From the NCBI GenBank assembly GCA_046329965.1, contig JAXLTR010000011.1:142418-206417 (forward strand): a stretch of 64,000 nucleotides of DNA, read 5' to 3'. Source of the DNA: Bacteroidales bacterium (lineage in GTDB: Bacteria; Bacteroidota; Bacteroidia; Bacteroidales; NBLH01). The position numbers were made by a program, and so were the translations under genes. Numbering within the stretch: the first letter of the stretch is position 1; each line of letters opens with the position of its first letter. Of this stretch, positions 1 through 64,000 are shown one piece after another. The notes below the pieces were generated by a model. That model ran no database searches. It was not told the DNA's origin and worked only from the letters and a program-made list of their open reading frames with translations.

Positions 1-1
1 A

Positions 2-244
2 ATGAATTTCTATTGCTCTGCAGTTGATGACATATTAAGGCATCCTACTGACCAGGGAACCATTGGTCTGATATTGTGCCAGGGCAAAGACAAAGTATTC
101 GCTGAATATGCACTTCGTGACATTCATAAACCCATTGGCATTTCTGATTACGAACTAACGCGTTCTTTACCTGATAATTTAAAAGGTAGTTTGCCAAGTA
201 TTGAAGCAATTGAAGCTGAATTAAGCCAAAAATTAGATGGGTAA
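2..244 (+). CDS. C-terminal fragment (gene continues off the left edge) of a DUF1016/YhcG-like PD-(D/E)xK-family protein
   Basis: The ORF is open to the window edge. The tail '...GLILCQGKDKVFAEYALRD...PIGISDYEL...LPSIEAIEAEL' matches my memory of the conserved YhcG/DUF1016 C-terminus. Recall-based only. Confidence 0.55.
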   Translation: MNFYCSAVDDILRHPTDQGTIGLILCQGKDKVFAEYALRDIHKPIGISDYELTRSLPDNLKGSLPSIEAIEAELSQKLDG

Positions 245-757
245 AATAAATGGGACATATCTATAAATAATATCATAGATTCAATCATAAATTACAACAG
301 GCCAAAAATCAGGAAGACAAATAGCTATGATTTAAATTACCACAGGAAAAAGCTAAGGAATGAATGTATTGAAAATTTAGAACAACTTTCAATCATTTTC
401 AATCATTTTAATTATATTAAAAGCTTTCAGTTAGATTATATAATTAGAGCGGATAATGTTCCAAAATCCATTGAAGGTAAATTATTTATAAAATTTATAA
501 AGCAATAGAACTTCAATCAATTTATAATTCACAACCAGCTATAATTCTAATTTATTGCCAATTGTGAAGATTTTTTGCAAAATTGGAAATTATCGACAGC
601 TTTTCAATTACTGCAATTATGTCAATTAATCGAAAACTAAATTTCAAAGTATAACTAACAATTTTTCACCTTCTATTTCTGCCAAATATTCTCTAATTCT
701 TAAATAACATTCTAATATATAGTTAATTACCAAAAGGTAAGGAGGTCTCAAGTAGTA

Positions 758-801
758 TATTCAATATATCTATTGAATAATTGAATATATTATTACCTTT
801 G
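758..801 (+). promoter_or_regulatory. Candidate ArsR-type operator (three 8-mer half-sites) abutting a TAnnTTTG -7 box
   Basis: TATTCAAT (758-765), 6-nt spacer, then ATTGAATA (772-779, exact reverse complement) and a tandem second ATTGAATA (780-787). TACCTTTG (794-801) fits the Bacteroidota TAnnTTTG box. The ArsR-rhodanese ATG is at 821. Confidence 0.45.
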
Positions 802-820
802 CAATCTAAATTAATACAAT

Positions 821-1477
821 ATGATAGGTCGGGAATTTAAAGATGCTATGTACGATGGGCTTTCTAAACTACTTAAAGCACTTTCAAACCCCTTTAGGCT
901 TGAAATTATTGAAATGCTTTCGCAAGGAGAAAAAAGTGTGGAAGGAATAGTACAAACCACAACCCTTTCTATTGCAAATGCTTCTCAACACTTGCAGGTC
1001 CTCAAAAATAATAATATTGTAAAATCCCGAAAAGATGGACACTATGTTTACTATTCTCTTATAAATGACGAATTTCTTTCAGTATATCAACATATTATAA
1101 AATATGCAGTAAGCGAAATAGCTGAACTAGAGAAGATAATGAACCGCCAGCGCGAAGACAACAAATCATTAAATGCAGTTAGCCTTGACGAATTAGAAAA
1201 TATGGTTCAAAACAGAAATATCTTGTTGATGGATGTTAGGCCCAGTATTGAATTTGAATTCGGACACATTACAGGTGCAATTTCAGTCCCAATGAATGAG
1301 CTGATGGAAAAACTAAAAGATGTAACAAAAGATAAGGAAATCATTGCTTATTGTCGTGGACCTTTCTGTGTCCTTGCCGATGAAGCGGTAAAATTATTGA
1401 GCGAACAGGGATATAAAGTCCGTAGGCTTGATGAAGGTTATCCCGAATGGAAAATGAAACAATTAGCAATCAATTAA
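821..1477 (+). CDS. ArsR/SmtB-family transcriptional regulator fused to a C-terminal rhodanese domain
   Basis: 218 aa. The N-terminus 'LSNPFRLEIIEMLSQGEKSVEGIV...SIANASQHLQVLKNNNIV' is a winged-HTH of ArsR type. The C-terminus 'LLMDVRPSIEFEFGHITGAISVP...IIAYCRGPFCVLADEA' is rhodanese-like with an active-site Cys loop. Confidence 0.85.
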   Translation: MIGREFKDAMYDGLSKLLKALSNPFRLEIIEMLSQGEKSVEGIVQTTTLSIANASQHLQVLKNNNIVKSRKDGHYVYYSLINDEFLSVYQHIIKYAVSEIAELEKIMNRQREDNKSLNAVSLDELENMVQNRNILLMDVRPSIEFEFGHITGAISVPMNELMEKLKDVTKDKEIIAYCRGPFCVLADEAVKLLSEQGYKVRRLDEGYPEWKMKQLAIN

Positions 1478-1478
1478 A

Positions 1479-2621
1479 ATGGGAAAACCGATTTATCTCG
1501 ATTATAATGCAACAACGCCTGTTGATCCGGAAGTTGCAAATGAAATAATTCCTTACATTCAAACTTTTTATGGAAATCCATCCAGCTCCTATTCAATCGG
1601 TAGGAGCTCAAAAGAAGCAATTGTTAAAGCACGGCAACAGGTAGCTAATTTAATCAATGCAAAGCCCGAAGAAATAGTATTTACCAGTTGTGCCACAGAA
1701 TCTAATAATTTGGCAATACATGGTTTTGTCCTTGCCAATAAAGACAAGGGAAAGCATATCATTACTTCAGTAATTGAACATCCTGCTGTAACAGAGGTTT
1801 GTAAATATTTAAGCACTTTGGATTACGAAATTACTTACATTCCTGTTGATACTTTTGGAATAATAAATCCGAAGGATGTAGAAAATGCAATTCGTCCCGA
1901 TACGACTCTTATAACCATCATGCATGCTAATAATGAAGTTGGTTCAGTTCAGCCAATCAGAGAAATTGCGGCAATTGCCGAAAAAAATAATATCACCTTC
2001 CACACTGATGCTTCACAATCATTAGGAAAAATTGAGGCTGACGTTACAAAACTTGGAGTTGATTTACTTACTATTGCAGGGCATAAACTATATGCACCAA
2101 AAGGTATAGGAGCCTTGTATGTAAAACAAGGCACTAAAATTGAAAATCTCTTATATGGTGCTAATCAGGAAAAAGGAATCAGACCAGGTACTGAAAACTT
2201 AATTCATATTGTTGGACTTGGTAAAGCTTGCGAAATAGCTAAAAGGGATTTTGATAAGAATCGTCAAAACATGTTATCAATGAGAGACAGACTGCTAAGC
2301 GGACTCAGGAATAATTTTGGTGATAAAGTTAAAGTAAATGGTAATTTAGAAATGTGCCTTCCTAATACCTTGAGTATTGCATTTGACAAAGTTGAAGCGC
2401 ATACACTTGCTTCGGTTATCAGTAAAGAAATTTATATCTCTACAGGTTCAGCCTGTCATGCCGATTCTATTGAAATTTCATCCGTACTAAAAGCAATGAA
2501 TATTAATCTTACAACAGCCGCTGGCACGGTGCGAATTAGTACAGGAAAGTACACTACAGCTGAAGAAATTGAATTGGCTGTAAAAATTATATCAAACGCA
2601 GTTAAAAAATTATCGCTTTAA
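1479..2621 (+). CDS. Cysteine desulfurase (class V aminotransferase, NifS/IscS-like)
   Basis: 380 aa. 'IYLDYNATTPVDPEV', the PLP-lysine context 'IAGHKLYAPKGIGALYV' and the catalytic-Cys loop 'STGSACHADS' are typical. It starts 1 nt after the regulator stop. Confidence 0.9.
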   Translation: MGKPIYLDYNATTPVDPEVANEIIPYIQTFYGNPSSSYSIGRSSKEAIVKARQQVANLINAKPEEIVFTSCATESNNLAIHGFVLANKDKGKHIITSVIEHPAVTEVCKYLSTLDYEITYIPVDTFGIINPKDVENAIRPDTTLITIMHANNEVGSVQPIREIAAIAEKNNITFHTDASQSLGKIEADVTKLGVDLLTIAGHKLYAPKGIGALYVKQGTKIENLLYGANQEKGIRPGTENLIHIVGLGKACEIAKRDFDKNRQNMLSMRDRLLSGLRNNFGDKVKVNGNLEMCLPNTLSIAFDKVEAHTLASVISKEIYISTGSACHADSIEISSVLKAMNINLTTAAGTVRISTGKYTTAEEIELAVKIISNAVKKLSL

Positions 2622-2652
2622 AAAATCAATTATTAATCTTAAAAAAGAAAAC

Positions 2653-3057
2653 ATGATGAAAAAATTCCTATTCCTTAGCTTAATTCTTATTTCTGTTGCT
2701 TTTAGCAGCATTAAAGCTCAATCAGTCCTAAAGGCTACAAGCCTTGGTATTGTTATTTATTCAAACGATACCGAAACAATTTGGAATGCATTGCGATTAG
2801 CCAATTATTCAAAAAATCAGGGCGATACAGTAAGCATTTTTTTATTAGGTAAAGGGGTAGAGCTCGATAATCTTATAAAGTCCGATAATGACCTTAAAGA
2901 ACAATCAGACACATTTTTAAATAGTGGAGGAACAATTTTAGGTTGTGGAACTTGCTTAAAAAGTAGAAATAATAATGAACCACAAGTGTGTAAATTTTCA
3001 TCCTTAAAAGATTTGTATGAACTAATCCGCAGAAACAAAGTAGTATTGACATTTTAA
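2653..3057 (+). CDS. DsrE/DsrF-like protein with N-terminal signal peptide
   Basis: 134 aa. 'MMKKFLFLSLILISVAFSSIKAQ' looks like a signal peptide. The body 'LGIVIYSNDTETIWNALRLANY...ILGCGTCLKSR' resembles the DsrE fold (Rossmann-like start plus a CGTC segment). Confidence 0.55.
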   Translation: MMKKFLFLSLILISVAFSSIKAQSVLKATSLGIVIYSNDTETIWNALRLANYSKNQGDTVSIFLLGKGVELDNLIKSDNDLKEQSDTFLNSGGTILGCGTCLKSRNNNEPQVCKFSSLKDLYELIRRNKVVLTF

Positions 3058-3068
3058 ATATAAAAAAA

Positions 3069-3425
3069 ATGGAAAAAGTTTTAATCCTTATCAACGATGC
3101 TCCTTACGGGTCAGAAAAAGCTTATAATGCATTACGTCTGGCCATGCAAATCCAAAAAGAACACGAAAATACCGAATTATGTGTTTTTCTGATGGCCGAC
3201 GCGGTTACCTGTGCCCTACCTAATCAAAATACCCCAAATGGTTATTATAACATTGAAAGAATGCTAAAATCGGTTATTAACAAAAAAGGAAAAGTTAAAT
3301 TATGTGGTACATGTGCTGATGCTCGCGGTCTTAAAGAGATGAAACTCATTGAGGGTGCGGAAATAAGTACAATGAAAGAATTAACTCAATGGACTTTGGA
3401 AAGCAATAAAGTAGTTACATTTTAA
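3069..3425 (+). CDS. DsrE/DsrF-like sulfur-relay family protein (cytoplasmic)
   Basis: 118 aa. 'KVLILINDAPYGSEKAYNALRLA...FLMADAV...KLCGTCADARGL' is the classic DsrE-family pattern. Confidence 0.7.
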   Translation: MEKVLILINDAPYGSEKAYNALRLAMQIQKEHENTELCVFLMADAVTCALPNQNTPNGYYNIERMLKSVINKKGKVKLCGTCADARGLKEMKLIEGAEISTMKELTQWTLESNKVVTF

Positions 3426-3792
3426 CATGGACGAAGTTGATTTGAAAACAACCTTAAAGAAAAATTAAAAAAAAATTTAATTAAAAATTGGAACTTTCGG
3501 TAATAAATGAGTTTATTGCCGAAAATCCCTATAGTTAATCATATCGACAACAGAATAAAACGTTCAAATTTAAGTCGTAAAATAATGATAAGACAATTTA
3601 TATCTATTAATCCAGAACAAAAGATTCCATTTTAAAAACGCTTACTTTCTAAAATTGGTTGATTTATTGAAAAATTACTTTGAAAAAATCAAGTGCATTA
3701 CCGTAGACCACCAAACGCCTTTTAAGACAGTACAATCCTTTGTTTTTTGTAGTTTTCGGAAATTATAAAAGGATGGATGGGTTCACTCCGAA

Positions 3793-3876
3793 AACCCTGC
3801 CAGCGTTGATTCCAATTAATCAGATTAAATGCTTAGGTCATTTAATCTGATCATTACAAAAAAAGCTGGCAGGGTT
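3793..3876. repeat. 84-nt two-tier hairpin (two perfect 12-bp stems) in a 575-bp ORF-free convergent intergenic region
   Basis: The outer arms AACCCTGCCAGC (3793-3804) and GCTGGCAGGGTT (3865-3876) are exact complements. The inner arms TCAGATTAAATG (3820-3831) and CATTTAATCTGA (3839-3850) are exact complements around the loop CTTAGGT. Confidence 0.7.
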
Positions 3877-4001
3877 AATTTGCAAAACCAGACTTTTTAG
3901 AGTTGACTCATTGATACAATTTCGATAAAAAAATTAAGTGATTCAAAGAGTTATAGATTTCAAATTTTCGAAATATTTTGATAAAAATACTTTTACCATA
4001 A

Positions 4002-4523
4002 TTATTTCATAAAATACACCCTGTACTCCCCTTCTGTCTTATACTCCAGCCAATGCTTATAGTCCATACTCAGGCTTTTATCGAGCAAGGGTGCCGGAAT
4101 AAACGGGGCAATGATTTCAAGTATTTCGTTTTCACCAAGCTTTTTAATCGACGAAAGCACCTCGTGCACCGGCTGTTCATCGCGGTTAAGCATATCGCGG
4201 ATGTCTATTAAATTGGTAACGCTTTCTTCCTTAAACCATTCGGGGCGTAAGGTAACATATTTTGTACCTGTTTCGTCAAGTTGTTCAATCTGCCCCTGCC
4301 CAACCTTTTCACGCAGCTTATTTACCAGGTTTTCAACATTTAAACCTCCAATTGAAGCAGCCTGACCAATATTGGCAACCCTTGCAATTGTATTTCGCAA
4401 TATCGGGTTCTTTAATTTTTTAAATTCCGGGGCCAGGCCAATCAAAATATCTTCGAGCTGAGGATAGGCTTCGAGGAGATCGTATATTTTTGTCTTTGGT
4501 GTAATAATTAATTTGTCCATCAT
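4002..4523 (-). CDS. DUF1858 (ScdA-N-like) domain protein
   Basis: 173 aa. The N-terminus 'ITPKTKIYDLLEAYPQLEDILIGLAPEFKKLKNPILRNT..A....AA' is the DUF1858 pattern as I recall it. The start abuts the stop of the upstream DUF438 gene with a 0-nt gap. Confidence 0.65.
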   Translation of the reverse strand: MMDKLIITPKTKIYDLLEAYPQLEDILIGLAPEFKKLKNPILRNTIARVANIGQAASIGGLNVENLVNKLREKVGQGQIEQLDETGTKYVTLRPEWFKEESVTNLIDIRDMLNRDEQPVHEVLSSIKKLGENEILEIIAPFIPAPLLDKSLSMDYKHWLEYKTEGEYRVYFMK

Positions 4524-5771
4524 TTATTCTTTTTTGTCAGTATATGATAAAATTCTTTGTTCCCCTTCCAGGCTCCGGGCATTTGTTAAATCCTGCGAAA
4601 CTTCCAATGTTCCAAGGTATTCGCCATTTTCGTCCCTGAGTGCATAATATTCAATGTAAATAAACTTACCCTTCATTTGGATCCAAAATGGTGCGTGCGA
4701 TGCCCGGCCTGATTTAAAATCGTCAATAATTTTTTCTACAATATGAACACTGCCAGGAGGGTGACATAATCTCACATCCCTATTTATAATTGATCGGCTA
4801 CGTGCAAATATCCTTTCTTTTCCTTGTGTGAAATATTTTACTTTATCGTTCTTATCAACAAATGTCATATCAAGCGGAACGATGTTTAATATTGCTAAAA
4901 TTTCCTTTGCAGTGAAGCTTCCTGATGGTAATTGAATTATCCCGTTTTCATTTGATACGCTTGTATTGCTATAACTTTCGCTGGACATTCCCTCTGGTTT
5001 CCATTCAATTTGAGGATCGTAAAGGGTGAAACCAAATTCAAGTGTTTGGTTATTAATTTGCCACCACTCTTCGGTAGTCAAAACATCCATGCTCATTGGG
5101 AACAGAATTTCTTCTTCCTTTTTGGTCATATCGCCAACGGCCTGTAATACTGGCAAGAAGAGTATTTCCAGTGCATCTAGCATATCTGATTTTTTAAGTC
5201 CTTCTGCCCTGAGTATTTCTATACAGCCTTTCAATTGATCGCGTATTTCATCATGTTTTCCCCACATCACTTTTGGTGGACCAGTAATATCATTCTTTTC
5301 AAGAAATGGAAATAACAGGTATTCTTTTCGCTGGTAATGCTTGTCCACGTCCATTAAATCGTTAAAACAAGCCTGGATTTTAAAATTATGCTCTTTAAAC
5401 TTATCATCCGTCACAAAATGTAGTTCAGCCAGGAGCAATTCGGCTTTTTCAATTACTTTCCTGAGTTCCCTGTTTTCATTTTTAAATACATCAACCGGAT
5501 GTCCTGCTGGTATTGCTTGTGCACCACTTTGGTCAATGTGTCCCTCGAGCACTTCGCCATGAATATCACATAATTTAAGAACTTCCGATTCTGGTAAACC
5601 ATCCATAATCAATTCTTGTTCCACTTCAACTACTTCTCCATAAGGTATTTGCTGAAGGGTTTCAACAAGTTCTTTACGCACTGTTTGAGGATTTTCACCT
5701 TTGTGAAGTTTCAGGATAAGCTCTTTTAATTTTTCTTTCCTGAACATTGAATTATTTATTAACTCGCTCAT
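4524..5771 (-). CDS. DUF438-family protein (hemerythrin-like N-terminal region + PAS-like C-terminal domain)
   Basis: 415 aa. It has His/Glu-rich helical repeats N-terminally. The C-terminus is 'VDKNDKVKYF...CHPPGSVHIVEKII..F..G....FWIQMKGKFIYIEYYALRDENGEYLGTLEVSQD'. A paralog lies at 23474-24676. A TAAATTTG -7-type box (minus strand, 5788-5795) sits just upstream. Confidence 0.7.
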   Translation of the reverse strand: MSELINNSMFRKEKLKELILKLHKGENPQTVRKELVETLQQIPYGEVVEVEQELIMDGLPESEVLKLCDIHGEVLEGHIDQSGAQAIPAGHPVDVFKNENRELRKVIEKAELLLAELHFVTDDKFKEHNFKIQACFNDLMDVDKHYQRKEYLLFPFLEKNDITGPPKVMWGKHDEIRDQLKGCIEILRAEGLKKSDMLDALEILFLPVLQAVGDMTKKEEEILFPMSMDVLTTEEWWQINNQTLEFGFTLYDPQIEWKPEGMSSESYSNTSVSNENGIIQLPSGSFTAKEILAILNIVPLDMTFVDKNDKVKYFTQGKERIFARSRSIINRDVRLCHPPGSVHIVEKIIDDFKSGRASHAPFWIQMKGKFIYIEYYALRDENGEYLGTLEVSQDLTNARSLEGEQRILSYTDKKE

Positions 5772-5879
5772 AATTAATTGTTTTATGCAAATTTATTTCA
5801 AATAGATAATTAACACAATACCTAAATATAGTTAATTTTTATTTAGACTAATTCCATTTAATGCCATAAAATTTTTTAA

Positions 5880-6218
5880 CTAAACAAATTTTGCAGTAAC
5901 ATCCGGTCTTGGAGCCTTTATTACCAAAACTCTTGTATCATTTTTGCTCAGGTTGCTTATGCAATGCACTATTTCTGCAGGACTTTCAATTAATGTATCT
6001 TTTTCAAATTCTTTGGATTCATTGCCAACCTGTATTAAAGGAGTCCCTTCTAAAACGTAAAACACCACATCAACCGGTGTTTTATGTGGTTTAAGACTTT
6101 CCCCTGGCCTTAATGTTACATGCATCACCTGGGCTGATGCATTATTATACATTTGTCTTACATCCACTTTATGCGGATTCTCTCTGATTTCTTCTGATTT
6201 GTAATTTCTTGATATCAT
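5880..6218 (-). CDS. Cupin-domain protein
   Basis: 112 aa. 'VMHVTLRPGESLKPHKTPVDVVFYVLEGT' ... 'PAEIVHCISN' fits the two-motif cupin barrel. Confidence 0.65.
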   Translation of the reverse strand: MISRNYKSEEIRENPHKVDVRQMYNNASAQVMHVTLRPGESLKPHKTPVDVVFYVLEGTPLIQVGNESKEFEKDTLIESPAEIVHCISNLSKNDTRVLVIKAPRPDVTAKFV

Positions 6219-6374
6219 TTTTATAGTATTTTAAAATTTAAAATTTAAAATTTAGTTATATGTTAAGACTCACTCTAAGGACCATTCTCAATAATGAAAA
6301 TTTCCTATTAACATTTCTTTTTGTAAACAGTAGATAAAATGAAATTTTCCTTGATATGTATCAGGGTTATCATA

Positions 6375-7925
6375 CTAATCACTATTTTGTACAATCATCT
6401 TCTTAGGTTTTTTATATTTCCTCCTCCAAAGCATATAACCGCTAAAAACCACTATCACTCCTGCAATTCCAATAAGTGGCACTATCAGGATATAAAAATC
6501 ACCAATAATAGTCTGGAAGATTCTGCCCGTATGGATCTCAAGAGATAGATTCCAGAGCGACATTTTAGATTCTTCAAGGATAGTTTGAGATATTTCTGGA
6601 AACCTTTGATTGTGCCTTACAGGAAAAACTCCCTGATCATAATCTGCCATATAAAGATTTCCATTACAATCTTTTATGGTACCTGTAATTTTGACATCAC
6701 CTATTGGTCTGCCCGTACTTTCATTCCCAACAACTTTGCCATTTGCATAATTAAAAATCTCAGGACGAGAGGGATGCCAGAGAAATAAACCACTGAATGA
6801 GCCAATTAAATAAGCTTCATTGTTGAATTTCTCAAAAGTATTAATACCCATCACGCTAACCGGAGGCTGTATACTAAAGAATTCAGGCTTGTCAAGATTT
6901 TTATTGGTATAACAAATCCCATCAGAAGTAGAAAGGAGCAATATATTCCTTTCCTTATCATAGAGTATATCCCTCAGTTTGTCGTGCCAGGGATTTGGTT
7001 GATCCAAATGTGAATATTTTATGGGCGAAACTTTTGCATTGGCAATTGCAATCAGCAATGGTGGGCGTAAAAAAATGCCTGTAAAAAACAAGAAAATTAT
7101 AAAGCCGAAAAACCATGCTCCTGTATGGTTATGCCACTTTAGCGACCATTTATTTATCCGGTTGATTGATTCTGTTGATTTACTTTTTAGTTTACACCGT
7201 TTAATCCAGCTCGGGAAAAAAAAGTAAATAATACCGGTTACCGATAAAAAGACGGTGATCAATCCCAACAAATCAACAAAAAGCTTTCCAGGGACTCCAA
7301 ATATTTCACCCGAATGTAATTGCCAGATGGTTTCAAAGAGGCCTACTTTATCAGTATATCCCTCTGGAGCAGGTAGTTCAGTTTTAATGAAATCTGTCTG
7401 GACTCCTTTGGATTTTCCAATGAAAACATAAGAACGATTTATCGTGTAAATGGTATCTCCAATACTCTCGATACCCGTAAATCGCTCATTATTATTATTT
7501 ATAGGAAATGAAATCCACGTTTTGCGAGCACGATCATATGCATATAATCCGAAAAGCGTTGCTGCATAAATTTCACCATCGGCAGACTGATGTACATCGA
7601 ATATTTTACGGTTATCACTTCCTTTTGGAAAACCGTGATTAAACGATTGATAATCCCTGAATCCTGAATCTGTCAGCCATATACCAATATTACCATATAT
7701 CAGGATGCTGTCGGGATTTATAATAAGATTCCCTTTAATAGCTGCATTGTTCCAATTTGCATATTTATATACTTCAGGCAAAATATCCCTGTCGATATCG
7801 ATTCCGGAAAAGAAATGCCTGTGATTCATGAATATACCAGTAAGACCATAGTATAGTAAAAAGACTGAAATAATCAATCCAGGCCATTTGTGCATCTTCT
7901 TGTATGCGCTCCATCTATTCCTCAT
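6375..7925 (-). CDS. PepSY-associated TM-helix protein with a large extracytoplasmic (propeller-like) middle region
   Basis: 516 aa. The N-terminus 'YKKMHKWPGLIISVFLLYYGLTGIFMNHR' and the C-terminus 'LEIHTGRIF....GDFYILIVPLIGIAGVIVVFSGYMLW' are typical PepSY_TM signatures. Confidence 0.7.
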   Translation of the reverse strand: MRNRWSAYKKMHKWPGLIISVFLLYYGLTGIFMNHRHFFSGIDIDRDILPEVYKYANWNNAAIKGNLIINPDSILIYGNIGIWLTDSGFRDYQSFNHGFPKGSDNRKIFDVHQSADGEIYAATLFGLYAYDRARKTWISFPINNNNERFTGIESIGDTIYTINRSYVFIGKSKGVQTDFIKTELPAPEGYTDKVGLFETIWQLHSGEIFGVPGKLFVDLLGLITVFLSVTGIIYFFFPSWIKRCKLKSKSTESINRINKWSLKWHNHTGAWFFGFIIFLFFTGIFLRPPLLIAIANAKVSPIKYSHLDQPNPWHDKLRDILYDKERNILLLSTSDGICYTNKNLDKPEFFSIQPPVSVMGINTFEKFNNEAYLIGSFSGLFLWHPSRPEIFNYANGKVVGNESTGRPIGDVKITGTIKDCNGNLYMADYDQGVFPVRHNQRFPEISQTILEESKMSLWNLSLEIHTGRIFQTIIGDFYILIVPLIGIAGVIVVFSGYMLWRRKYKKPKKMIVQNSD

Positions 7926-7962
7926 GATTGGAAAACTAAAATCTTATTAGTGAGCAGCTTTT

Positions 7963-8487
7963 TTAGCGTTTTTGTTTTAAACTTTCTATAAAAGAAGGAA
8001 TATCAGTGTTAAAAAAATCTGTGGGATTAATTGACAAATATGCTTCATTAACTTTTTGTTTTTGAAGATGATCCAATGCTGCTTCGGCCATTGGGTAAAG
8101 AATATTATCTTCCTTATAGATATGTTGCTGGAGCAAATAGCAATATCCTCGTGCATTTTCAATCAGTTCATGTTTATTACCATCTCCTAAGGCGTTTTCC
8201 ATTTCTTTTACATAATTACGCCCTTCATCATGCTCCATCAACATTACTGGTATTGGGTTGCAATGCATACCCGATTGGTCTTCGAGCATTGTCTTAAAAA
8301 GGATATCTTCTTCCTTAATATGGTGGAACCCATCGGCATATTTTTTAATAAAATTCAAAACATCATTAAAAAAATCCTTTTTAAATTCCTTTCCTTTTTC
8401 AAGTTCATCGCATTCATTTAAAACAACATCAATAACCTTCAGGATATTTTGATGTTCATCGGACAGTACGTTTGTTATGTTTGTCAT
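7963..8487 (-). CDS. Hemerythrin-like (HHE cation-binding) domain protein
   Basis: 174 aa. 'LSDEHQNILKVIDVV', 'HHIKEEDILF', 'MLMEHDEGR' and 'HIYKEDNILYPMA' are H/E motifs spaced as in hemerythrin four-helix bundles. Confidence 0.7.
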   Translation of the reverse strand: MTNITNVLSDEHQNILKVIDVVLNECDELEKGKEFKKDFFNDVLNFIKKYADGFHHIKEEDILFKTMLEDQSGMHCNPIPVMLMEHDEGRNYVKEMENALGDGNKHELIENARGYCYLLQQHIYKEDNILYPMAEAALDHLQKQKVNEAYLSINPTDFFNTDIPSFIESLKQKR

Positions 8488-8732
8488 CTATTTACATTTA
8501 AAAATAAAACTTCTATTGCTATCGGGATTTTAATGGTAAATATAATCCCGTAATTAAATAAAGGTCTGTTTGTAATTCGGATCTTCCTGTTATGGTCAAG
8601 AGAATAATACGATAAATTTTCCAAAAAATTGACCCAGAAACAGACTTACGTGTTGCCACAGTTTTTCTCTAATAATCAAACGTTTATTATCGAATTCTTT
8701 TTCTGACATGTATCTAAAATGCTATTTGTATC

Positions 8733-9149
8733 TTAAGATTTTGCGTTATATTTTAATGCCAATGACTGAATGGTTTCTGTTGAAACCATATTGTCGATAG
8801 ACTCCCTGATAGATTTGTACATGTGATGGAGTGGACATGGATTGCTCTCATCGCATTTTTTTAATCCTAAACCGCAGCCTGTAATTATTTTATTTCCCTC
8901 CGTGGCTGTAATCAATTCTTTCATTGTTAGTTCTGGTTTTTTAGGATCAAAATAAAATCCCCCACCTTTTCCTTTAATCGATATGACAAAACCTAGCCTG
9001 ACCAACCGTTGTAGTATTTTGGCTGTAAAAAATCGTGGTGCTTCAATTTCGTTTGTTATTTCCTCAATTCCGGGTCTCTTTTCGTGTATATTTTGAATCT
9101 GGATATAAACTAAAGCCCTTAATGCATATTCAGTTTCTTTGTTAAACAT
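8733..9149 (-). CDS. Rrf2-family transcriptional regulator (Fe-S type; IscR/NsrR-like)
   Basis: 138 aa. 'TEYALRALVYI' gives the N-terminal wHTH. 'CGLGLKKCDESNPCPLH' gives a C-x6-C-x5-C-x2-H candidate cluster ligand set. Confidence 0.85.
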   Translation of the reverse strand: MFNKETEYALRALVYIQIQNIHEKRPGIEEITNEIEAPRFFTAKILQRLVRLGFVISIKGKGGGFYFDPKKPELTMKELITATEGNKIITGCGLGLKKCDESNPCPLHHMYKSIRESIDNMVSTETIQSLALKYNAKS

Positions 9150-9484
9150 TTTCTTTTTCGTTTATTTGACAAAATTAATAAAAATTATCAAAATCACAAA
9201 AAGACCTTTTTGTCATTTATGTAATTATTATTTATTCATAAGCAATTCACAAGACTAGTTTCAATCAAATTGAAAATCAAATTAATGTTGTTTGTAAAGA
9301 GCTAGATGTAACTTTCTAAATATAATGTTGCACCAACCTGAAGTATTTATAGGAAAAATGCGCTAAGTAATAGGACTAACACAATCTGGCGCATTTATGA
9401 GATGTAAATGGGAGGCTTCATTTAATCCAGAATTTGATAAAATGAATGCGAAAAGCACAATGTTTTATGAAAAATATATCGATT

Positions 9485-10258
9485 CTACAGATTCCATTTT
9501 ATTTTTTGCTCTTCAAAATATTCCATTTCAAGTATTCGTATAGATTTACCATCTAATTCAATTATTCTTTGCTTATCAAGCTCACTTAAAACCCTGATAG
9601 TTGTCTCATAGGTGATAACAGCTATATTGGCGATATCTTTTCTGGATAATGTAAATTTCAATCTCATATTATCTAAGGGATCAAATCCAAAAGTCTCTAT
9701 AATGGTATTTAAAGCGTAGATAATTTTATCCCTTGCCTGCATTTTTGGAAAATTCTTGGCCCTATTCTCAACTTTTTTTAATTTGCTGGAAAGTAAATCA
9801 ATGATGAAAAATGTTAAATCGATATTCGATTTTATTGCAAGATTAAATATCTCAAGCGGGAAAAAGGTAATTTCGCATTCACTAAGTGTTCTTGCTGAAA
9901 CAGAATAAATCGATTTGGAACTACCAAGCCCTCTATATCCTAATATTTGCCCACCGGTTACCAAATCTACAATCCGTTCGGTTTTTTCATCGGGTTCAAA
10001 TACCTTAATATAGCCTGAATAAACCGAATAAATACCATTTACATCCTGTCCTTTTGTAAATATCTCTTCGCCTGCAGGAAGGATAAAGGTGGTTTTCTCT
10101 TTTGTTAAAAAAGCTTTCCACTCCAAGGAGCAGTATTTATTTATAAAGCAATTTTTTCTCTCACAATTGCTGCATGCCCGTTTTGCTTTTTCCGATTCTA
10201 TAAACTTTATCAAAATCTTTCTTTTTTTATAACATTTTTCGTTCGAAACAACTCTCAA
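9485..10258 (-). CDS. Crp/Fnr-family regulator with N-terminal Cys cluster (Fnr-like)
   Basis: 257 aa, with a TTG start as drawn, so the start is uncertain. It has the N-terminal 'ACSNCERKNCFINKYC', a cNMP-binding-like beta-roll and a C-terminal HTH 'SRKDIANIAVITYETTIRVLSEL'. Confidence 0.8.
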   Translation of the reverse strand: MRVVSNEKCYKKRKILIKFIESEKAKRACSNCERKNCFINKYCSLEWKAFLTKEKTTFILPAGEEIFTKGQDVNGIYSVYSGYIKVFEPDEKTERIVDLVTGGQILGYRGLGSSKSIYSVSARTLSECEITFFPLEIFNLAIKSNIDLTFFIIDLLSSKLKKVENRAKNFPKMQARDKIIYALNTIIETFGFDPLDNMRLKFTLSRKDIANIAVITYETTIRVLSELDKQRIIELDGKSIRILEMEYFEEQKIKWNL

Positions 10259-10302
10259 AGATGATTATTTTTATGATTTCAACCAAATAAATTTTTATAT
10301 TA

Positions 10303-10320
10303 ATATGATTCCTGTCATAT
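10303..10320. promoter_or_regulatory. Palindrome ATATGA-N6-TCATAT, distal copy, in the fnr-like/nar divergent region
   Basis: ATATGA (10303-10308), ttcctg, TCATAT (10315-10320), with exact dyad symmetry. The spacing is as in CRP-type 5-6-5 sites. Confidence 0.45.
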
Positions 10321-10452
10321 AAATACATTTTATTTTTAATTTTAAACTCCGTTCATTATTTATTATTTAAATAATTAATGTATTAAATACTACATATTCA
10401 ATATTATATTGTAAATATATTTTGAAATGTTAATGTTTATTAAAAATAATAA

Positions 10453-10493
10453 ATATGACCTGTATCATATAATAAAATATTTTCATACATTTG
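10453..10493 (+). promoter_or_regulatory. Proximal ATATGA-N6-TCATAT palindrome plus TAnnTTTG -7 box of the nar operon promoter
   Basis: ATATGA (10453-10458), cctgta, TCATAT (10465-10470). TACATTTG is at 10486-10493. The first nar-operon ATG is at 10521. The palindrome centre is roughly 40 bp upstream of the inferred start site. Confidence 0.5.
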
Positions 10494-10520
10494 TCTCATT
10501 AATTTTAAAATGATAAAACT

Positions 10521-11354
10521 ATGGGTCAAAATTTGAGATGTGGTAGATTATTTTTACTAATTTTCTTTGCCTTTCTTCATAACTATTCTCTTTTAAATGC
10601 CCAGAATGGGGAATCATCCTATAATAAAATATGCGCTGCCTGCCACACTATTGGGAAAGGTAAATTAATTGGCCCTGATTTAAAAGATGTTTCGAAAAGA
10701 AGAAACCCTGAGTGGCTTGTAAATTTTATCAGATCATCGCAAGACGTAATAAAAAGCAATGATTCCTATGCAATTGCTCTTTTTGAAGAATATAATAAAA
10801 TTCCAATGCCTGATGTCAATTTATCAGATGCTGAAATAAAACAGCTAATCTCTTATATAGATGAGCAAAGTACAAAAGTGATTACAGGTGCAGAAAGCAA
10901 GACGGATTCTATTGAATTAGTAAATGGAAATATCGAATCTGGACGCTCATTATTTATTGGAGAAAGAAGATTCAAAAATGGAGGTTCTGCTTGCATAAGT
11001 TGCCATACAATTGATGATTCTGATGTTTTATATGGTGGTAAATTGGCAAAGAATCTTACCGCTTCGTATGGAGTTTTGAAAAGTGCTGGAATCGGCTCAG
11101 TTTTAAAGTCACTTACTTTTCCGGCCATGACCAATACATATGGAAATAAGAATCTTACAGATACAGAAATTTCAGATTTAACAGCTTATCTAAAACACAC
11201 CGGCGAAAATAAATATATTGGAGTTTCTCAAAGTTTCGACCAGATGTTTTTCTTGTTTGGTTTGTTGTTTTTTATTGCCTTGCTGTATTTCTTTCATATT
11301 TTCTGGAAAAATAAAAAACCGGACTCAGTTAAAGAACATATTTATAGCAGATAA
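10521..11354 (+). CDS. Membrane-anchored periplasmic dihaem c-type cytochrome (NarC-like)
   Basis: 277 aa. It has a signal peptide, two CXXCH motifs (CAACH, CISCH) and a C-terminal TM helix 'MFFLFGLLFFIALLYFFHIFW'. It is the first gene of the nar operon, as narC is in Thermus. Confidence 0.7.
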   Translation: MGQNLRCGRLFLLIFFAFLHNYSLLNAQNGESSYNKICAACHTIGKGKLIGPDLKDVSKRRNPEWLVNFIRSSQDVIKSNDSYAIALFEEYNKIPMPDVNLSDAEIKQLISYIDEQSTKVITGAESKTDSIELVNGNIESGRSLFIGERRFKNGGSACISCHTIDDSDVLYGGKLAKNLTASYGVLKSAGIGSVLKSLTFPAMTNTYGNKNLTDTEISDLTAYLKHTGENKYIGVSQSFDQMFFLFGLLFFIALLYFFHIFWKNKKPDSVKEHIYSR

Positions 11355-11480
11355 TGGTTTCTGAAATTACATTTTTTTCAATCAATAGATTGGCTAAAGA
11401 TATAGATATCCGCCTAATATAAAATGTATTAAAAACTTTCTATAAGATAAAATGATTTAAAATTTATAAAAACACAATAA

Positions 11481-14400
11481 ATGAGTTGGATAGAGGACTT
11501 AATTTCACCGAAAACCAGAAAATGGGAAGAGTTTTACCGCAATCGGCATCAGCATGATAAAACTATTAGAAGTACCCACGGTGTTAATTGTACTGGAGGG
11601 TGTTCATGGAACATCCACATTAAAGATGGTATAGTTGTTTGGGAAACTCAAGCTATTGATTATCCCGAACTTGAAAATTCTTTACCTCCATACGAGCCCC
11701 GTGGTTGCCAGCGGGGAATTTCTTTTTCATGGTACTTATATAGTCCAATCAGGGTTAAATATCCTTTGATGAGGGGTGCTTTAATAGATTTATTTAAAGC
11801 AGAAAAAGCAATGACAAATGATCCTGTAAAAGCATGGGAAAATATACAGACAGATCCTTCCAAAAGAAAAAAATATCAAAAAGCCCGCGGTAAAGGTGGA
11901 TTTAGAAGGGTTCAATGGGTCGAAGCCCTTGAGTTGATTGCTGCAGCAAATATTTACACTGTAAAAAAATATGGTTCTGACAGAATAACAGGGTTTTCAC
12001 CTATTCCTGCCATGTCTATGATAAGTTATGCAGCAGGTTCTAGATTTTTGCAATTAATGGGTGGTGTTAATTTAAGTTTTTATGATTGGTATTGCGATTT
12101 ACCACCCTCCTTTCCAGAAATTTGGGGTGAGCAAACTGATGTTGCTGAAAGTGCTGATTGGTACAATGCCAAGTTTATAGCATGCATGGGTGCAAATTTG
12201 GGAATGACCAGGACACCAGACGTACACTTCTTTTCCGAATCGAGGCATAATGGTACAAAAACCGTTGTTTTTTCACCTGATTTTAGTATGGTTGCCAAGT
12301 ATGCAGACAATTGGATTCCCTTGCATGCCGGTCAAGATGGGGCATTTTGGATGGCCGTAACCCATGTTGTTTTAAAAGAATATCATTTCATTAAAAAAAC
12401 GCCTTATTTTATCAATTATGTGAAGAAATATACCGATAGCCCATTTTTGGTTGAATTAGTTAATGAAAATGGAAAGTATGTTCCTGGTAAGATGCTAAGA
12501 GCGAATAGAATTTCAAAATATAAAGAAATTGAAAACGGCGATTGGAAATTCCTGAACATTGATGAAGAAAGCGGAAATTTCGTTTGCCCAGGTGGAAGTT
12601 CTGGCCACCGTTGGGATAAAAAAGACGGAAATTGGAACATGAAATTTGAAGATGCCGAAGATGGAACTAAATATGAACCCCTATTGAGCCTAATTGATAA
12701 AAGTGATGATGTTTATCAGGTAGAATTTATCGAATTTGGATTAGGAGTTAAGGCTACAAGGGGTGTTCCTGTAAAATATGTTGAGACCCTTGAAGGAAAA
12801 GTGGTGGTTACCACGGTTTATGACCTGATAATGGGTCAATATGGGATTAATAGAAATTTGGAAGGTGAATATCCCGATTCATATGATGATAAGAACGCAG
12901 CATACACACCTGCATGGCAGGAAATTTTTACAGGGATAGGATCAAATACAGTATTACAGTTTGCCAAAGAGTGGGCAAGAACAGCTGAAGCAACCAATGG
13001 AAAATGTATGATTATTATTGGTGCAGGAATTAACCATTGGTACCATAATAATCTTATTTACAGGGCAGGAACCATGGCCTTGATGCTGACCGGATGTATT
13101 GGCGTAAATGGAGGTGGGATGAACCACTACGTTGGTCAGGAAAAACTTGCACCTATGGATTCATGGGGAGCGATTATGGCCGGAAAAGACTGGCAAAACG
13201 CCATACGCTTGCAACAAGCTCCTATTTGGCATTATATTCATTCAAACCAATGGCGGTATGATGGAAACCAATCCGACTATAATACGATTCCCAAAAATGA
13301 ATTATCTCAACAACATTCGGCTGATTTAATTGTTAAATCGGTAAGAAATGGTTGGATGCCTTTTTATCCGCAGTACACCAAAACCAATTTTGAAATAGTC
13401 AAAGAGGCCGAAACAGCTGGGGCAACATCGGAGGATGCTATAAAGAAATATGTTGTTGAGAAATTGAAATCAAAAGAGCTGAACTATGCAGTTGCCGATC
13501 CGGATAACGAGATGAGTTTTCCAAGGCTGTGGTATATTTGGCGTGGTAATGCATTGTCTTCGAGCGCAAAAGGGCACGAATATTTCCTGAAACATTATTT
13601 GGGAACTCATCATAACGATATGGCAAGCGAAGAAGCTGGAAAACATGTTAAAGACATCAACTATAAGCAGGAAAATCCTGAAGGCAAAATGGATTTGATA
13701 GTTGATCTGAACTTTAGGATGGATACGTCAGCCTTGTATTCAGATATTGTTTTGCCTGCCGCCACCTGGTATGAGAAGGCCGATATCAACAGTACTGATA
13801 TGCACTCATTCATTCATCCCTTATCGGCAGCAATCAATCCTGTTTGGGAATCGAAAAGCGATTGGCAGATTTTCCGCGAAATAGCAAAGGTAACAAGTGA
13901 ATTAGCTAAGGTTCACCTACCTGATCCTATGCGCGATATTGTAAACAGCCCGATTGCCCATGATTCGCCTGGTGAAATTTCGCAATCTGAAATCAAAGAC
14001 TGGATAAATGGTGAATGTGAGGCAATTCCCGGTAAAACCATGCACAACATTTCCGTTGTTGAAAGAGATTTTACTAAAATTTATGAAAAGTTCAATAGCC
14101 TGGGCGAAAATATTAGAAATGGAATAGGTGCTCATGGCAATAGTTATCAGTGTGGTGATTTTTATGATCAATTACTTGAGAGTAAAGATCATTTACAAAA
14201 AGTTGATGGCAAAACTTATCCTTCCATAAAAGAGGACGAAGAGGTAATTAATGCCATCATGCATTTATCAAGCCTGACAAACGGACAGTTAAGCGATAGG
14301 GCATATGCAGGGGCTGAAAAGAGAACCGGTTTAGTCCTCCGTGATATAAATGAAGGCGGTAAAGATATTAAGCTTACCTATAAAGATTTACAGGCTCAGC

Positions 14401-15092
14401 CTCGAAGATACAATAATTCACCTCTATGGTCAGGCTTAATGAATAATGGACGTGCATATTCTGCTTACACCTATAATGTTGAGCGACTGGTCCCCTGGCG
14501 AACTTTAACGGGGCGGCAACATTTTTACCTTGATCATGAAGGATATATTAAATTTGGGGAACATCTGCCAACTTATAAGCCGTCTCCAAAGCCTGAAGTT
14601 TATGGCGAGTTGAAAAATTCTGTTGCTACAGGAAATGCTAAAGTGCTGAATGTGTTAACACCGCATGGTAAATGGCATATCCATTCAACGTATGGAGATA
14701 CATTACGAATGTTGACCCTTTCACGGGGAACTGAACCCTGCTGGCTGAATGAGGAAGATGCTAAAGAAATGGGTATTGAAGACAACGACTACGTTGAAGT
14801 ATTTAATGATAATGGTGTTTATTGTACCCGGGCTGTTGTAAGTGTAAGAATTCCAAAAGGAGTTTGCATAGTTTATCACGCACCCGAAAGGACTTACCAG
14901 ATGGCCAAATCACAAGTTAGAGGAAATCGCAGGGGGGGAACCCATAATAGTCTTACACGTATTCACCTTAAACCAAACTTGCTGATTGGTGGTTATGGCC
15001 AGTTTACCTATCATTTTAATTATTGGGGTCCTGTGGGAGTTAACAGGGATTCGCACGTAATAGTTCAAAAAATGGAAAAAGTAGTTTTTTAA
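11481..15092 (+). CDS. narG: Respiratory nitrate reductase alpha subunit
   Basis: 1203 aa. '[25 protein letters not shown]' carries the H-x3-C-x3-C FS0 motif. No twin-arginine signal is present, so it is the cytoplasm-facing type. It is followed by narH/J/I. Confidence 0.97.
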
Positions 15093-15125
15093 GATAAATA
15101 GATAACATAAAATATCATATTCAAA

Positions 15126-16616
15126 ATGGATGTAAGATCTCAAATATCAATGGTGTTTCACCTGGATAAATGTATAGGTTGTCACACTTGTTCAATAGCA
15201 TGTAAAAATCTTTGGACAGACAGAAAGGGTGCCGAATACATGTGGTGGAACAATGTTGAAACAAAGCCAGGAACTGGATATCCTACCAAATGGGAAGATC
15301 AGGGTATTTATAAAGGAGGATGGGATAAAGCAGAGAATTCTGTAAAATTAAAAGGCTCTGGAAAACTCAAAGGATTAAATAATCTTTTCCACAATCCAAG
15401 AATGCCGGTGCTGGAAGATTATTACGAACCCTGGACATATAAATACGACAATTTGTTTGAAGCTCCTGAAGGAGATGATCAACCTATTGCCAGAACTATA
15501 TCGCTGATAACCGGCGAAGATATTGATGTTAAAGCCGGACCAAACTGGGACGACGATTTGGGAGGCTCTCCGGATTATGCACGAAAAGATGTTAATCTAC
15601 AGTCACTTACAAAAGCCGAACAGCAAGCAATGTTTCAGCTTGAAAGAATGGTCATGTTTTATCTGCCAAGGATATGCAATCATTGTTTAAATCCTGCATG
15701 CGTGGCTGCTTGTCCTTCGGGCGCTCTGTACAAAAGAGGCGAAGATGGGATTGTACTTTTAAACCAGAAAAAATGCAGGGCATGGCGAATGTGCGTCAGT
15801 TCTTGTCCGTATAAAAAAAGCTATTACAATTGGAATAATGGTAAATCTGAAAAATGTATATTGTGCTACCCCAGGCTTGAAACAGGCCAGGCACCTGCAT
15901 GTATGCATACTTGTGTGGGTAGGATAAGGTATTTGGGAGTTATGTTGTATGATGCCGCTAAAATTGAGGCTACTGCTTCTTGTAACGAGAATGAATTGGT
16001 TGAAAAACAATTAGATATATATCTGGATCCGTTTGATAAGGAGGTAATAAAAGCCGCCAAAGAAAACGGTATTGCTGATTCAACTATTGATGCGGCACAA
16101 AAATCACCAGTCTACAAGTTTGTAAAAAAATGGAAGATAGCATTGCCTCTGCACCCCGAATTTAGAACACTGCCCAATTTGTTTTATGTACCACCATTAT
16201 TGCCATCAATGGGAAGTAGCGATGGTGAAACTTATGAAAGCATAACTGAATCGTTATGGGGAAGAGCTGAAGATACGAGGATTCCGATAAAATATCTGGC
16301 AAGCTTGTTCACTGCCGGTGATACTGAAAAAGTGAAGGAAGTGCTTAGAAAACTGATGGCAGTAAGATATCATAGGCGAAAAGTAACTGTAAATGACCTG
16401 GAAGAATCTGAAGTGGCAGGCATAATGGAAAAAACAGGTTTGGATGACGAAACTGCCGATGCAATTTTTAGATTAACTTCCCTGGTAAAGTTTAATGAAC
16501 GATTTGTTATCCCCGCGGCTCATAGAGAAGAAGCAATGGAGTTACTTGAAAGTACAGGTGATGTTAAGGGGAACACCGGCTTTGGATTTCTGGAGAAACC
16601 AGAAAGAGGCTTGTGA
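15126..16616 (+). CDS. narH: Respiratory nitrate reductase beta subunit
   Basis: 496 aa. 'RSQISMVFHLDKCIGCHTCSIACKN' plus further ferredoxin-type Cys groups (CNHCLNPACVAAC, CRAWRMCVSSC, CILCYPR). Confidence 0.97.
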   Translation: MDVRSQISMVFHLDKCIGCHTCSIACKNLWTDRKGAEYMWWNNVETKPGTGYPTKWEDQGIYKGGWDKAENSVKLKGSGKLKGLNNLFHNPRMPVLEDYYEPWTYKYDNLFEAPEGDDQPIARTISLITGEDIDVKAGPNWDDDLGGSPDYARKDVNLQSLTKAEQQAMFQLERMVMFYLPRICNHCLNPACVAACPSGALYKRGEDGIVLLNQKKCRAWRMCVSSCPYKKSYYNWNNGKSEKCILCYPRLETGQAPACMHTCVGRIRYLGVMLYDAAKIEATASCNENELVEKQLDIYLDPFDKEVIKAAKENGIADSTIDAAQKSPVYKFVKKWKIALPLHPEFRTLPNLFYVPPLLPSMGSSDGETYESITESLWGRAEDTRIPIKYLASLFTAGDTEKVKEVLRKLMAVRYHRRKVTVNDLEESEVAGIMEKTGLDDETADAIFRLTSLVKFNERFVIPAAHREEAMELLESTGDVKGNTGFGFLEKPERGL

Positions 16617-16687
16617 GTAAAATTTAGCTACAACCTTTGTGTAGTATAACAATTAATTGATTTAAAAACCAATTTAATAAAAAAATA

Positions 16688-17284
16688 ATGCATAATTATT
16701 CAATATTGGGTGAATTATTTAGATATCCTGATAAATCAACAACTACAAAACTTTTTGAATTAAAAAAAATTATTGCGGTTGATTATCCTGAATGCCTTGA
16801 TTTGATTATGTCATTTATTGATTATCAAAACAATAAAAGCCTTGATGAACAAAGGGAATACTACATAAAGACCTTTGATGTACAAGCTTCGTGTTATTTG
16901 GATATTGGCTATATTTTATTCGGCGAGGATTATAAAAGGGGAGAATTTCTTGTAAATCTTTCTAATGAGCATAAAAAGGCAGAAAATAATTGCGGTTCAG
17001 AGCTTGCCGACCATTTACCCAATCTGCTAAACTTGATTGATAAAACACAGGATAAAATATTTGTCGAAGAATTGGCATATTGCTTAATGATTCCTGCAAT
17101 TAAAGAAATGTTAAAGACATTTGTTGATAAGGGCAATATTTATAAAACTGCGTTGGAACTTTTGCTAATTATACTTGAAAAAGATTTTGCAGGATTAAAT
17201 TACGAGCAATTTAAAATAATGGCAAATGTAAAAGACTGTTTTGTAAACCAGGACAAAAGAAAATCGCAAATGTGCAGCCATTAA
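16688..17284 (+). CDS. narJ: Nitrate reductase assembly chaperone (NarJ/TorD family)
   Basis: 198 aa. It sits between narH and narI. 'YIKTFD......LDIGYILFGEDYKRGEFL' resembles NarJ. Confidence 0.7.
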   Translation: MHNYSILGELFRYPDKSTTTKLFELKKIIAVDYPECLDLIMSFIDYQNNKSLDEQREYYIKTFDVQASCYLDIGYILFGEDYKRGEFLVNLSNEHKKAENNCGSELADHLPNLLNLIDKTQDKIFVEELAYCLMIPAIKEMLKTFVDKGNIYKTALELLLIILEKDFAGLNYEQFKIMANVKDCFVNQDKRKSQMCSH

Positions 17285-17366
17285 TTGGTCATTTGCGATG
17301 GTATATTTCTCAAAGAAAAAACTATAAAAGAATCTAATAAAATTTCAATAAAAAATAAAATTACCT

Positions 17367-18086
17367 ATGGATACTTTCTTCTTTATTGCATTGCCATATA
17401 GCAGCATTATCATATTGCTGATTGGGTCATTATATAGGTACTATGCGTCACCATTTTCATTTTCTTCATTATCCACTCAGTTTCTTGAGGGTAAAGCATT
17501 GCATTTTGGCATCAGGCCCTTTCATTGGGGCGTAATTTTTTTATTTTTTGGGCATTTAACCGCATTTTTATTCCCATCTGCTGTTTTGGCATGGAACGGT
17601 AAAACAGTTAGGCTTTTAATTATAGAAATAGCTGCCTTTGGATTTGCAATCGCAACATTATATGGAATGTTAATATTGATTGGTCGAAGGCTAACCAATA
17701 AAAGGATTTATATAGTAACATCCAAGATGGACATTATTGTCTATCTGATTTTATTTACACAAGTATTGTCGGGCATGTGGGTTGCTTTTTTTAATAATTG
17801 GGGTTCTGTTTGGTTTGCTACAACCCTTACACCATATTTGAGGTCGTTGTTTACATTATCACCAGATATAAGCGCAATAATAGCTTTACCTCTGAGTGTC
17901 CAGATTCACATAATTTCAGCATTTTGTTTAATATTAATCATACCATTCACCAGATTTGCACATTTTCTTGTTTATCCTTTCAGATATTTATTTCGTAATA
18001 GACAGCGCGTAATATGGAATTGGGATAGAAAATCAATTCGTAAAACTGATTCAATGGTAAATGGGGTCAGGGCAAAAAATAATTGA
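17367..18086 (+). CDS. narI: Respiratory nitrate reductase gamma (dihaem b) subunit
   Basis: 239 aa with five predicted TM helices. The N-terminus 'FFFIALPYSSIIILLIGSLYRY' and 'FHWGVIFLFFGHL' parallel E. coli NarI. Confidence 0.9.
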   Translation: MDTFFFIALPYSSIIILLIGSLYRYYASPFSFSSLSTQFLEGKALHFGIRPFHWGVIFLFFGHLTAFLFPSAVLAWNGKTVRLLIIEIAAFGFAIATLYGMLILIGRRLTNKRIYIVTSKMDIIVYLILFTQVLSGMWVAFFNNWGSVWFATTLTPYLRSLFTLSPDISAIIALPLSVQIHIISAFCLILIIPFTRFAHFLVYPFRYLFRNRQRVIWNWDRKSIRKTDSMVNGVRAKNN

Positions 18087-19599
18087 TAAATTAAACTTTA
18101 CATTTATGCCCGAAAAAGTTTCATTTTTATCGCACAAGGTATTATTTTTAAATACAATAGCCTTTACTGTTTGTTTTGCATGCTGGATGTTAAATGGTGT
18201 TTTGGTTACTTTTCTTGCAGGAAACCAGGTATTCGACTGGGGCCCTGTTGAAATTGGCTGGCTGTTAGGAATTCCGGTACTTACTGGTTCTATTTTCAGA
18301 CTTCCGGCCGGAATGCTTACCGATAAATTTGGAGGAAGGCCCGTTTTTGGTATATTACTGCTTCTCTGTGCTATACCCATGTTTTTTCTTTCTCAGGCCA
18401 ATAGTTTTATAGGTTTTGCATTATGTAGTTTTGGATTTGGATTAACCGGAGTAGGTTTTGCAGTTGGTATAGCTTTTACATCGGTTTGGTATCCGAAAAA
18501 CTGGCAAGGCAGGGCTTTGGGAATTTTTGGAGTTGGAAATGCCGGAGCAGCCGTTACCACCATGTTTGCTCCAACTCTTTTAAAAAATCTTACTAATAAT
18601 GGCGAAAATATTGAAGGCTGGCGTAATTTACCAATTATTTATGCAGTTGCTCTTATCATAATGGGCATCGTTTTTCTGGTTTTCTCTAAAAATAAAAAAC
18701 CACAGGCCAATGGAAAAACAATCAGGCAAATGATGCAGCCTTTAAAGAGCGCCCGTGTTTGGAGGTTTGGATTGTATTACTTCCTTGTTTTCGGATGTTT
18801 TGTGGCCTTTTCGCAATGGCTGGTCCCTTATTTTACTAATGTATATTATCTTCCGCTTGTAACTGCAGGGCTTTTCGCAACAGCTTTCAGTTTACCTTCG
18901 GGTTTAATCCGTGCTATTGGAGGCTGGCTATCCGATATGTTTGGTGGTCGCAAAATAATGTACTGGGTTTTAGGATTATCAATTATCATTTCATTTTTAC
19001 TCATTGTACCAAAAATGGAAATCCGCTCTCCGGGAATGGGTATAAATGCCAGGAATGATGGAAAAGTAACAGAGGTAACTACTGATTATGTGATGGTTGG
19101 AAAAGACAAATATAAACTTCAAAAAAAGAGTGGAAAACTTAATAATGCTGAAACAGAGACACTAATACTTCCGTCAAAAGATGTATGGCAGGAGCCTTTA
19201 GTGCAGGTTGGTGATCAGGTTAAAAGGAAACAGCTAATTGTCAAGGGGAACACAGTTATCTTCTTTCAGGCAAATGTTTGGGTGTTTTTGGTGCTAGTAT
19301 TTCTAATTGGAAGTATCTGGGGCATTGGTAAAGCTGCAGTATACAGGCTTATTCCTGATTATTTCCCAAATGAAGTTGGAGTTGTTGGTGGCATGGTTGG
19401 TGTATTGGGAGGCCTTGGAGGTTTTTTCTGTCCTATTATTTTTGGTTATTTACTTGAAGGTACCGGTCTTTGGACAAGTTGCTGGATGTTTATGTTTTTC
19501 CTTTCGGTAATTTGCTTTATTTGGATGTACAGGGTTGTGCAGAAGTTAAACCGTATTCAAAATCCGAATCCATTATCTACTATAGACGAGATTAAATAA
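18061..19599 (+). CDS. narK: MFS nitrate/nitrite transporter (NarK-like) with a roughly 75-aa soluble insertion
   Basis: 512 aa. 'GGRPVFGILLL' and G-rich MFS motifs are present. The annotated ATG overlaps narI by 26 nt, and an alternative ATG at 18106 is possible. Confidence 0.8.
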   Translation: MGSGQKIIDKLNFTFMPEKVSFLSHKVLFLNTIAFTVCFACWMLNGVLVTFLAGNQVFDWGPVEIGWLLGIPVLTGSIFRLPAGMLTDKFGGRPVFGILLLLCAIPMFFLSQANSFIGFALCSFGFGLTGVGFAVGIAFTSVWYPKNWQGRALGIFGVGNAGAAVTTMFAPTLLKNLTNNGENIEGWRNLPIIYAVALIIMGIVFLVFSKNKKPQANGKTIRQMMQPLKSARVWRFGLYYFLVFGCFVAFSQWLVPYFTNVYYLPLVTAGLFATAFSLPSGLIRAIGGWLSDMFGGRKIMYWVLGLSIIISFLLIVPKMEIRSPGMGINARNDGKVTEVTTDYVMVGKDKYKLQKKSGKLNNAETETLILPSKDVWQEPLVQVGDQVKRKQLIVKGNTVIFFQANVWVFLVLVFLIGSIWGIGKAAVYRLIPDYFPNEVGVVGGMVGVLGGLGGFFCPIIFGYLLEGTGLWTSCWMFMFFLSVICFIWMYRVVQKLNRIQNPNPLSTIDEIK

Positions 19600-19626
19600 G
19601 AAAATCTAACTTAACCTAATTATCAA

Positions 19627-20970
19627 ATGGCATCAATAATTCAAAACTGGAATGTAGAAGACATCAATTTTTGGGAATCGACCGGAAAAAGAATTGCATG
19701 GAAAACACTTACAATTACCACAATAGCACTAATATTTTCATTTGCAAGCTGGTTTATGATGAGTGTTATAGTAGTAAAACTCCCTGGCATTGGTTTTAAA
19801 TATTCTACAAACCAGTTGTTCTGGCTGGCTGCAATGCCGGGCCTTGCAGGCGGAACACTGCGCATTATCCACACTTTCCTTCTGCCAATTTATGGCACAC
19901 GTAAAATTATTTCGGTGGCAACTATCATTAAATTATTACCATGCATTGGAATAGGTTTGGCTGTGATGGACAATACAACACCATATTGGGTTTTTATGGT
20001 TCTGGCTCTTACTGCAGGTTTCGGTGGTGGTGACTTTTCATCGTTTATGCCTAGCACAAGTGTGTTTTTTCCTAAACGTTTGCAAGGAACAGCTTTAGGT
20101 ATACAGGCAGGAATAGGCAATTTTGGTGTTAGTTTGGCCCAGTTTTTAACTCCGGCAATGATAGGTGTTTCAATTTATGGAACATCACAGGTATTTACCA
20201 AGGTAAATCCTAAAACCAAAGAAATTTTAGAAACCTCTGATATTTACCTCCAAAGCGCTGCAATTTGGTATATTCCTGTATTAATTTTAGTTGCAGTTCT
20301 TGCATGGTTCACTTTGCGAAGCATTCCTGTAAAAGCCTCATTTAAAGAACAATTAGATATTTTCAAAAATAAGCATACCTGGTTTTGTACGATAACTTAT
20401 TTGATGACATTTGGTACATTTTCAGGACTTTCAGCAGCTTTTCCATTGATGATAAAAACACTTTATGGCAGTTTTGAAAATGCTCCCGATCCTTTGGTGT
20501 TTGCATTCTATGGCCCACTGATTGGTTCAGCAAGCCGTGTTTTGTTTGGATTTGTGGCAGATAAAACTGGTGGGGCTATTTTAACCACTATTACAGGCAT
20601 AGGCCTTGCAATAGGTTGTACTTTGCTCATAACTATGGGTTTAGTTGCTCCTACAGGAATGGAAGAGTTCCCAATTTTTGTAACAATAATGCTTTGTTTG
20701 TTTTTCTTTACAGGTGTTGGTAATGCCGCTACTTTCAGGCAGTTTCCAATCATTTTTGGAAAAAATCCTCGCCAGGCAGCTGGCGTAATAGGCTGGACTG
20801 CAGCAATTGCCGCTTATGGTCCATTTATTTTTGCAACCATTATCGGGGCAGTTATTTCTTCCAATGGTAACGCAAAAGCATTTTTTATTGGCCTGCTTTT
20901 ATTTGTAATAATTGCCACTCTGTTAAATTGGTATTATTACAATAGAAAAGGATGTGAAGCTCCAAGTTAG
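19627..20970 (+). CDS. narK: MFS nitrate/nitrite antiporter
   Basis: 447 aa with 12 TM helices. 'AGFGGGDFSSFMP' and 'GVGNAATFRQFP' are nitrate/nitrite-porter signature-like boxes. Confidence 0.88.
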   Translation: MASIIQNWNVEDINFWESTGKRIAWKTLTITTIALIFSFASWFMMSVIVVKLPGIGFKYSTNQLFWLAAMPGLAGGTLRIIHTFLLPIYGTRKIISVATIIKLLPCIGIGLAVMDNTTPYWVFMVLALTAGFGGGDFSSFMPSTSVFFPKRLQGTALGIQAGIGNFGVSLAQFLTPAMIGVSIYGTSQVFTKVNPKTKEILETSDIYLQSAAIWYIPVLILVAVLAWFTLRSIPVKASFKEQLDIFKNKHTWFCTITYLMTFGTFSGLSAAFPLMIKTLYGSFENAPDPLVFAFYGPLIGSASRVLFGFVADKTGGAILTTITGIGLAIGCTLLITMGLVAPTGMEEFPIFVTIMLCLFFFTGVGNAATFRQFPIIFGKNPRQAAGVIGWTAAIAAYGPFIFATIIGAVISSNGNAKAFFIGLLLFVIIATLLNWYYYNRKGCEAPS

Positions 20971-21049
20971 ATAATCTTAAAGTACTATTAATTAGTTTCT
21001 TAACTTAAATTTTCTGGTTGTTTTCAGTGTCCAAAAAATACAAAATTCT

Positions 21050-21739
21050 ATGAAAAAATTCATTCTTTTATGTTTTTGGTTTTGTTCTATTATCACACAA
21101 TATTTAAGTGCACAGAATATTTCAGTCAATCAGTTTAAAGTTGGGGATAAAATTGATGAAAGGTTTACAGCTTTTAAACTTGCAGATTATCAGAATGCTG
21201 AACCAAAATTTGAAATAAAATTTATTGATAAATTAACTGATATTAATATTATTTGCTTTTATCGTGATTTGGGTGCTACCGCAATTATGAATATGGAAGA
21301 AATTCATATTTATCTGGTTAAAAACAATAAAATAATCTTTGAGCGTGGTGAATCTTTTGGCAGAGAAAATAATCCAATATTTGAAGCTTTTTATGATGTT
21401 TTTTTTCAATATATCGAATTAAAGCATGAATGGAAAGAAAGCGATGAAGGCTCAATGGGCTATGATAAAGCAAAAGATTTTACCGATGGATTAAGATTTG
21501 TTTTGAGTAACGATAAATTAATTCCACTATCTGAACTTTCAAAAACAGAACTGCGCATTTACCGTAATTTAATATTTGCAAGATATGGATATGTATTTAA
21601 GTCGAAAGATTTAAACGACTATTTTATGGCAACTTACTGGTATAAACCGAATCCCAATGTTAAAATAAATGAAATAATGACGGCACGCGATAAAGAACTT
21701 TCAAATTACATTTTACAGATTGAATCAAATAAGAAATGA
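21050..21739 (+). CDS. Exported YARHG-domain protein
   Basis: 229 aa with a signal peptide. The C-terminal 'LRIYRNLIFARYGYVFKSKDLNDYF' is the YARHG motif. Confidence 0.7.
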   Translation: MKKFILLCFWFCSIITQYLSAQNISVNQFKVGDKIDERFTAFKLADYQNAEPKFEIKFIDKLTDINIICFYRDLGATAIMNMEEIHIYLVKNNKIIFERGESFGRENNPIFEAFYDVFFQYIELKHEWKESDEGSMGYDKAKDFTDGLRFVLSNDKLIPLSELSKTELRIYRNLIFARYGYVFKSKDLNDYFMATYWYKPNPNVKINEIMTARDKELSNYILQIESNKK

Positions 21740-21899
21740 ATTGATTTTAATACTGCTAGTAACATTTTTTAATTGAAACGATGAAATCTCAATTAGCCGA
21801 TTTATTCTGAAAACAGACTAATTTTTAACTTTTATAATTTTTTCATATGGATATGTTAAGTTTCAAAATTCAAAACCTTGATTCGTAGATTTATAAAAA

Positions 21900-23300
21900 A
21901 TGGAAAACTCAAATAAATATAATGCAGTAGTTGTAGGTGGTATACATGGAGTAACCTGCATTTTCCCAACATTAAAAAGCATAATCGATTATGAAGAAAA
22001 TGATAAAGTACCTTATCAAGGATATCCCCGCTTTATTGCCCACCCTTATGTTGTAGCAGTACAAGAGAACCATAAACGAACCGATAAGGATGTTTTTGCC
22101 ATTCAAAGCCCCGAAGCTGCGAATTTTGTGCACTTGAATTATTTTGACCAACCAACAAGGAATCATTCTTTTTGTGAATCGCAGGAAAAAAATGGGAATA
22201 AGTATGGGTTAATATATGTTGATAAAGATTTTGCGCAAAGTGCAAAAAATAGCATAACAAACGCCGGTGTAATCTTAAGTTCCAGAAAAGCAGAAAGGAT
22301 ATTAAAAATGCTAAATCCCCCAATCCGTTCCGAAACGTTGAACCACAAATTAAGTCAACTGGAAAAAGGTTCAGTACCGGAATTGACTTTTGATTACACA
22401 AGTGGCATGTCCGCAATTTTTGATGCTATAATAAGTTTAATTTCCGAAGCTAAAAACATTGCAGTTATTGGAAACACTTATGTTGATAGCGCAAAAATAT
22501 TTCACAATTTGCCTGAAAGGTTTAGTTATGGTAAAACACAGTTCTTTTCTGATTGCGAAAACATGGAACTGTCAGATAACACAGGGATTGTTTTCATTGA
22601 GATTCCTTCAAATCCAAAGTTGAGAGTTGAGAACCTTTCTTCTCTGGTTCAAAAGGCACACAGCAAAGGGGCAATTGTAATTGTTGATAGCACCATTGCT
22701 ACGCCCTTTCATTATTCTCCATTCGATTATGGTGCAGATATCATAATACATAGCACTACAAAATCTTTAAGCGGGAAGAACAACCATTTGGGAGGGGTTC
22801 TTTTTGTTAACCCGAAATCACCTCTTTTGGCATACAAACTTCATCATCATGCTTTTAAACTTGATGAGGAGGAGGGACTGGTACTTGAAGATAATTTGAC
22901 AGGTTTTGCAGATAGAATAAAGACAATGAATGACAATGCCCTGAAGGTATTCAATTATTTGAAGTTAGAAAAAAACGTTAACAATATATATTTTGCCAAA
23001 GGACTTCAAAATGGAAATGGGCATATAATAAGTTTTGAATTAAACGAAGTCAATTTTCGAATTGCTGAAGCGTTCTATGATAATTGCACCCTGCCAGTCA
23101 AAGGACCCAGTATGGGGTACGAAAAATCCATGCTCATGCCATATACATTATTTACACATTACAGTTATAGTGATGAGTACCTGGCCAAAATTGGACTGGA
23201 AAAGTATCTTATGAGATTATCAGTTGGAACAGAAAGTGTTGAAGAAATTATCGATCATTTATCTAATGGATTTCGGGCCGTGGACGCCATAAAGATGTAA
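21900..23300 (+). CDS. PLP-dependent Cys/Met-metabolism family enzyme (cystathionine gamma-synthase/lyase-like) with a roughly 150-aa N-terminal extension
   Basis: 466 aa. 'VDSTIATPFHYSPFDYGADIIIHSTTKSLSGKNNHLGG' contains the family's S-x-T-K PLP-lysine motif. Confidence 0.75.
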   Translation: MENSNKYNAVVVGGIHGVTCIFPTLKSIIDYEENDKVPYQGYPRFIAHPYVVAVQENHKRTDKDVFAIQSPEAANFVHLNYFDQPTRNHSFCESQEKNGNKYGLIYVDKDFAQSAKNSITNAGVILSSRKAERILKMLNPPIRSETLNHKLSQLEKGSVPELTFDYTSGMSAIFDAIISLISEAKNIAVIGNTYVDSAKIFHNLPERFSYGKTQFFSDCENMELSDNTGIVFIEIPSNPKLRVENLSSLVQKAHSKGAIVIVDSTIATPFHYSPFDYGADIIIHSTTKSLSGKNNHLGGVLFVNPKSPLLAYKLHHHAFKLDEEEGLVLEDNLTGFADRIKTMNDNALKVFNYLKLEKNVNNIYFAKGLQNGNGHIISFELNEVNFRIAEAFYDNCTLPVKGPSMGYEKSMLMPYTLFTHYSYSDEYLAKIGLEKYLMRLSVGTESVEEIIDHLSNGFRAVDAIKM

Positions 23301-23473
23301 ATAAAGGATTTGCTTTTATTCTTAATGACAAAATCAACATTATGTATATGATATAACTCTGAAAGTTTCCGTTTGCCAACTTTATTTCTTTAAGGCGCAA
23401 CTAACCAAAGTATTTTAAAATATCCTTATGATTTGAAGAAGGGCCCTAAATATCAGTTTTAAAATTAATTAGA

Positions 23474-24676
23474 ATGTCAGAACTTATAAATAACAGTACA
23501 ACCCGTATCAATCGATTGTATGAATTTGCGCATCGCTTTATAGATGGTGAAAATGTAAATTCTTTAATTAATGATTACCAAGAACTTAACAAAAGTATCA
23601 CCGCCATTGAAACCATGCAAGTATTAGATTTGTTGTTGTTAAAGGGTTATTCTCTTGAAAAAGTTAAGCTAAATGTTGGTAAGCTCATCAATGTTTATTA
23701 TAAATCGCTAAATTCAAACAACTGGGAAAAGCCAGGCGAAGGCCATTTCATTTATTACATGATGCAGGAAAACAATGGAGCAAGAAAAATAATGACTGCC
23801 TTAAAACCTTTGATCAGAGAAATTCATAAAAGAGATTTGGGAGTAGATTCTGAACCTGTTTTGCAACTTAAATTGTTGCTTAACAAGCTGAAAGATTTTG
23901 AATTACATTACATAAAGAAGGAGAATATACTTTTTCCATATATTGAAAAAATATTTCCTCAGTATCGCTGCCTGCAAATTATGTGGTCCTTTCACGATGA
24001 TTCCAGAAAAAGCATGAAATCTTTGGAAAATATCTTGCAGGCAGGTAAACTCGACAAGAATTTATTAAATATTGAATTGGGAAAACTGTTTTTTGCAACA
24101 TTACCAATCATTTTCAGAACAGAGCAAATTTTATTTCCAGTGGCCTTCAGTACAATATCTGAAGAAGGATGGGACGAAATGCTGGATCAAAGTTTTGAGG
24201 CAGGCTGGTGCTTTGGTGTAAAACCTCAAAGAACCCAAAATCAAAAAAAAACGGAAACTACCCATGAAGGGAAAATTAACCTGGACACAGGATTTCTATA
24301 TCCAGCCCAACTAATTTTGCTTTTCGAAAACCTTCCGGTAGACATAACTTATGTAGATGAAAACGATGAAGTTTGTTACTTTTCGGGGGCCAAACACAGG
24401 ATATTCCCACGTTCAAAGGCAATTATTGGCCGCAAAGTACAAAACTGTCATCCACCTGAAAGTGTTCATATTGTGAATGAAATTGTGGAAGCATTCAGAA
24501 ATGGGAAAAAAGAAAAAGCCGATTTCTGGATTCAGATGAAAGGACGTTTTATTCACATCCGCTACTTTGCTTTGCGCAATGAAAATGGTGAATATAAAGG
24601 AACTATTGAAGTAAGCCAGGATGTTACTGAAATTAGGGCATTAGAAGGAGAACAAAGATTATTGGACTGGTACTAA
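23474..24676 (+). CDS. DUF438-family protein (second paralog; hemerythrin-like + PAS-like)
   Basis: 400 aa. The C-terminus 'CHPPESVHIVNEIVEAFRNGKKEKADFWIQMKGRFIHIRYFALRNENGEYKGTIEVSQDV' is closely parallel to 4524-5771. Confidence 0.7.
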   Translation: MSELINNSTTRINRLYEFAHRFIDGENVNSLINDYQELNKSITAIETMQVLDLLLLKGYSLEKVKLNVGKLINVYYKSLNSNNWEKPGEGHFIYYMMQENNGARKIMTALKPLIREIHKRDLGVDSEPVLQLKLLLNKLKDFELHYIKKENILFPYIEKIFPQYRCLQIMWSFHDDSRKSMKSLENILQAGKLDKNLLNIELGKLFFATLPIIFRTEQILFPVAFSTISEEGWDEMLDQSFEAGWCFGVKPQRTQNQKKTETTHEGKINLDTGFLYPAQLILLFENLPVDITYVDENDEVCYFSGAKHRIFPRSKAIIGRKVQNCHPPESVHIVNEIVEAFRNGKKEKADFWIQMKGRFIHIRYFALRNENGEYKGTIEVSQDVTEIRALEGEQRLLDWY

Positions 24677-24687
24677 TAATAACAAAT

Positions 24688-25182
24688 ATGAAAAAAAATT
24701 TAATCCTATGTTCATTCATAATTCTATTAAGTTCTGCATCCTCATTAGCTCAAACTGATTGGGGTTACTGGTATGAAACAGATTGTTCGAAAGGTTTGGA
24801 ATTCAGGGTTAAGCGCCTGGAATGCAACCAGCATGAAAAAAAGTACAAATGGGCGGTACAATTCAGAAACAAGTACCAGCATGATATCCATTTTAATTGT
24901 ATAGCCGTTGAACCGCAACGTGAACGCGAAATTAAAGCCTTGGGAAAAGCCTCCGACAGATTTCACGTGGAAAGACTAACGAAAATGGTCATGCATGGTT
25001 TCAGGTTGATTCGCAGAAACGATGAGTACGACGATTTCAACTCCCTGGCATTCTGTTTGAGTTCAACCGAAACCCAAAAAAGCGGTGCATGTGCGTGGTA
25101 TTTATACAGTCATAAGAACCGTTCCCACGGCTATCAGCTATGTAAAGAGCTAGGACTGTCTGTCATATGTATTAAAGAATAA
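24688..25182 (+). CDS. Exported hypothetical protein
   Basis: 164 aa. It has the signal peptide 'MKKNLILCSFIILLSSASSLAQ', starts 11 nt after the DUF438 stop, and has no recognisable domain. Confidence 0.5.
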   Translation: MKKNLILCSFIILLSSASSLAQTDWGYWYETDCSKGLEFRVKRLECNQHEKKYKWAVQFRNKYQHDIHFNCIAVEPQREREIKALGKASDRFHVERLTKMVMHGFRLIRRNDEYDDFNSLAFCLSSTETQKSGACAWYLYSHKNRSHGYQLCKELGLSVICIKE

Positions 25183-25297
25183 AACAAGAGATAGAAACCG
25201 GGAACTAGTATTATGTATAATTTGTTTGAAAATCAAAAATAATGTAATTGTCAATATTGTAAAGTGTTATTAATATATCAACAAAACAAAATTTATT

Positions 25298-27007
25298 ATG
25301 ATAAAATATTTGCTGATAATCCCGCTGTTTACGTTTTCTGGATTTGCAGTTTGTGCACAACAAACCAATTCAATGTATTCACAAGCTCAAGACAGACTTA
25401 ACCCCATTGCACATACCAAGCCAATAACCGCCCTGGCAACTTCGGCAGACGGCAAGTGGCTGGCATCGGCCTCTTCGGGCGACGGGGTGGTAATTATTTG
25501 GAATCTGGAATCAGGCAAAATGAAACAGCGCTTCAGGTTAGATAAGGAGGCTATCGACCGGATTCTTTTCAGCTTCGATAACCAAATCCTTATTTTGGCT
25601 TGTAACCGCGAACTGGTTTTTTTGAATTCAGCCACAGGCATAATTCAAAAAGTAGTACCTTTTCAACAACCCATTAGCTCATTCTGCCCCTCACCGCTTT
25701 ACGACAGGCTTTTTGTAACTACCGGAAATCCACCATTTTTTTCGCAGCCTGTCGATTCAACAAGTGAATTTCTGATATACTCCCTGACAGAAAATAAGAT
25801 TGAAAGAAAGTTCCTTTTTTTTCAGCCCATAAAAAAGGTTGAATTTGTTCTCGAAACCAATTCGCTTGCCCTTGCCTTTTATGACGGGAATATCAGCCTG
25901 CGAGATTATATGGGGTATGAAATTACAAAACACACATTTTCTTACAAACCAACAGTACAAACGGCAATTATTCCTGACAATACCATTATTATAGCCTCCG
26001 GAAATCAGCTTCAGAAAAGAAATCTGCTTTCGGGTAAGGATGAGGGTTCTATCAAAATACCCGGTTTAGTTTCTATTCAGGATATGAAAATTGGCGATAA
26101 CAGCTCGGTTATGGTTATCCTCAGCAATTATCCAAAACCCATAGTCAGAAAAATCAACCTGGTTAACGGAGAAACCATTAACCAATGCCGGTTGGCCTCA
26201 AATGCCAGCGTATTAATGACAGATAATAAACAAAAAACACTTTTTGTGACCGATGGTGAAACCATTCGTATTGTTGATTTAGAATCGCTCAAAACTATTA
26301 AAATTCTTGGCGGACACAACGAATGGATTACCTCGTTAAACCTTGATATTCAGAAAAAAGAGTTATATACTTTAACCGGCGATTCTTTAAAATTCACATG
26401 GAATCTGAAATCAGGTAAACTTACAGCAGCAAGCAAATTGCCAAAGATAGAATTAACAAATGCCTTTACCTTACCGGAAAATAAATCAAAAATACAATTG
26501 CTAGGCTTCGACCGACAAATCATTATTAATTATTCCGATACGTACGACCCTATAAATGGGATATTCTCTAAGGCTGACACCTTAAAAGCCAGCGATGGTT
26601 TCAAATTCAATTCGGCAGTTTTATCTCCTGATGAAGAAAAATTGGCCATTGCCTGTTCCGACGGAACAATCAGAATGTTCAGTTTAACTCATATGAAATT
26701 TACAGGCCGATTCATCGGACATAGTTCAGGTGTTACTACTATGGTTTTTTTGAACGATAACCTGTTGTTCTCCGGCTCGGAAGACCATACTGTAAAATTA
26801 TGGGCGGTCGTTGATTTTAGTCTATTAGCTACACTTGTAACCTTAGGTGAAAAAGATTGGATTGTATTCGACGAAGACTGCAAATACCATGCTTCGGCGA
26901 AAAATTTATACGAACAATTCAATGAAACAAATTTCGGTTCAGAAAAAATAAATATCCGATTTGAGCCAAATTTATTATCAAAGATTTTTAAGAAATATCC
27001 AAAGTAA
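25298..27007 (+). CDS. Exported WD40-repeat (beta-propeller) protein
   Basis: 569 aa with a signal peptide. WD-type blades include 'HTKPITALATSADGKWLASASSGDGVVIIWNL', 'GHNEWITSLNL' and 'GHSSGVTTMVFLNDNLLFSGSEDHTVKLWAV'. Confidence 0.8.
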   Translation: MIKYLLIIPLFTFSGFAVCAQQTNSMYSQAQDRLNPIAHTKPITALATSADGKWLASASSGDGVVIIWNLESGKMKQRFRLDKEAIDRILFSFDNQILILACNRELVFLNSATGIIQKVVPFQQPISSFCPSPLYDRLFVTTGNPPFFSQPVDSTSEFLIYSLTENKIERKFLFFQPIKKVEFVLETNSLALAFYDGNISLRDYMGYEITKHTFSYKPTVQTAIIPDNTIIIASGNQLQKRNLLSGKDEGSIKIPGLVSIQDMKIGDNSSVMVILSNYPKPIVRKINLVNGETINQCRLASNASVLMTDNKQKTLFVTDGETIRIVDLESLKTIKILGGHNEWITSLNLDIQKKELYTLTGDSLKFTWNLKSGKLTAASKLPKIELTNAFTLPENKSKIQLLGFDRQIIINYSDTYDPINGIFSKADTLKASDGFKFNSAVLSPDEEKLAIACSDGTIRMFSLTHMKFTGRFIGHSSGVTTMVFLNDNLLFSGSEDHTVKLWAVVDFSLLATLVTLGEKDWIVFDEDCKYHASAKNLYEQFNETNFGSEKINIRFEPNLLSKIFKKYPK

Positions 27008-27060
27008 AAATGAATAGTATAATTATACAATATATTTTTATTCTATATAAACTATTTTTT

Positions 27061-27789
27061 ATGAAAATTAAGTATTTAAATCTGATTTTTGCGTCTGTCG
27101 CATTTTCTATTATTTATAAATTAGATGTCAAAGCACAAACTAACAACCCTGAAATTTTTTCTGAAATAAAAAAAATTATTAAACAGGACAATCCGGCAAT
27201 TAACGAGCAATTTGATTATTATTTTTACGAAAAAAAGTTATTTGAAGAAGCATACACCAAATACAGTTCCATGTTTTTGGTTAATAACGAAGACAAAGGT
27301 AATGAATCTTATCAATCGATTGATCTTACTTCGGTTAAATCAATGAATTATAGCATTCCGCCGAATAAAGATTTTGTCTACATTATAAAGTTTCAAATAT
27401 CAAACGGTTCAAAATCAGAAGTAATAAAATTGTCGATTTTAGGAGATTATCCAAATCGCAAACATAAAGACGGATACTGCATGTATCATCTTGCCGATAA
27501 AAACGGAAATTTTTATTCTTTTATAACTGCAACAGACGTTAACAATCATCGTTACGAATATCCTGAAAATAACCCGATAAAATGTAATAAAAACGGTTGG
27601 ATTATTATAAACGTAGCTAAAATTGGCGATAAATTGTTTTTTATAGATTTATTGGAAGAAACGGTTTTACACACGGCATACCTGCCCGATGAACTAAAAA
27701 ACCGGACATTATCTTTCAGGCCGACATTTATGCTAAAACCGCGTACTCAGGTCCAAGTAGATTGGGTCGGAATTTGGGTTACAAAATAA
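27061..27789 (+). CDS. Exported hypothetical protein
   Basis: The ORF track starts at 27010. The ATG at 27061 gives the signal-like 'MKIKYLNLIFASVAFSIIYKLDVKAQ'. No domain was recognised. Confidence 0.45.
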   Translation: MKIKYLNLIFASVAFSIIYKLDVKAQTNNPEIFSEIKKIIKQDNPAINEQFDYYFYEKKLFEEAYTKYSSMFLVNNEDKGNESYQSIDLTSVKSMNYSIPPNKDFVYIIKFQISNGSKSEVIKLSILGDYPNRKHKDGYCMYHLADKNGNFYSFITATDVNNHRYEYPENNPIKCNKNGWIIINVAKIGDKLFFIDLLEETVLHTAYLPDELKNRTLSFRPTFMLKPRTQVQVDWVGIWVTK

Positions 27790-27840
27790 TCCGCTTACTA
27801 AAATTAAATATCAAATAAAAACCTTTTAAAACATTTTTCT

Positions 27841-29412
27841 ATGAAAAAATTCATTATTCTGCTGTTTATCGCATTACTAATTACTAATACAAATGCTCAA
27901 ACTATAAAAAACCTTAAAGGCGAAGAGGTTAAATTCTGGGATATTTTTGAACAGCCCAAAGACAACAAACCGCTGATAATATATACGTGGTCGTACAGCA
28001 ACTGCGGGAAATGTTCTTTAATTTTAGACAAATTAAACCAAAGCTTGCCCGAATTAAAAGAAAAATATGGTTTACGAGTTATTGCTATAAACACCGACAA
28101 TGCTGAAGCATTAAGAATTAAATTCCCGGAAATGTTTGCAAAATATCAAAACTCGGTAAAAAATTTCGTGAACGCACAAATTCAACAAAAAGGCTGGAAT
28201 TTTGAATCCTATTACGATGATAATAATGCACTTAAAAACGAATTAAATATGGTTATAGAGCCGCATGTAATTATTTCGGTAAATAAGGAAACTGTTTTTG
28301 CTATGAAAGGCATTATGAAAAATGGAAATAACCAGCCCGACGCTAATATCAGCTTAAATTATGTTTTAAGAATTTTAAAAAGTATATACGAAGACCAAGT
28401 ATGTTATTTTGACGAAAATTGGAAATATATATTAGAATACGAAAAACCGGTTTACAAAAGAGAAATAATTAAGACCGGTAACATGTATGAAATTACAGAC
28501 AGTTGGATTTCGGGCGAAATTCAAATGAAAGGTTATTTTAAAGACAGATTTGTAAACCATAATGAAGGCAAATGCACCTGGTACTATAAAAACGGAAATA
28601 AAGAATCTGAAATAAATTTTAAGGAAAACATTGAGTCGGGAATAGAAAAGGCCTTTTACGAAAACGGAAATTTGAAATTTGAAGGAATTAATTTAAAAGG
28701 AAAACGCGAGATGGAATGGTCTTTTTATGATATTAAAGGAAAATTAACCGAAACCGTTTATTACGAAAAAGGCATAAAAATTAAAGAAGAAAAAATTGCA
28801 GACCCTTCAAACGCATGCGAAGGAAACTGCTCGAAAGGGGTCGGAAAAATTGAATCAGAAAACGTAACTTATATAGGCGAATTTAAAGACAATAAAGTAA
28901 CCGGACTCGGAACTTTTTACCTGCCCAACAATGAGTTTTATTTCGGAACTTTCGATAACAATTTACCACATGGATTAAATTATCATGTTTATTCAAATTG
29001 GGAATTTGATGTCAGCTATTTTAACCACGGCGAAAAATCTGAAACCAAAATTAACGCTTACAAAGCAATTGACGATTTGGATTTGAACAAAAGCGGTTGC
29101 GTATCGGGCGATTGCAAAAACGGATACGGAGTTTACATTTTTAATGGAAATTGGGACGGAGATATTTATTTCGGAACATGGAAAAACGGGCTTAGGGACG
29201 GGATTGGAAATTACTACTATAAAAACGGTGCAATTTACAATGGAGAGTTTAAAGAAAATCATTTATCAGGAAAAGGAACTTACTTTTTTGAAACCGGAGA
29301 CGTATTTGTCGGAAACTGGAAAAATAACTTACGACACGGCAAAGGTTTGTATATATTTAACGATTTAACATCTAAGAAAGGTCTTTGGGTTGAAGACAAA
29401 TTCACTAATTAA
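27841..29412 (+). CDS. Exported thioredoxin-like (TlpA/ResA-type) domain fused to YwqK-like and MORN repeats
   Basis: 523 aa with a signal peptide. 'PLIIYTWSYSNCGKCS' is a CxxC in a Trx-like context. The middle 'WYYKNGNKESEINFKENIESGIEKAFYENGNL' is MORN-variant. The C-terminus 'YFGTWKNGLRDGIGNYYYKNGAIYNGEFKENHLSGKGTYFF' is canonical MORN. Confidence 0.72.
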   Translation: MKKFIILLFIALLITNTNAQTIKNLKGEEVKFWDIFEQPKDNKPLIIYTWSYSNCGKCSLILDKLNQSLPELKEKYGLRVIAINTDNAEALRIKFPEMFAKYQNSVKNFVNAQIQQKGWNFESYYDDNNALKNELNMVIEPHVIISVNKETVFAMKGIMKNGNNQPDANISLNYVLRILKSIYEDQVCYFDENWKYILEYEKPVYKREIIKTGNMYEITDSWISGEIQMKGYFKDRFVNHNEGKCTWYYKNGNKESEINFKENIESGIEKAFYENGNLKFEGINLKGKREMEWSFYDIKGKLTETVYYEKGIKIKEEKIADPSNACEGNCSKGVGKIESENVTYIGEFKDNKVTGLGTFYLPNNEFYFGTFDNNLPHGLNYHVYSNWEFDVSYFNHGEKSETKINAYKAIDDLDLNKSGCVSGDCKNGYGVYIFNGNWDGDIYFGTWKNGLRDGIGNYYYKNGAIYNGEFKENHLSGKGTYFFETGDVFVGNWKNNLRHGKGLYIFNDLTSKKGLWVEDKFTN

Positions 29413-29492
29413 TATGATTTCGGTTTATCATAAAAATCATACTAAAAACACTTTACAAGCAAAATCTATAAAATAAATTAAAATATAAACAA

Positions 29493-30083
29493 ATGAAAGC
29501 AATCTTCATTCTCATTCTTGTATTAGCAACGCCAAACTTAAACCTGTTTTCGCAATACAGCTATACAGAATACAAAAAGACCCGGCAAATTTACATTGAA
29601 AATTTTAAAAATAAAGGTGGTAAAGTAAGGATAGAAGCAGGAAATATTGAACCAAACAGGTATATTGAGAGTTTTGCCTTTCCGGAAAACATAAATTTTG
29701 AAATTGAAGGCGAATTGGAGAATATAAATGCTACGCAAAACAAGCATGGTATTGCCGGTATTTATTTTGGTTACTATGCCTTTTGCATCAACTCAAAAAG
29801 TGAGTTTTCAATTATGGTCGATGGTGAAGGGATATACAGTACTTTTAATTTTACACAATCCGACAAAATTAAAAAAGGCAAAAACAAACTTACTCTGCGG
29901 AGAATTAGCGATACGTATTATTTCTTCATCAATGAGACTTTTGTATACCAAACAAAAGATGTTTCGGTATTAGATATTCTGGAAGAAGGGGTGCTTGGTT
30001 TCCTGGCTATGCACAATACGAGTTTATATGCATATAAATTAGAGGTGAATCATATTGAAAGCATTTATTCTGCAACAAGGTAA
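29493..30083 (+). CDS. Exported hypothetical protein (possibly jelly-roll/LamG-like)
   Basis: 196 aa with a signal peptide. 'NKLTLRRISDTYYFFINETFVY' is reminiscent of concanavalin-like lectin folds. This assignment is weak. Confidence 0.4.
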   Translation: MKAIFILILVLATPNLNLFSQYSYTEYKKTRQIYIENFKNKGGKVRIEAGNIEPNRYIESFAFPENINFEIEGELENINATQNKHGIAGIYFGYYAFCINSKSEFSIMVDGEGIYSTFNFTQSDKIKKGKNKLTLRRISDTYYFFINETFVYQTKDVSVLDILEEGVLGFLAMHNTSLYAYKLEVNHIESIYSATR

Positions 30084-30129
30084 ACTATAAAATTGATGCA
30101 ATACAAACACAAATAAAAACAAATTTACA

Positions 30130-30588
30130 ATGATTGGACATTTTTATAGAATTTTTGTGATTTCTTTTCTATTATTATTTGCCGGATGCCATATCTTAGC
30201 TCCCAACACCACCTGCCATCGTTGCTCGTATTACAGCTTTGATGGAATTGCCGTCCATTTAGCCGATTACAACATTATGGCCAAAAAACAGGTTTCGGAA
30301 AATGAATTTTTAGGGAGGAAAACCATTTATTTGCAAAAAGATAAAACCTATACCATCTATTTTAAACAATGCGAACCTCCTGTCTATACCATTAAGTGTC
30401 AAATATTTGACATTCAGGAAAATACTGGTAAAGACCTTATGGTATTGGCCGGTTTTACCTGCAATAAACAAACAGAGGCATACACCACATTTAGGATTAG
30501 TGAAACGAAAGAATATGAAATACAGGTGCTTGCAAATAAAAAAGTGGATGTGAGAATTAACCTGGGCCTGGCCAATGAAAACAGATGA
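30130..30588 (+). CDS. Lipoprotein, hypothetical
   Basis: 152 aa. It has the lipobox-like 'LLLFAGC'. Confidence 0.45.
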   Translation: MIGHFYRIFVISFLLLFAGCHILAPNTTCHRCSYYSFDGIAVHLADYNIMAKKQVSENEFLGRKTIYLQKDKTYTIYFKQCEPPVYTIKCQIFDIQENTGKDLMVLAGFTCNKQTEAYTTFRISETKEYEIQVLANKKVDVRINLGLANENR

Positions 30589-30615
30589 GTGCTATATAAA
30601 TAAATATTGCTTATT

Positions 30616-33600
30616 ATGAGATTATTAGAAACCAACAATTTGGAAATTAAAAGATGTGTTATTCTACTTTTTTTAGTTTTTATAACTGCCTTAAGTGCCA
30701 GTGCCCAAATAACAGAAAATGAAAAATACCTGGTATCGAAAACATTAAACCTTAGTGAATTAATCCAGTTAGATGATGATTATTTTTTAGTAAAAAGCAT
30801 TAAGGAAAAAAAGTGGGGTGTATTTGAAATTTCGGTTGATGGAGAAAATTTCAATTATCACAAACCATTGCTTTCGTGCAAATATGATACAATTGAGGGT
30901 TGGTTCAATAACAATGAACCTTTTCTTACTTTGAAAAAGAATAATAAGTATGGAATGTTTCTTAATCCATTTGAACAGGAAGTAAGAGAAGCATCTATAA
31001 ATTTAGAATTCGATTCATTGATAAGTATCAGGAAAGATGATGGCTATTATGCTATTGCCAAGAAAAAGAACAGGTGGGGATATGTAGACTGGCAAAACAA
31101 CACCATGCAGGATTTTAATTACAATAGTAAAGGTGATATTTTAAAACAACTATTTTCTGACAATACAGGAAATGATATCCGGCTTGTTTTTCAACATCCT
31201 GAATTATTAAAACCTAACGAAGTGCTTTTTTCTGAAAATAAGCACTATATGGCCATTTCTGAAATAGATTTGGCTTACGGAAATATAGTTTATTCATTGT
31301 ATACCACAAATCCTCCTGCATTAATAAGCTCAAATAAAATTGAGCTGGAGGAAAATAAACCGGTAATCGAAGCCATAAGTAACGATGGAAAATACTTTAG
31401 GATAGGCTGTTATACAAAAAATAGGTTTATAGCTTTTTATGATGTCAATGCTGAAAAATTGATTTACGGTAACCCTGATAAAATTAAACTGGATGTTCAA
31501 TATTTGAGTTCACATGGTTGCATATCAGGAAATTACGAAATTGACTGGAGGAATAAAGAAACGCTTAGAATAGTCAACAACCTGACTAAGATTGTCAGAA
31601 ACCTTGATAATAAAATATATGGGTTGAAAGATTATAGTGGGCAACGTGTTCAAATTTCGCCCGATGGGCAATATTTGGGGATTTATGAAAATAAAGTGCT
31701 TAGGATATGGGATACTTATAAAAATGAAATTGTATGGACTTCGCCAAAACAAAGTTTTTTTACAGAATATACTGAATTTGCCTTATTAAGCAACAACATA
31801 GTGGCAAGTACAAAGGTGTTGGAAAATCAAAAGGACGCCCATTTGTATTGGTTCGATTTTATTAAGAAAAAGGTGTTATTTAGCACCAATTATCAGACTT
31901 TTAATTCAATTCACTTTGTTAGTCAGTTTAATCAGGATCTTTTAATAGCCAATATAGATTCCGGTAAGAATACAATTAATTCAATTTCAAAGATTAACCT
32001 GGCAAGTGGAGCATTCACTGCTACAAAACCGGTGAACACTGGTTTTAAAGAATATAATGGTTTGGTACAGTCCTTTCTCGATTCATTAAAAAAGGCACAC
32101 CCACAGCAATTTGATTATTACGAGAAAAACAGGCAAAGCTTTTTTAGTTGGTATGCCATGTATGCAAAATATTTTAATGAAAATGGAACCATTAAAGACA
32201 GTTCTCAAAAATGTCAACTCGATGTTTCATTTTTCGAACCGATTAAAACACATTGGCTACCAGTAAGATATGAAATAATCAATGCACTTGACAATAAGGC
32301 CTGTTACCAGGATATTTCGGATCAGATTGAATTTCTTGTTCATAAATCTGCCCTCAGAAAGGAGTTACTGTTTTGGAACGGTAATAAAGTTCCTGATGAA
32401 CGAAAAGTTACAATGCTTTATACAAAGAATGGGGCACCTTTCTTTTACACTCATGATGGATATTACTTTGGCAGTAAGGAAATTGCAGGTTTTTTAAGGT
32501 TTGCCCACAAAGGCAAATCCTATGCATTCGAGCAATTTGATTTAAAATTTAACCGGCCTGATATTATTTTAGACCGTTTGGGCTATGCCGATAGTTCAAT
32601 AATTAATTTTTACCGGAAAGCCTATTATAAGCGGCTTCAAAAATACGGTTTTGACCATAAAGATTTGAATAGCGATAGGCACACGCCTGAAGTGCATATT
32701 GCCAATGAAGATGATTTACTAAAAACATTTACCCAAAAAGAGTTGATAATTAGATTAGAAGCCTCAGACAGTATTTATAAGTTAAACCGTATAAATGTTT
32801 GGATAAACGATGTTCCTGTTTTTGGTGTCAACGGGATAGATATCAGTAAATTAAACAAGAATAACTACAAAGATGAAATAAGCATCCAACTAAGCCACGG
32901 CAGAAATAAAATTCAGGTATCGGCACACAACAACAATGCAATAGAAAGCCTGAAAGAAACATTTTATGTTGATTATCAGGAAAAAATCATCCAAAAGCCT
33001 GATTTATATTTTATAACTATTGGGATTTCGAAATACGTCAATCCCATGAATAACCTTGCCTATGCCGATAAAGATGCCAGGGATCTGGTCCAGATGTTCA
33101 AGGCCAGAAGCGACATTTATAAAAATATCAGGATAATACCCCTTCTCAATCACAATGCAACAAAAGCAGGGATATTGTCGCTTAAAGACTCGCTAATGAA
33201 CTCGAAAACCGAAGATCATGTAATTTTGTTTTATGCAGGCCACGGTACTATTGGCGACGATGGGCAGTATTATATTTGTAATACCGACATCAGAAATGAC
33301 AATATTGTTGAAAGTGCTTTGCCATATATGGACTTTGAGGCGATACTCGATGGTATACCTGCCCGGAACAAGCTTTTGCTTATAGATGCCTGTCATTCTG
33401 GAGAAGCGGATGATGAAGACATTAAAATTGCGGAAAACAGTCCGGAACTTGGAAATACAAAAGCCCTGAAATTAAATTATATCCCACGTAAAATTACTCA
33501 ATCAACAACATATAATTCGCACACAACATTTGATTTGATGAAATCTCTTTTTTCTGATTTGCGACGAAATACAGGGGCAACCATTATTGCCTCAGCAGGG

Positions 33601-33825
33601 GCCGGTGAATTTGCCTACGAAGGTGGGGATATATCAAACGGTGTTTTTACCTATTTCTTAATAGAAGCATTGAAAAGCAAACAGGCAGATTACAATAAGG
33701 ATAACATAATTACAGTTAGTGAACTCGTTGATTTTATTTCAATAAAAGTACAAGAACATACTTCAGGAAAACAGAACCCTGGCAGGCGAAGTGAAAACCT
33801 TACATTGGATTTTGAAATTTGGTAG
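30616..33825 (+). CDS. Exported multidomain protein: WG-containing repeats + propeller-like region + C-terminal caspase (peptidase C14) domain
   Basis: The track starts at the TTG at 30607, and the ATG at 30616 is preferred. It has the signal peptide 'CVILLFLVFITALSASAQ' and WG repeats ('KKWGVFE', 'NKYGMFLN', 'NRWGYVDW'). The caspase dyad is 'VILFYAGHGT' (His codon 33241-33243) and 'LLLIDACHSGEA' (Cys codon 33391-33393). Confidence 0.8.
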   Translation: MRLLETNNLEIKRCVILLFLVFITALSASAQITENEKYLVSKTLNLSELIQLDDDYFLVKSIKEKKWGVFEISVDGENFNYHKPLLSCKYDTIEGWFNNNEPFLTLKKNNKYGMFLNPFEQEVREASINLEFDSLISIRKDDGYYAIAKKKNRWGYVDWQNNTMQDFNYNSKGDILKQLFSDNTGNDIRLVFQHPELLKPNEVLFSENKHYMAISEIDLAYGNIVYSLYTTNPPALISSNKIELEENKPVIEAISNDGKYFRIGCYTKNRFIAFYDVNAEKLIYGNPDKIKLDVQYLSSHGCISGNYEIDWRNKETLRIVNNLTKIVRNLDNKIYGLKDYSGQRVQISPDGQYLGIYENKVLRIWDTYKNEIVWTSPKQSFFTEYTEFALLSNNIVASTKVLENQKDAHLYWFDFIKKKVLFSTNYQTFNSIHFVSQFNQDLLIANIDSGKNTINSISKINLASGAFTATKPVNTGFKEYNGLVQSFLDSLKKAHPQQFDYYEKNRQSFFSWYAMYAKYFNENGTIKDSSQKCQLDVSFFEPIKTHWLPVRYEIINALDNKACYQDISDQIEFLVHKSALRKELLFWNGNKVPDERKVTMLYTKNGAPFFYTHDGYYFGSKEIAGFLRFAHKGKSYAFEQFDLKFNRPDIILDRLGYADSSIINFYRKAYYKRLQKYGFDHKDLNSDRHTPEVHIANEDDLLKTFTQKELIIRLEASDSIYKLNRINVWINDVPVFGVNGIDISKLNKNNYKDEISIQLSHGRNKIQVSAHNNNAIESLKETFYVDYQEKIIQKPDLYFITIGISKYVNPMNNLAYADKDARDLVQMFKARSDIYKNIRIIPLLNHNATKAGILSLKDSLMNSKTEDHVILFYAGHGTIGDDGQYYICNTDIRNDNIVESALPYMDFEAILDGIPARNKLLLIDACHSGEADDEDIKIAENSPELGNTKALKLNYIPRKITQSTTYNSHTTFDLMKSLFSDLRRNTGATIIASAGAGEFAYEGGDISNGVFTYFLIEALKSKQADYNKDNIITVSELVDFISIKVQEHTSGKQNPGRRSENLTLDFEIW

Positions 33826-33975
33826 TATGGTTTCAAAATATTCGAAATTCAAGATTATAAAGGCAAAGTGCGGATAAAATCAGGCTATTGAAAATTGAAA
33901 AGCCTAATTTTTGAGTACTTTTATACAATTAAATTTTTCGACTTTTCCAGGAAAATAATAAATCAGAAAACTCTT

Positions 33976-34749
33976 ATGGAAATAGTAATAATTTGTTTGG
34001 CTGCTTTTTTCACTGCCGTTCTCACCTTCTTTTCAGGCTTTGGGCTGGGAACGATTTTAGCTCCCGTTTTCGCGATATTTTTCCCAATTGATATTGCTAT
34101 CGCACTCACAGGCGTAGTGCATTTCTCGAACAATCTTTTCAAGATTGCATTAGTCGGAAAAAATACCGATAAAGCTGTTTTACTCCGTTTTGGGATACCT
34201 GCAATTCTAGCCTCGTTTGCCGGGGCCTGGTTGTTACTAAAAATCACCGTATTACCAACGCTTCTTCAATACGAACTTTGGGGTAAAGAATTTGAAATTA
34301 CACCTGTGAAACTAATCATTGCATTACTATTAATGGTGTTTTCAATACTCGAAATATCTCCTTCATTCCAAAAAGTTCAGTTTAGTAAAGACAAATTAGT
34401 ACTGGGAGGTATTCTAAGCGGGTTCTTTGGTGGCTTATCGGGCATTCAGGGAGCAATACGCAGTGCATTTCTAATAAAAAGCGGGCTATCCAAAGAAGCG
34501 TATATTGGAACAGGAGTAATAATTGCCTGTTTGGTTGATTTTACAAGACTTTCGGTTTATGCTTCACATTTTACCTCGGCAAACCTGCACGAAAACCTTA
34601 CACTATTAATTTCGGCAACACTTGCCGCAATAGCAGGTGCTTACTATGGGAAAAGTGTGCTTAAAAAAGTAACCTTACGGAGCATTCAACTCATAGTAGC
34701 AGTAATGCTTATTCTTATTTCTTTGGCATTGGGTATCGGTTTAATATAA
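33976..34749 (+). CDS. TauE/SafE (TSUP) family anion permease
   Basis: The track starts at the TTG at 33895. The ATG at 33976 gives 'MEIVIICLAAFFTAVLTFFSGFGLGTIL', the typical TSUP start. The protein is polytopic and Gly-rich. Confidence 0.78.
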   Translation: MEIVIICLAAFFTAVLTFFSGFGLGTILAPVFAIFFPIDIAIALTGVVHFSNNLFKIALVGKNTDKAVLLRFGIPAILASFAGAWLLLKITVLPTLLQYELWGKEFEITPVKLIIALLLMVFSILEISPSFQKVQFSKDKLVLGGILSGFFGGLSGIQGAIRSAFLIKSGLSKEAYIGTGVIIACLVDFTRLSVYASHFTSANLHENLTLLISATLAAIAGAYYGKSVLKKVTLRSIQLIVAVMLILISLALGIGLI

Positions 34750-34781
34750 AAAACAACAGCTGTAAAACAATTAATAATTTA

Positions 34782-34889
34782 TTTTCGCCTATTATTGGTT
34801 CGTCCAATGATTATAAGTCCTTTGTTCCCCGTTTTATTGTTGGGTTAGTGTTTGTGTCTGAAGGGATTCAGAAATTTCTTTTTCCCTGA
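34782..34889 (+). pseudogene. Stub of a DoxX-family membrane protein gene (N-terminal helix only, no start codon, premature TGA)
   Basis: The translation '...YKSFVPRFIVGLVFVSEGIQKFLFP*' matches my memory of the first TM segment of DoxX proteins ('GLVFLSEGIQKFLFP'). The frame ends at the TGA at 34887-34889 with nothing DoxX-like downstream. Confidence 0.45.
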
Positions 34890-35016
34890 TTCGACGTATC
34901 TGTGTTCCAATTTTTGTTTGAAGCTGCGTTAGGAATTAATCAGCTTAAAAATTCATTTAATTTTCTACTATTAAATCATAAATATTACTTTAGCAGTCTA
35001 TTGACAAACAATTCAT

Positions 35017-37782
35017 ATGGCAGTCCAGGCAAATTTTACCGAAGAAAAAAATAAACTAAAGCAATACTTGAAAAGTGATAGTAATGAAGATGCAAAACGT
35101 CCTTTAATATATCCTCTCTTTCATAAATTGTATAAGGATAAATTCAAAATTGAATCGGATGCACATGGTGCCGATGTTTATATCGAAGGCCAAATAATTG
35201 TTGAATGTAAAACATCATACGCCGACTGGCTTGATGGTTTTTATCAGGCACTGCATTACCACAAAAAACATGGGCTGGTTTATTCCATTGTAATGGTTAT
35301 TGCCGAAAAATTTGTAGGTATTTGGCGTGTAAACCAATTAACCGAATATGCTGTTCTATTATCGCACACGGCCGATGCCAACAAAGCCCCAAATGTAATC
35401 GGTAAAGAAAATGCACGAAAAACAACCCAGGCCAATAAAAAACAAATACAGGAATCTGCAATCTATTGGCTCGAGCCCAAAGATCTTTCAGGTGATTTTT
35501 TCAAAGGTGAAGGAAAAAGTATTGACTATGAATTGCATGAAATACTAAACATCCTTAAAAATCCTGCTATCGAAAGGTTACAGATGAACACCCGCAACTT
35601 TATCGAACATATTGAACTCCTTAAAAAATTCTTCGACAATCCGCTCGATGCTGTCCATTGTTTCTATTCCATTGTGGCTTATTGGGATATCACATCGGTT
35701 GTTTCAACAAATGAATATTCCGATAAAATACGGATTGTAGGCTTTAAAGGACAAAAGCACAGCGACGAAGTAAGCATTAAACCATCTTTGTTCAAGAACT
35801 TTAAAAAGTTTGTCGAAAGCCGCTTTATATTTACCAACGAAGGTTCGGGGCTTACAGTCGATTATTATTTTAGCCGTTTCGATGAAGTAATGGCCCGTAT
35901 TGATCCGGAATATGTAAAACAGCATGGTATTTTCTTCACCGATATCAACCTGAGTAAATTTGCCCTTTGGTTTGCCAAAGACAAAATGAGCGAACAATTA
36001 GATGAACGTTACGTTTGGTTCGACCCTGCCGGCGGTTCGGGCAACCTGATTTCGAGCTGGAGGGGAAAACTGAAACATAAAATCATTTCAGAATTACAAC
36101 CCGATTTGTTGCGGATTATCGAGCGCCGTATGCGTATTGATCCGTGGCATGTCGAAACAGGGTTTACCATTATCCCTAAAACATCCGAAAATAAAGGGCT
36201 TAATTTTCTCGATTGTGGGGCAAAGGAATATGTTACTGAATTGGAAAAAGAGCTGAAACTCAAAAACCTTTTTATTGACAAACCGCTGGCATTTCTTTTG
36301 AATCCGCCTTATAAAAATACCGACGAAAACGAAACCGTACGCGAAAGTGCCGATTCAAATTACCGGATAAACAAAGATATACTCAAAATTACAGGCGAAG
36401 ATGCAGGCAAGGAACGTTACCTGGCATTTCTTGGGCAAATACTGAATATTGCAAAATACCAAAACGAACAAAACCCTGATTTTGAACCTTTGGTTTTGAT
36501 TTTTACACCTACATCGTGGTTAATTCCACGCCCTACTTACGTTAATTTCCGCATAATATGGGATACCCATTTCGAATATACCGATGGATTTATAATCACC
36601 AGCAACGAGTTTTTTAAATTACAGGGAAAATGGCCGCTTGCTTTTACCATATGGCGCTATAAACCAGATGAAAAAAGGGAAAATCACGTAAAAGCTTATG
36701 ATTTTACCAGTATTAAGCACGATGATTTAAATATCAATTGGAGTTTAGGAGACGAAGAGTTGAAGCTTTTAATTAACAATATCTTAAAAAATCAACAAAT
36801 AATTAAACTGGATAATTCAAGAGGTGAAATAAAGGAATCTCTTCCAGCTATCTTGCACAGAAATGGCAAGTATATTCGTCAAACAAGATTTGATTTTAGT
36901 CATGCAAAAAAGAATGAGGATGATAAAACAATAATAAGTGGATTTCCTTTGAATGATAAAACTAGACATTTCGAATTAAGCCGTGTTTGTGGAAATTTAA
37001 ATGGCGAATTTATTGGTTTTATGGACGATAATACACCTGTAAGATTAAAACAAGAATCATTAAGTCGGTTAACAAATAAACCAGATAGAATTTGGTTTAG
37101 ATTAGATAATGATTTTAAAGGTACCAATAAATCAAAAATATTTAATGGACCTTCCGATAATCGAGGATATTGTGCTTATGATATTGAATCGAGCAAGGCC
37201 ACTTTTTCATGGTTTGTAATTACTAAAGCATTAAATGGTATTTACCCAATTTGGGCAAACCAATTTGATATCTGGATTCCAGATATCAAACCGGAACAAG
37301 AAAAATACTGGCATTCCCTATGTTTTGCATTTGTTTTGGCCGAAAACCGCTGTGTAGTGACCAAATTTGAGAAAGACAATCCGGTACAAGGTGCACCCGA
37401 AGTATTTGTTGATAATCCTTTGTGCCCGGCCAACCCTGATGCATTTTGGGCAACAACGCTCGATAAAGAAGTTTTAAAAGAACACGGATTGGCTTTTGCC
37501 CTTGTAAACAAAATAAAAGAACTTTACAAAACATGGAATGTAAATTATTGCAAAGGTCAGTATTTACAAAACGTTGGCCTTGAAAATGAACCCTATTTCA
37601 AGTATTTCGATTATGATGATTTCCTTACCCCTTATTCGGGTTTAATCCAAATCCGCAAATATGCCGAAATCAATTCCTGTTCCGATTTATTGGATTTATT
37701 TACAGAAATACAGGCTTTAACCAAAAAAGTAAAAGAAGAAATTTACAGGCTTCTGGTGGTTGAATTTAAGTATTTTGAATAG
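35017..37782 (+). CDS. Single-polypeptide PD-(D/E)xK nuclease + gamma-class N6-adenine DNA methyltransferase fusion (Type IIG/IIL, MmeI-like architecture)
   Basis: 921 aa. The N-terminus 'GADVYIEGQIIVECKTS...FYQALHY' gives D53...E63-x-K65 (35173-35211). Motif X-like is 'HGIFFTDINLSKFALWF', motif I is 'WFDPAGGSGNL' (36016-36048) and motif IV is 'NPPY' (36301-36312). About 450 aa at the C-terminus are unassigned (a TRD candidate). No partner genes are present. Confidence 0.7.
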   Translation: MAVQANFTEEKNKLKQYLKSDSNEDAKRPLIYPLFHKLYKDKFKIESDAHGADVYIEGQIIVECKTSYADWLDGFYQALHYHKKHGLVYSIVMVIAEKFVGIWRVNQLTEYAVLLSHTADANKAPNVIGKENARKTTQANKKQIQESAIYWLEPKDLSGDFFKGEGKSIDYELHEILNILKNPAIERLQMNTRNFIEHIELLKKFFDNPLDAVHCFYSIVAYWDITSVVSTNEYSDKIRIVGFKGQKHSDEVSIKPSLFKNFKKFVESRFIFTNEGSGLTVDYYFSRFDEVMARIDPEYVKQHGIFFTDINLSKFALWFAKDKMSEQLDERYVWFDPAGGSGNLISSWRGKLKHKIISELQPDLLRIIERRMRIDPWHVETGFTIIPKTSENKGLNFLDCGAKEYVTELEKELKLKNLFIDKPLAFLLNPPYKNTDENETVRESADSNYRINKDILKITGEDAGKERYLAFLGQILNIAKYQNEQNPDFEPLVLIFTPTSWLIPRPTYVNFRIIWDTHFEYTDGFIITSNEFFKLQGKWPLAFTIWRYKPDEKRENHVKAYDFTSIKHDDLNINWSLGDEELKLLINNILKNQQIIKLDNSRGEIKESLPAILHRNGKYIRQTRFDFSHAKKNEDDKTIISGFPLNDKTRHFELSRVCGNLNGEFIGFMDDNTPVRLKQESLSRLTNKPDRIWFRLDNDFKGTNKSKIFNGPSDNRGYCAYDIESSKATFSWFVITKALNGIYPIWANQFDIWIPDIKPEQEKYWHSLCFAFVLAENRCVVTKFEKDNPVQGAPEVFVDNPLCPANPDAFWATTLDKEVLKEHGLAFALVNKIKELYKTWNVNYCKGQYLQNVGLENEPYFKYFDYDDFLTPYSGLIQIRKYAEINSCSDLLDLFTEIQALTKKVKEEIYRLLVVEFKYFE

Positions 37783-37798
37783 CTGGAATTTAGAAGCC

Positions 37799-37861
37799 CT
37801 CAAAGGTTGGTCACTGATTCGGACACTGAGCTTGTCGAAGTGACCGAAGTGAACCTTTGAG
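37799..37861. repeat. Long imperfect hairpin between convergent genes, carrying a GAGCTTGTCGAAG loop motif
   Basis: CTCAAAGGTTGGTCAC (37799-37814) pairs with GTGACC (37840-37845) and AACCTTTGAG (37852-37861). The loop contains CTGAGCTTGTCGAAG. There is no T-run, so it is REP-like rather than a classic terminator. Confidence 0.65.
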
Positions 37862-37873
37862 AGCTGTTTATCA

Positions 37874-39484
37874 TTATTTTGCTTCAACCGGAAGCAAATC
37901 TTTCGTATTTAAATTTGATTTGGTAAAAATTCCCAATACGCCTTTAAAACCTACTGTCATAACAATATTTATGAAAAACGCCAGAAATGAAAGGAGTAGT
38001 AATGAACCTGCAAGTGCAGCCAATATCATATACAAATCAAACTCACCGTTGTGATATACTGTTCTGCGCAACATTCCCTTTAATCCGGCCATTCCCATAA
38101 AAGCACCCATTCCGATACCTCCGATCAAATGTGCCCAGAAATGGAAATTGGCCAATTTCTGGCTGTAAAGTTTTGCACCATTGGTTAAAATTGGCAGCAA
38201 CAAATAAATGGCTGAATACAAGGTCATAGTTAATCCTACCAAGATAGCTACATGTACATGTGGTCCAACAATCCATTGGGTGTTATGTAAGATGCGGTTC
38301 AAGCCCAAATCGGCCTGCATAATGCCAGCTGGTACTGCCAGGGCAAAGCCCAATAAACCACCCAGTAAAAACTGGAGCGGGTTGCTCATTTTTAGTGGCC
38401 GGGCCTGCCATAAGGTAGCTAAGGTAATAAAAAAGGCCAGTCCCTGGGTGATTAGTTCAAAAGCAGTAAGCATTTCACCGGAGAATATTTTCAAAAATCC
38501 GGGTTGTGCCTGATCCGACATTAAGTGGTGTGACCAAACAAACCATGAAACAATCATTTCGACCAGTAAAGCTATTCTTGCCCACTTTTCCATGAAAATT
38601 TTCTTTCCGGTAATCAGGCTTGCAAGAAGGTACCAGGTACCGGCAACAAAAATCAAAACCAATCCGTCAGCAATCAGGTCAAGTCCCCACCAGAACCAAT
38701 TTTTATATAGCAAGGCATCAATGGCCGAATGTTTCAGATCTGTGCCAAACAAAGCGGCTATCATGTATACCAGTATTAATACGCCTGTAAATGTAATGAT
38801 ACCGGCGTTTAACAAAGTATCTACCGTACCCCGGGCTATAGCTGCCACAGGTGTTGAAACATAATAAGTTCCATCGGCATTTTTCAATCGTTTAAATCCC
38901 AATGCTGAAATAAGCACTCCTTTGGGTTGTTTTTCATGTCCTTCGGGGTTGTAGCTGATGGTTTTAAAGATATTGAACACCCAAAGGAGTGTTCCTACCA
39001 TTACAAGTGCAATTCCCAAAATAAAGAATGTTCCGCCCAACACGCTGAATTGTGTGAAATCGGCAGGTAGCGGCCAGTATAAGGTGTACAGAGGTGAATA
39101 ATGCGATAGGAATCCGGCAAACCAGAATGTGAAAGTACCAATGGCAATCAGCCACAAGGTATAATTGGCCAGTTTAAAACTCCACAAGGGTTTCTTCATT
39201 AAAAAGGGCACCAAAAAAAGGAAAGCGCCAAATACAATAGAATAGGAAGAACCGAAAATCCCAACCAACGGGTGGGCAGTCATAATGGCAAAGTATTGTT
39301 TGTCATCCATCATTACTCCTGGTGTTACCAGATGCATCCGCATAATTAAACCTTCCAGAACAGCAAAAAGATAATAAACCAAGCCTACCACCACAAAGCG
39401 GAGGGTCAGTTTTTGCATGGGTGTTAAGGATTTTACATTGAATAATCCCTGTTCACCATTTATAAATGTATTGATAAAACTCAT
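37874..39484 (-). CDS. Haem-copper-oxidase superfamily subunit I with NO-reductase-like active-site substitutions
   Basis: 536 aa with about 12-13 TM helices. The haem His ligands are retained ('MTAHPLVG' H71; 'GPHVHVA' H409/H411), as is the HH pair ('WSHHLM' H319/H320). The helix-VI motif reads 'FWWGLDLIADG' (38663-38698), where oxidases have 'WW.GHP.VY' and cNOR has 'WW..HLWVEG'. Confidence 0.85.
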   Translation of the reverse strand: MSFINTFINGEQGLFNVKSLTPMQKLTLRFVVVGLVYYLFAVLEGLIMRMHLVTPGVMMDDKQYFAIMTAHPLVGIFGSSYSIVFGAFLFLVPFLMKKPLWSFKLANYTLWLIAIGTFTFWFAGFLSHYSPLYTLYWPLPADFTQFSVLGGTFFILGIALVMVGTLLWVFNIFKTISYNPEGHEKQPKGVLISALGFKRLKNADGTYYVSTPVAAIARGTVDTLLNAGIITFTGVLILVYMIAALFGTDLKHSAIDALLYKNWFWWGLDLIADGLVLIFVAGTWYLLASLITGKKIFMEKWARIALLVEMIVSWFVWSHHLMSDQAQPGFLKIFSGEMLTAFELITQGLAFFITLATLWQARPLKMSNPLQFLLGGLLGFALAVPAGIMQADLGLNRILHNTQWIVGPHVHVAILVGLTMTLYSAIYLLLPILTNGAKLYSQKLANFHFWAHLIGGIGMGAFMGMAGLKGMLRRTVYHNGEFDLYMILAALAGSLLLLSFLAFFINIVMTVGFKGVLGIFTKSNLNTKDLLPVEAK

Positions 39485-39508
39485 AGTAAAATGTATTTAA
39501 TGAATAAA

Positions 39509-40054
39509 TTAATAAACTATCACAACATCCTTTACCACCATATTGTAACCTTTCCAGCCTGAATATTCGGTGGAGCGAATGGTGAGTACTTCAGGCTTTT
39601 CGAATTTCCAGAGTACATCGTTGATGTGTCCGGGTAATACCTGCATCTGAAACAGCATGGAATTGTCCTGCCTGAAAAGTCCGAAACCATAAGTCAAATC
39701 ATCGGAAGTTACCCTGAAACTAACCAGTTCATTACTTTTGATTTTCAAAGTGTCGGCAGGCAAAATAAACTGATGATCTTTGATGCTGATGTCGAAAACC
39801 TTATCCGCTTTCATTTCGCTGCGATTAAGGTCAATGGGTTTCCACGGTATAGTTTCGTGGGTAACAATGTGTAAACTTACGCCAAGAACTACCAGAAAAC
39901 TTACAAAGGAATAAAAGAGGGTGGGTTTTACCGCACTTTCTTTCCCAGTTCTTGTGATCTGGTAACCAAACCAGGCCATAAGAAGCAGAATAACAACGAC
40001 ATAGAAGGTATATGCCAGAGTTTGTCCATTTAAAACAACTTGTGAATCTACCAT
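39509..40054 (-). CDS. Subunit II-like cupredoxin protein with degenerate CuA site
   Basis: 181 aa with two N-terminal TM helices and a beta-rich domain. 'STEYSGWKGYNM' (39539-39574) aligns position-for-position with the CuA loop C-x-E-x-C-G-x-x-H-x-x-M, with both Cys changed to Ser and His to Gly. The upstream 'DDLTYGF' sits where 'DV.HSF' is expected. Confidence 0.65.
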   Translation of the reverse strand: MVDSQVVLNGQTLAYTFYVVVILLLMAWFGYQITRTGKESAVKPTLFYSFVSFLVVLGVSLHIVTHETIPWKPIDLNRSEMKADKVFDISIKDHQFILPADTLKIKSNELVSFRVTSDDLTYGFGLFRQDNSMLFQMQVLPGHINDVLWKFEKPEVLTIRSTEYSGWKGYNMVVKDVVIVY

Positions 40055-40084
40055 TTTAATTGATTTTTAGTGAATATTTGACTT

Positions 40085-40504
40085 TTATAAAATTGAATTT
40101 TGGTTTATAGTATTTTTTAAATCTGCTAGTTTTGTTGAACTCAGTACTTCATTGATATTTTCCTGAATTGCTGTCCATTTATCATGCATTACACATTTTT
40201 CAGAAAGTGCGCAGTTTCCATAACCAAAAAAGCAATTGTTACTAATAATATTGTCACCTGTTGCCTCAATAATATTTAATAGCGTTAATTGGCCAATATT
40301 TTTTAAAATTTTATAACCTCCATCTTTACCCTGCACACTCTTTAATAATTCATTTTTTGTCATTAATGTTAGCTGCTTACGCAAATATCTGAATGGAATT
40401 TTAAGATTTTCATAGAGTTCATTGGCACTATATAATTTGTTTTCATCAGCTGACATAAAACCGAGTATTTGAAGCGCGTATTCTGTAGTTTTGCTGAAAT
40501 TCAT
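40085..40504 (-). CDS. Rrf2-family regulator (Fe-S type), first gene of the oxidase/NOR-like operon
   Basis: 139 aa. 'TEYALQILGFM' gives the wHTH. 'CFFGYGNCALSEKCVMH' gives C-x6-C-x5-C-x2-H. It ends 30 nt upstream of the subunit II gene. Confidence 0.85.
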   Translation of the reverse strand: MNFSKTTEYALQILGFMSADENKLYSANELYENLKIPFRYLRKQLTLMTKNELLKSVQGKDGGYKILKNIGQLTLLNIIEATGDNIISNNCFFGYGNCALSEKCVMHDKWTAIQENINEVLSSTKLADLKNTINQNSIL

Positions 40505-40519
40505 ATATGATACCTTTTG

Positions 40520-40548
40520 GTAGTATTTAATTATAAAAGTAGTATTTA
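40520..40548. promoter_or_regulatory. Direct repeat GTAGTATTTA x2 (19-bp period) just upstream of the Rrf2 gene start
   Basis: The copies lie at 40520-40529 and 40539-40548, and the gene start is at 40504 (minus strand). This is a candidate operator or promoter element based on position only. Confidence 0.25.
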
Positions 40549-42213
40549 TTTTATTGAAAAGGAAAATTATTTTGAATCTTTTACAAAAGCAAGCAAAATT
40601 TCATTGTAGTTTCCATTTAGTTATTATTCCATCCCTTCGATTTTAAAGCACGAAACCAACTATCAATAAATGATTACCGCTATTGAATTATAAAGAATTG
40701 AGCCAGATATGCAAAATATTCAAATTATAATAATTGTCCAGGAGTAGACACTCAATCTGTATTTATCAACATTCAAACAATAAAATCAACTTTCCCACTG
40801 TGGTGGAAATATTTACTGCAAATCTGGTAAACTTCATTTTACAACTGTTTTATTGCACATATTTTCAACAAAGTGGCTCTTGATGCAATAAATCAAATAT
40901 CTATTGTAGCTATTGTTTGTGGGCGAAACAATCAATCCGCAAAGATAGGCCCGGTCGCAACTTTTCTCATAGCCAGCCCCGATTTTTTTCGGGGAGCGAT
41001 AGCGAATAAACGCAGCAAAAGCTTCCAGCATAAACATTCTTTTCCTTAACTATTCCCGTCTTTGGTCCCTGAGCTTGCCGAAGGGCCTTTTGCACTTATT
41101 GCTCCCTAACACTATATAAATGAAGCATATTACCCTTCAAATATAAAATAATAGAGTTTAAATTAGGGAAATCCCGATTTAGTGAAGCTTATATTGGATA
41201 ATCAATGTTTAGCTGAACTTAATCGGGATTAATTGTTTATATGTTTCATTTTTAAATCTTTCGTTATGGATAAAACTGGTGCATATTTCAGGTTATAGGC
41301 TCAGGCTCGTTATCATCGTTCGCTTTTTAGTTATTATGGTTGCAGGCAGTGTTTTCATTCAGCGCTTCGTTGTTTGCGTTTGGCTTCTTTGGTTCGTTCA
41401 GGTTTTCATAGGGGGCTTTTATAGTTCCCTTGGTTGTTGAGCGCAGTCGAAACATGGACATTGTAGTCGAAATGTTATTAAAGAAAATAGTAACTGTGAT
41501 ACCTTATAACCATGAAACCCTGCAATTTTGAAACCATGGGCATTGAAACCGGAACCACGCTAAGACATACAATTATCACCAGGCACTTTCCCTGCCCCCG
41601 GAAAAAACACTTTGCTGGCGCAAAACTCATTTTTTCCGTGTTCAGGTAAAAAGCCTTATATCTTTGCATTTTGAATCAGCTGTACAATACACATCCGGCA
41701 CATTAAAATTTTACAACTATAAATCCCAAAATCAGTAGACGTAAAATTTTAATAAGCCGGTAAAGAAACTCTGCAAAGGAATAGCTCCCTGGCGATTAAA
41801 AACCTCACATATTAAGCGGTATTCTTTTTTGCCACTGGTAGCCTGGCCTGATTCGGTCTAGGTAAAGAATCTACTTTCTTCGATCTAACTTTATTGGTTC
41901 TGATTCTTCTGTGCTAGGCCAGTCTCCCAGCTTGGGTTTATAAGGTATCCCATCCGGCAGGCTTGTCAAAAAATGCCGCCAGCACAACCAAGCCCCTTTT
42001 TATATCATCCTGATTTTTCTTTTTTGGCATAAAAAGGAGCTTAGTTGCCCTTCGGGTGGCATCTGTAACATGGTCATTGAGCGGAGTCGAAATGCCATGC
42101 TGTCATCATTTTTGAGCTTCACCTGCCGTCTGGTCTGTGCTGCTACTCTTGTCTGGCTGCACTATTCCGTAAACTCCATAAAGCAGCCAGCCAACCGCAG
42201 CACTTTGTTTTGT

Positions 42214-42443
42214 AGCGGGCCCTGCGAGGGTTGCCAGGCGTTTTTCAGTCGGTTATTTTATTCATTCTGATTTGATTTTTAAAGGTAAAATAACCGCCTA
42301 AAAAACTCCAGAGTTGCGTCCGGTCGCCATTTCGTTCCTACATGGACGCCCAGCCACTAAGCTCCAGCATCTTCAAAAGCAGCTCGTACCTCACTTCTCG
42401 CATTTTTTTGCAAGGCTGGCAACCCTACCCGCAGCGGGCCCGC
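42214..42443. repeat. Imperfect GC-rich inverted repeat pair (about 27-30 nt arms) enclosing about 170 bp, with an internal 11-bp perfect hairpin
   Basis: The left arm is AGCGGGCCCTGCGAGGGTTGCCAGGCG (42214-42240). The reverse complement of 42414-42443 is GCGGGCCCGCTGCGGGTAGGGTTGCCAGCC. The inner hairpin is CGGTTATTTTA (42250-42260) with TAAAATAACCG (42286-42296). Confidence 0.6.
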
Positions 42444-42885
42444 GCTCTCGTCGACAGTGCCGTTCTTTGATTTCCATCCGCCGTTCTCGTATCAGGAAAA
42501 AATCTATACCCACCCACCACCCTTTTAAATCAGGGCTTATATTATTAATATTCAACCTAATAAACACTTTATTTAATAAATAAATACCTTAAAATAAAAG
42601 GTTTAGTTCTGAGCAATTTTATAAAGATGTCCTGCATCTTTATATCTTTATTTACCAGCGAATAAAGATTAATATAATCTGATTTTCCACTTTATTCCTT
42701 AAAAATCCTTCAAGAGAGAGGAACTTTGTTTAGCACCCCTGCCAGTATCATTGACTTAACAACTATCCTCAATTTCTTTTATTGTAGATAGCCATTTAAA
42801 TCAAAAAGAAATAAAAAAGGCAGCAACTAAGAATGGCGTTCTCGCTGCCTCCTTATTAGAAAAATTAAAAAAAAGGCAGCAAAGT

Positions 42886-43056
42886 TAAATCAGCCAGATT
42901 AAGAAAAATCAAGGCCAGCTTTATAAATTTTCATTTTTCTATTGTCTATCAGCAAAATTTATAAAGCTGCCAGTGGTTTTAAAAATAAAGTTTGGCTATG
43001 CCCTTTTGATTAAACTTTTTTTTTAAAAGCCTTGCTTTTTCTGCCTGGCTGATTTA
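42886..43056. repeat. Nested palindromes (outer 12 bp, inner 16 bp perfect)
   Basis: The outer arms are TAAATCAGCCAG (42886-42897) and CTGGCTGATTTA (43045-43056). The inner arms are CAGCTTTATAAATTTT (42916-42931) and AAAATTTATAAAGCTG (42954-42969). Confidence 0.7.
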
Positions 43057-43165
43057 TTTGAAAGGCTTTCTTTTTTTCCTTTTTTTCTTTTGGTTTAATA
43101 GGTTTTTGATGTGCGAGCAAAGCGAAGCAATTCAGAGCGATGCTTCAAACTTTAAAACTCGTACT

Positions 43166-43591
43166 ATGAATCAATTCAGTATCAAAACATCAACCATCAA
43201 ACAAGAAATAAGCAACCCTCATTTCTATGTTTTAAACAAAGGTCTAAACTCCGGTAAACCATTACAGGTTCCCTGTCCCAATTGCTTTATAATTCAGAGT
43301 GAAAACGAATAATTTAAAGAAATACTATATTGGATTTCTTTTTCATTATGGAGAGCAAAAGCTTTTCATCCATATTTGCGAGGCTCAGTTATTCCATTTA
43401 TTTGTATTAGAGATTACAAACAACTAATAGTTGAAAAAATCGAAGTCGTAAAAGCAAATCCGGTAAAGTTTGCCGAAACCATCAAGCAACTAAGCTTTAT
43501 TGAAATGAAGGAGAAACAACTAAAAGAAAACATAAGTCTAATCCAGGAGCTAAAAAGGGCTTATGTTTACAGCTATTTTAATAAAAAATGA
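43166..43591 (+). pseudogene. Gene interrupted by a single in-frame TAA (possible HsdS-TRD-like small protein)
   Basis: The ATG at 43166 gives 'MNQFSIKTSTIKQEISNPHFYVLNKGLNSGKPLQVPCPNCFIIQSENE', then TAA (43310-43312). The same frame continues open with 'FKEILYWISFSLWRAKAFHPYLRGSVIPFICIRDYKQLI...KEKQLKENISLIQELKRA' to 43591. The two track ORFs (43058.. and 43376..) share this frame. Confidence 0.55.
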
Positions 43592-43602
43592 TGAGGTAAA
43601 GT

Positions 43603-43642
43603 CAAAAAAAATGCCCGAAAGCATTCGCTCCGGGCATTTTTA
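43603..43642. terminator. Bidirectional intrinsic terminator
   Basis: An A8 run, the stem ATGCCCG (43611-43617) with CGGGCAT (43631-43637), then a T-run. It lies between convergent genes ending at 43591 (+) and 43659 (-). Confidence 0.7.
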
Positions 43643-43658
43643 ATATCAAAACCAAAAA

Positions 43659-43877
43659 TCAATTTCCATCCACAGCGACCTGGCTAATAGTGGTCATTAC
43701 TGCACCTGCAACTGTTAAGTATCCAGCAACTGAAACCAAAATTGCAGGCATAGCTGGAGCCGCAATAATTGCGCCACCAGCCGCCGCCAGGCATAAACCA
43801 ACAGCCCTAAAAATTCTGAATATTCTGGGAGTTGGAGATTTTAGTCGCCTTATTAAAGATAATCTTTCATTTGCCAT
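43659..43877 (-). CDS. Small two-TM Gly/Ala-rich membrane protein
   Basis: 72 aa. A basic N-terminus 'LIRRLKSPTPRIFRIFR' is followed by 'AVGLCLAAAGGAIIAAPAMPAILVSVAGYLTVAGAVMTTI'. It overlaps the upstream gene by 11 nt. Confidence 0.5.
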   Translation of the reverse strand: MANERLSLIRRLKSPTPRIFRIFRAVGLCLAAAGGAIIAAPAMPAILVSVAGYLTVAGAVMTTISQVAVDGN

Positions 43878-44118
43878 CTTTCAATCCTTTAAAAATGAAT
43901 GTTTCAATGTGAATAAGCCTTTTTTCAAGAAATTCAATTTTCTGGTTCATCAATTCATTGATTCCTTTGAATTCAGTCTTAATTAAAGAAGTGGTTGTTT
44001 TCACTTCTGCCAGGTCCTTTTCCACACGTTTAAAATCGCTGTGCAATTGCTTGGTGAAAAATGCCACCATCGAAAGCAGCACCGAAATTATTATCCCAAA
44101 TAGTTGAAATTCGTTCAT
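43867..44118 (-). CDS. Small N-terminally anchored coiled-coil protein
   Basis: 83 aa. A TM segment 'LFGIIISVLLSMVAFF' is followed by a heptad-like 'DLAEVKTTTSLIKTEFKGINELMNQKIEFLEKRL'. The gap to the upstream gene is 3 nt. Confidence 0.5.
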   Translation of the reverse strand: MNEFQLFGIIISVLLSMVAFFTKQLHSDFKRVEKDLAEVKTTTSLIKTEFKGINELMNQKIEFLEKRLIHIETFIFKGLKDGK

Positions 44119-44121
44119 AAC

Positions 44122-44871
44122 TTATGCTACAGCTACAATTGCCAAACTATTGTATGCTCCATTTTTTAATGGATACTGAATACCGTTCATAAGTTGGAAA
44201 AACTCAATTTTCAACAGGTGAACTTTTATTCCGGAACCAACTGGTAAAGCCACAGGGGTTAACACAACTGCATTTGAAGTCAGGTCAATTGGCAGGTTTT
44301 CTTCATTGGTGAGTTGCAAATCCGAAACACCATTTACAAAATCAATATCAGCCATAGCACCATTGATGCTAAAATGAGTAGCCCCTGATGGATAAGCAAT
44401 ATCCTTTTGAGGTACCAGATCATTTATTGTGATCACTCCGGTTAAAGGATCCACAACAAATGCTTTATACAATACTCTACTCAATACGGAGTTCGCATTG
44501 AAATTGAAACCAATCAATAAGGCTTTACCTTCAGGAGTATCCAGACCGATGGAAGGTTGGCGCGAACCTCGAATACTTGTAGTATCCAGGTTAAGTACGT
44601 TTTTCATCAATTGAGTTACTCTGGAAGTAACATAAGTATCAGATGCATCCATCATCAAACTTCTGAGCGTATCCCTTAGAAATTTACCTGTTGAACCTGC
44701 CAGGCCGAATTCTGTATTGTTTTCACGGGTCCTTGCAAAATTGGGGTCATTGGCAATTTTATCAGCAGAAATACTGCTTTTTTCTTTAACAAGAAATTCC
44801 CCATCTTTTTTGTAGAAGGTCATCCCACCCATGGTGCCTTCAATTTTCAAAATTCCTTTTTGCTTTGCCAT
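44122..44871 (-). CDS. Conserved-looking hypothetical protein (no TM, no recognised domain)
   Basis: 249 aa. 'MAKQKGILKIEGTMGGMTFYKKDGEFLVKEKSSISADKIANDPNFARTRENNTEFG'. I believe similar N-termini recur in Bacteroidota hypotheticals, but I cannot name a family. Confidence 0.55.
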   Translation of the reverse strand: MAKQKGILKIEGTMGGMTFYKKDGEFLVKEKSSISADKIANDPNFARTRENNTEFGLAGSTGKFLRDTLRSLMMDASDTYVTSRVTQLMKNVLNLDTTSIRGSRQPSIGLDTPEGKALLIGFNFNANSVLSRVLYKAFVVDPLTGVITINDLVPQKDIAYPSGATHFSINGAMADIDFVNGVSDLQLTNEENLPIDLTSNAVVLTPVALPVGSGIKVHLLKIEFFQLMNGIQYPLKNGAYNSLAIVAVA

Positions 44872-45076
44872 AATCGTAAAATTTAATTAAACAAATTGCT
44901 ATTCATTACAATTTTACGCTAAAAGCTCAACAAATACTGTATGTACAAGCCGAAACAGCCCCTTTTGTCCCAAATGGGAAGTTTCTCCTCATAAATAGTT
45001 AGTATCTTTGTGTCAAAGTCGGGTTAAAGTCATATTAAAGCTATGGTTAATATACCCAAAACTAAGAAATTGGATT

Positions 45077-45268
45077 ATGCAACGAGCCGTAATATATCCA
45101 AAAGATGTGCAACGGATAACAGGTAAAAGCGAGAAATACAGTCGTAGGCTTCTAAAACAGCTAAAAGAGGCCATTGGCAAAGCTGAACACCAGTTTGTAA
45201 GTATAGAAGAATTTGCCAAATACACTGGCTTATCAATAGAACTTATCAAAGAGCACATCATTGATTAA
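45077..45268 (+). CDS. Small helix-turn-helix DNA-binding protein (excisionase/mobile-element type)
   Basis: The track ORF starts at 45008, and the ATG at 45077 gives 63 aa: 'MQRAVIYPKDVQRITGKSEKYSRRLLKQLKEAIGKAEHQFVSIEEFAKYTGLSIELIKEHI'. The pattern is typical of small HTH proteins on Bacteroidota mobile elements (from recall). Confidence 0.5.
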   Translation: MQRAVIYPKDVQRITGKSEKYSRRLLKQLKEAIGKAEHQFVSIEEFAKYTGLSIELIKEHIID

Positions 45269-45509
45269 CAGGCAAATAAATATTATTGCTAGCCTGATTT
45301 TTATTCCCCAAACTAATATTTTTTGAGTTCTTTTGCTTACCTTTGTACTATCAAAGTTCTTTTAAACACAGGGCTCAACACCTAATAAATTAGTACAAAT
45401 TGTATGTACCCTATTAGGTGCCCCAGATTGAAACCGATTATGTAAATAATTGATAATAAGGATTTAAGAGTAAGAGGGTGTCGTCTTTTCACCCCGACAA
45501 ACAAAAATG

Positions 45510-45535
45510 ACCACGTTTAACAGACGTGGTTTTTT
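45510..45535 (+). terminator. Intrinsic-terminator-like hairpin inside repeat unit A
   Basis: ACCACGT (45510-45516), loop TTAACAG, ACGTGGT (45524-45530), then TTTTT. Confidence 0.55.
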
Positions 45536-45686
45536 AATTTATTGAAGCGTCAGCCTGAAAAGGATGTAAGCGAAAGAAAAGTAAAAAACAAGGGCGATAG
45601 CCCGGGCATTTTTGTTTGTTAAAACTTCCCCAAAGTTCGCGAGCCCGTCAGGGCGAGCAATCTTACTACCCCGACAAACAAAAATG

Positions 45687-45712
45687 ACCACGTTTAACAG
45701 ACGTGGTTTTTT
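45687..45712 (+). terminator. Identical terminator-like hairpin inside repeat unit B
   Basis: The sequence is the same as 45510-45535, shifted by 177 bp. Confidence 0.55.
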
Positions 45713-46365
45713 AATTTATTGAAGCGTCAGCCTGAAAAGGATGTAAGCGAAAGAAAAGTAAAAAACAAGGGCGATAGCCCGGGCATTTTTGTTTGTTAAA
45801 ACTTTTCCAAAGTTCGCGAGCCCGGCAGTGCGGGCAATCGTACTACCTCAACAAAGCAAAAATATGGTTACGAGCCATCTTTTTTTGTTTATGCTCATTC
45901 AAGTAGTAATTTGAAAGTCGCAGGTTCAGACTTTTTTCACAGCCAGCCCCGATATTCAATCAGGGACCGAAAGGAGTAATCTTTTTAATCCCACAATTAG
46001 AAGTGTTAAATAATTGAAGAAGAAATCAATTCATTTTTATTTTGTAAGATTTCCATTTTTTCTGTGGACTCTCCTTATTATAAAGCTCAAAGAAAATTTT
46101 TGTTTTCAACTTTTCAAGGCAATTAGCACAAATTTTTAAATTAAACTTGACTTAAATTGTCTGAAATTCGTTTTTGATTTATCAAATGGCGATTTTTTTT
46201 TGGAAATCAAAAGTAAAATTTTAACGCAATAAACTATCTGTCAGTATTAGTTCGATTGACGGAATTTAAAGTCTTACTTTTAAAATAGACAAGTTAATTG
46301 TTCAGATTTTTTAGCAACAAAATAAAATTCTTTAAAAATTCTTTATTTATTTTCTTTTTATAAAC

Positions 46366-46387
46366 TATATTTGTGTAATCGATTGCA
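46366..46387 (+). promoter_or_regulatory. kduI promoter -7 box fused to a LacI-family operator
   Basis: TATATTTG (46366-46373, TAnnTTTG) is immediately followed by TGTAATCGATTGCA (46374-46387), a near-palindrome of the LacI/CcpA type TGnAAnCGnTTnCA. The kduI ATG is at 46402. Confidence 0.55.
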
Positions 46388-46401
46388 TTAAATTTTAAAA
46401 A

Positions 46402-47238
46402 ATGATAAATTCTGAATTTAGATACGCCATTAGTCCAACAGAAGGTTCAAGCCTTGGTACCGGTGAGTTGCGTAAAAATTTCCTGATAGAAAACCTGTTC
46501 GTAAAGGATTCGATAAACCTTACGTACTCAATGTATGATCGCTTAATTGTTGGAGGAGCCATGCCTGTTAACAGGCCGATTGTACTTGAATCAATTGAAT
46601 ACCTGAAAAAGGAAAACTTTCTGGACAGGCGTGAACTGGGAATAATCAATGTTGGAGGAAAAGGCATTGTCTGTGTTGATCAAACTGACTATGAATTGGA
46701 CAAGAAGGAAGCCCTCTATATTGGACAAGGCTGCAAAGAGGTTGTTTTTAAATCAAAAAACGGGGAACAGCCTTTGTTTTATTTTAATTCGGCTCCTGCT
46801 CATCGAAAATGTGCAACAAAAAAAATAGGACTCAATGATGCAGTAATTGTTGAACTTGGAGAGACAAAATTTGCCAATAAACGCCGAATTAATAAATTGA
46901 TCATTAATGGTTTAGTCGAAACCTGTCAGTTACAAATGGGCCTTACTGAACTTTTGCCGGGGAGCGTTTGGAATACCATGCCACCCCATTCACATGCAAG
47001 AAGAATGGAGGCTTATTTTTATTTTGATTTGGCGGAAGATCAGGCTGTTTGTCATCTAATGGGAGAACCTATGAACACCAGGCATATTTTCATCAATAAT
47101 AACCAGGCTGTGCTTTCACCCGAATGGTCAATTCATTCGGGCGTGGGTACTACAAATTACTCATTTATATGGGGAATGGCCGGTGAAAACCTCGAATACG
47201 ATGATATGGATAGTGTTAAACCTTTTGAGTTGAAATAA
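46402..47238 (+). CDS. kduI: 5-dehydro-4-deoxy-D-glucuronate isomerase
   Basis: 278 aa. 'LRKNFLIENLFVKDSINLTYSMYDRLIVGGAMP' parallels E. coli KduI 'LRNEFLVEKVF...YSHIDRIIVGGIMP'. Confidence 0.9.
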   Translation: MINSEFRYAISPTEGSSLGTGELRKNFLIENLFVKDSINLTYSMYDRLIVGGAMPVNRPIVLESIEYLKKENFLDRRELGIINVGGKGIVCVDQTDYELDKKEALYIGQGCKEVVFKSKNGEQPLFYFNSAPAHRKCATKKIGLNDAVIVELGETKFANKRRINKLIINGLVETCQLQMGLTELLPGSVWNTMPPHSHARRMEAYFYFDLAEDQAVCHLMGEPMNTRHIFINNNQAVLSPEWSIHSGVGTTNYSFIWGMAGENLEYDDMDSVKPFELK

Positions 47239-47259
47239 ATAAACCTATTTTATAATGTT

Positions 47260-48063
47260 ATGATTAAGGAATTGTTTGATCTGACAGGAAAAGTTGCCCT
47301 GGTCACAGGCGGTACTCATGGAATTGGGCTTTCGATAGCCAGAATTTTGGCAAAGGCAGGTGCCCGAATTGCAATAAATGACATATCGGATGATAAGCTC
47401 CAGTCATGCAAAATGGAGTTAAAAAAAGAAAACATTGAAGCATTGACGCTTAATTTTGATGTAACCTCTGAAACCGACGTTGACAATGGAATTTCGCGCA
47501 TTGAAAATAAATTGGGCATAATCGATATCCTGGTCAATAATGCCGGAATCATTAAACGGACACCCATCCTGGATATGGCTGTTTCAGATTTTAAACAGGT
47601 GATAGATATCGATCTTATTGCACCACTCATTGTTTCAAAAAGGGTAGCCCCGGGAATGATTAAAAAGCGTTCAGGGAAGATCATCAATATGTGTTCCATG
47701 ATGAGTGTTTACGGGCGGAATTCCGTTTCTGCCTATGCAGCTGCAAAAGGGGGCCTGAAATTATTAACCGCTAATATGTGTTGCGAATGGGCAAAATATA
47801 ATCTGCAGATAAACGGCATTGGCCCTGGCTATATTGCAACCGCTCAGACTGCAGCCATCCGTGAAGGGGGACATCCGTTTAACGATTTGGTTATGACCCG
47901 GACGCCGGCCGGTAGGTGGGGAGTGCCTGAAGATGTTGCAAATGCCGCTCTTTTTCTTGCATCAGCAGCAAGTAACTTTGTAAACGGGCATGTTCTTTAT
48001 GTTGATGGTGGTATACTTGCCAATTTTGGATATGTTAAAGGTGAAAACGAAATTAATGATTAA
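47260..48063 (+). CDS. kduD: SDR oxidoreductase, 2-dehydro-3-deoxy-D-gluconate 5-dehydrogenase-like
   Basis: 267 aa. It has 'VTGGTHGIGLS' (TGxxxGIG) and 'YAAAKGG' (YxxxK), and it sits next to kduI. Confidence 0.78.
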   Translation: MIKELFDLTGKVALVTGGTHGIGLSIARILAKAGARIAINDISDDKLQSCKMELKKENIEALTLNFDVTSETDVDNGISRIENKLGIIDILVNNAGIIKRTPILDMAVSDFKQVIDIDLIAPLIVSKRVAPGMIKKRSGKIINMCSMMSVYGRNSVSAYAAAKGGLKLLTANMCCEWAKYNLQINGIGPGYIATAQTAAIREGGHPFNDLVMTRTPAGRWGVPEDVANAALFLASAASNFVNGHVLYVDGGILANFGYVKGENEIND

Positions 48064-48093
48064 GGTGTCAAATAATAATAAATTGATTTGATT

Positions 48094-49497
48094 ATGAAAG
48101 ATTTCATGGGTGAGGATTTTTTACTTCAGAACAAAACGGCGGAAACCCTGTATCACGAATTTGCAAAGAAAATGCCGGTAATTGATTACCATTGCCATTT
48201 GAATCCTAAGGAAATAGCTGAAAATCATAAATTTGAAAATATTACCCAGGCATGGTTATATGGCGATCATTATAAATGGCGGGCAATGAGGACCAACGGA
48301 GTAAATGAAAAATATTGCACCGGTAATGCCACTGATTGGGAAAAGTTTGAAAAGTGGGCCGAAACAGTGCCCGATACACTCAGAAATCCATTGTATCACT
48401 GGACGCATCTTGAATTAAGAAGATATTTCGGAATTGAAAGTATTTTAAATCAGGTTTCAGCCAAATCAATTTTTGAAAAAACCTCCTCAATGTTGCAGGA
48501 CAGCAATTTCCGGGTTCAGGGCCTGCTGAGTAAAATGAATGTTGAGATAGTTTGTACAACAGACGATCCGGTTGATTCACTGGAATATCATCAATCCATT
48601 CTTAATTCCGGAATAGAATTGAAGGTTTTCCCGACCTGGCGGGCAGATAAAGCAATGGCAGTTGAAAATCCGGAAACTTACAATCAATATATAATTCAAT
48701 TGGCAGAAGTTTCTAATCATCAAATAAATAAATACACTGATTTGCTTGAAGCATTAAAGATCCGCCATAATTTTTTTCATAAAAATGGCTGCAGGCTATC
48801 CGATCATGGATTGGAAAATTTCTATTCTGAACCATATACCCAATCAGAGATTGATTCAATTTTTACCAGGTTGCTAAACAATAAATCGCTGAATGAAGAC
48901 GAGGTGTTGAAATTTAAATCTGCCATAGTGTACGAATTGGCAGTGATGGATCATGAAAAGAAGTGGACACAACAATTTCACGTTGGGGCTATCAGAAACA
49001 ACAATTCAAGAATGTATCGTAAGCTAGGTCCTGATAAAGGATTTGATTCAATTGGCGATTTTCAGCTTGCATTATCTATGGCAAGGTTTTTAGACAGACT
49101 TGAAACAGATGATAAATTAGCAAAAACAATTTTATACAACCTGAATCCTTCAGACAACGAAGTATTGGCAACAATGACCGGAAATTTCCAGGATGGATCA
49201 ATTCCGGGAAAAATTCAATTTGGTTCAGGATGGTGGTTTTTGGATCAGAAGGATGGAATGATCCGGCAAATGAATGCATTATCAAACATGGGTTTATTAA
49301 GCAGGTTTGTAGGAATGCTGACTGATTCAAGAAGTTTTCTTTCCTATCCCCGGCATGAATATTTCCGTAGAATTTTATGTAATTTGCTGGGAAATGATGT
49401 TGAAAATGGTGAAATTCCAAATGATAAAGAATTATTGGGTAAAATGGTCGAAAATATTTGTTATTACAATGCAAAAGAATTTTTTAATTTTCAATAA
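48094..49497 (+). CDS. uxaC: Glucuronate isomerase
   Basis: The track starts at the TTG at 48088. The ATG at 48094 gives 'MKDFMGEDFLLQNKTAETLYHEFAKKMPVIDYHCHL', compared with E. coli UxaC '[33 protein letters not shown]'. Confidence 0.95.
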   Translation: MKDFMGEDFLLQNKTAETLYHEFAKKMPVIDYHCHLNPKEIAENHKFENITQAWLYGDHYKWRAMRTNGVNEKYCTGNATDWEKFEKWAETVPDTLRNPLYHWTHLELRRYFGIESILNQVSAKSIFEKTSSMLQDSNFRVQGLLSKMNVEIVCTTDDPVDSLEYHQSILNSGIELKVFPTWRADKAMAVENPETYNQYIIQLAEVSNHQINKYTDLLEALKIRHNFFHKNGCRLSDHGLENFYSEPYTQSEIDSIFTRLLNNKSLNEDEVLKFKSAIVYELAVMDHEKKWTQQFHVGAIRNNNSRMYRKLGPDKGFDSIGDFQLALSMARFLDRLETDDKLAKTILYNLNPSDNEVLATMTGNFQDGSIPGKIQFGSGWWFLDQKDGMIRQMNALSNMGLLSRFVGMLTDSRSFLSYPRHEYFRRILCNLLGNDVENGEIPNDKELLGKMVENICYYNAKEFFNFQ

Positions 49498-50531
49498 TGA
49501 ATAAAGTTGTAACTTTTGGCGAAGTAATGTTAAGACTGGCCACACCCGGATTTGAACGATTTGGCCAGTCCGGGATTTTAAATGCATCTTTTGGTGGAGG
49601 CGAAGCGAATGTTGCAGTTTCTTTGGCTAATTTTGGGATTCCTGCTCTATTTGTGACAAAACTGCCTAAAAACGATATTGCTTCGGCATGTGTAAGAGAA
49701 TTACGTGGATTTGGGGTTGATGTTGAACAGGTAGTTTATGGTGGAGACAGGATGGGAATTTACTTTCTTGAAACAGGTGCTGTAAATCGTTCCGGTAAGG
49801 TAATCTACGACAGGGCTAATTCTGCTATGGCAGATATAAAACCCGGACAAATAAACTGGGACAAGGTATTTGAAAATGCAAGATGGTTCCATTGGACAGG
49901 TATTACACCGGCCATTTCGCAGGGCGCAGCTGATACCTGTCTTGAAGGGATTAAGGTTGCAAAATCAAAAGGTTTACAGGTTTCAACCGACCTGAATTTC
50001 AGAAAAAATCTATGGAAATATGGTAAGAATGCCAGGGAGGTTATGCCAGGCTTGGTCGAATATTGTGATATAATTCTTGGGAATGAAGAAGATGCAGCCA
50101 TGACCCTCGGTATTCATCCAAAAAACATAGATGTGAGATCAGGCAACATAGATCCGAAGGCCTATCAGTCAGTATCAGACCAAATTATGAATAAATTTCC
50201 GAAATGTAAAAAGGTAATTACCACCTTGCGGGGTTCGGTAAATGCAAGTCATAACAGCTGGTCGGGTGTATTGTATGATGGTAACAATTTATACATAGCC
50301 CCAAATTACCAGATTACTCACATTGTTGACAGGGTAGGCGGCGGTGATTCATTTATGGCAGGCTTAATTTATGGTTTGTTGACTTATGAGAATGATTTAC
50401 AAAATGCATTAAACTTTGCCGTGGCGGCTTCGTGCCTAAAACATACCATCTATGGTGATTACAACCGGGTAACTGTGGAAGAAGTGGAAAAATTAATGAA
50501 AGGGGATGCTTCCGGAAGGGTTTCGAGATAA
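49497..50531 (+). CDS. kdgK: 2-dehydro-3-deoxygluconokinase (PfkB family)
   Basis: 344 aa. 'VVTFGEVMLRL' and the C-terminal 'VDRVGGGDSFMAGLIYGL' are the PfkB signature. The pathway context supports the call. Confidence 0.85.
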   Translation: MNKVVTFGEVMLRLATPGFERFGQSGILNASFGGGEANVAVSLANFGIPALFVTKLPKNDIASACVRELRGFGVDVEQVVYGGDRMGIYFLETGAVNRSGKVIYDRANSAMADIKPGQINWDKVFENARWFHWTGITPAISQGAADTCLEGIKVAKSKGLQVSTDLNFRKNLWKYGKNAREVMPGLVEYCDIILGNEEDAAMTLGIHPKNIDVRSGNIDPKAYQSVSDQIMNKFPKCKKVITTLRGSVNASHNSWSGVLYDGNNLYIAPNYQITHIVDRVGGGDSFMAGLIYGLLTYENDLQNALNFAVAASCLKHTIYGDYNRVTVEEVEKLMKGDASGRVSR

Positions 50532-50540
50532 AAAAATTGA

Positions 50541-51218
50541 ATGATGGCTAAATATACAAGAATTCAGGTTGCACAAATTATGCAGGAAACGGGTCTTGTA
50601 CCTTTGTTTTTTCATGATGATACCGAAATTGGAAAAAAGATTCTGAAAGCGTGTTTTGAAGGAGGTGCCAGGTTAATTGAATTCACCGGACGTGGTGATT
50701 TTGCACCTGAAATATTCTCAGCACTGAACAAATATGCCCTGAAAGAATTAAGCGGGCTTGTGATGGGAGTTGGCTCACTCACCGATTCCGCAGCAGCTTC
50801 ATATTACATGCAACTGGGTGCAAATTTCATTGTCACCCCCGTTCTTAGGGAGGATATTGCAATAACATGTAACCGCCGAAAAGTATTGTGGTCAGCTGGT
50901 TGCGGATCTCTAACCGAAATAGCCCGTGCTGAGGAACTAGGATGCGAAATCGTAAAATTATTCCCTGGAGGTACATATGGTCCCGAATTCGTAAAAGCTA
51001 TTAAAGGCCCGTGCCCCTGGACCAGCATTATGCCCACAGGAGGAGTAAGTATGAATGAAGAAAACCTGAAAGCATGGTTTGATGCAGGAGTAAGTTGTGT
51101 AGGCATGGGATCCAATTTAATTACCAGGGAGATAATAGCCAACAACGATTTTGAATCTTTAAAGGAGAATGTAACCAAGGTACTCCAAATCATTAAATCC
51201 GTTCGAAAACAAATATAA
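50541..51218 (+). CDS. eda: KDPG/KHG aldolase
   Basis: 225 aa. 'GGARLIEFT', 'EIVKLFPGG' (Schiff-base Lys context) and 'MPTGGV' are present. Confidence 0.85.
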   Translation: MMAKYTRIQVAQIMQETGLVPLFFHDDTEIGKKILKACFEGGARLIEFTGRGDFAPEIFSALNKYALKELSGLVMGVGSLTDSAAASYYMQLGANFIVTPVLREDIAITCNRRKVLWSAGCGSLTEIARAEELGCEIVKLFPGGTYGPEFVKAIKGPCPWTSIMPTGGVSMNEENLKAWFDAGVSCVGMGSNLITREIIANNDFESLKENVTKVLQIIKSVRKQI

Positions 51219-51255
51219 AAGCCAAGTATTTAATTGTTTAAACCATTCATGATCA

Positions 51256-52782
51256 ATGAATAACCTTAATCAAAAAATAGGAAAATACAGGTGGACGATT
51301 TGTGCCCTGGTATTTTTTGCAACAACCGTCAATTATCTGGATAGGCAGGTCTTGAGTTTGTTAAAGGACAATCTCGAGGTTCAATTTAACTGGAGCGATT
51401 CCGATTATGCAAACATTGTTGCAGTTTTTCAGTTTGTATATGCTATATCCATGCTATTTGCAGGCCGGATTATTGACTGGCTGGGAACTAAAATGGGATA
51501 TGCCTGGGCTTTAATTGTTTGGTCTGTTGGTGCGATGGCTCATGCACTTGCTAAAGGTACAGGCGGTTTCATGGTTGCCAGAGGCATTTTAGGTTTTGGT
51601 GAATCAGGCAATTTCCCCGCAGCTATTAAAGCTGTGGCAGAATGGTTTCCAAAAAAAGAACGAGCCCTTGCTACGGGAATTTTCAATTCCGGTGCCAATA
51701 TTGGTGCCATTGTTGCCCCATTGACAGTTCCCTGGATTGCCAAACACCTGGGATGGCAGGCAGCTTTCCTTATAATAGGAGGCATTGGGTTTTTATGGCT
51801 GATATTTTGGTTCTGGTTATATGAAATTCCTTCAAGGAGTAAAAGTATTTCAAAGGGAGAGTTTGAATTTATACACAGCGATATTTCTGGTGAAAACCCA
51901 GCACAGAACTCAGTAAACTCTGAAAAAATATCGTGGTTTAAACTTTTACGTTTTAAACAGACATGGGCTTTTAGTTTTGGTAAATTTATGACCGATGGCG
52001 TCTGGTGGTTTTATTTATTCTGGTTGCCTGCATATTTAAAGGCACAATACGGGATGACTGGTATGCAGGTAGCATTTCCGCTGGCAGTACTATATACGAT
52101 TTCAACTGTTGGGAGTATTACAGGGGGATGGTTTCCTATGTACTTCATAAACAAAGGTTTCGAACCTTATGCCGGCCGAATGAGGGCGATGCTGATCATT
52201 GCTGTTATACCTCTTTTAGTCCTTTCGGCCCAATACTTAGGCGCTATCAGCTATTGGATCCCGGTAATCATAATTGGAATTGGAACTGCAGCACATCAGG
52301 CCTGGTCAGCAAATATATTTACTACTGTTTCCGATATGTTTCCAAAAAAGACAGTTGCCAGTGTAACCGGAATAGGAGGTATGGCAGGTGGTATAGGTGG
52401 AATATTGATCAATAAATCAGCAGGCTGGCTTTTTGACGGGTTCAGGCAGGCCGGTATAGCCAAAGCATGGGTTGAAGCGCAATCTCAAAATCTTGGTGAA
52501 TTCATAACTAAAATACAAACACTTACACTTGTAAATAAACACAATGATGTTATTGATATTAATAAAGTTGAATTAGGAAGCCTGCCATCAGATATTATTC
52601 AACAATTACAATCTGTAGATCCAGCGCTTTTTGAACAACTCAGGTCAATTCAGGCTCCGATTGTGCAGCATAACATGACAATAGCCTATACGATAGTTTT
52701 TGTTTTTTGTGCACTTGCTTACCTGATAGCATGGTTGGTAATGCATCTCCTTGTTCCGAAAATGAAAAAAATTGAGATATAA
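51256..52782 (+). CDS. MFS hexuronate-type transporter (ExuT-like)
   Basis: 508 aa. 'YRWTICALVFFATTVNYLDRQVLSLL' is the typical ExuT/ACS-family start. It has 12 TM helices plus a hydrophilic insert before the last helix. Confidence 0.78.
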   Translation: MNNLNQKIGKYRWTICALVFFATTVNYLDRQVLSLLKDNLEVQFNWSDSDYANIVAVFQFVYAISMLFAGRIIDWLGTKMGYAWALIVWSVGAMAHALAKGTGGFMVARGILGFGESGNFPAAIKAVAEWFPKKERALATGIFNSGANIGAIVAPLTVPWIAKHLGWQAAFLIIGGIGFLWLIFWFWLYEIPSRSKSISKGEFEFIHSDISGENPAQNSVNSEKISWFKLLRFKQTWAFSFGKFMTDGVWWFYLFWLPAYLKAQYGMTGMQVAFPLAVLYTISTVGSITGGWFPMYFINKGFEPYAGRMRAMLIIAVIPLLVLSAQYLGAISYWIPVIIIGIGTAAHQAWSANIFTTVSDMFPKKTVASVTGIGGMAGGIGGILINKSAGWLFDGFRQAGIAKAWVEAQSQNLGEFITKIQTLTLVNKHNDVIDINKVELGSLPSDIIQQLQSVDPALFEQLRSIQAPIVQHNMTIAYTIVFVFCALAYLIAWLVMHLLVPKMKKIEI

Positions 52783-52867
52783 ACAATTCTTTATTATTAT
52801 TAACCGGTTATTATAAGGAAAAACTTTATTAAATTCAGAAAAAAGTAACATTTAAAATATCCATCAG

Positions 52868-54118
52868 ATGAAATTGACAAAATATTCTCTAGGAATGGGA
52901 GATCGCTTTGGACACCAGGGAACCTTTCAGTTAAAAGCGATAATGGCTGCATTAAAACAGGGTGTTGAAATTACCCCTGTTTGGAATAAGTCGAACCGGG
53001 AGCATAGTATAATTCATACTTTGCCCCGTGATACGAGAATTGCAGCTGATGAAGCCGTTAAAGCAATGAATTACAAAGGCCCTTATTTTGTAGATGCCGA
53101 TCATATCAATATGTCAAATGTGGATAAATTCATTGAACATTCAGATTTTTTTACCATTGATGTAGCTGATTATATTGGCAAAATGGCCGAACCAGAATTA
53201 ACGAACAAATCGTTTGAAAAATTAAAGTTCCTTATTGGAAGTTTAAAAATTCCTGGTATTTCTGAAGCCATGCAAATCGATTCCGGAATCCTTAAGAAGG
53301 CTATTGATAAATATCTTTTTGCTGTGTTGGAGGCAGGTAAAATCTTCCGTCACATTTTAGAAAAAAAAGGCAACGGTAACTTTATTGCTGAAATATCGAT
53401 GGACGAAGTTGATATACCTCAATCGCCCATTGAGTTGTACATTATCCTGGCTTTAATTTCGGAAGAAAAAATACCGGTACAGACAATCGCTCCACGTTTT
53501 ACCGGAAGGTTTAATAAAGGTGTTGATTATGTGGGAGATATAAATGTTTTTAAAAAAGAATTTGAGGAGGATATTCTGGTTATTGATTTTGCTGTAGAAA
53601 AGTTTGGCTTACCCGAAAATCTGAAATTGAGTGTTCACTCAGGAAGTGATAAATTTTCGATTTATCCGGCCATTAAGGAAATCCTGAAAAAGCATGACAA
53701 GGGAATTCATATTAAAACAGCAGGTACAACCTGGCTCGAAGAAGTTATTGGATTGGCATTGGCGGGCGGGGACTCACTGGCGCTTGTAAAGGAAATATAT
53801 TTCGGGGCCCTTTTACGAATGGATGAACTTTGTGCCCCTTATGCCCAGGTAATCGATATTGATAAATCAAAATTGCCGTCGCAGGAAGAAGTAAAAAAGT
53901 GGGAGGGCCAAAAATATGCAAATACTTTAAGGCACATTCCCGAAAACCCGGATTATAACCCAAATTTCAGGCAGTTAATACACGTAGGCTACAAAATGGC
54001 TGTGGAGCACGGAGACCAATATTATGCTTTTCTGGAGAAATATCCGGAAATAGTGGGCAAACAGGTTTTTGAGAATTTATACAACCGGCATTTATGTAGA
54101 TTATTTGATTTGGAATAA
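52868..54118 (+). CDS. Tagaturonate/fructuronate epimerase-family protein (UxaE-like)
   Basis: 416 aa. 'YSLGMGDRFGHQG..QLKAI......GVEITPVWNKSNREH' matches my recollection of the UxaE family. The hexuronate context is consistent. Confidence 0.6.
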   Translation: MKLTKYSLGMGDRFGHQGTFQLKAIMAALKQGVEITPVWNKSNREHSIIHTLPRDTRIAADEAVKAMNYKGPYFVDADHINMSNVDKFIEHSDFFTIDVADYIGKMAEPELTNKSFEKLKFLIGSLKIPGISEAMQIDSGILKKAIDKYLFAVLEAGKIFRHILEKKGNGNFIAEISMDEVDIPQSPIELYIILALISEEKIPVQTIAPRFTGRFNKGVDYVGDINVFKKEFEEDILVIDFAVEKFGLPENLKLSVHSGSDKFSIYPAIKEILKKHDKGIHIKTAGTTWLEEVIGLALAGGDSLALVKEIYFGALLRMDELCAPYAQVIDIDKSKLPSQEEVKKWEGQKYANTLRHIPENPDYNPNFRQLIHVGYKMAVEHGDQYYAFLEKYPEIVGKQVFENLYNRHLCRLFDLE

Positions 54119-54167
54119 TCGTTTATTCGGATTTTTTTCATAAATAATTGGTTTTGGTTTCAATGAG

Positions 54168-54198
54168 ATCCATCCAACAGAAAATTGGATGGATTTTT
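54168..54198 (+). terminator. Intrinsic terminator after the hexuronate operon
   Basis: ATCCATCCAA (54168-54177), loop CAGAAAA, TTGGATGGAT (54185-54194), then TTTT. Confidence 0.7.
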
Positions 54199-54348
54199 AG
54201 TTAAATAGAATTTCAGTTTATCAATAAATATTAAAATTACTTTGGTTAAAAATTCATATTTTATCATTGCAACAACATGATTACTAGATTAAAGAGCTAA
54301 TAATGCCTTCCTCAATTTTATTTCTGAAACAAAGGAAAGGCTTAATCT

Positions 54349-55359
54349 CTAATTTTTTAAAAGAAAGTTTATTGAATAATTCAGACATGTTTGAAACCAT
54401 GGATTAAAAAACCAAAAAGAGTGAGGTGCCCCTTCGAGAATATATTTTTCATAATAAATTCCAGATTTTTCAAATATTCTTATCATTTCATCCCTTCCGG
54501 CATTGAACCTGGGAAATGAGCTTGCAACAAACAGGAAAGGAGGGGATTTTTCATCCGCGTATAACAGAGGGGAAGCTTCCATCCATTTCGATGAATCTGT
54601 TGAGAAATGAACACCAAACCATTTTTCTGCAGCACCTTGACCTTTTGTATTCCTGCCCTCTTCAGAAAGGGGATTTAAAAAGGCAAGGATTCCATCCATA
54701 TTGATTACGGCGTTTATTTTGGGTTTAATTTCAGCAGGATAATTTTCATTTATAAAAATCTCCTTTTGCGATGTTAACCCTACCAGACTGGCCAATTGTC
54801 CTCCGGCAGAAAATCCCATGATGGATATTTTTGTAGTGTCAATGCCAAATTTTAAAGAATTTTGATAAATCCATACCAATGCAGATTTTAAATCAAAAAC
54901 TGAAGCCGGGTATTTCGCTTCATCACTGAAGCGGTATTCTACCGGAATTGCAATAAAATCATTATCGGCCAAAGCAAGGGCAAAAGGTTGACACATGTCT
55001 TTATCTCCTGAATTCCAGCCCCCACCATGTATAAGAATTACACATGCTTTACTTTTTTGCGTTTGTTTTACCGGAATGTATATATCCAGGTGCATTTTAC
55101 GTGTTCCATACTGGCAATATTCAAAATCCTTGTTAATTGTAATTTTGTTTACAGGATTATAGGTGGCTATTGAAATAAACGGATAATTTTTAATCAGTTT
55201 CTGATAGGTACCAGATATGGTATAATTTGTATCAATTTTTAATTCCGGGTGGTAAAGAAAGTGTTGTGCATAAAGTGAATAACTGAATTCAAAACACAGG
55301 ATAAGTATTAATCTGAGTTTAAACCCTGGAAATAACTTATTAAAGTTTAGTACCGGCAT
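54349..55359 (-). CDS. Exported alpha/beta-hydrolase esterase (carbohydrate/pectin acetyl- or methyl-esterase candidate)
   Basis: 336 aa with a signal-like N-terminus. It has the oxyanion 'LIHGGGWNSGD' and the nucleophile elbow 'GFSAGG'. Confidence 0.72.
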   Translation of the reverse strand: MPVLNFNKLFPGFKLRLILILCFEFSYSLYAQHFLYHPELKIDTNYTISGTYQKLIKNYPFISIATYNPVNKITINKDFEYCQYGTRKMHLDIYIPVKQTQKSKACVILIHGGGWNSGDKDMCQPFALALADNDFIAIPVEYRFSDEAKYPASVFDLKSALVWIYQNSLKFGIDTTKISIMGFSAGGQLASLVGLTSQKEIFINENYPAEIKPKINAVINMDGILAFLNPLSEEGRNTKGQGAAEKWFGVHFSTDSSKWMEASPLLYADEKSPPFLFVASSFPRFNAGRDEMIRIFEKSGIYYEKYILEGAPHSFWFFNPWFQTCLNYSINFLLKN

Positions 55360-55364
55360 TAATT

Positions 55365-56390
55365 TTAGTTCATTCTTACCGAAGATTTTCTGAGATATAA
55401 TTTAGGTGCCAACACTACCTTTTGTTCCAGTTTTACATTGCTGGCATCATTTACCTGTTCTAAAAAAACTTTTGCAGCTATTCTTCCCATATCCAGAGGA
55501 AATTGATCAACGGATGATATAGAAAGTTCCATGAATTTTGTAAAGGGTTCATTACTAAATCCAACAACGCAAAAGTCATCAGGTATTTTAATCCCCCTTT
55601 CCCTTAATTCCTGAATAGCGCCCAGGGCCGCAAAATCACTTGAAGAGAAAATTGCATCCGGTGGATTGTTTAATTTGAGCAATTTTTTAACCGCTTCACG
55701 GCCATCTTCTATTTGGCTGGCAGTTTGGATGATGTATTTTTCATTTACTTCCAGTTCATTATCGATTAATGCCTGTTTATATCCATTGCAACGGTCTTTA
55801 TAAATACCTATAGCACAGTCGCCCGACAAATGAGCAATACGTTTACAACCTTCACTGATAAGGTGTTGAGTAGCCTGGTATCCACCATCGTAATCGTTGA
55901 TAGTTACTGAACTAACCCCCGGTATATCCATTTTTCTGTCGAAAAAAACCAACGGCACCCCTTTTTTTATTATACGGTTAATGATTTTTTCAACTTCAGC
56001 CGTATTGTTGTAAACCGAGATTAAGATTCCGTCGACCTGTGCATTTAGCAGAGCATTAATATTTTCGATTTCCTTTTGTTCTGAATTATAGCTTTGGCAA
56101 ATGATAACATGGTATCCGAATGGATTTAATTCTTCCTCAACGCCTCTGATTACTGAAGAGAAAAAATTCCTGTTGATATGAGGCACTATTACCCCAACAT
56201 TATTGCTTTTCCCGCTTTTAAGTGCCAGTGCCAGTCTGTTTTGCTTATAATTTAATTTTTCAGCAGCTTCTAAAACTAATTTCCTGGTACTTTCACTTAT
56301 TTTAGAACTGTTATTAAGGGCTCTTGAAACTGTGGCTGCTGAAATATTCAGTTTTTCAGCAATATCGTATATGGTTATTTTTTCGTACAT
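55365..56390 (-). CDS. LacI-family transcriptional regulator
   Basis: The track ORF begins at the GTG at 56402. The ATG at 56390 gives 'MYEKITIYDIAEKLNISAATVSRALNN', the LacI HTH, followed by a periplasmic-binding-protein-like core. Confidence 0.9.
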   Translation of the reverse strand: MYEKITIYDIAEKLNISAATVSRALNNSSKISESTRKLVLEAAEKLNYKQNRLALALKSGKSNNVGVIVPHINRNFFSSVIRGVEEELNPFGYHVIICQSYNSEQKEIENINALLNAQVDGILISVYNNTAEVEKIINRIIKKGVPLVFFDRKMDIPGVSSVTINDYDGGYQATQHLISEGCKRIAHLSGDCAIGIYKDRCNGYKQALIDNELEVNEKYIIQTASQIEDGREAVKKLLKLNNPPDAIFSSSDFAALGAIQELRERGIKIPDDFCVVGFSNEPFTKFMELSISSVDQFPLDMGRIAAKVFLEQVNDASNVKLEQKVVLAPKLYLRKSSVRMN

Positions 56391-56454
56391 GAGAATTTTC
56401 ACTTATGATAAGAACATTTAATTAAATGCCAGAAATTGTGCATGTTAATTTATT

Positions 56455-56468
56455 TGGTATCGATTACA
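56455..56468. promoter_or_regulatory. Third, weaker LacI-type operator upstream of the regulator's own gene
   Basis: TGGTATCGATTACA compared with the reverse complement of the other two sites (TGCAATCGATTACA) matches at 12 of 14 positions. It lies 65 nt upstream of the lacI-family ATG. Confidence 0.4.
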
Positions 56469-56619
56469 CTATCAAAAATCTCTAATTCAAAAGTACAAAT
56501 TTTTTTCATTATTTTAAAAATCCAATTAAATATTAAATAAATACATATCAATAAACAATTTCTTATTTATCTGCCATAAATTATTTTAACAATTATTTGC
56601 ATTTTATTTTGGTATTTTT

Positions 56620-56641
56620 TATTTTTGTGTAATCGATTGCA
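56620..56641 (+). promoter_or_regulatory. GH28-operon promoter -7 box fused to a LacI-family operator
   Basis: TATTTTTG (56620-56627) is immediately followed by TGTAATCGATTGCA (56628-56641). The 21-mer TTTGTGTAATCGATTGCATTA is identical to the one at the kduI promoter. Confidence 0.55.
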
Positions 56642-56703
56642 TTATTATAATTTCAGTAGTTATTTTAAATTAAATATATGATTTGTTTTATAATTATTCA
56701 ACA

Positions 56704-58116
56704 ATGAAGGCAATTGTAAAGGTTTTTATTGCAATAATTCTTTTCACTTTTACTTTCACTGGCATCCATGTTGCGCAGGAAGTTGATCCCTGGAATAGAG
56801 TTAAACAGATCAGTGATAGTATTGGAACTATTAATTTTCCTGCATTTTCATTAAATGTAATCGATTTTGGAGCAACCGGAAATGGTACCTTTAATAATAC
56901 GAATGCATTTAAAAAAACAATAAGTGCCTGTGCAAAAAAAGGAGGAGGGAAAATCATTGTTCCTGCCGGAAAATTTCTAACCGGCCCAATTCATCTGGCA
57001 AGTAATATTAATTTATGTCTTGAAGAAGGTGCTGAAATCTTATTTAGTACAAACCCTGATGATTATTATCCTTTGGTTCATACCTCATTTGAAGGTGTTG
57101 AACTCATGAATTACTCCCCTTTGATTTATGCCTATAATTGTACTAATGTTGGCATAACCGGAAAAGGGACATTAAACGGACAGGCTGATAATGAAAAATG
57201 GTGGCCCTGGTGTGGAAAGAAAGAATATGGTTGGAAATCAGGGATGCCCAGCCAGAATGATTCAGCAAACAGGCCGGCCCTGGAAAGAATGGCCAAAGAA
57301 ATGAGGACGGTTGAAAATAGAAAATTTGGTAAAAGACATTACCTGAGACCCACATTTATTGAGCCTTTTTCATGTACAAATGTTTTGATTGAAGGGGTTA
57401 AAATAATCAATGCTCCATTTTGGATAATTCATCCGATTAAATGTAAAAATGTTATCGTTGATGGGGTTCATGTTGAAAGCCATGGGCCAAACAATGACGG
57501 ATGTGATCCGGAATATTCAAAAAATGTAATTATAAGGAATTCCTTATTTAATACCGGCGACGATTGCATTGCAATAAAATCAGGTAGAAATGAGGATGGA
57601 AGAAGGGTTGGGATAAAGAGCGAAAACATTATTGTACAAAAATGCAGGATGATTGACGGACATGGCGGGATAGTTATAGGCAGTGAAGTCTCTGCAGGTG
57701 TCAGCAATGTTTATGCTGAAGATTGTATCATGAGCAGTCCGGAACTTGACAGGATTGTGAGGATTAAGACCAATTCAAAAAGAGGCGGTACAATTGAGAA
57801 TATTTATGCCCGGAACATTGAGGTTGGTCAGGTTAAAGAAGCAGTATTGCATATCACCATGTTTTATGATGTTTATGGAAGCCAGACAGGTAAATATTTG
57901 CCTGTTGTAAGAAATATTAATCTAGAAAATATACATGTTAAGAATGGAGGCAAATACGGAATCTGGGCGCAGGGTTATAAAGAATCCCCTATTAATGGGA
58001 TAACCTTAAAAAATGTAACTATTGAAAATGCCGAAAATGATTTTTTTATCGAAAATGCAGAGAACATCAGGTTCATTAATTCTTCAGTAAACGGAAAACC
58101 TTTGGAAACAAAATAA
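56704..58116 (+). CDS. GH28 polygalacturonase/exo-galacturonidase
   Basis: It has a signal peptide and the four GH28 boxes: 'NNDGCDP', 'GDDCIAIKSG', 'GHGGIVIGSE' and 'RIVRIKT'. Confidence 0.85.
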   Translation: MKAIVKVFIAIILFTFTFTGIHVAQEVDPWNRVKQISDSIGTINFPAFSLNVIDFGATGNGTFNNTNAFKKTISACAKKGGGKIIVPAGKFLTGPIHLASNINLCLEEGAEILFSTNPDDYYPLVHTSFEGVELMNYSPLIYAYNCTNVGITGKGTLNGQADNEKWWPWCGKKEYGWKSGMPSQNDSANRPALERMAKEMRTVENRKFGKRHYLRPTFIEPFSCTNVLIEGVKIINAPFWIIHPIKCKNVIVDGVHVESHGPNNDGCDPEYSKNVIIRNSLFNTGDDCIAIKSGRNEDGRRVGIKSENIIVQKCRMIDGHGGIVIGSEVSAGVSNVYAEDCIMSSPELDRIVRIKTNSKRGGTIENIYARNIEVGQVKEAVLHITMFYDVYGSQTGKYLPVVRNINLENIHVKNGGKYGIWAQGYKESPINGITLKNVTIENAENDFFIENAENIRFINSSVNGKPLETK

Positions 58117-58147
58117 TGGGATATAAATCTTTAAATAAAATTTAAAT

Positions 58148-59125
58148 ATGATTGTATTATATCGAAACACAGGCTTATCACTTTTAGTTCTTTTGATATT
58201 TGTCAGTTCAACAATTGCCCAGAAAAAGAAGGGGTTTAAACCTGAACAAAAATGCTATGCAGAATTGTCTGTTAAAAAAGGGGGCGAGTGGAAAGACCGG
58301 AAATATGAAGGAGGCGTATTTGAGAATGTTCAAAGGCTTAAAGTTCCTGCCAGCCATACCGACCATTCATTTTATATAAGATATGAAGGACCAGGATGGG
58401 AAAGCAATAAGGTAGGGTATAGGCTTTATCTTGACTGGCGAAATGCAATAGATATTTTCGGAAAATTAACCGATACCCTGGTTTTGCCGTATGTAGGACA
58501 AGATGGGTTTGATTCCTATCATGCAATGTGTCCGTGGGGAATGGATATCCTTAAAGTAGCAAAAGGTCTCGGAATAGGATCGATAGGTAAATATACCGGA
58601 ACGGAGGTTTTACATTTTAAAGAAGTAGATTCAACATTTGCCTACGTGCAAAATACCAAAAAAAAGTCAGCTGTTATTGTTGATTATTATGGATGGAAAA
58701 CCGGAAATGACAAGACGGATTTACATTCAGAACTCTCAATTGCCCCGGACCAGCGTTATACGCTTCATACAATTAAGAGTTTAAAAGAAATTGACGGTAT
58801 TTGTACTGGTATTGTCAATCTTGGTTTAAAGCCATTTACAAAAACAAGTAAGTCAGGAAAATGGGCCTATCTTGCTACGTACGGACAGCAAACTCTTGTA
58901 CCCGACAAACTGGGAATGGCGATTTTCTATAAACCTCATGATGCGGAAAAACTAACTGATTGGGAATTCGATCATTTAATAATCTTTAAGCCCACTGCTA
59001 AAGAAATTTCATTCTATTTTCTGGCAGCCTGGGAAAAAGAATTGAACGGGATTAAATCGATGGAGGAATTCGTAAATTATTTGGATGGTTTACTAAATCA
59101 ACTGGATAAAAAGGGAAAAATTTAA
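58148..59125 (+). CDS. DUF4861-domain protein (pectin-PUL associated)
   Basis: 325 aa with a signal peptide. 'YEGPGWESNKVGYRLYLDWRNAIDIFGK' is as I remember DUF4861. The family is typically next to GH105/GH88 genes. Confidence 0.65.
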   Translation: MIVLYRNTGLSLLVLLIFVSSTIAQKKKGFKPEQKCYAELSVKKGGEWKDRKYEGGVFENVQRLKVPASHTDHSFYIRYEGPGWESNKVGYRLYLDWRNAIDIFGKLTDTLVLPYVGQDGFDSYHAMCPWGMDILKVAKGLGIGSIGKYTGTEVLHFKEVDSTFAYVQNTKKKSAVIVDYYGWKTGNDKTDLHSELSIAPDQRYTLHTIKSLKEIDGICTGIVNLGLKPFTKTSKSGKWAYLATYGQQTLVPDKLGMAIFYKPHDAEKLTDWEFDHLIIFKPTAKEISFYFLAAWEKELNGIKSMEEFVNYLDGLLNQLDKKGKI

Positions 59126-59129
59126 AAAT

Positions 59130-60338
59130 ATGAAGCCCAATGCTAATATTTCGGTTTGTGCCGTAGTTCTGGTATTTACCTTCTTTATTTTCAGCACTGA
59201 AGCAAAAAGTATTTCCATGCCCGGATTATATTCTGATTCGCTGAAATGGGCTGATAAAATGGTGATTACAGTAATGAATGTATACCCTGAGGCCTGGCAA
59301 ATAGATGACAGGAAAGAACCCCGGTGGGATTATGTTCATGGTCTTGTGTTGACTTCTATGGAGAATTATTACAAAAAAAACAGAAAACCTGAATATCTGA
59401 AATACATTAAAGATTATGCTGATGAATTTATTGACAGTTTGGGAAATATAAACACTTATAAGGCAGATGATTACAATCTGGACATGATAAATGCCGGAAA
59501 AATTTTATTTCTGCTTTATGATGAAACCCACGAACAGAAATACCTGATTGCCATGCAGCATTTACGCAATCAGCTTGATAATCAACCAAGGACAAGCGGA
59601 GGCGGTTTCTGGCACAAAAAGAGATATCCGAACCAAATGTGGCTGGATGGTTTGTACATGTCGGCCCCATTTTATGCCAGGTATACAGTAGAATTCGAAA
59701 ATGGAAAAAAATTAGATGACGTAATTACTCAGTTCAGGCTCATACAAAAACATCTATACGACCGAAAAACAGGCTTATACTTTCATGGATGGGACGAAAG
59801 TAAACAAATGGGATGGGCAAATAAAAAAACCGGATGCTCTCCGTCGTTCTGGTCCCGTTCAATCGGTTGGTATGCCATGGCACTTGTTGATGTTCTGGAT
59901 TATATCCCTGAAAATCATCCGGGAAAAAAAGAGCTGATTGGGTATTTGAACAAACTTGCCGGTGCACTTGTAAAATTCCAGGATAAAAGCGGGTTGTGGT
60001 TCCAGGTCACTGATCAGGGAAAACGACAGGGAAATTATCTTGAAACTACCGGCTCTGCAATGTATGCTTATGCATTTGCCAAAGCTGTAAATAAAGGATA
60101 TTTGCCGGCTAATTACAAAGCCATTTCAAATAAGGCATTTGATGGGCTTATTACCTTAATGGTGAAAACTGATCCAAATGGCAATCTAATCCTTGGAAAT
60201 TGTTGTGCGGTTGCGGGCCTGGGTGGAAATCCCTACAGAGATGGATCTTATAATTATTATATAAACGAGAAGAGAAAAGACAATGATCCGAAGGGAATAG
60301 GACCATTTATACTTGCAGGATTGGAACTCGACCGCTAA
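59130..60338 (+). CDS. GH105 unsaturated rhamnogalacturonyl hydrolase (YteR/YesR-like)
   Basis: 402 aa. 'WDYVHGLVL', 'MWLDGLYMSAPFYARY', 'FWSRSIGWYAMALVDVLDY' and 'ETTGSAMYAYAFAKAV' are present. Confidence 0.82.
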   Translation: MKPNANISVCAVVLVFTFFIFSTEAKSISMPGLYSDSLKWADKMVITVMNVYPEAWQIDDRKEPRWDYVHGLVLTSMENYYKKNRKPEYLKYIKDYADEFIDSLGNINTYKADDYNLDMINAGKILFLLYDETHEQKYLIAMQHLRNQLDNQPRTSGGGFWHKKRYPNQMWLDGLYMSAPFYARYTVEFENGKKLDDVITQFRLIQKHLYDRKTGLYFHGWDESKQMGWANKKTGCSPSFWSRSIGWYAMALVDVLDYIPENHPGKKELIGYLNKLAGALVKFQDKSGLWFQVTDQGKRQGNYLETTGSAMYAYAFAKAVNKGYLPANYKAISNKAFDGLITLMVKTDPNGNLILGNCCAVAGLGGNPYRDGSYNYYINEKRKDNDPKGIGPFILAGLELDR

Positions 60339-60403
60339 TAATTTTTAAATAAAATACGATTGATTTCATAATATGAATTTTTAACTATTTAATTCTAAAC
60401 CTC

Positions 60404-63400
60404 ATGAGTAAATATCATCTAAAATTATTTAAGTTACTTTTGCCGGTTTTTTGCTGTTTTCTTTTAATAAGCATAAATGCATATGGGCAAAATGTTTCCG
60501 GTACAGTGGTGGACGAAACCGATACCCCTTTACCGGGCGTAAGTATTATGTTGAAAGGTACAACAACGGCTGCATTAACCGATATGAACGGTAATTTTCA
60601 AATTATGGTTAACAACCTTCAAACCGATATTTTGATTTTTACCTTTGTTGGAATGGAAACCATGGAAATAGCCCTTGAAGGACGTAACCAGTTAAGTGTA
60701 AACATGACAGGTTCAGAGACCTTACTTGGTGAAGTAGTTGCAATTGGATACGGAACTGCCAAAAAGAAAGATATAACGGGTTCTGTATCATCCGTTCAGG
60801 GTAAAGATATTGCTTTAATACCTGTTTCTACAGCGGCTGAAGCCATGACTGGTAAAATGGCTGGTGTTCAGGTTGTTACCACCGAAGGCTCACCAGATGC
60901 AGAGATAAAAATCAGGGTTCGTGGAGGCGGTTCAATAACACAGGACAACTCTCCTTTGTATATAGTTGATGGTTTTACTGTTAGCAGTATTTCCGACATT
61001 CCGACTTCCGAAATTCAATCCATTGATGTACTGAAAGATGCTTCTTCTACTGCCATTTATGGCGCACGTGGGGCAAATGGTGTAATAATCATAACTACAA
61101 AAAGTGGAAAAGAAGGGAAAGTAAATGTGGGATATAATGCTTACTACGGATTTAAAAAGGTAGCCGATCACCTAACAAACCTGAGTGTTGAAGATTATGT
61201 ACACTGGCAGTATGAATGGGCATTGTTAAATGATAAATTGTCAGATTATGAAAAATATTTTGGACAATACCAGGATATTGATTTATACAACGGACAACCC
61301 AGCACGAATTGGTACGATCAGGTTTTCGGCCACATTGGAAATACTTTTAACCATGATTTGAATATCAATGGAGGCTCAGATAAGTTCAGGTATTCATTTG
61401 GTTATGCCGGAATAAAATCTGATGAGATTATGTTAGGCTCCGATTATAAACGAAATAACGTTTCTTTAAAACTCGATAATAAACCTAATAATAAAGTAAG
61501 TCTTTCTTTTTCTGTTCGTTATACAGATACAAAAATTGGTGGAGCTGGTTCTATTGACCAGTCTGGTGGTGGAAATATAAGTGATTCAAGGGTAAAACAA
61601 ACTATGATTTATAGCCCAATTCCGTTTACCTCATTAGGAGATTATGAAGATGAAGAAGTTTCGTCAAGTATGATTAATCCCATTAGTAATGTGGAAGATA
61701 ATGATAGAAATCAACACCGGGTTCGTTACAACATGGGTGCAAGTTTTGCATGGAATATCCTTGACGAATTGGAATTTAAGACAGAAGCCGGATTAGATTA
61801 TTATCTCACCATTGATGATAGATTTTTTGGTCTCACTACGTATTATGTAAAAAACAATCCAACAGCGGCTTATCAAAATTTACCAGCTTTGCAGTCGAAT
61901 GATACGAAGAATCAGACTTTCAGGAATGCAAATACCCTGAATTATGATTTTAAGAAATTATTCGGTTCATCGGGACATAATTTGAAGTTATTGCTTGGCC
62001 AGGAGTTAATTTATGGCAAGTCGAATGCCTTGTATAACCAGATATGGGGATTTCCGGATTTTTATACTTCTGAGCAGGTATTCAAGTTAAGCAGTCAGGG
62101 GGGATATTATTATTACTCAAACACTTATAATCCTGATGATAAATTACTTTCTTTCTTTGGCAGGGCTATCTATGATTTTAAAGGAAAATACCTGTTGAAT
62201 GCTACTTTCAGGGCTGATGGTTCAAGTAAATTCATGGCAGGAAATCAATGGGGATATTTTCCATCTGTTGCTGCAGCATGGAGAATTTCTGAGGAGAACT
62301 TTATGGATGGTTTGTCCAGCTGGCTCGATAATTTAAAATTAAGGATAAGTTATGGTACAGCCGGAAATAATAACATTCCACCGAGGCAAATTGCACAGGA
62401 ATACTATTCAAATACAACAGCCTGGGTAAATGGTGGTTCAAGATATTGGGCTCCGTCAAGCAGAATGGCCAACCCCGATTTAAAATGGGAAACCACGTAT
62501 ACCCGGAACATCGGTTTGGATTTTGGACTTTTTAAAAACCATTTGAACGGGTCTGTTGAATTTTATCAAAACAGTACCAAAGATTTGTTAATCGATTTTC
62601 GGACCCCGGGATCATCATACAGCAGTCAGTACAGAAACATGGGTGAAACTGAAAACAAAGGTCTTGAGTTGTCGTTGAACTGGTCAGCAATTGAAAAAGA
62701 AAAATTCGGGTTGAATTTTGGATTCAACATCAGTTTTAACAAAAACGAAATTAAGTCCCTGGGTATAATGGATGATTTTGGTGTTTCAACTGCCTGGGCT
62801 TCCACAGAAATTAACAATGACTACTGGGTATCAGTAGGAGGTTCGGTGGGTGAAATGTATGGCTATCAATCGGATGGAAGATACGAAGTTTCTGATTTTG
62901 AAGGATATGATGCAGTAAATGACCAATGGATACTAAAAGAAGGCGTTCCTGATAATTCATCCGTTACCGGGGTAATTCGTCCAGGAACCATGAAATTGAA
63001 AGACCTGACTGGAGATACCCTTGTAAATGTTGATGATTGTGGAATTATTGGAAATGCAAATCCGAAACATATTGGTGGTTTTAACATTAATGCACGCCTT
63101 TATGGATTTGATTTGGCAGCAGTATTTAGCTGGAGTTATGGAAATGACATTTACAATGCCAACAAAATTGAATATACTACAGGCAGGTACGCCTATCGGA
63201 ATATGATTGATATTATGGCTGACGGAAAAAGATGGACCAATATTGATGCCGACGGAAACCTTATAAATGATCCTGCAACTTTGGAAGCCATGAATACGAA
63301 TACAACCATGTGGTCTCCAAATATGACACGTCATATCTTCAGCGATTGGGCAGTTGAAGATGGTTCATTTTTAAGATTGAATACGTTATCGCTAGGTTAT

Positions 63401-63607
63401 ACTATTCCTACAGATCTTGTCCGCAAAGCACATATTCAAAATCTCAGAATATATGTTTCGGCTTACAATGTGTTTATCCTGACAAACTATTCAGGTTTTG
63501 ATCCTGAAGTATCCTCGCGCAGAAATAACGCACTTACCCCTGGTGTTGATTATTCTGCTTATCCTAAAAGCAGGCAGGTGTTATTTGGTTTAAATCTTAG
63601 TTTTTAA
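60404..63607 (+). CDS. susC: SusC/RagA-family TonB-dependent outer-membrane transporter
   Basis: 1067 aa. It has a carboxypeptidase-regulatory-like N-domain 'VSGTVVDETDTPLPGVSIMLKGT', the plug 'VVAIGYGTAKKKDITGSV' and the C-terminal 'LFGLNLSF'. Confidence 0.95.
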   Translation: MSKYHLKLFKLLLPVFCCFLLISINAYGQNVSGTVVDETDTPLPGVSIMLKGTTTAALTDMNGNFQIMVNNLQTDILIFTFVGMETMEIALEGRNQLSVNMTGSETLLGEVVAIGYGTAKKKDITGSVSSVQGKDIALIPVSTAAEAMTGKMAGVQVVTTEGSPDAEIKIRVRGGGSITQDNSPLYIVDGFTVSSISDIPTSEIQSIDVLKDASSTAIYGARGANGVIIITTKSGKEGKVNVGYNAYYGFKKVADHLTNLSVEDYVHWQYEWALLNDKLSDYEKYFGQYQDIDLYNGQPSTNWYDQVFGHIGNTFNHDLNINGGSDKFRYSFGYAGIKSDEIMLGSDYKRNNVSLKLDNKPNNKVSLSFSVRYTDTKIGGAGSIDQSGGGNISDSRVKQTMIYSPIPFTSLGDYEDEEVSSSMINPISNVEDNDRNQHRVRYNMGASFAWNILDELEFKTEAGLDYYLTIDDRFFGLTTYYVKNNPTAAYQNLPALQSNDTKNQTFRNANTLNYDFKKLFGSSGHNLKLLLGQELIYGKSNALYNQIWGFPDFYTSEQVFKLSSQGGYYYYSNTYNPDDKLLSFFGRAIYDFKGKYLLNATFRADGSSKFMAGNQWGYFPSVAAAWRISEENFMDGLSSWLDNLKLRISYGTAGNNNIPPRQIAQEYYSNTTAWVNGGSRYWAPSSRMANPDLKWETTYTRNIGLDFGLFKNHLNGSVEFYQNSTKDLLIDFRTPGSSYSSQYRNMGETENKGLELSLNWSAIEKEKFGLNFGFNISFNKNEIKSLGIMDDFGVSTAWASTEINNDYWVSVGGSVGEMYGYQSDGRYEVSDFEGYDAVNDQWILKEGVPDNSSVTGVIRPGTMKLKDLTGDTLVNVDDCGIIGNANPKHIGGFNINARLYGFDLAAVFSWSYGNDIYNANKIEYTTGRYAYRNMIDIMADGKRWTNIDADGNLINDPATLEAMNTNTTMWSPNMTRHIFSDWAVEDGSFLRLNTLSLGYTIPTDLVRKAHIQNLRIYVSAYNVFILTNYSGFDPEVSSRRNNALTPGVDYSAYPKSRQVLFGLNLSF

Positions 63608-63626
63608 TTGCTTTATATAATTGAAT

Positions 63627-64000
63627 ATGAGAAAAATATTATATATAATTAGTTTGGTTTTTGCAGTATTTTTTATTTCATGCGAAGACTTTTTAGATGC
63701 CCCTTCCCAATCGAATTTGGATGAATCGGTGATATTTTCTGATCCAACCTTAACTGCACAGACAATTATTGGAATTCTTGATCCAATGATGCAACAAAAT
63801 TCATACAGGGGTAGATTTCTGACACATTATGGTGCAAATTCAGATATTGAATGGATTAACGCAAATTCTGCGGCACCAAGCCAGCGTGAACTTTTATCAA
63901 GGTACGTGAATTCGTCAACCAATACGGATATGAATACGGCAAATACGGCATCAAGCAATGCAGGTAATGCATGGGAATGGATGTACATTGCAATTGAGCG
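63627..64000 (+). CDS. susD: SusD/RagB-family lipoprotein, N-terminal part (runs off the right edge)
   Basis: This ORF is not in the track because it is open-ended. The ATG at 63627 gives 'MRKILYIISLVFAVFFISCEDFLDAPSQSNLDES', a lipobox plus the usual SusD start. There is no stop up to 64000. Confidence 0.8.
   Translation, partial: MRKILYIISLVFAVFFISCEDFLDAPSQSNLDESVIFSDPTLTAQTIIGILDPMMQQNSYRGRFLTHYGANSDIEWINANSAAPSQRELLSRYVNSSTNTDMNTANTASSNAGNAWEWMYIAIE

What the first reader, a model, noticed from the sequence alone, without database searches (positions are those of the whole stretch)
24688..33825. Seven co-directional genes all encoding exported proteins: WD40, thioredoxin-MORN and a WG-repeat/propeller/caspase protein
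- **Seen, export:** every product from 24688 to 33825 starts with a signal peptide or lipobox: SSASSLAQ, GFAVCAQQ, KLDVKAQ, ITNTNAQ, NLNLFSQ, LLFAGC and LSASAQ.
- **Seen, spacing:** gaps between genes are 11-115 nt. The first gene begins 11 nt after the DUF438 sensor-type gene.
- **Seen, recognisable modules:** there are WD40 blades (25298-27007), a CxxC thioredoxin-like domain fused to MORN repeats (27841-29412), and a 1069-aa protein ending in a caspase/C14 domain with an intact His/Cys dyad. The other four proteins have no domain I can assign.
- **Known:** bacterial caspase-like (orthocaspase) proteins with WD40/TPR partners are usually discussed as cytoplasmic conflict or programmed-death modules, often with NTPases. 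Here everything is predicted to be extracytoplasmic and no NTPase is present.
- **Inference:** this may be a periplasmic or surface proteolytic sensing/effector system of unknown role. Candidate roles are envelope surveillance, interbacterial or anti-predator action, or processing of exported substrates.
Basis: partly seen in the sequence, partly recalled or inferred. Interest (0 to 1): 0.6.

Follow-up and report, generated by a model that had tools for sequence, protein, structure and literature searches.

The report
Mosaic cluster of exported proteins with caspase
Seven neighbouring genes in a Bacteroidales genome do all encode exported proteins, one of them a caspase-like protease, but the set is not kept together in related genomes, so it looks like a variable patch of accessory envelope genes and not a dedicated seven-part machine.

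Summary
There are seven co-directional ORFs (24688-33825), each with a signal peptide or lipobox. Six have a Bacteroidota 'Q-rule' cleavage site. The WD40, thioredoxin-MORN and C14 caspase modules (His/Cys dyad intact) are real, and there is no NTPase.

- In a close relative (L003; flanking genes 81-87% identical) only g1 (first 95 aa) and g6 persist. g2-g5 are replaced by four unrelated exported proteins, and g7 plus TauE are absent.
- The 70% ortholog of g7 sits alone in a different context.
- In 80 metagenomic loci carrying the g7 C-terminal module, g1, g3, g5 and g6 never occur.

Export of g7 is not unusual either. Its C-terminal 490 aa belong to a widespread family (at least 486 metagenomic relatives) of about 1100-aa signal-peptide-WD40-linker-caspase proteins.

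One link survives. The MORN module of g4, the ConA-like domain of g5 and WD40 repeats are all found fused to exported caspases elsewhere.

Best reading: a variable genomic slot of accessory exported proteins, including one stand-alone periplasmic propeller-caspase peptidase. Interest is modest.

The parts
24688..25182 (+). g1: 164-aa exported Cys-rich protein (signal ...SSLA|Q), no assignable domain
   Evidence: ORF. N-terminus. No Pfam hit. Only residues 1-95 are conserved (86%) in relative L003; the C-terminus is replaced.
25298..27007 (+). g2: 569-aa exported WD40 beta-propeller protein (signal ...VCA|Q)
   Evidence: Pfam WD40 and many beta-propeller models. Absent from L003 and L001. A WD40-only neighbour of a g7-type caspase occurs in 1 of 80 loci.
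27061..27789 (+). g3: 242-aa exported protein (ORF opens at 27010; annotated start M18; signal ...VKA|Q), no domain
   Evidence: No Pfam or NCBIfam family. Single-sequence AF2 model was poor, pLDDT 47. No homolog in L003 or in the 80 loci.
27841..29412 (+). g4: 523-aa exported thioredoxin-like (AhpC/TSA, CxxC at 28003-28014) protein fused to MORN repeats (about 28498-29409)
   Evidence: Pfam, motifs. No full-length homolog among 5.8 billion proteins. The MORN part is most similar to exported MORN-caspase fusions.
29493..30083 (+). g5: 196-aa exported single-domain protein of a ConA/LamG-like family (signal ...LFS|Q-YSYTEY)
   Evidence: Exhaustive HMMER search found 26 distant homologs. The matched region overlaps Laminin_G_3 and GH43_C2 hits. 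4 of 26 homologs carry a C-terminal Peptidase_C14 and 1 carries WG_beta_rep. The family shares a signal peptide followed by a Q-S-N-Y-S-D-Y-type start.
30130..30588 (+). g6: 152-aa lipoprotein (lipobox LLFAG|C), no domain
   Evidence: The mature part is 94.5% identical in L003, but the signal/lipobox region is unrelated.
30616..33825 (+). g7: 1069-aa exported protein (ORF opens at TTG 30607): signal peptide, three WG-like motifs, beta-rich propeller-like region, conserved linker/Ig-like module, C14 caspase domain
32329..33015 (+). g7 linker module (about aa 575-803; FEQFDLKFNRPD motif, helices plus Ig-like sandwich), conserved with WD40-caspase fusions
   Evidence: 36-45% identity to P0003-P0007 and to 80 metagenomic loci, starting at residue about 575-612. 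pLDDT 65-90. Faint Glucodextran_B hit.
33016..33825 (+). g7 Peptidase_C14 caspase domain; catalytic His879 (33241-33243) and Cys929 (33391-33393)
   Evidence: Pfam 67.9 bits. The dyad is invariant in A1 and A2. Foldseek match to the MALT1 caspase domain, TMt 0.70.
30574..34932 (.). 4.36-kb segment (g7 plus TauE) with no counterpart in relative L003, where the g6 ortholog is followed directly by the 921-aa gene
   Evidence: blastn/tblastn of window against L003. No flanking repeats.
23474..24676 (+). Upstream cytoplasmic hemerythrin/PAS_10 sensor-type gene ending 11 nt before g1 (not part of the exported set)
   Evidence: Pfam. No signal peptide. Absent from L003.
19627..20970 (+). Conserved left flank: MFS (NarK-like) transporter following narGHJI
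   Evidence: 81% aa identity in L003 and 92% in L004.
35017..37782 (+). Conserved right flank: 921-aa methyltransferase/restriction-like gene (NPPY, DPAGGSGN, PD-ExK motifs by eye)
   Evidence: 87% aa identity in L003. Patchy 51-65% relatives across many phyla.

Best explanation
The seven genes are not one conserved machine. They fill a variable slot in a nitrate/NO-respiration neighbourhood, between narGHJI-narK on the left and a mobile restriction-modification-like gene plus a NorB-like gene on the right. The slot has been filled piecemeal with accessory genes for exported proteins.

Shown: each product has a Sec signal (six SPase I sites exposing Gln, one lipobox), and none has a T9SS C-terminal domain. 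Inferred: all therefore end up in the periplasm or attached to a membrane facing it.

The only enzyme-effector is g7. It is a divergent member of a widespread family of about 1100-aa exported proteins built as signal peptide, beta-propeller, helical/Ig-like linker and C14 caspase domain.

Inferred mechanism for g7:
- It is a stand-alone periplasmic cysteine endopeptidase.
- Its N-terminal WG/propeller-like region selects or gates substrates, as propellers do in prolyl oligopeptidase, DPP-IV and tricorn.
- It probably cleaves after Arg/Lys, because it keeps the acidic residues D823 and D927 flanking the metacaspase-type DACHSG site.

g4 is a periplasmic TlpA-like thiol:disulfide oxidoreductase tethered by MORN repeats. 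In other bacteria the same MORN module carries exported caspase, trypsin, papain or retropepsin domains, so it acts as a general targeting or binding module. g5 is a single ConA-like lectin-type domain and g2 a free WD40 propeller. g1, g3 and g6 remain unassigned.

Co-location of WD40, MORN and ConA-like genes with a caspase gene most likely reflects a shared pool of shuffling exported-protein modules in this lineage, not an obligate complex.
For: - Relative L003 (flanks 81% and 87% aa identical, 93% nt downstream) keeps only g1 residues 1-95 and the mature part of g6. g2-g5 are replaced by four non-homologous exported proteins, and g7 plus TauE are missing.
- The breakpoints fall at or inside gene boundaries: the g6 signal peptide is swapped and the g1 C-terminus is swapped.
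- The only full-length relative of g7 (P0002, 70%) has none of the six partners within 10 kb either side.
- In 80 loci (925 kb) encoding the g7 C-terminal module, g1, g3, g5 and g6 occur in 0 loci, g4 in 2 (weak MORN_2 only), and a WD40-only neighbour in 1.
- No neighbour family recurs in more than 11 of the 80 loci.
- The family is large and exported: at least 486 tblastn-confirmed relatives; 65 complete ORFs with median length 1123 aa, 55-59 of them with signal peptides, typically starting signal peptide + ELVLQTGHS.
- Caspase fold and dyad are confirmed.
- MORN is fused to several exported protease classes.
- No Por_Secre_tail hit in any of the seven.
- The literature already records exported metacaspases (PMC3501461, PMC3914696, PMC3355149).
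Against: - Three of the six partners carry domain types that are strongly enriched in fusions with exported caspases. By my count, 57 of the 119 listed non-self hits to g4 carry Peptidase_C14 in the precomputed Pfam column. 4 of 26 homologs of the g5 domain do. WD40 is fused to caspase in 42 of 43 WD40-positive ORFs in the surveyed loci. Adjacency of such genes to a caspase gene is unlikely to be pure chance.
- The equivalent slot in L003 also contains an exported caspase (279 aa, 26% identical to g7) plus six exported small proteins. A functional theme may therefore persist although the sequences do not.
- The short gaps and the absence of terminator-like sites between the genes are compatible with one transcript.
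- Only one close relative with both flanks was available.
Confidence: 0.6

Rival explanations
1. Split exported-caspase module. g7 works together with g2 (WD40), g4 (MORN-thioredoxin) and/or g5 (ConA-like) as trans-acting recognition or regulatory subunits. This would be the multi-gene equivalent of the fused signal peptide-WD40-caspase, MORN-caspase and ConA-like-caspase proteins. The result would be a lineage-specific periplasmic sensing/proteolysis system for envelope surveillance or inter-bacterial conflict.
For: Rosetta-stone type fusions exist for all three domain types. A g5-like domain is also fused to WG repeats in P0172. Intergenic gaps are short and no terminator-like sites lie between the genes. 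An exported caspase is also present in the L003 slot. Tandem clusters of exported caspase-family genes are common (16 of 80 loci; L002; P. torquis GI-15, PMC3914696).
Against: No gene-level co-occurrence was found anywhere. g4 has no full-length homolog at all and g7 has only one, so any such system would be confined to this lineage. MORN-caspases have a different conserved partner, a Peptidase_C1/DUF4384 gene, which is absent here. The fusions show that these domains serve caspases in cis, not that free copies serve them in trans.
Confidence: 0.2
2. Envelope genes of the nitrate/NO-respiration regulon. The cluster is co-transcribed with the hemerythrin/PAS gene 11 nt upstream. It would supply periplasmic maturation or protection functions during anaerobic respiration or nitrosative stress, for example the TlpA-like redoxin g4 for cytochrome or Cu-centre assembly and a protease for damaged envelope proteins.
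For: The 11-nt gap to the hemerythrin/PAS gene. The neighbourhood contains narGHJI, two NarK-like MFS genes, a COX1/NorB-like gene and an Rrf2-like regulator. In L003 the g1 ortholog and the other exported genes follow ScdA/hemerythrin/NorB.
Against: The exported gene content differs almost completely between the two relatives while the respiration genes are conserved. The g7 ortholog P0002 and the 80 family loci are not in respiration contexts. No expression data are available.
Confidence: 0.12
3. Assembly artefact. The cluster is a chimeric join in a metagenome-assembled genome, so adjacency of the genes is not biological.
For: The source is a MAG. GC content is lower in 26-32 kb (0.32) than in the flanking nar genes (0.40).
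Against: Independent Logan assemblies of two runs reproduce the hemerythrin/PAS-g1 and g1-g2 junctions exactly. The flanks are syntenic with L003 and L004. The strand, the spacing and the Bacteroidota-type signal peptides are uniform throughout.
Confidence: 0.03

Closest known systems
Bacterial orthocaspases / metacaspase-like C14 proteins with WD40 repeats (surveys PMC3501461, PMC5756287, PMC6426788)
   Same: C14 fold, His/Cys dyad in FYAGHG and DACHSG motifs, and fusion to beta-propeller protein-interaction repeats. The 2012 survey already flagged about 15% with an N-terminal helix that is likely a signal peptide, and 30 as extracellular.
   Different: Studied examples (cyanobacterial MaOC1 and similar) are cytoplasmic. 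The g7 N-terminus is not recognisable as WD40 by Pfam. g7 carries a conserved 230-aa linker/Ig-like module specific to the exported family.
Psychroflexus torquis genomic island 15: cluster of WD40 metacaspases with signal peptides (PMC3914696)
   Same: Bacteroidota; a genomic-island location; several large WD40/metacaspase proteins predicted to be secreted; function unknown.
   Different: There the WD40 repeats and caspase are fused and present as four paralogs, together with CHASE2 and LytTR regulators. Here there is one caspase plus separate WD40, MORN and ConA-like genes, with no regulator in the cluster.
NTPase-dependent conflict systems with caspase effectors (EACC1-associated caspases, STAND/NACHT-caspase; PMC8195603 and related work)
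   Same: A caspase-like effector combined with repeat 'sensor' domains, and a variable, rapidly turning-over gene neighbourhood.
   Different: No NTPase, no EACC1, and the NCBIfam caspase_w_EACC1 score is below its cut-off (75 against 140). All components carry export signals, so the compartment differs.
Exported MORN-caspase fusions paired with a Peptidase_C1/DUF4384 gene (P0026-P0045; L120-L123)
   Same: The g4 MORN module, including the C-x-S-G-D/N-C-x-N-G-x-G motif, is 33-49% identical to theirs. Both are exported with Q-rule signal peptides.
   Different: g4 carries a thioredoxin-like domain in place of a caspase, and the window has no C1/DUF4384 partner gene.
Propeller-gated periplasmic peptidases (prolyl oligopeptidase / DPP-IV S9 family, tricorn)
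   Same: Architecture of a beta-propeller followed by a peptidase domain, with a periplasmic location in Bacteroidota. Foldseek places the g7 model next to these structures.
   Different: A different catalytic clan (serine S9 against cysteine clan CD). The resemblance concerns likely mode of action only and rests on a low-confidence N-terminal model.
Exported clan-CD cysteine peptidases of Bacteroidota (gingipains C25; C11 enzymes such as fragipain and PmC11). From my own knowledge, not tested here.
   Same: Caspase-hemoglobinase fold, Sec export, and action outside the cytoplasm in Bacteroidota.
   Different: Different families (C25, C11). Gingipains use a T9SS C-terminal domain, which g7 lacks.

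Membership tests
Peptidase C14 (caspase/metacaspase/orthocaspase) | Pfam PF00656 match above the gathering score | tested here: met
   67.9 bits against a cut-off of 21.4, residues 804-1069.
Peptidase C14 (caspase/metacaspase/orthocaspase) | Catalytic His and Cys in the conserved motifs | tested here: met
   H879 in FYAGHG and C929 in DACHSG. Both are invariant in 13- and 7-sequence alignments.
Peptidase C14 (caspase/metacaspase/orthocaspase) | Caspase-hemoglobinase fold | tested here: met
   AF2 pLDDT is 75-90 over most of 610-1069, apart from a low-confidence loop at about 929-983. Foldseek match to the MALT1 caspase domain, TMt 0.70.
Peptidase C14 (caspase/metacaspase/orthocaspase) | Proteolytic activity and P1 specificity (Arg/Lys for orthocaspases) | not testable with these tools
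   Only inferred from the conserved Asp residues flanking the active-site motifs.
Exported propeller-linker-caspase family (about 1100 aa; delineated here) | N-terminal Sec signal peptide | tested here: met
   g7 has ...SASA|Q. 55-59 of 65 complete family ORFs are signal-peptide-like.
Exported propeller-linker-caspase family (about 1100 aa; delineated here) | Conserved C-terminal module of about 490 aa (linker plus caspase) | tested here: met
   36-45% identity over residues 575-1069 to P0003-P0007 and to 80 loci.
Exported propeller-linker-caspase family (about 1100 aa; delineated here) | N-terminal WD40 propeller recognisable by sequence | tested here: not met
   No WD40 or WG_beta_rep Pfam hit in g7 residues 1-600, even at E<=10. 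The only support is a low-confidence beta-rich model resembling propellers.
NTPase-linked caspase conflict systems (EACC1/STAND type) | Associated NTPase or EACC1 component; caspase_w_EACC1 model above its cut-off | tested here: not met
   NF047832 scores 75 bits against a cut-off of 140. No NTPase domain in the seven genes or their flanks. PADLOC gives only generic caspase/WD40 hits.
Conserved multi-gene system / operon | Gene content and order conserved in related genomes | tested here: not met
   L003 keeps 2 of 7 genes, partly. L001 keeps 1 of 7. In 80 family loci g1, g3, g5 and g6 occur in 0 and g4 in 2, weakly.
Conserved multi-gene system / operon | Co-transcription | not testable with these tools
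   Promoter and terminator scans are at chance level. No TAnnTTTG motif lies in any intergenic gap.
TlpA/ResA-like periplasmic thiol:disulfide oxidoreductase (g4 N-terminal domain) | Thioredoxin-like fold family match, CxxC motif, export signal | tested here: met
   AhpC-TSA 33.7 bits against 26. C55-G-K-C58. Signal ...TNA|Q. Redox activity was not tested.
Type IX secretion cargo | C-terminal Por_Secre_tail/CTD domain | tested here: not met
   No such Pfam hit in any of the seven at E<=0.1. g7 ends with the caspase domain itself.

The most novel reading that the evidence does not exclude
The WD40 (g2), MORN-thioredoxin (g4) and ConA-like (g5) proteins are free, trans-acting recognition subunits that dock onto the exported caspase g7. 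Together they would form a modular periplasmic ligand-sensing protease whose sensor cassettes are exchanged between strains by recombination within this slot: an extracytoplasmic, NTPase-free counterpart of cytoplasmic caspase conflict systems. The exported caspase in L003 with its different set of small exported proteins would be another allele of the same arrangement.
Probability: 0.12. Interest if true: 0.65.

Novelty: new member of a known kind. Interest (0 to 1): 0.3.

Why it matters
As reported, the seven-gene 'system' is not a unit, so it does not open a new class of machinery.

The follow-up does show that exported propeller-, MORN- and lectin-caspase proteins form large families with no functional characterisation that I could find. 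There are at least 486 metagenomic relatives of the g7 module alone. The literature on bacterial caspase homologues concentrates on cytoplasmic cell-death and defence roles.

A biochemical study of any one member (localisation, P1 specificity, substrates) would fill a real gap. g7 is an atypical member with a non-WD40 N-terminus.

The slot itself holds non-homologous but uniformly exported gene sets in two relatives. It is a small, concrete example of rapid turnover in the accessory secretome of Bacteroidales.

Tried and rejected
- Scan of genome contigs with g4 as query: no relatives.
- A concatenated query of mature g1+g3+g5+g6 against the 5.8-billion protein set returned nothing, not even the MAG's own proteins, which are in the collection. 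It failed its positive control and I treat it as uninformative, not as evidence of orphan status.
- Sigma-70-type promoter, Bacteroidetes -7 motif (TAnnTTTG) and terminator scans: counts at or below shuffled expectation, and nothing in the intergenic gaps. Operon structure stays undecided.
- Repeat search for insertion signatures around g7/TauE or the whole cluster: only short chance matches in AT-rich DNA.
- Single-sequence AF2 of g3: pLDDT 47, unusable. No fold search was attempted on it.
- Sequence search of g7 against PDB chains: no hit at E<=0.01.
- PADLOC: only generic caspase and WD40-like hits. I rejected filing it as a known defence system.
- Alignment A1 (13 sequences) was too diverse for the locus search, so I replaced it with A2.
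- The 33 loci with relatives of the 921-aa flank gene were no closer than 65% identity and carried none of g1-g7. They were useless as synteny anchors, but they show that the flank gene is mobile.
- Remote homology between the replaced genes (g2-g5 against L003 157/190/273/192) was tested with blastp and phmmer --max: none.

Full report
OBSERVATION. The public annotation of the source, a Bacteroidales MAG with a 344-kb contig, starts g3 at M18 (27061) and g7 at the ATG at 30616. With these starts the gaps are 11, 115, 53, 51, 80, 46 and 27 nt.

Export signals. All seven N-termini have a basic n-region and an uncharged hydrophobic core. Six end in A/S followed by Gln (SLA|Q, VCA|Q, VKA|Q, TNA|Q, LFS|Q, ASA|Q). 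This is the Bacteroidetes 'Q-rule' for signal peptidase I substrates (PMC5837995, PMC10653852). g6 has a lipobox, LLFAG|C. Comparative support exists. The g7 ortholog P0002 has a diverged signal peptide but the same ...SQ|I(S/T)EN junction. The g6 ortholog P0152 has an unrelated signal sequence that still ends in a lipobox, LLISSS|C. g5 shares a signal peptide followed by a Q-(S/N)-Y-S-x-Y start with its whole family. No dedicated signal-peptide predictor was available.

Domains. WD40 in g2, AhpC/TSA plus MORN in g4 with C55-G-K-C58, and Peptidase_C14 at g7 residues 804-1069 are all confirmed. H879 and C929 are invariant in alignments. No NTPase is present.

The upstream gene scores as PAS_10 plus hemerythrin, not DUF438. 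WG repeats in g7 are three motifs seen by eye; Pfam does not detect them even at E<=10. The g7 'propeller' rests on a low-confidence AF2 region (pLDDT 35-60) that Foldseek matches to WD40 and other propellers.

Chance. About 8 of 41 other genes in the window look exported. Seven in a row is therefore non-random, roughly 1e-5 to 2e-4 per start position. Runs of exported genes are normal in this phylum, though: four consecutive at 56683-63607.

IS IT A CONSERVED UNIT? NO. The first test is a close relative. The 90%-identity cluster of g6 led to a 26.5-kb Logan contig, L003. Its flanks are syntenic with the window: the NarK-like MFS gene at 81% aa identity, and the 921-aa gene at 87% aa and 93% nt identity. 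Between these flanks L003 carries, in order:
- an exported stand-alone 279-aa caspase on the opposite strand;
- ScdA/hemerythrin, a second hemerythrin gene and NorB;
- six co-directional exported proteins: a g1 ortholog (conserved only for residues 1-95), four proteins of 157, 190 (FISUMP domain), 273 and 192 aa, and the g6 ortholog.

g2, g3, g4, g5, g7, TauE, the hemerythrin/PAS gene, the PLP enzyme and the YARHG gene are all absent from L003. The replaced genes show no remote homology to the window genes. The homology blocks start and stop at or inside gene boundaries. The g6 match begins right after the lipobox Cys. The g1 match ends at codon 108. The downstream match resumes 84 nt before the 921-aa gene. 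g7 plus TauE is therefore a 4.36-kb indel, with no flanking repeats.

The second test is the nearest g7 relative. The only other full-length relative (P0002, 70% identity) lies on a 57-kb contig among histidine-kinase, LytTR, peptidase and TonB-receptor genes. None of the six partners is within 10 kb either side.

The third test is the wider family. A profile of g7 and its six best relatives retrieved at least 486 metagenomic relatives. In the best 80 loci (925 kb), tblastn finds g1, g3, g5 and g6 in none, g4 in two (weak, MORN_2 repeats only) and TauE in one. A WD40-only neighbour occurs once. No neighbour family is shared by more than 11 of the 80 loci.

WHAT g7 IS. Residues about 575-1069 are 36-45% identical to a large family. 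This region comprises a helical segment with a FEQFDLKFNRPD motif, an Ig-like sandwich and the caspase domain. Its 65 complete ORFs have a median length of 1123 aa. 55 score as signal-peptide-bearing and four more look so by eye. They typically begin signal peptide + ELVLQTGHS, which is a WD40 propeller.

g7 and P0002 are divergent members in which the WD40 part is replaced by WG-like motifs and a beta-rich region. The C-terminal half of the model is confident, and the caspase part superposes on MALT1 (TMt 0.70). There is no T9SS C-terminal domain, so I infer a periplasmic location.

Exported caspase homologues are not new as a category. The 2012 survey found N-terminal helices (likely signal peptides) in about 15% of prokaryotic metacaspases and classed 30 as extracellular (PMC3501461). 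Secreted WD40 metacaspases cluster on a Psychroflexus torquis island (PMC3914696). A secreted caspase-YARHG protein was also noted (PMC3355149). I found no functional study of such proteins.

THE OTHER GENES. g4 has no full-length homolog. Its MORN half, including the C-x-S-G-D/N-C-x-N-G-x-G motif at residue 420, is most similar to exported MORN-caspase fusions of about 800 aa. By my count 57 of the 119 listed non-self hits carry Peptidase_C14. Others carry trypsin, papain or retropepsin domains, and nearly all have signal peptides. The MORN module therefore looks like a general binding or targeting module for exported enzymes, here attached to a TlpA-like redoxin. Two MORN-caspase genes in unrelated contexts are each followed by a Peptidase_C1/C39_2/DUF4384 gene. 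That partner is absent from the window.

An exhaustive HMMER search with g5 found 26 distant homologs. Almost all are exported, and the matched region overlaps ConA-like models. Four of them end in a caspase domain, usually via a Glucodextran_B-type Ig domain, and one carries WG_beta_rep repeats.

g1, g3 and g6 remain unassigned. PADLOC gives no match to a known defence system.

INTERPRETATION. The best-supported reading (confidence about 0.6) is a variable slot inside a nitrate/NO-respiration neighbourhood. On the left are narGHJI, two NarK-like genes and hemerythrin sensors; on the right are a NorB/COX1-like gene and an Rrf2-like regulator. The slot has accumulated accessory genes for exported proteins next to a horizontally mobile RM-like gene, which has 51-65% relatives in many phyla.

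Within it, g7 is a stand-alone periplasmic propeller-caspase peptidase. I infer substrate gating or selection by the N-terminal region, by analogy with propeller-peptidases that also appear among the fold matches. I infer Arg/Lys specificity from the conserved acidic residues around the metacaspase-type active site. Neither inference has been tested.

The main rival (confidence about 0.2) is that g2, g4 and g5 act in trans with g7. It draws on the striking enrichment of exactly these domain subfamilies in cis-fusions with exported caspases. It also draws on the presence of a different exported caspase in the L003 slot. It has no gene-level co-occurrence behind it. A respiration-regulon reading (about 0.12) and an assembly artefact (about 0.03; the junctions are reproduced in independent assemblies) are less likely.

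VERDICT. g7 is a new, atypical member of a known but uncharacterised kind: exported propeller-caspases. The seven-gene set is a lineage-specific mosaic, not a system. Interest 0.3.

Noticed in passing
L003 1676-2515 (-) and 7030-10468 (+): In the close relative, the same slot holds a different set of seven exported proteins, all with Q-rule or lipobox signals. One is a stand-alone 279-aa caspase only 26% identical to g7. The export property and the presence of a caspase persist although the sequences are not homologous.
   Followed up: partly
window 30130-30192 against L003 10001-10075; window 25013-25182: The mature part of g6 is 95% nt identical to its L003 ortholog, but the signal-peptide/lipobox region is unrelated (the breakpoint is right after Cys+1). 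g1 shares only residues 1-95 and has a different C-terminus. This points to intragenic recombination at module boundaries.
   Followed up: partly
window 35017-37782 (+): This 921-aa protein has no Pfam family, but by eye it has DPAGGSGN and NPPY methyltransferase motifs and an N-terminal D...E-x-K nuclease-like motif. Relatives at 51-65% identity are scattered over Bacteroidota, Gracilibacteria, Leptospiraceae, Ignavibacteriota, Nitrospirota, Verrucomicrobiota and others. It is probably a mobile type IIG-like restriction-modification enzyme.
   Followed up: partly
L120/L121 8001-11783; L122/L123 8001-12071: Exported MORN-caspase genes in two unrelated genomic contexts are each followed immediately by a Peptidase_C1 + Peptidase_C39_2 + DUF4384 gene. 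This looks like a conserved two-protease pair that I have not seen described.
   Followed up: no
proteins P0026-P0066 and others; g4 residues 420-432 (window 29098-29136): MORN-caspase fusions begin, directly after the signal peptide, with a conserved G-C-[IV]-S-G-[DN]-C-x-N-G-[YF]-G motif (two Cys). g4 carries the same motif internally. It may be a disulfide-stapled cap of the exported MORN module.
   Followed up: no
L109 7584-8345 and ten other loci; L101 6839-7477; L062 3219-3959; L044 11982-12653: Subfamilies of the exported WD40-caspases have a small (210-260 aa) exported protein immediately adjacent. By eye these look like 8-10-stranded outer-membrane beta-barrels. One such family occurs in 11 of the 80 loci.
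   Followed up: no
window 4524-5771 (-) and 23474-24676 (+): Two paralogous hemerythrin/PAS-type sensor genes both start MSELINNS. They lie within a nitrate/NO-respiration neighbourhood: narGHJI 11481-18086, NarK-like genes 18061-20970, a COX1/NorB-like gene 37874-39484 (-) and an Rrf2-like regulator 40085-40504 (-).
   Followed up: no
window 21050-21739 (+): An exported YARHG-domain protein (signal ...YLSA|Q) lies 3 kb upstream of the cluster. It is conserved (92%) next to narK in relative L004 but absent from L003. YARHG has been reported fused to a secreted caspase in Bradyrhizobium (PMC3355149).
   Followed up: partly
L002 7684-24743: A Bacteroidota genome (GCA_038317155.1) carries four consecutive giant genes (747-1706 aa) combining caspase, WD40 and ankyrin domains. 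This is another tandem island of caspase-family proteins.
   Followed up: no
(tool behaviour): A concatenated multi-protein query to the word-indexed protein search returned no hits at all, not even the constituent proteins known to be in the collection. Negative results from such queries should not be trusted.
   Followed up: yes

Follow-up and report, generated by a model that had tools for sequence, protein, structure and literature searches.

We analysed a 64,000-nucleotide stretch of a Bacteroidales contig (the window), which contains an intact gene for a 921-amino-acid protein predicted to join a nuclease to a DNA methyltransferase (Table 1). The gene has a TauE gene and a DoxX remnant on its left, and a hairpin and, on the opposite strand, a COX1-like gene and an Rrf2 gene on its right. 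As an earlier note on this DNA had stated, it is not adjacent to any gene for a methyltransferase, specificity subunit, helicase or ATPase. The protein is 100% identical to a hypothetical protein of a Bacteroidales MAG. Its homologs number at least 594 at 90% clustering, hundreds of them full-length, so that it is not an "orphan", as it had been called, in the sense of being unique. The full-length homologs and the conservation of motifs among them rule out a chance open reading frame.

Table 1. Features of the nuclease-methyltransferase locus, numbered from the first letter of the window
Feature	Residues	Position	Strand	Basis or detail
Complete nuclease-methyltransferase gene	1-921	35017..37782	+	Intact ORF, ATG start, 921 aa, stop codon included
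N-terminal PD-(D/E)xK nuclease domain	1-160	35017..35496	+	Motif, model, profile
Putative catalytic residues	D53; E63; K65	35173-35175; 35203-35205; 35209-35211	+	
Linker/connector	161-295	35497..35901	+	Mixed helices and short strands in model
Gamma-class N6-adenine methyltransferase core	296-540	35902..36636	+	Motifs, profile, fold
Methyltransferase motifs	X GIFFTD 304-309 (H303 before); I FDPAGGSGN 335-343; IV NPPY 429-432			
Variable segment, putative target-recognition domain (TRD)	541-720	36637..37176	+	Entropy, position
Conserved C-terminal domain	721-921	37177..37779	+	Invariant columns, model
DoxX gene remnant, roughly its first 36 codons without the start codon		34782-34889	+	Relatives' homology
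Long imperfect hairpin between convergent gene ends		37795-37865		Inverted repeat, fold energy

Junctions and probable horizontal acquisition

The DoxX remnant ends at a sharp break in homology near position 34889, some 128 bp ahead of the ATG, in a DNA alignment with the locus of the closest relative, L088. The remnant itself had no Pfam match, and a comparison with one DoxX protein also failed. Its identity comes from relatives: in about 35 related loci, tblastn located sequence homologous to the stub immediately behind TauE, and L088 has an intact 152-aa gene at this position that matches Pfam DoxX with an E-value of 1e-14, indicating that the stub described earlier is genuine. The DoxX-truncating junction, the patchy spread of the family over several phyla and the unrelated neighbourhoods of its homologs support the earlier proposal that the gene was horizontally acquired. 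Reconstruction of an empty site failed, the relatives having only TauE and DoxX in common with the window and neither of its flanks. Scanning the window for Rfam families and tRNAs gave no hits, with no tRNA integration site visible, and the GC content of the gene (about 0.29-0.41, versus 0.30-0.45 for its surroundings) gave no clear foreign signal. A member of the family is present on one IMG/VR contig; a tblastn search of 72,556 plasmids and 50,697 phage genomes was negative.

The hairpin downstream of the gene is possibly a bidirectional terminator. It is real, as had been claimed (dG -30.8 kcal/mol, z -3.6), but only one copy was found in the window, and the label "REP-like" is unproven.

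Architecture of the 921-amino-acid protein

Searches of Pfam, NCBIfam, PADLOC and PDB sequences with the protein, both as a single sequence and as a family profile, returned nothing at threshold, so that we classify it by its motifs and predicted fold. Of the 120 family members listed, none has a methylase or nuclease domain among its precomputed Pfam annotations. Distant members have sub-threshold matches to the Pfam models N6_Mtase, MmeI_Mtase and Eco57I, and the MmeI_Mtase matches (E 4e-4 to 0.05) occur in distant relatives only. The nuclease triad (D53/E63/K65) and the methyltransferase motifs GIFFTD, FDPAGGSGN and NPPY were invariant in 31 homologs of 61-78% identity, and were at least 90% conserved in a wider alignment reaching 27% identity. 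An AF2 model of the full chain had a mean pLDDT of 79.

The triad is arranged as D53...E63-C-K65, with D-X9-E-X-K spacing. G58, W71 and V94 are likewise invariant (alignment A3), and E24 and Q77..Y81 are conserved too. The triad persists in relatives with as little as 21% identity over the nuclease domain, and was lost in only one degenerate relative, which had lost the methylase motifs too. The model of the domain has a beta-beta-alpha-beta-beta core with a pLDDT of 92. When the N-terminal profile was compared with PDB sequences, MmeI was the sole match, a weak one (E 1.2 over 48 residues), in which the HMM alignment put D53/E63/K65 on D70/E80/K82 of MmeI with the same X9 spacing. Invariance in homologs and register with MmeI both bear out the nuclease motif that the earlier note had picked out. 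Foldseek with the isolated domain gave nothing significant: BpuSI led the list with an E-value of 0.013, followed by Hjc, DrdV, Cas4, RecU, MGME1 and HincII, all non-significant. The nuclease-fold match of the N-terminal region is weak.

The connector matched no Pfam family and no ATPase family, and its 135 aa are too few for an ATPase. It sits where MmeI has its helical arm and BpuSI its connector. The methyltransferase core that follows, predicted to depend on SAM, is the best-conserved part of the family, with a mean pairwise identity of 67%. Motifs X, I and IV, recognised in the earlier note and invariant in the 31 homologs, stand in the order that defines the gamma class, and further landmarks are the acidic residue E359 and NFLD at 396-399. 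Among PDB sequences, the family profile matched EcoR124 HsdM and BpuSI over motifs X-I (E 0.02-0.03), and Foldseek gave matches to BpuSI, HsdM, CamA, BseCI and M.TaqI-like folds. Loops 349-382 and 433-448 of the core have low model confidence. The invariant triad and the predicted folds together place a putative nuclease and methylase in one polypeptide, the combination by which single-chain Type IIG/IIC restriction-modification enzymes are recognised. Enzymes of that class methylate DNA at specific sequences, and SAM is required for their cleavage or stimulates it.

Residues 541-720 have the highest column entropy in the protein, with a mean pairwise identity of 44% family-wide versus 67% for the methyltransferase core. 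Two copies of the gene in one MAG are 43% identical over this segment and 71-83% identical elsewhere. The C-terminal half, including this segment, had no sequence match to any solved structure, and the segment gave no fold match at the level of a single domain either. The segment lies at the TRD position of MmeI and BpuSI, and from position, variability and whole-chain collinearity we assign it as a putative TRD. The earlier proposal that a divergent C-terminal half sets specificity fits residues 541-720 but not the last 200 residues, which are conserved. The C-terminal domain has a mean pairwise identity of 60%, versus 50% for the nuclease domain; N777-x-C779, N788-P789, N800-P801, G875 and Q878 are deeply conserved, the pLDDT is 85-98 over residues 800-910, and the domain ends in a long terminal helix. 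This region might constitute a regulatory module of a new type, for instance by licensing cleavage or by linking the enzyme to a second effector.

Using the full-length model, we found that the best Foldseek match in the PDB was BpuSI (E 5.7e-12), followed by LlaBIII/LlaGI, DrdV (about 1000 aligned columns), MmeI and PglX/BrxX, and then by HsdM, CamA, BseCI and BsaXI. Whole-chain TM-scores were low (0.2-0.3), which is expected of flexible multi-domain proteins and falls short of proving the same arrangement. Matches in BFVD were adenine-specific DNA methylases of viruses. Sequence and model give the order nuclease, connector, gamma methyltransferase, variable segment and conserved C-terminal domain, collinear with MmeI, DrdV and BpuSI. 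The matches to BpuSI, LlaBIII/LlaGI, DrdV, MmeI and PglX agree with the class named earlier, a single-chain PD-(D/E)xK nuclease and gamma N6-adenine methyltransferase resembling MmeI and Eco57I. Membership of the MmeI family proper, defined as similarity to MmeI over the whole length with BLAST E < 1e-20 (PMC2731913), was rejected on sequence: there was no match to Pfam MmeI_N, hel, TRD or C, and the profile matched the MmeI chain with an E-value of 1.2.

Genomic neighbourhood and defence context

Immediate neighbours of family genes were typed with Pfam and PADLOC, and genes farther out, up to about 10 kb, were compared among themselves to detect recurrence. No neighbour recurred within about 10 kb in 80 loci. 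The genes immediately flanking the family gene, 61 upstream and 69 downstream, included no methylase, and the upstream genes were housekeeping genes, without a helicase or S subunit. Within that scope, a non-conserved methylase may be encoded several genes off or in another part of the genome. Larger multi-gene systems, for example BREX-like ones, had been raised in the earlier note as a setting that would make the protein a fragment of something else; none was conserved around the 80 loci.

About 16 of the 69 immediate downstream neighbours were defence genes of varied kinds (AbiD five times, Mrr, PDC-M03A and PDC-S02 twice each, Drt2, PycTIR, SIR2 and GmrSD), and in many genomes the family gene heads a small defence cluster. 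We observed recurrent two-gene cassettes in which a different defence gene starts 0-50 bp past the stop codon of the family gene, on the same strand. The cassettes might mean that restriction is coupled to a back-up effector, rather than reflecting a shared location in defence islands. It is unlikely that a C-terminal control module or coupling to a downstream effector sets the family apart from other MmeI-like enzymes. Flavobacterium loci share one upstream gene (1,500 aa) and one downstream gene (290 aa), but both were rejected as obligate partners: the first encodes DNA polymerase III alpha and reflects housekeeping synteny, and the second is AbiD.

A putative self-sufficient restriction-modification enzyme

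From its sequence and predicted structure, the 921-aa protein is probably a Type IIG/IIL-like restriction-modification enzyme that is self-sufficient as a single chain; we put the probability of this reading at roughly 0.72. By analogy with MmeI and DrdV, residues 541-720 would read a short asymmetric DNA sequence, the methyltransferase would flip and methylate one adenine in the site, shielding host sites, and the connector-tethered nuclease would cleave DNA lacking this mark at a set distance away. By the same analogy, cleavage probably requires that several sites with enzyme bound come together. MmeI-like Type IIL enzymes methylate a single strand of their asymmetric site and cut about 20 nt from it, and the protein may do the same. 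No conserved partner methylase was found nearby, so host protection would have to come from the enzyme's own methylation, as in Type IIL.

That last step is where the main competitor differs. In a Type IIG enzyme of the BpuSI/Eco57I type, the enzyme's own methylation is insufficient and protection relies on one or more separate methyltransferases, here encoded elsewhere in the genome. BpuSI, our best structural match, comes with M1 and M2 methylase genes, and neither the fold nor the distance from D to ExK can separate the two lifestyles. We nonetheless consider this dependence unlikely: the 61 upstream and 69 downstream neighbours include no methylase, nothing recurs within about 10 kb in the 80 loci, the D-X9-E-X-K spacing is that of MmeI and not the PD-x15-ExK of BpuSI, and a single restriction gene that spread horizontally without protection of its own would be lethal.

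It is less likely again that the protein is mainly a solitary DNA methyltransferase, acting as an epigenetic regulator or in anti-restriction, with a nuclease-like N-terminus that no longer cuts. Such a role would be consistent with the superior conservation of the methyltransferase core, with the weak fold matches of the isolated N-terminal domain and with the location of the gene among housekeeping genes in many genomes. However, D53/E63/K65 are invariant down to 21% domain identity, and the single relative without them is degenerate, its methylase motifs having gone as well. Moreover, defence-gene surroundings and a fast-evolving specificity segment fit an enzyme engaged in an arms race.

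A PglX-like component of a bigger multi-gene system (BREX/DISARM-like or Type I/ISP-like), present here as a fragment, would agree with the fold matches to PglX/BrxX, Type ISP and HsdM structures. We regard this as very improbable, given that BREX, DISARM, HsdR/HsdS and helicase genes are not conserved alongside in the 80 loci, PADLOC models do not recognise the protein, and the connector of about 135 aa has no ATPase domain; PglX is not known to have an N-terminal PD-(D/E)xK nuclease.

The NPPY motif occurs outside DNA methylases too, in HemK/PrmC and rRNA m6A/m2G enzymes, and no DNA-binding family could be recognised in the C-terminal half; but methylation and cleavage of a non-DNA substrate (RNA or protein) is equally improbable, since every significant whole-chain fold match is a DNA restriction-modification enzyme or DNA adenine methylase, the similarity over motifs X-I is to HsdM and BpuSI, and the defence-island context likewise favours DNA.

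The self-sufficient restriction-modification enzyme proposed here would change nothing in the known workings of single-chain enzymes of this sort. The kind of enzyme is well known, and the sequence family is most likely new, going unrecognised by the Pfam, NCBIfam and PADLOC libraries. Because these libraries missed the protein, Bacteroidota genomes and metagenomes carry a putative restriction barrier that annotation drawn from them would overlook. Recognising the family would sharpen censuses of defence systems, help to account for m6A motifs in Bacteroidota methylomes, and help to beat transformation barriers in Bacteroidota that are hard to engineer. Single-chain restriction-modification enzymes also supply new DNA specificities, and no restriction enzymes are easier to re-engineer than those of them whose recognition domain is part of the chain, as in the MmeI family (PMC2731914).

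Comparison with known systems

PglX/BrxX of BREX is also a large gamma m6A methylase, with a built-in TRD that is putative in our family, and it matched the model with an E-value of about 2.5e-5. PglX is not known to act outside the six-gene brxA/B/C-pglX-pglZ-brxL operon of BREX; no BREX component occurred among the neighbour families tallied with PADLOC and Pfam. Type I HsdS or HsdR genes were likewise missing beside family genes in these tallies, except for one weak HSDR_N-like match at one locus. LlaGI and LlaBIII of Type ISP, our second-ranked fold matches, also combine nuclease, gamma methylase and TRD (the last putative in our family) in a single chain; they differ in having an Mrr-type nuclease and a RecA-like ATPase/translocase between nuclease and methylase, where the window protein has its ATPase-free connector.

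BpuSI, an Eco57I-like Type IIG/IIS/IIC enzyme (PDB 3s1s; PMC3185434), was the best structural match for both the whole chain and the N-terminal domain. It has the same layout, with an N-terminal PD-(D/E)xK nuclease, a connector, an M.TaqI-like methylase with NPPY and a C-terminal TRD, putative in the window protein; sequence similarity to our family does not extend beyond motifs X-I (E 0.03). The spacing in BpuSI is PD-x15-ExK, and its two separate methylases, M1 and M2, are encoded alongside (PMC3185434), whereas our family has X9 spacing and no partner methylase was found in the gene neighbourhoods described above.

The Type IIL enzymes MmeI and DrdV (PMC2731913; bioRxiv 10.1101/2021.01.06.425610) share several features with the window protein. 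The family lacks significant sequence similarity to MmeI, and the linker of the window protein holds beta strands besides helices. Its model nonetheless matches the folds 5hr4 and 7lvv, and all are single chains of about 920 aa in which a PD-ExK nuclease, a connector, a gamma m6A methylase, a TRD (putative in the window protein) and conserved C-terminal helices follow in the same order. D-X9-E-X-K spacing is common to them, the MmeI triad being D70/E80/K82 (PMC2731913), as are a conserved glutamate near residue 24/25 and the lack of a partner methylase gene, judged here from gene context. Finally, members of the MmeI family are highly identical to each other with variation concentrated in the TRD, a pattern that we also observed, with the putative TRD, in the family of the window protein.

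An uninterrupted reading frame encodes a conserved, predicted nuclease-methyltransferase fusion

ORF calling in the window gave an uninterrupted frame of 921 aa with an ATG start, and its translation contains every motif quoted in the earlier note: the nuclease motif D53...E63-C-K65 and the methyltransferase motifs GIFFTD (residues 304-309), FDPAGGSGN (335-343) and NPPY (429-432). The protein matches a "hypothetical protein" on a 344-kb contig of a Bacteroidales MAG at 100% identity. Searching by word index brought up at least 594 relatives at E <= 0.001. Nearly all of the top 120 are 900-935 aa long with full-length identity of 60-77%, and no Pfam domain of a methylase or nuclease is assigned to any of these 120. 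When 1.84 billion cluster representatives were searched exhaustively, 313 relatives emerged, among them a handful that are full-length and 24-36% identical. Every quoted motif residue is invariant in an alignment of 31 homologs; K65, D336, P337 and G342 are still invariant once distant relatives join the alignment, and D53, E63 and NPPY are kept in at least 90% of sequences, distant relatives included. Such conservation marks the frame as a genuine gene that purifying selection maintains.

In the alignment that includes distant relatives (A2), one relative, P0176 (881 aa, 22% identity), has lost the D and E of the nuclease triad, has DPFCCGGS as motif I and DLAS in place of NPPY, and appears to be a catalytically inactive paralogue retained at full length. 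Two relatives, P0135 (1123 aa) and P0136 (1101 aa), have an extra ~220 aa at the C-terminus without a Pfam match, and another, P0083 (1085 aa), has a precomputed PF04480 domain and is named a very-short-patch-repair endonuclease in its source.

The methyltransferase core precedes a variable segment and a conserved C-terminus

No Pfam, NCBIfam or PADLOC model matched the window protein at threshold, and neither did any PDB sequence. Distant members gave sub-threshold matches to N6_Mtase, MmeI_Mtase and Eco57I (E 4e-4 to 0.05), the first two each matched by 7 of 19 members, and the family profile reached only EcoR124 HsdM (E 0.022) and BpuSI (E 0.031), both spanning motifs X to I. These matches, though weak, show that the methyltransferase assignment made from the motifs was right. 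At the sequence level, the family falls outside all curated models queried (Pfam, NCBIfam, PADLOC).

Column entropy peaked at aa 541-660 and was raised until ~720, and aa 721-921 were well conserved. Mean pairwise identity over 73 family members was 50% in the nuclease (aa 1-160), 53% in the connector (161-295), 67% in the methylase core (296-540), 44% in aa 541-720 and 60% in the C-terminal domain (721-921). The divergent C-terminal half described previously is therefore confined to aa 541-720, and does not extend to the conserved last 200 residues; the MmeI chain likewise ends in conserved helices (PMC2731913). Two copies from one MAG's bin (L019 and L030) are 43% identical in aa 541-720 and 71-83% in the other four regions; for two Flavobacterium copies (L034 and L044), the values are 60% and 78-92%. 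Divergence this fast is what a target-recognition domain should show; in MmeI (PMC2731913) and BpuSI (PMC3185434) that domain lies at the matching position. A profile of aa 541-921 had no meaningful match among PDB sequences, and we therefore regard aa 541-720 as a putative target-recognition domain.

L019, L022 and L030 are three family copies on contigs of one Bacteroidales MAG, JAOZQN01. Two share ~97% identity and may have arisen by duplication or come from variant strains, and the third differs mainly in aa 541-720; perhaps one cell has several specificities, or the bin is mixed.

The predicted structure resembles restriction-modification enzymes

The AlphaFold2 model of the whole chain, built from a 31-sequence alignment, had a mean pLDDT of 79 and a pTM of 0.54. 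A Foldseek search of the PDB with this model ranked the Type IIG enzyme BpuSI first (E 5.7e-12), followed by the Type ISP enzymes LlaBIII and LlaGI, then the Type IIL enzymes DrdV and MmeI (~850-1000 aligned columns), the BREX methylase PglX/BrxX, and finally HsdM subunits, CamA, M.BseCI and BsaXI. Whole-chain TM-scores were low (0.2-0.3), as is usual for flexible multi-domain chains, and do not establish relative domain placement. Matches among predicted viral structures were adenine-specific DNA methylases.

The earlier note's first refuting condition was an N-terminal region with no nuclease-fold match. Residues 1-165 modelled alone gave a pLDDT of 92 and a pTM of 0.87, with D53 at the start of a strand, E63-x-K65 in the next strand, and then a long helix with Q77...Y81. 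For the isolated nuclease domain, no Foldseek match reached E <= 0.001; the highest-ranked entries, led by BpuSI (E 0.013, probability 0.84) and continuing with Hjc, DrdV, Cas4 SSO0001, RecU, MGME1 and HincII, are almost all PD-(D/E)xK nucleases. The nuclease-domain profile had a single, non-significant match (E 1.2) among 177,635 PDB sequences, to MmeI, with D53/E63/K65 and QALHY aligned on D70/E80/K82 and QALDY. In MmeI, these residues define the endonuclease motif (PMC2731913), and the D-X9-E-X-K spacing is equal in the two proteins.

The family has no obligate partner

On long contigs, three homologs each stand alone, among housekeeping genes that are unrelated from one locus to the next. 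A pattern scan of 185,579 species, one genome per species, located relatives at no fewer than 138 loci; the number is a lower bound, as two exact peptide patterns were used. Most are in Bacteroidota; other bins are labelled Ignavibacteriota, WOR-3, Coatesbacteria, Verrucomicrobia, Spirochaetes, Syntrophaceae and Phycisphaerales, and some of these labels may be binning errors.

When ORFs within 10 kb were clustered all against all, only close relatives had neighbours in common. The 61 upstream neighbours scanned were housekeeping genes nearly throughout, and the families listed for them include neither a methylase nor a helicase or specificity subunit. A defence gene lies directly downstream in ~16 of 69 loci, on the same strand and starting 0-50 bp past the stop codon. 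Its type varies (eight of these genes are tabulated below): AbiD/Abi_2 (5 loci), Mrr, PDC-M03A and PDC-S02 (2 loci each), with Drt2, a cNMP-binding PycTIR effector, SIR2, GmrSD, an AbiEii-like AAA ATPase and DUF4357 as other types. The family thus resides in defence islands, often at the 5' edge, without an obligate partner; housekeeping genes upstream with defence genes downstream may constitute a polar, cassette-like arrangement and not a plain defence island.

These neighbourhoods answer the concern that the gene might be a fragment of a larger multi-gene system: the lack of an obligate partner rules out systems like BREX, DISARM, Type I or Type ISP. It also favours host protection by the enzyme's own methylation, as in MmeI (PMC2731913) and DrdV (bioRxiv 10.1101/2021.01.06.425610). 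A BpuSI-like enzyme dependent on an unlinked methylase is unlikely; BpuSI headed both structural searches, but it comes with two methylases (PMC3185434), whereas the family has no partner.

The gene lies beside a truncated DoxX gene

The 45-codon stub upstream of the gene was missed by Pfam, and no alignment was obtained between it and one DoxX protein. Relatives of the neighbouring TauE gene were found at 80 metagenome loci, ~35 with a homolog of the stub directly after TauE. In the closest relative this homolog is an intact 152-aa gene (Pfam DoxX, E 1e-14), and the DNA aligns at ~85-90% identity from TauE through DoxX codon ~36, beyond which similarity is wholly gone. The DoxX start codon is missing in the window. 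The intact relative and the abrupt end of homology bear out the DoxX stub described earlier: a DoxX gene was truncated, and ~128 bp separate the junction from the new gene downstream. The TauE-DoxX relatives have nothing else in common with the window on either flank, so the empty site was not rebuilt and the right edge of the acquired DNA was not found.

Base composition is not distinctive, no tRNA or Rfam element lies nearby, and no member turned up in 72,556 plasmids or 50,697 phage genomes. IMG/VR holds the sole viral-collection member (L167, 48% identity). It may be phage-carried, since it closes a 36-kb phage contig immediately behind the tape-measure gene and two large genes of the tail region.

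All 80 related loci align with TauE only from ~residue 28 of the listed ORF, so translation probably starts at a downstream ATG (MEIVIICLAAF...) and not at the upstream TTG. The inverted repeat past the new gene sits where this gene and the COX1-like gene converge and hence may be a terminator; calling it REP-like is unproven, as the window has no second copy beyond a 15-nt chance-level match. The COX1-like, 181-aa and Rrf2 genes that follow could form a small oxidase or NO-reductase-like operon, and are not syntenic with the TauE-DoxX relatives.

Features of the window and of loci carrying relatives
Locus	Position (strand)	Feature
Window	29493-30083	Small ORF before caspase gene, no family match
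Window	30130-30588	Small ORF before caspase gene, no family match
Window	30607-33825 (+)	Two genes upstream; 1072-aa protein, C-terminal caspase (Peptidase_C14, E 1.4e-18), long N-terminal region without Pfam match
Window	33895-34749 (+)	TauE; probable start 33976
Window	~34889	End of similarity to closest TauE-DoxX relative
Window	35017-37782 (+)	Nuclease-methylase gene
Window	37795-37865	Inverted repeat, -30.8 kcal/mol, z -3.6
Window	37874-40504 (-)	COX1-like haem-copper oxidase subunit (536 aa), 181-aa protein without Pfam match, Rrf2 regulator
Window	41100-43000	Apparently non-coding, no tRNA/Rfam match; G+C raised, up to 0.49 at 42000-42500
Window	41170-41230, 41695-41760, 42237-42309, 42905-42980	Four 20-27-nt hairpins
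L167	9929-12766	Family member
L043	7650-8522	Downstream gene
L025	6351-7262	Downstream gene
L039	12782-13798	Downstream gene
L045	4495-5475	Downstream gene
L012	3317-6394	Downstream gene
L052	12825-13910	Downstream gene
L021	4092-5261	Downstream gene
L015	3377-4324	Downstream gene

Proposed mode of action and relation to known enzymes

Sequence and model together show how the domains are ordered, which residues are catalytic, that no partner accompanies the family and that one segment is variable. We consider it probable (roughly 70%) that the window protein is a self-sufficient single-chain restriction-modification enzyme. Most of the remaining probability goes to the BpuSI-like dependence on an unlinked methylase and, to a lesser degree, to a methylase whose nuclease no longer cuts. 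By analogy with the biochemistry of MmeI, DrdV and BpuSI, the self-sufficient enzyme would read a short asymmetric site with aa ~541-800, bind SAM at FDPAGGSGN/E359, and flip one adenine into the NPPY pocket for N6-methylation; several unmethylated sites coming together would license cleavage by the tethered nuclease at a fixed offset.

The family is sizeable, well conserved and unannotated in the libraries searched, which a specialist should find useful rather than surprising. It probably offers new DNA specificities, and m6A motifs as well as restriction barriers in Bacteroidota could be due to it. We describe it as a sequence family that is new within a known kind of enzyme; REBASE may already list these proteins as putative Type IIG. 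It lacks what defines Type ISP, BREX and Type I systems, and the MmeI family's own sequence criterion (PMC2731913) places it outside that family. By fold statistics of the predicted model its closest relative is BpuSI; its likely way of working is most like that of MmeI and DrdV, both Type IIL enzymes.

Follow-up and report, generated by a model that had tools for sequence, protein, structure and literature searches.

What does a haem-copper enzyme do when an Asp stands at the position of the CuB His, when the CuA site of its partner subunit has decayed to a trace and when both subunits are encoded behind an Rrf2-family regulator? An operon of this kind lies in a 64,000-nt stretch of Bacteroidales DNA (hereafter, the window), for which a first, sequence-only reading had proposed a candidate uncharacterised family of NO reductases (NORs) under an NsrR-like repressor. 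In our view, the operon probably codes for a gNOR-family enzyme—a predicted NO reductase—and for an Fe-S-type repressor; the placement follows the published defining features of gNOR rather than clustering with reference gNOR sequences, and the activity towards NO, the identity of the metal and of the electron donor, and the sensing of NO enter this explanation as predictions. The three genes, rrf2, subunit II and subunit I in this order, form a self-contained operon in the window, with the following elements:

40507–40526, minus strand: predicted operator, an imperfect 8-4-8 palindrome that matches the consensus described below (ATGATACCTTTTGGTAGTAT on the plus strand)
40085–40504, minus strand: Rrf2-family regulator, 139 aa (Pfam PF02082, 3e-27; TIGR00738, 94.8 bits against a cut-off of 73.3)
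39509–40054, minus strand: subunit II, 181 aa, with two N-terminal TM helices followed by a cupredoxin domain that lacks CuA ligands
37874–39484, minus strand: subunit I, 536 aa, gNOR-type catalytic subunit of the haem-copper-oxidase superfamily (Pfam COX1, 1.6e-61)
37785–37872, minus strand: strong hairpin directly after the subunit I stop and between convergent genes, probable terminator

The three ORFs are all intact, and their coordinates agree with the gaps of 30 and 24 nt that had been read between the genes. The hairpin, with a folding energy of −34.3 kcal/mol and a z-score of −6.8 against shuffles, is probably a terminator. A sigma-70 promoter scan, made with a tool that does not cover Bacteroidetes-type promoters, did not score above shuffled sequences. 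A 20-nt motif is repeated at 37821–37840 and 41064–41083, flanking the operon, with no longer similarity around the two copies.

Subunit I belongs to the haem-copper oxidoreductase (HCO) superfamily and keeps the His ligands of both the low-spin and the high-spin haem. Every residue quoted in the sequence-only reading was located at its position: H71, H319/H320, H409/H411 and the motif FWWGLDLIADG, which spans residues 264–274 and contains D269 and D273. Sequence alignment assigns H71, H409 and H411 to the haems and D269, D273, H319 and H320 to the active site. Three alignments gave one and the same register, in which, as proposed, D269 takes the place of the CuB His and D273 that of the cross-linked Tyr: MAFFT with oxidase-type relatives, solved A-family oxidases aligned with a mixed profile, and Thermus ba3 aligned with a profile of the family alone. 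The last of these pairs ba3 H233 with D269 and ba3 Y237 with D273. One gapped HMMER alignment, to a plant COX1 (7jro), shifted the register by four residues and set D273 on the His; we regard this register as less likely than the ungapped one of the other three alignments. The seven residues D269, D273, H71, H319, H320, H409 and H411 do not vary among 324 homologous sequences, of which 204 are close and 120 distant, and are therefore not a product of chance. As aligned, subunit I thus has an invariant Asp both at the helix-VI metal-ligand His position and at the position of the cross-linked Tyr, and an extended signature, YKNxxWWGLD[LM][IV]ADG / VWSHHL / HNTQW, remains invariant from Bacteroidales to Thermoprotei.

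The same alignments bear on whether another residue might stand in for the missing ligands. No family-specific His emerged from them as a candidate third CuB ligand: H252 was ruled out as merely 67% conserved, and H400 and H448 were ruled out as invariant or nearly so throughout the mixed HCO alignment. A migrated helix-VII Tyr in the style of the C-family oxidases was likewise absent from the family alignment, in which Ser313 is invariant at position −6 from H319—the helix-VII position that we take to be that of the C-family Tyr. The AlphaFold2 model of subunit I (pLDDT 88.7, pTM 0.89) matched aa3 and bo3 subunit I in Foldseek with TM scores of about 0.8, and the family profile matched ba3 at about 1e-14, with plant COX1 scoring slightly better.

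Subunit II gave no Pfam match and only a weak match to TIGR02866 CoxB (6.7e-5); its family profile, on the other hand, matched the ba3 CuA domain with an E-value of about 1e-5. The remnant of the CuA loop that had been noticed in the sequence-only reading lies at residues 161–172 and reads STEYSGWKGYNM. Thermus ba3 subunit II binds CuA through H114, C149, C153, H157 and M160, whereas the profile alignment with the ba3 CuA domain places Y122, S161, S165, G169 and M172 at these positions, so that the reported loss of the CuA ligands extends to four of the five, with Met alone kept. In the AlphaFold2 model (pLDDT 87), helices at 4–34 and 44–68 precede a beta domain at 85–180, and the best Foldseek matches were ba3 subunit II and 2cua (rmsd 2.6 Å, 101 columns), followed by bo3 CyoA. 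Judged from alignment and model, subunit II is a membrane-anchored cupredoxin unable to bind CuA.

These features correspond to a family that has already been described. According to Murali et al. (PNAS 2024, PMC11214002), gNOR is the only HCO family in which an active-site His is replaced by Asp—which confirms the definition that the sequence-only reading had tentatively given—and its second subunit is a cupredoxin without CuA residues; Asp is also the gNOR residue at the Tyr position (Table A4, PMC8756737). The family is further described as possibly quinol-driven, as reported from and enriched in sulfidic habitats, and as an NO reductase by prediction only, no member having been purified (PMC11214002). 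Here, subunit I has both Asp residues, its partner is a cupredoxin that has lost CuA, no cytochrome c domain is found and the family spans Bacteria and Archaea, sulfidic sites included. No defining feature differs, and all gNOR features that could be sought in this DNA were found, in line with the sequence-only proposal of a haem-copper family akin to the NORs, in which a 2-His/2-carboxylate site is combined with a defunct CuA. A 2019 preprint ascribes to gNOR a His-to-Glu change of a haem ligand, which is not seen in this operon. The family is thus uncharacterised, as had been claimed, but it is already known and not new, having been named and surveyed as gNOR, and the copy in the window is another member. 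Its features were reportedly also defined by Hemp and Gennis in 2008 and by Sievert and co-workers in 2008. The first-named gNOR hosts (Sulfurimonas, Sulfurovum, Persephonella and Methylomirabilis) are far from the Bacteroidales/Ignavibacteria lineage found here, which carries ADGL after the second Asp, as opposed to ADGD/N.

The family was detected in about 500 species-level genomes, mostly of Bacteroidales and Ignavibacteria, with additional members in Chloroflexota and archaea; a search seeded with a lineage at 45% identity returned Chloroflexota, Actinobacteria and archaeal names, with no Methylomirabilis, Sulfurimonas or Persephonella among the named matches. Identities fall on either side of a gulf, being at least 45% within the family and at most 31% outside it. 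In a neighbour-joining tree—a crude one, without bootstrap or labelled references—the Asp...Asp family is monophyletic, separate from the GHPxVY oxidases and placed beside other Tyr-less sequences. Subunit I is 74–95% identical across Bacteroidales and Ignavibacteria, and the closest locus, in a Bacteroidales MAG, reaches 95%. In 77 of 80 loci, the gene immediately preceding subunit I is that of subunit II, and an Rrf2 gene comes directly upstream in 46 of the 64 related loci with room to see the upstream gene. The DNA shared between the window and the closest loci comprises subunits I and II only, and a Pfam census of 150 flanking genes yielded no dominant family; conservation ends with the three genes, and no shared denitrification context surrounds them. 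A number of the loci are from MAGs of sulfidic caves, in agreement with the reported gNOR habitat (PMC11214002). The MAG names of related loci should be taken loosely, because the type strains of Ignavibacterium album and Melioribacter roseus apparently lack gNOR (their genome papers).

How such an enzyme might work is suggested by comparison with characterised relatives. The cNOR and qNOR enzymes (e.g., Pseudomonas aeruginosa NorBC) resemble it in the absence of the Tyr, in the predicted chemistry and in a carboxylate placed four residues past the helix-VI ligand; in the cNOR motif HLWVEG, this Glu ligates FeB. Where the present operon has a cupredoxin, they have a cytochrome c subunit or an N-terminal domain fused to the enzyme, and neither an FeB site with three His and a Glu nor a cytochrome c or fused quinol domain was recovered in our operon. 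By this analogy and from the gNOR literature, the binuclear site of subunit I would pair the high-spin haem with a non-haem metal, Fe being the most likely one, whose ligands would be H319, H320 and D269. D273, at the position of the cNOR FeB Glu, would either ligate the metal as well or relay protons, and the site would reduce 2 NO to N2O. Electrons would most likely be delivered straight from menaquinol, because neither CuA nor a cytochrome c domain is present. The E. coli bo3 enzyme (CyoAB), with a cupredoxin subunit II that also lacks CuA and with a quinol as donor, provides a model for the proposed quinol use by gNOR, although its CuB site is complete, its Tyr is retained and its substrate is O2.

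The regulator carries the motif that had been read in it, C91-x6-C98-x5-C104-x2-H107, and these four residues align to C92/C98/C104/H107 of IscR (phmmer, 4hf0) and are invariant in 48 cassette-linked orthologues. As in both NsrR and IscR, a winged-helix Rrf2 fold is combined with a C-terminal Cys cluster and a predicted palindromic operator overlapping the promoter, and, as with NsrR, the regulator gene adjoins a gene of (predicted) NO metabolism. The description 'NsrR-like' is partly right: it holds for the Rrf2 fold and the three conserved C-terminal Cys, but the regulator has a Cys3-His set as in IscR, in contrast to the Cys3 and Asp8 of Streptomyces NsrR, and the NsrR equivalog model NF008240 returned 26.6 bits against a cut-off of 182. 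The IscR equivalog model TIGR02010 was not passed either (68.3 bits against 207.55), and the gene accompanies the HCO operon rather than isc genes. The NCBIfam models for the SUF regulator, IscR and RirA all outscored NsrR while staying below their cut-offs. The Cys3-His motif resembles that of IscR more than that of NsrR, and on the model scores NsrR is no better a match to the regulator than IscR, RirA or the SUF regulator. Position 8, which we take to be that of the Asp ligand in Streptomyces NsrR, is variable among the orthologues. A second Rrf2 protein encoded in the window (8733–9149) scores higher on the NsrR model, with 39.9 bits.

A palindrome with the consensus ATGATACC-N4-GGTATCAT recurs upstream of the cassette, 2–3 nt before the regulator start codon; in the window, it occupies 40507–40526 and stops 2 nt short of that codon. 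With at most three mismatches, the palindrome was present in 21 of 48 rrf2 upstream regions, compared with 3 among 750 upstream regions of other genes. A search through 900 kb of related loci gave 27 sites, 25 of them upstream of the cassette rrf2 or subunit II, and the copy at 40507–40526 is the sole site with at most three mismatches in the 64-kb window. These counts point to a palindrome specific to the cassette, and we predict it to be the operator. We know of no published NsrR or IscR motif that matches this consensus. The upstream Rrf2 linkage, the invariant Cys3-His set and the cassette-specific palindrome are what the present analysis adds; the linkage goes unmentioned in PMC11214002, where 'rrf2' and 'nsrr' have 0 occurrences. 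The Rrf2 protein would hold an Fe-S cluster on C91, C98, C104 and H107, bind the palindrome at 40507–40526, which would overlap the promoter and the start region, and thereby repress its own operon, leaving the DNA upon cluster damage—with NO as the most plausible signal.

The enzyme could be assigned correctly while the regulator senses Fe-S status, iron, redox state or O2, as IscR, RirA and RsrR do, and we see this as possible, if on the doubtful side. The IscR-type ligands, the sub-cut-off scores of the SUF-regulator, IscR and RirA models above that of NsrR, the variable position 8 and the better NsrR score of the other Rrf2 protein in the window all speak for such a role. However, the predicted site is confined to the operon, which argues for a dedicated local sensor rather than a global Fe-S regulator. 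Moreover, Rrf2 Fe-S clusters in general react with NO, and Rrf2 genes also adjoin clade II nos clusters in the same phylum group. Two bolder readings, which even taken jointly we hold to be rather unlikely, would depart further from known systems: the cassette-linked Rrf2, with its IscR-type Cys3-His cluster and its own 8-4-8 operator, might represent a lineage of dedicated NO sensors, so far undescribed, that evolved in Bacteroidota and Ignavibacteriota independently of NsrR, or the gNOR 2-His/2-Asp site might employ a metal or a chemistry other than the FeB-type NO reduction assumed in the literature, e.g., NO reduction that tolerates sulfide or another reaction of N- or S-oxides.

A related and improbable alternative is that the 2-His/2-Asp haem site serves a different small molecule altogether, with NO reduction at most a side activity; the candidates include N2O reduction, NO dismutation, the turnover of nitrite or hydroxylamine, peroxide and sulfur species. 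It draws on the lack of biochemistry for the family, on proposals that other Tyr-less HCO families are NO dismutases or N2O reductases, on the enrichment of gNOR in sulfidic habitats (PMC11214002)—sulfur-transport genes being neighbours in 6 of 80 loci—and on a genomic context that is not tied to nir genes. Yet the informative neighbours are NO-stress or nos genes, with hemerythrin, ScdA/RIC or nos accessory genes near 18 of the 80 loci. To our knowledge, every characterised Tyr-less HCO with a carboxylate or an amide at the Asp position is a NOR.

Likewise, it is very unlikely that the operon encodes a divergent B-type quinol oxidase that reduces O2 at a carboxylate-ligated CuB. Even though the pure-family profile places Thermus thermophilus ba3 (B family; 1EHK, 2CUA) with the closest solved relatives of subunit I, with the FWW(T)G..P/L.I..Y/D motif in the same register, the H233/Y237 pair of ba3 is replaced by D269/D273, such that the cross-linked Tyr gives way to Asp at 273 and one of the three CuB His is missing, while helix VII offers an invariant Ser at −6 from H319 and no Tyr. 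The closest solved relative of subunit II is ba3 subunit II, and a subunit II without CuA also occurs in the bo3 quinol oxidase; ba3 subunit II has one TM helix, compared with two predicted here. None of the hallmarks of a B-family O2 reductase (three-His CuB, His-Tyr cross-link and CuA) was found, the family is separate from the GHPxVY sequences in the crude neighbour-joining tree, and the known O2-reducing HCOs all keep the Tyr and three CuB His (PMC11214002). Finally, a degenerate, non-catalytic oxidase relic, as the loss of the canonical CuB and CuA ligands might suggest, is barely credible for an operon with intact ORFs and a dedicated regulator, with a subunit I conserved from Bacteroidales to Ignavibacteria to the extent given above, and with haem ligands and both Asp residues invariant in more than 300 sequences, archaeal ones included.

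Returning to a gNOR that reduces NO, its role would be the removal of NO arising from nitrate or nitrite respiration, rather than a fixed step in a complete denitrification cluster; this fits better because the cassette moves between unrelated genomic contexts. Since gNOR belongs to a set of predicted NO reductase families that could supply a sizeable share of environmental N2O, an abundant family with a compact regulator–enzyme cassette and a recognisable operator provides handles for expression studies and for the choice of host, although the window's copy is an ordinary one and leaves knowledge of gNOR unchanged. No nirK, nirS or other nitrite reductase was seen among the scanned window ORFs of at least 100 aa. 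The window does contain narGHJI, and the proposed link to this nar operon is one of proximity only. Also encoded there are two narK genes, a Crp/Fnr regulator and a second Rrf2-led cluster, with hemerythrin and DUF438 genes, and one of the related loci has narH-like DNA about 2 kb away.

The window enzyme is very probably a member of gNOR, a named branch of the haem-copper oxidoreductase (HCO) superfamily predicted to reduce NO—an assignment made by the defining features of the branch, not by clustering with reference gNOR sequences. The ORF coordinates bore out the layout described in the sequence-only reading, i.e., three minus-strand genes with gaps of 30 nt (rrf2/subunit II) and 24 nt (subunit II/subunit I), and all residues quoted there were located as stated in the three proteins:

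40504..40085, minus strand: Rrf2-family regulator, 139 aa (Pfam Rrf2, 3e-27)
40054..39509, minus strand: subunit II, 181 aa (no Pfam match; weak NCBIfam CoxB match, 6.7e-5)
39484..37874, minus strand: subunit I, 536 aa (Pfam COX1, 1.6e-61)

Subunit I carries H71, H319/H320 and H409/H411, together with FWWGLDLIADG (residues 264-274), which includes D269 and D273; residues 161-172 of subunit II read STEYSGWKGYNM, and the regulator motif is C91-x6-C98-x5-C104-x2-H107. In 77 of 80 related loci from other genomes, the gene immediately 5' of subunit I is subunit II; of the 64 loci that extend far enough to show it, 46 have rrf2 as the next gene upstream, in the same orientation. Behind the subunit I stop codon lies a strong hairpin (-34.3 kcal/mol, z -6.8). 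Some Rrf2-less loci (L036 2357-2815, L043 4864-5328, L050 4871-5347 and also L014) have, ahead of subunit II, a membrane protein of 154 aa that matches COX1 weakly, frequently in the company of DUF6448 and a Crp/Fnr regulator—a set suggestive of a different regulatory or accessory module.

The placement of D269 on the CuB-ligating His of oxidases, and of D273 on the Tyr, held in three independent alignments. MAFFT alignment of distant full-length relatives pairs WFFGHPVVY with WWGLDLIAD, and a mixed-family profile falls in the same register on solved A-family oxidases, with D269 on His and D273 on Tyr. Moreover, a profile of the Asp family only sets ...fwwGldliadG... on ...FWWTGHPIAYF... of Thermus ba3 (4g7r), equating D269 with H233 and D273 with Y237; the displayed chain, with Ala where wild-type ba3 has Val, is apparently a ba3 variant. 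One HMMER alignment to plant COX1 dissents, opening a four-residue gap that places D273 on the His, but D269 and D273 lie one helical turn apart, so either register points both at the same face. With three alignments concurring, the ungapped register is the better supported. That another His supplies the third metal ligand is excluded by conservation in the family and in mixed HCO alignments: H252 is merely 67% conserved, and H400 and H448 are invariant or nearly so throughout the mixed HCO alignment. Likewise, no migrated Tyr occupies the C-family-oxidase position; an invariant Ser stands there instead. None of D269, D273, H71, H319, H320, H409 and H411 varies among 204 close and 120 distant members, and the family signature is YKNxxWWGLD[LM][IV]ADG. 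AlphaFold2 models subunit I with confidence (pLDDT 88.7, pTM 0.89), and the model superposes on subunit I of both aa3 and bo3 with a TM of ~0.8.

A profile built from 32 subunit II orthologues matches the Thermus ba3 CuA domain (2cua, 1ehk_B; E ~1e-5), and the dead CuA site proposed earlier is evident in this alignment: four ligands are replaced (H114 by Y122, C149 by S161, C153 by S165 and H157 by G169), with M160 retained as M172. The model (pLDDT 87) has a beta-sandwich behind two N-terminal transmembrane helices; its top structural match is ba3 subunit II (rmsd 2.6 Å to 2cua), and subunits II of further oxidases come next, among them CyoA of bo3, which is likewise CuA-less. Given these ligand replacements and fold matches, subunit II is a cupredoxin incapable of binding CuA.

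The initial subunit I search returned >3,381 matches, the best 120 of which share 78-91% identity; the named ones among these are mostly Ignavibacteria/Melioribacteraceae and Bacteroidota MAGs. A library clustered at 50% identity holds full-length representatives at 71% and 45% only, the next full-length proteins reaching at most 31%, and a search from the 45% lineage extends to Chloroflexota, Actinobacteria, Thermoprotei and Methanomethylicia. With each GTDB species represented by one genome, 505 loci encode a relative, the nearest being in a Bacteroidales MAG (95% identity) and several in sulfidic-cave MAGs. A crude neighbour-joining tree (no bootstrap, no labelled references) argues against clustering inside the O2 reductases, as the Asp family is monophyletic and apart from every GHPxVY sequence, with two other Tyr-less sequences as its neighbours. 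Additionally, P0231, an HCO homologue (462 aa, Logan assembly), carries Arg where the helix-VI His would be (IWVALRFYLQG), and HWQHL takes the place of its His-His pair; it stands beside an H...N (sNOR-like) sequence adjoining the gNOR clade and may have a still more aberrant active site.

In the literature, gNOR is described as unique among HCO families in having exchanged an active-site His for Asp; its second subunit is a cupredoxin without CuA residues, the donor is possibly quinol, and the branch ranges across Bacteria and Archaea, mainly at sulfidic sites, none of its members being biochemically characterised (PMC11214002). Its residue at the Tyr position is Asp, and the hosts named are Sulfurimonas, Sulfurovum and Persephonella (Table A4 of PMC8756737, adapted from Hemp & Gennis 2008); Ca. 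Methylomirabilis is another carrier. The window proteins show all of the features by which gNOR is defined in sequence. The His-to-Asp change ascribed to gNOR in the sequence-only reading agrees with this literature; a 2019 preprint also gave gNOR a His-to-Glu haem ligand, a claim not repeated in the 2024 paper (PMC11214002), and no such change occurs in the window family, whose three haem His are all invariant. The original observation is correct and its interpretation sound, although the "candidate uncharacterised family" already bears the name gNOR. As a typical representative of a branch that received its name in 2008 and was surveyed in 2024, the window enzyme is of modest novelty; our analysis adds the linkage to the regulator, the IscR-like ligands of that regulator, the operator motif and the finding that the family is abundant in Bacteroidales and Ignavibacteria. 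The residue replacements, the folds, the layout of the operon and the conservation of the operator are demonstrated. For substrate, metal, donor and signal we infer a scheme that, taken whole, seems rather likely: NO would be reduced to N2O at a site composed of a haem and a non-haem Fe, with H319, H320 and D269 holding the site, D273 serving either as a ligand or in proton relay and menaquinol as electron source, and the Rrf2 protein would repress the operon until NO lifted the repression.

The cassette-linked regulators are 33-59% identical to that of the window, and C91, C98, C104 and H107, invariant in 48/48, fall precisely on C92, C98, C104 and H107, the ligands of IscR. The regulator falls under the NCBIfam cut-offs of IscR, RirA, SUF regulator and NsrR; its description as an NsrR-like Fe-S repressor holds for the Cys motif, but the ligand set is that of IscR and the NsrR model scores lowest. 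A palindrome, ATGATACC-N4-GGTATCAT, is conserved 5' of the regulator gene, ending 2-3 nt before the start codon:

40507-40526: predicted operator, the only site in the 64-kb window with at most three mismatches

At that threshold it occurs in 21/48 regulator upstream regions, versus 3/750 other upstream regions and 3/960 shuffles, and 25 of 27 sites in 900 kb of related loci lie upstream of the cassette regulator or (three loci) subunit II. In L012 (5362-5381), L026 (5366-5385) and L020 (5372-5391) it is located between rrf2 and subunit II, not before the regulator; in L012 and L026, 28 nt separate it from the start of subunit II. A TAnnTTTG-like element, presumably the Bacteroidetes -7 promoter box, precedes the palindrome in many loci; if so, the palindrome would overlap the transcription start. 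Good comparative evidence, none of it on the signal sensed, points to a dedicated, autoregulated repressor.

Outside the three cassette genes the neighbourhood is not conserved; DNA similarity with the closest loci is confined to subunits I and II, and G+C content is slightly higher in the cassette region (0.41) than in its flanks (0.35-0.36). Genes for hemerythrin, DUF438/PAS_10-hemerythrin, ScdA/RIC or nosDFYL are nearby in 18/80 loci, with narH-like DNA ~2 kb off in one locus. The window itself contains a Crp/Fnr regulator and a cytochrome c, as well as:

11481-20970: narG, narH, narJ, narI and two MFS transporters (narG true, 1447.6 bits, cut-off 1084)
4002-9149, minus strand: second Rrf2-led cluster, with hemerythrin, PepSY_TM, cupin, DUF438-hemerythrin-PAS_10 and DUF1858/DUF2249

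The window ORFs scanned included no nitrite reductase. This context fits a nitrate-respiring organism needing NO disposal, the nar link being one of proximity only. The second cluster is headed by its own Rrf2 regulator (8733-9149; 39.9 bits with the NsrR model, versus 26.6 for the gNOR-linked one) and adjoined by the Crp/Fnr regulator; the families of this region (4002-10258) also neighbour gNOR in other genomes. A second hemerythrin-PAS_10 protein (23474-24676, 400 aa), a paralogue of that at 4524-5771, lies downstream of nar/narK.

Upstream of the operon, ~3.6 kb (40505-44121) contain no ORF of at least 100 aa and no tRNA or Rfam match, and display numerous hairpins whose arms measure ~19-27 nt and whose loops measure ~16-25 nt (e.g., 41581-41656, 41695-41760, 42237-42309 and 42905-42980); a 177-nt tandem duplication occupies 45484-45837. 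The 20-nt motif CTTCGRCAAGCTCAGNGNCC occurs twice on the minus strand (37821-37840 and 41064-41083), flanking the cassette (chance expectation 0.02), with no further alignment between the flanks of the two copies. On the other side, 25298-37782 holds a run of unusual large genes—a WD40 protein, a MORN/AhpC protein, a caspase-domain protein of 1072 aa, a TauE exporter and an ORF of 921 aa that matches neither Pfam nor NCBIfam and has an NPPY motif as in N6-adenine methyltransferases—and may be a variable or defence-like island adjoining the cassette. Finally, 821-3425 is a small sulfur-transfer cluster comprising an ArsR-rhodanese regulator, a class-V aminotransferase (cysteine desulfurase-like) and two DsrE/TusD-like proteins.
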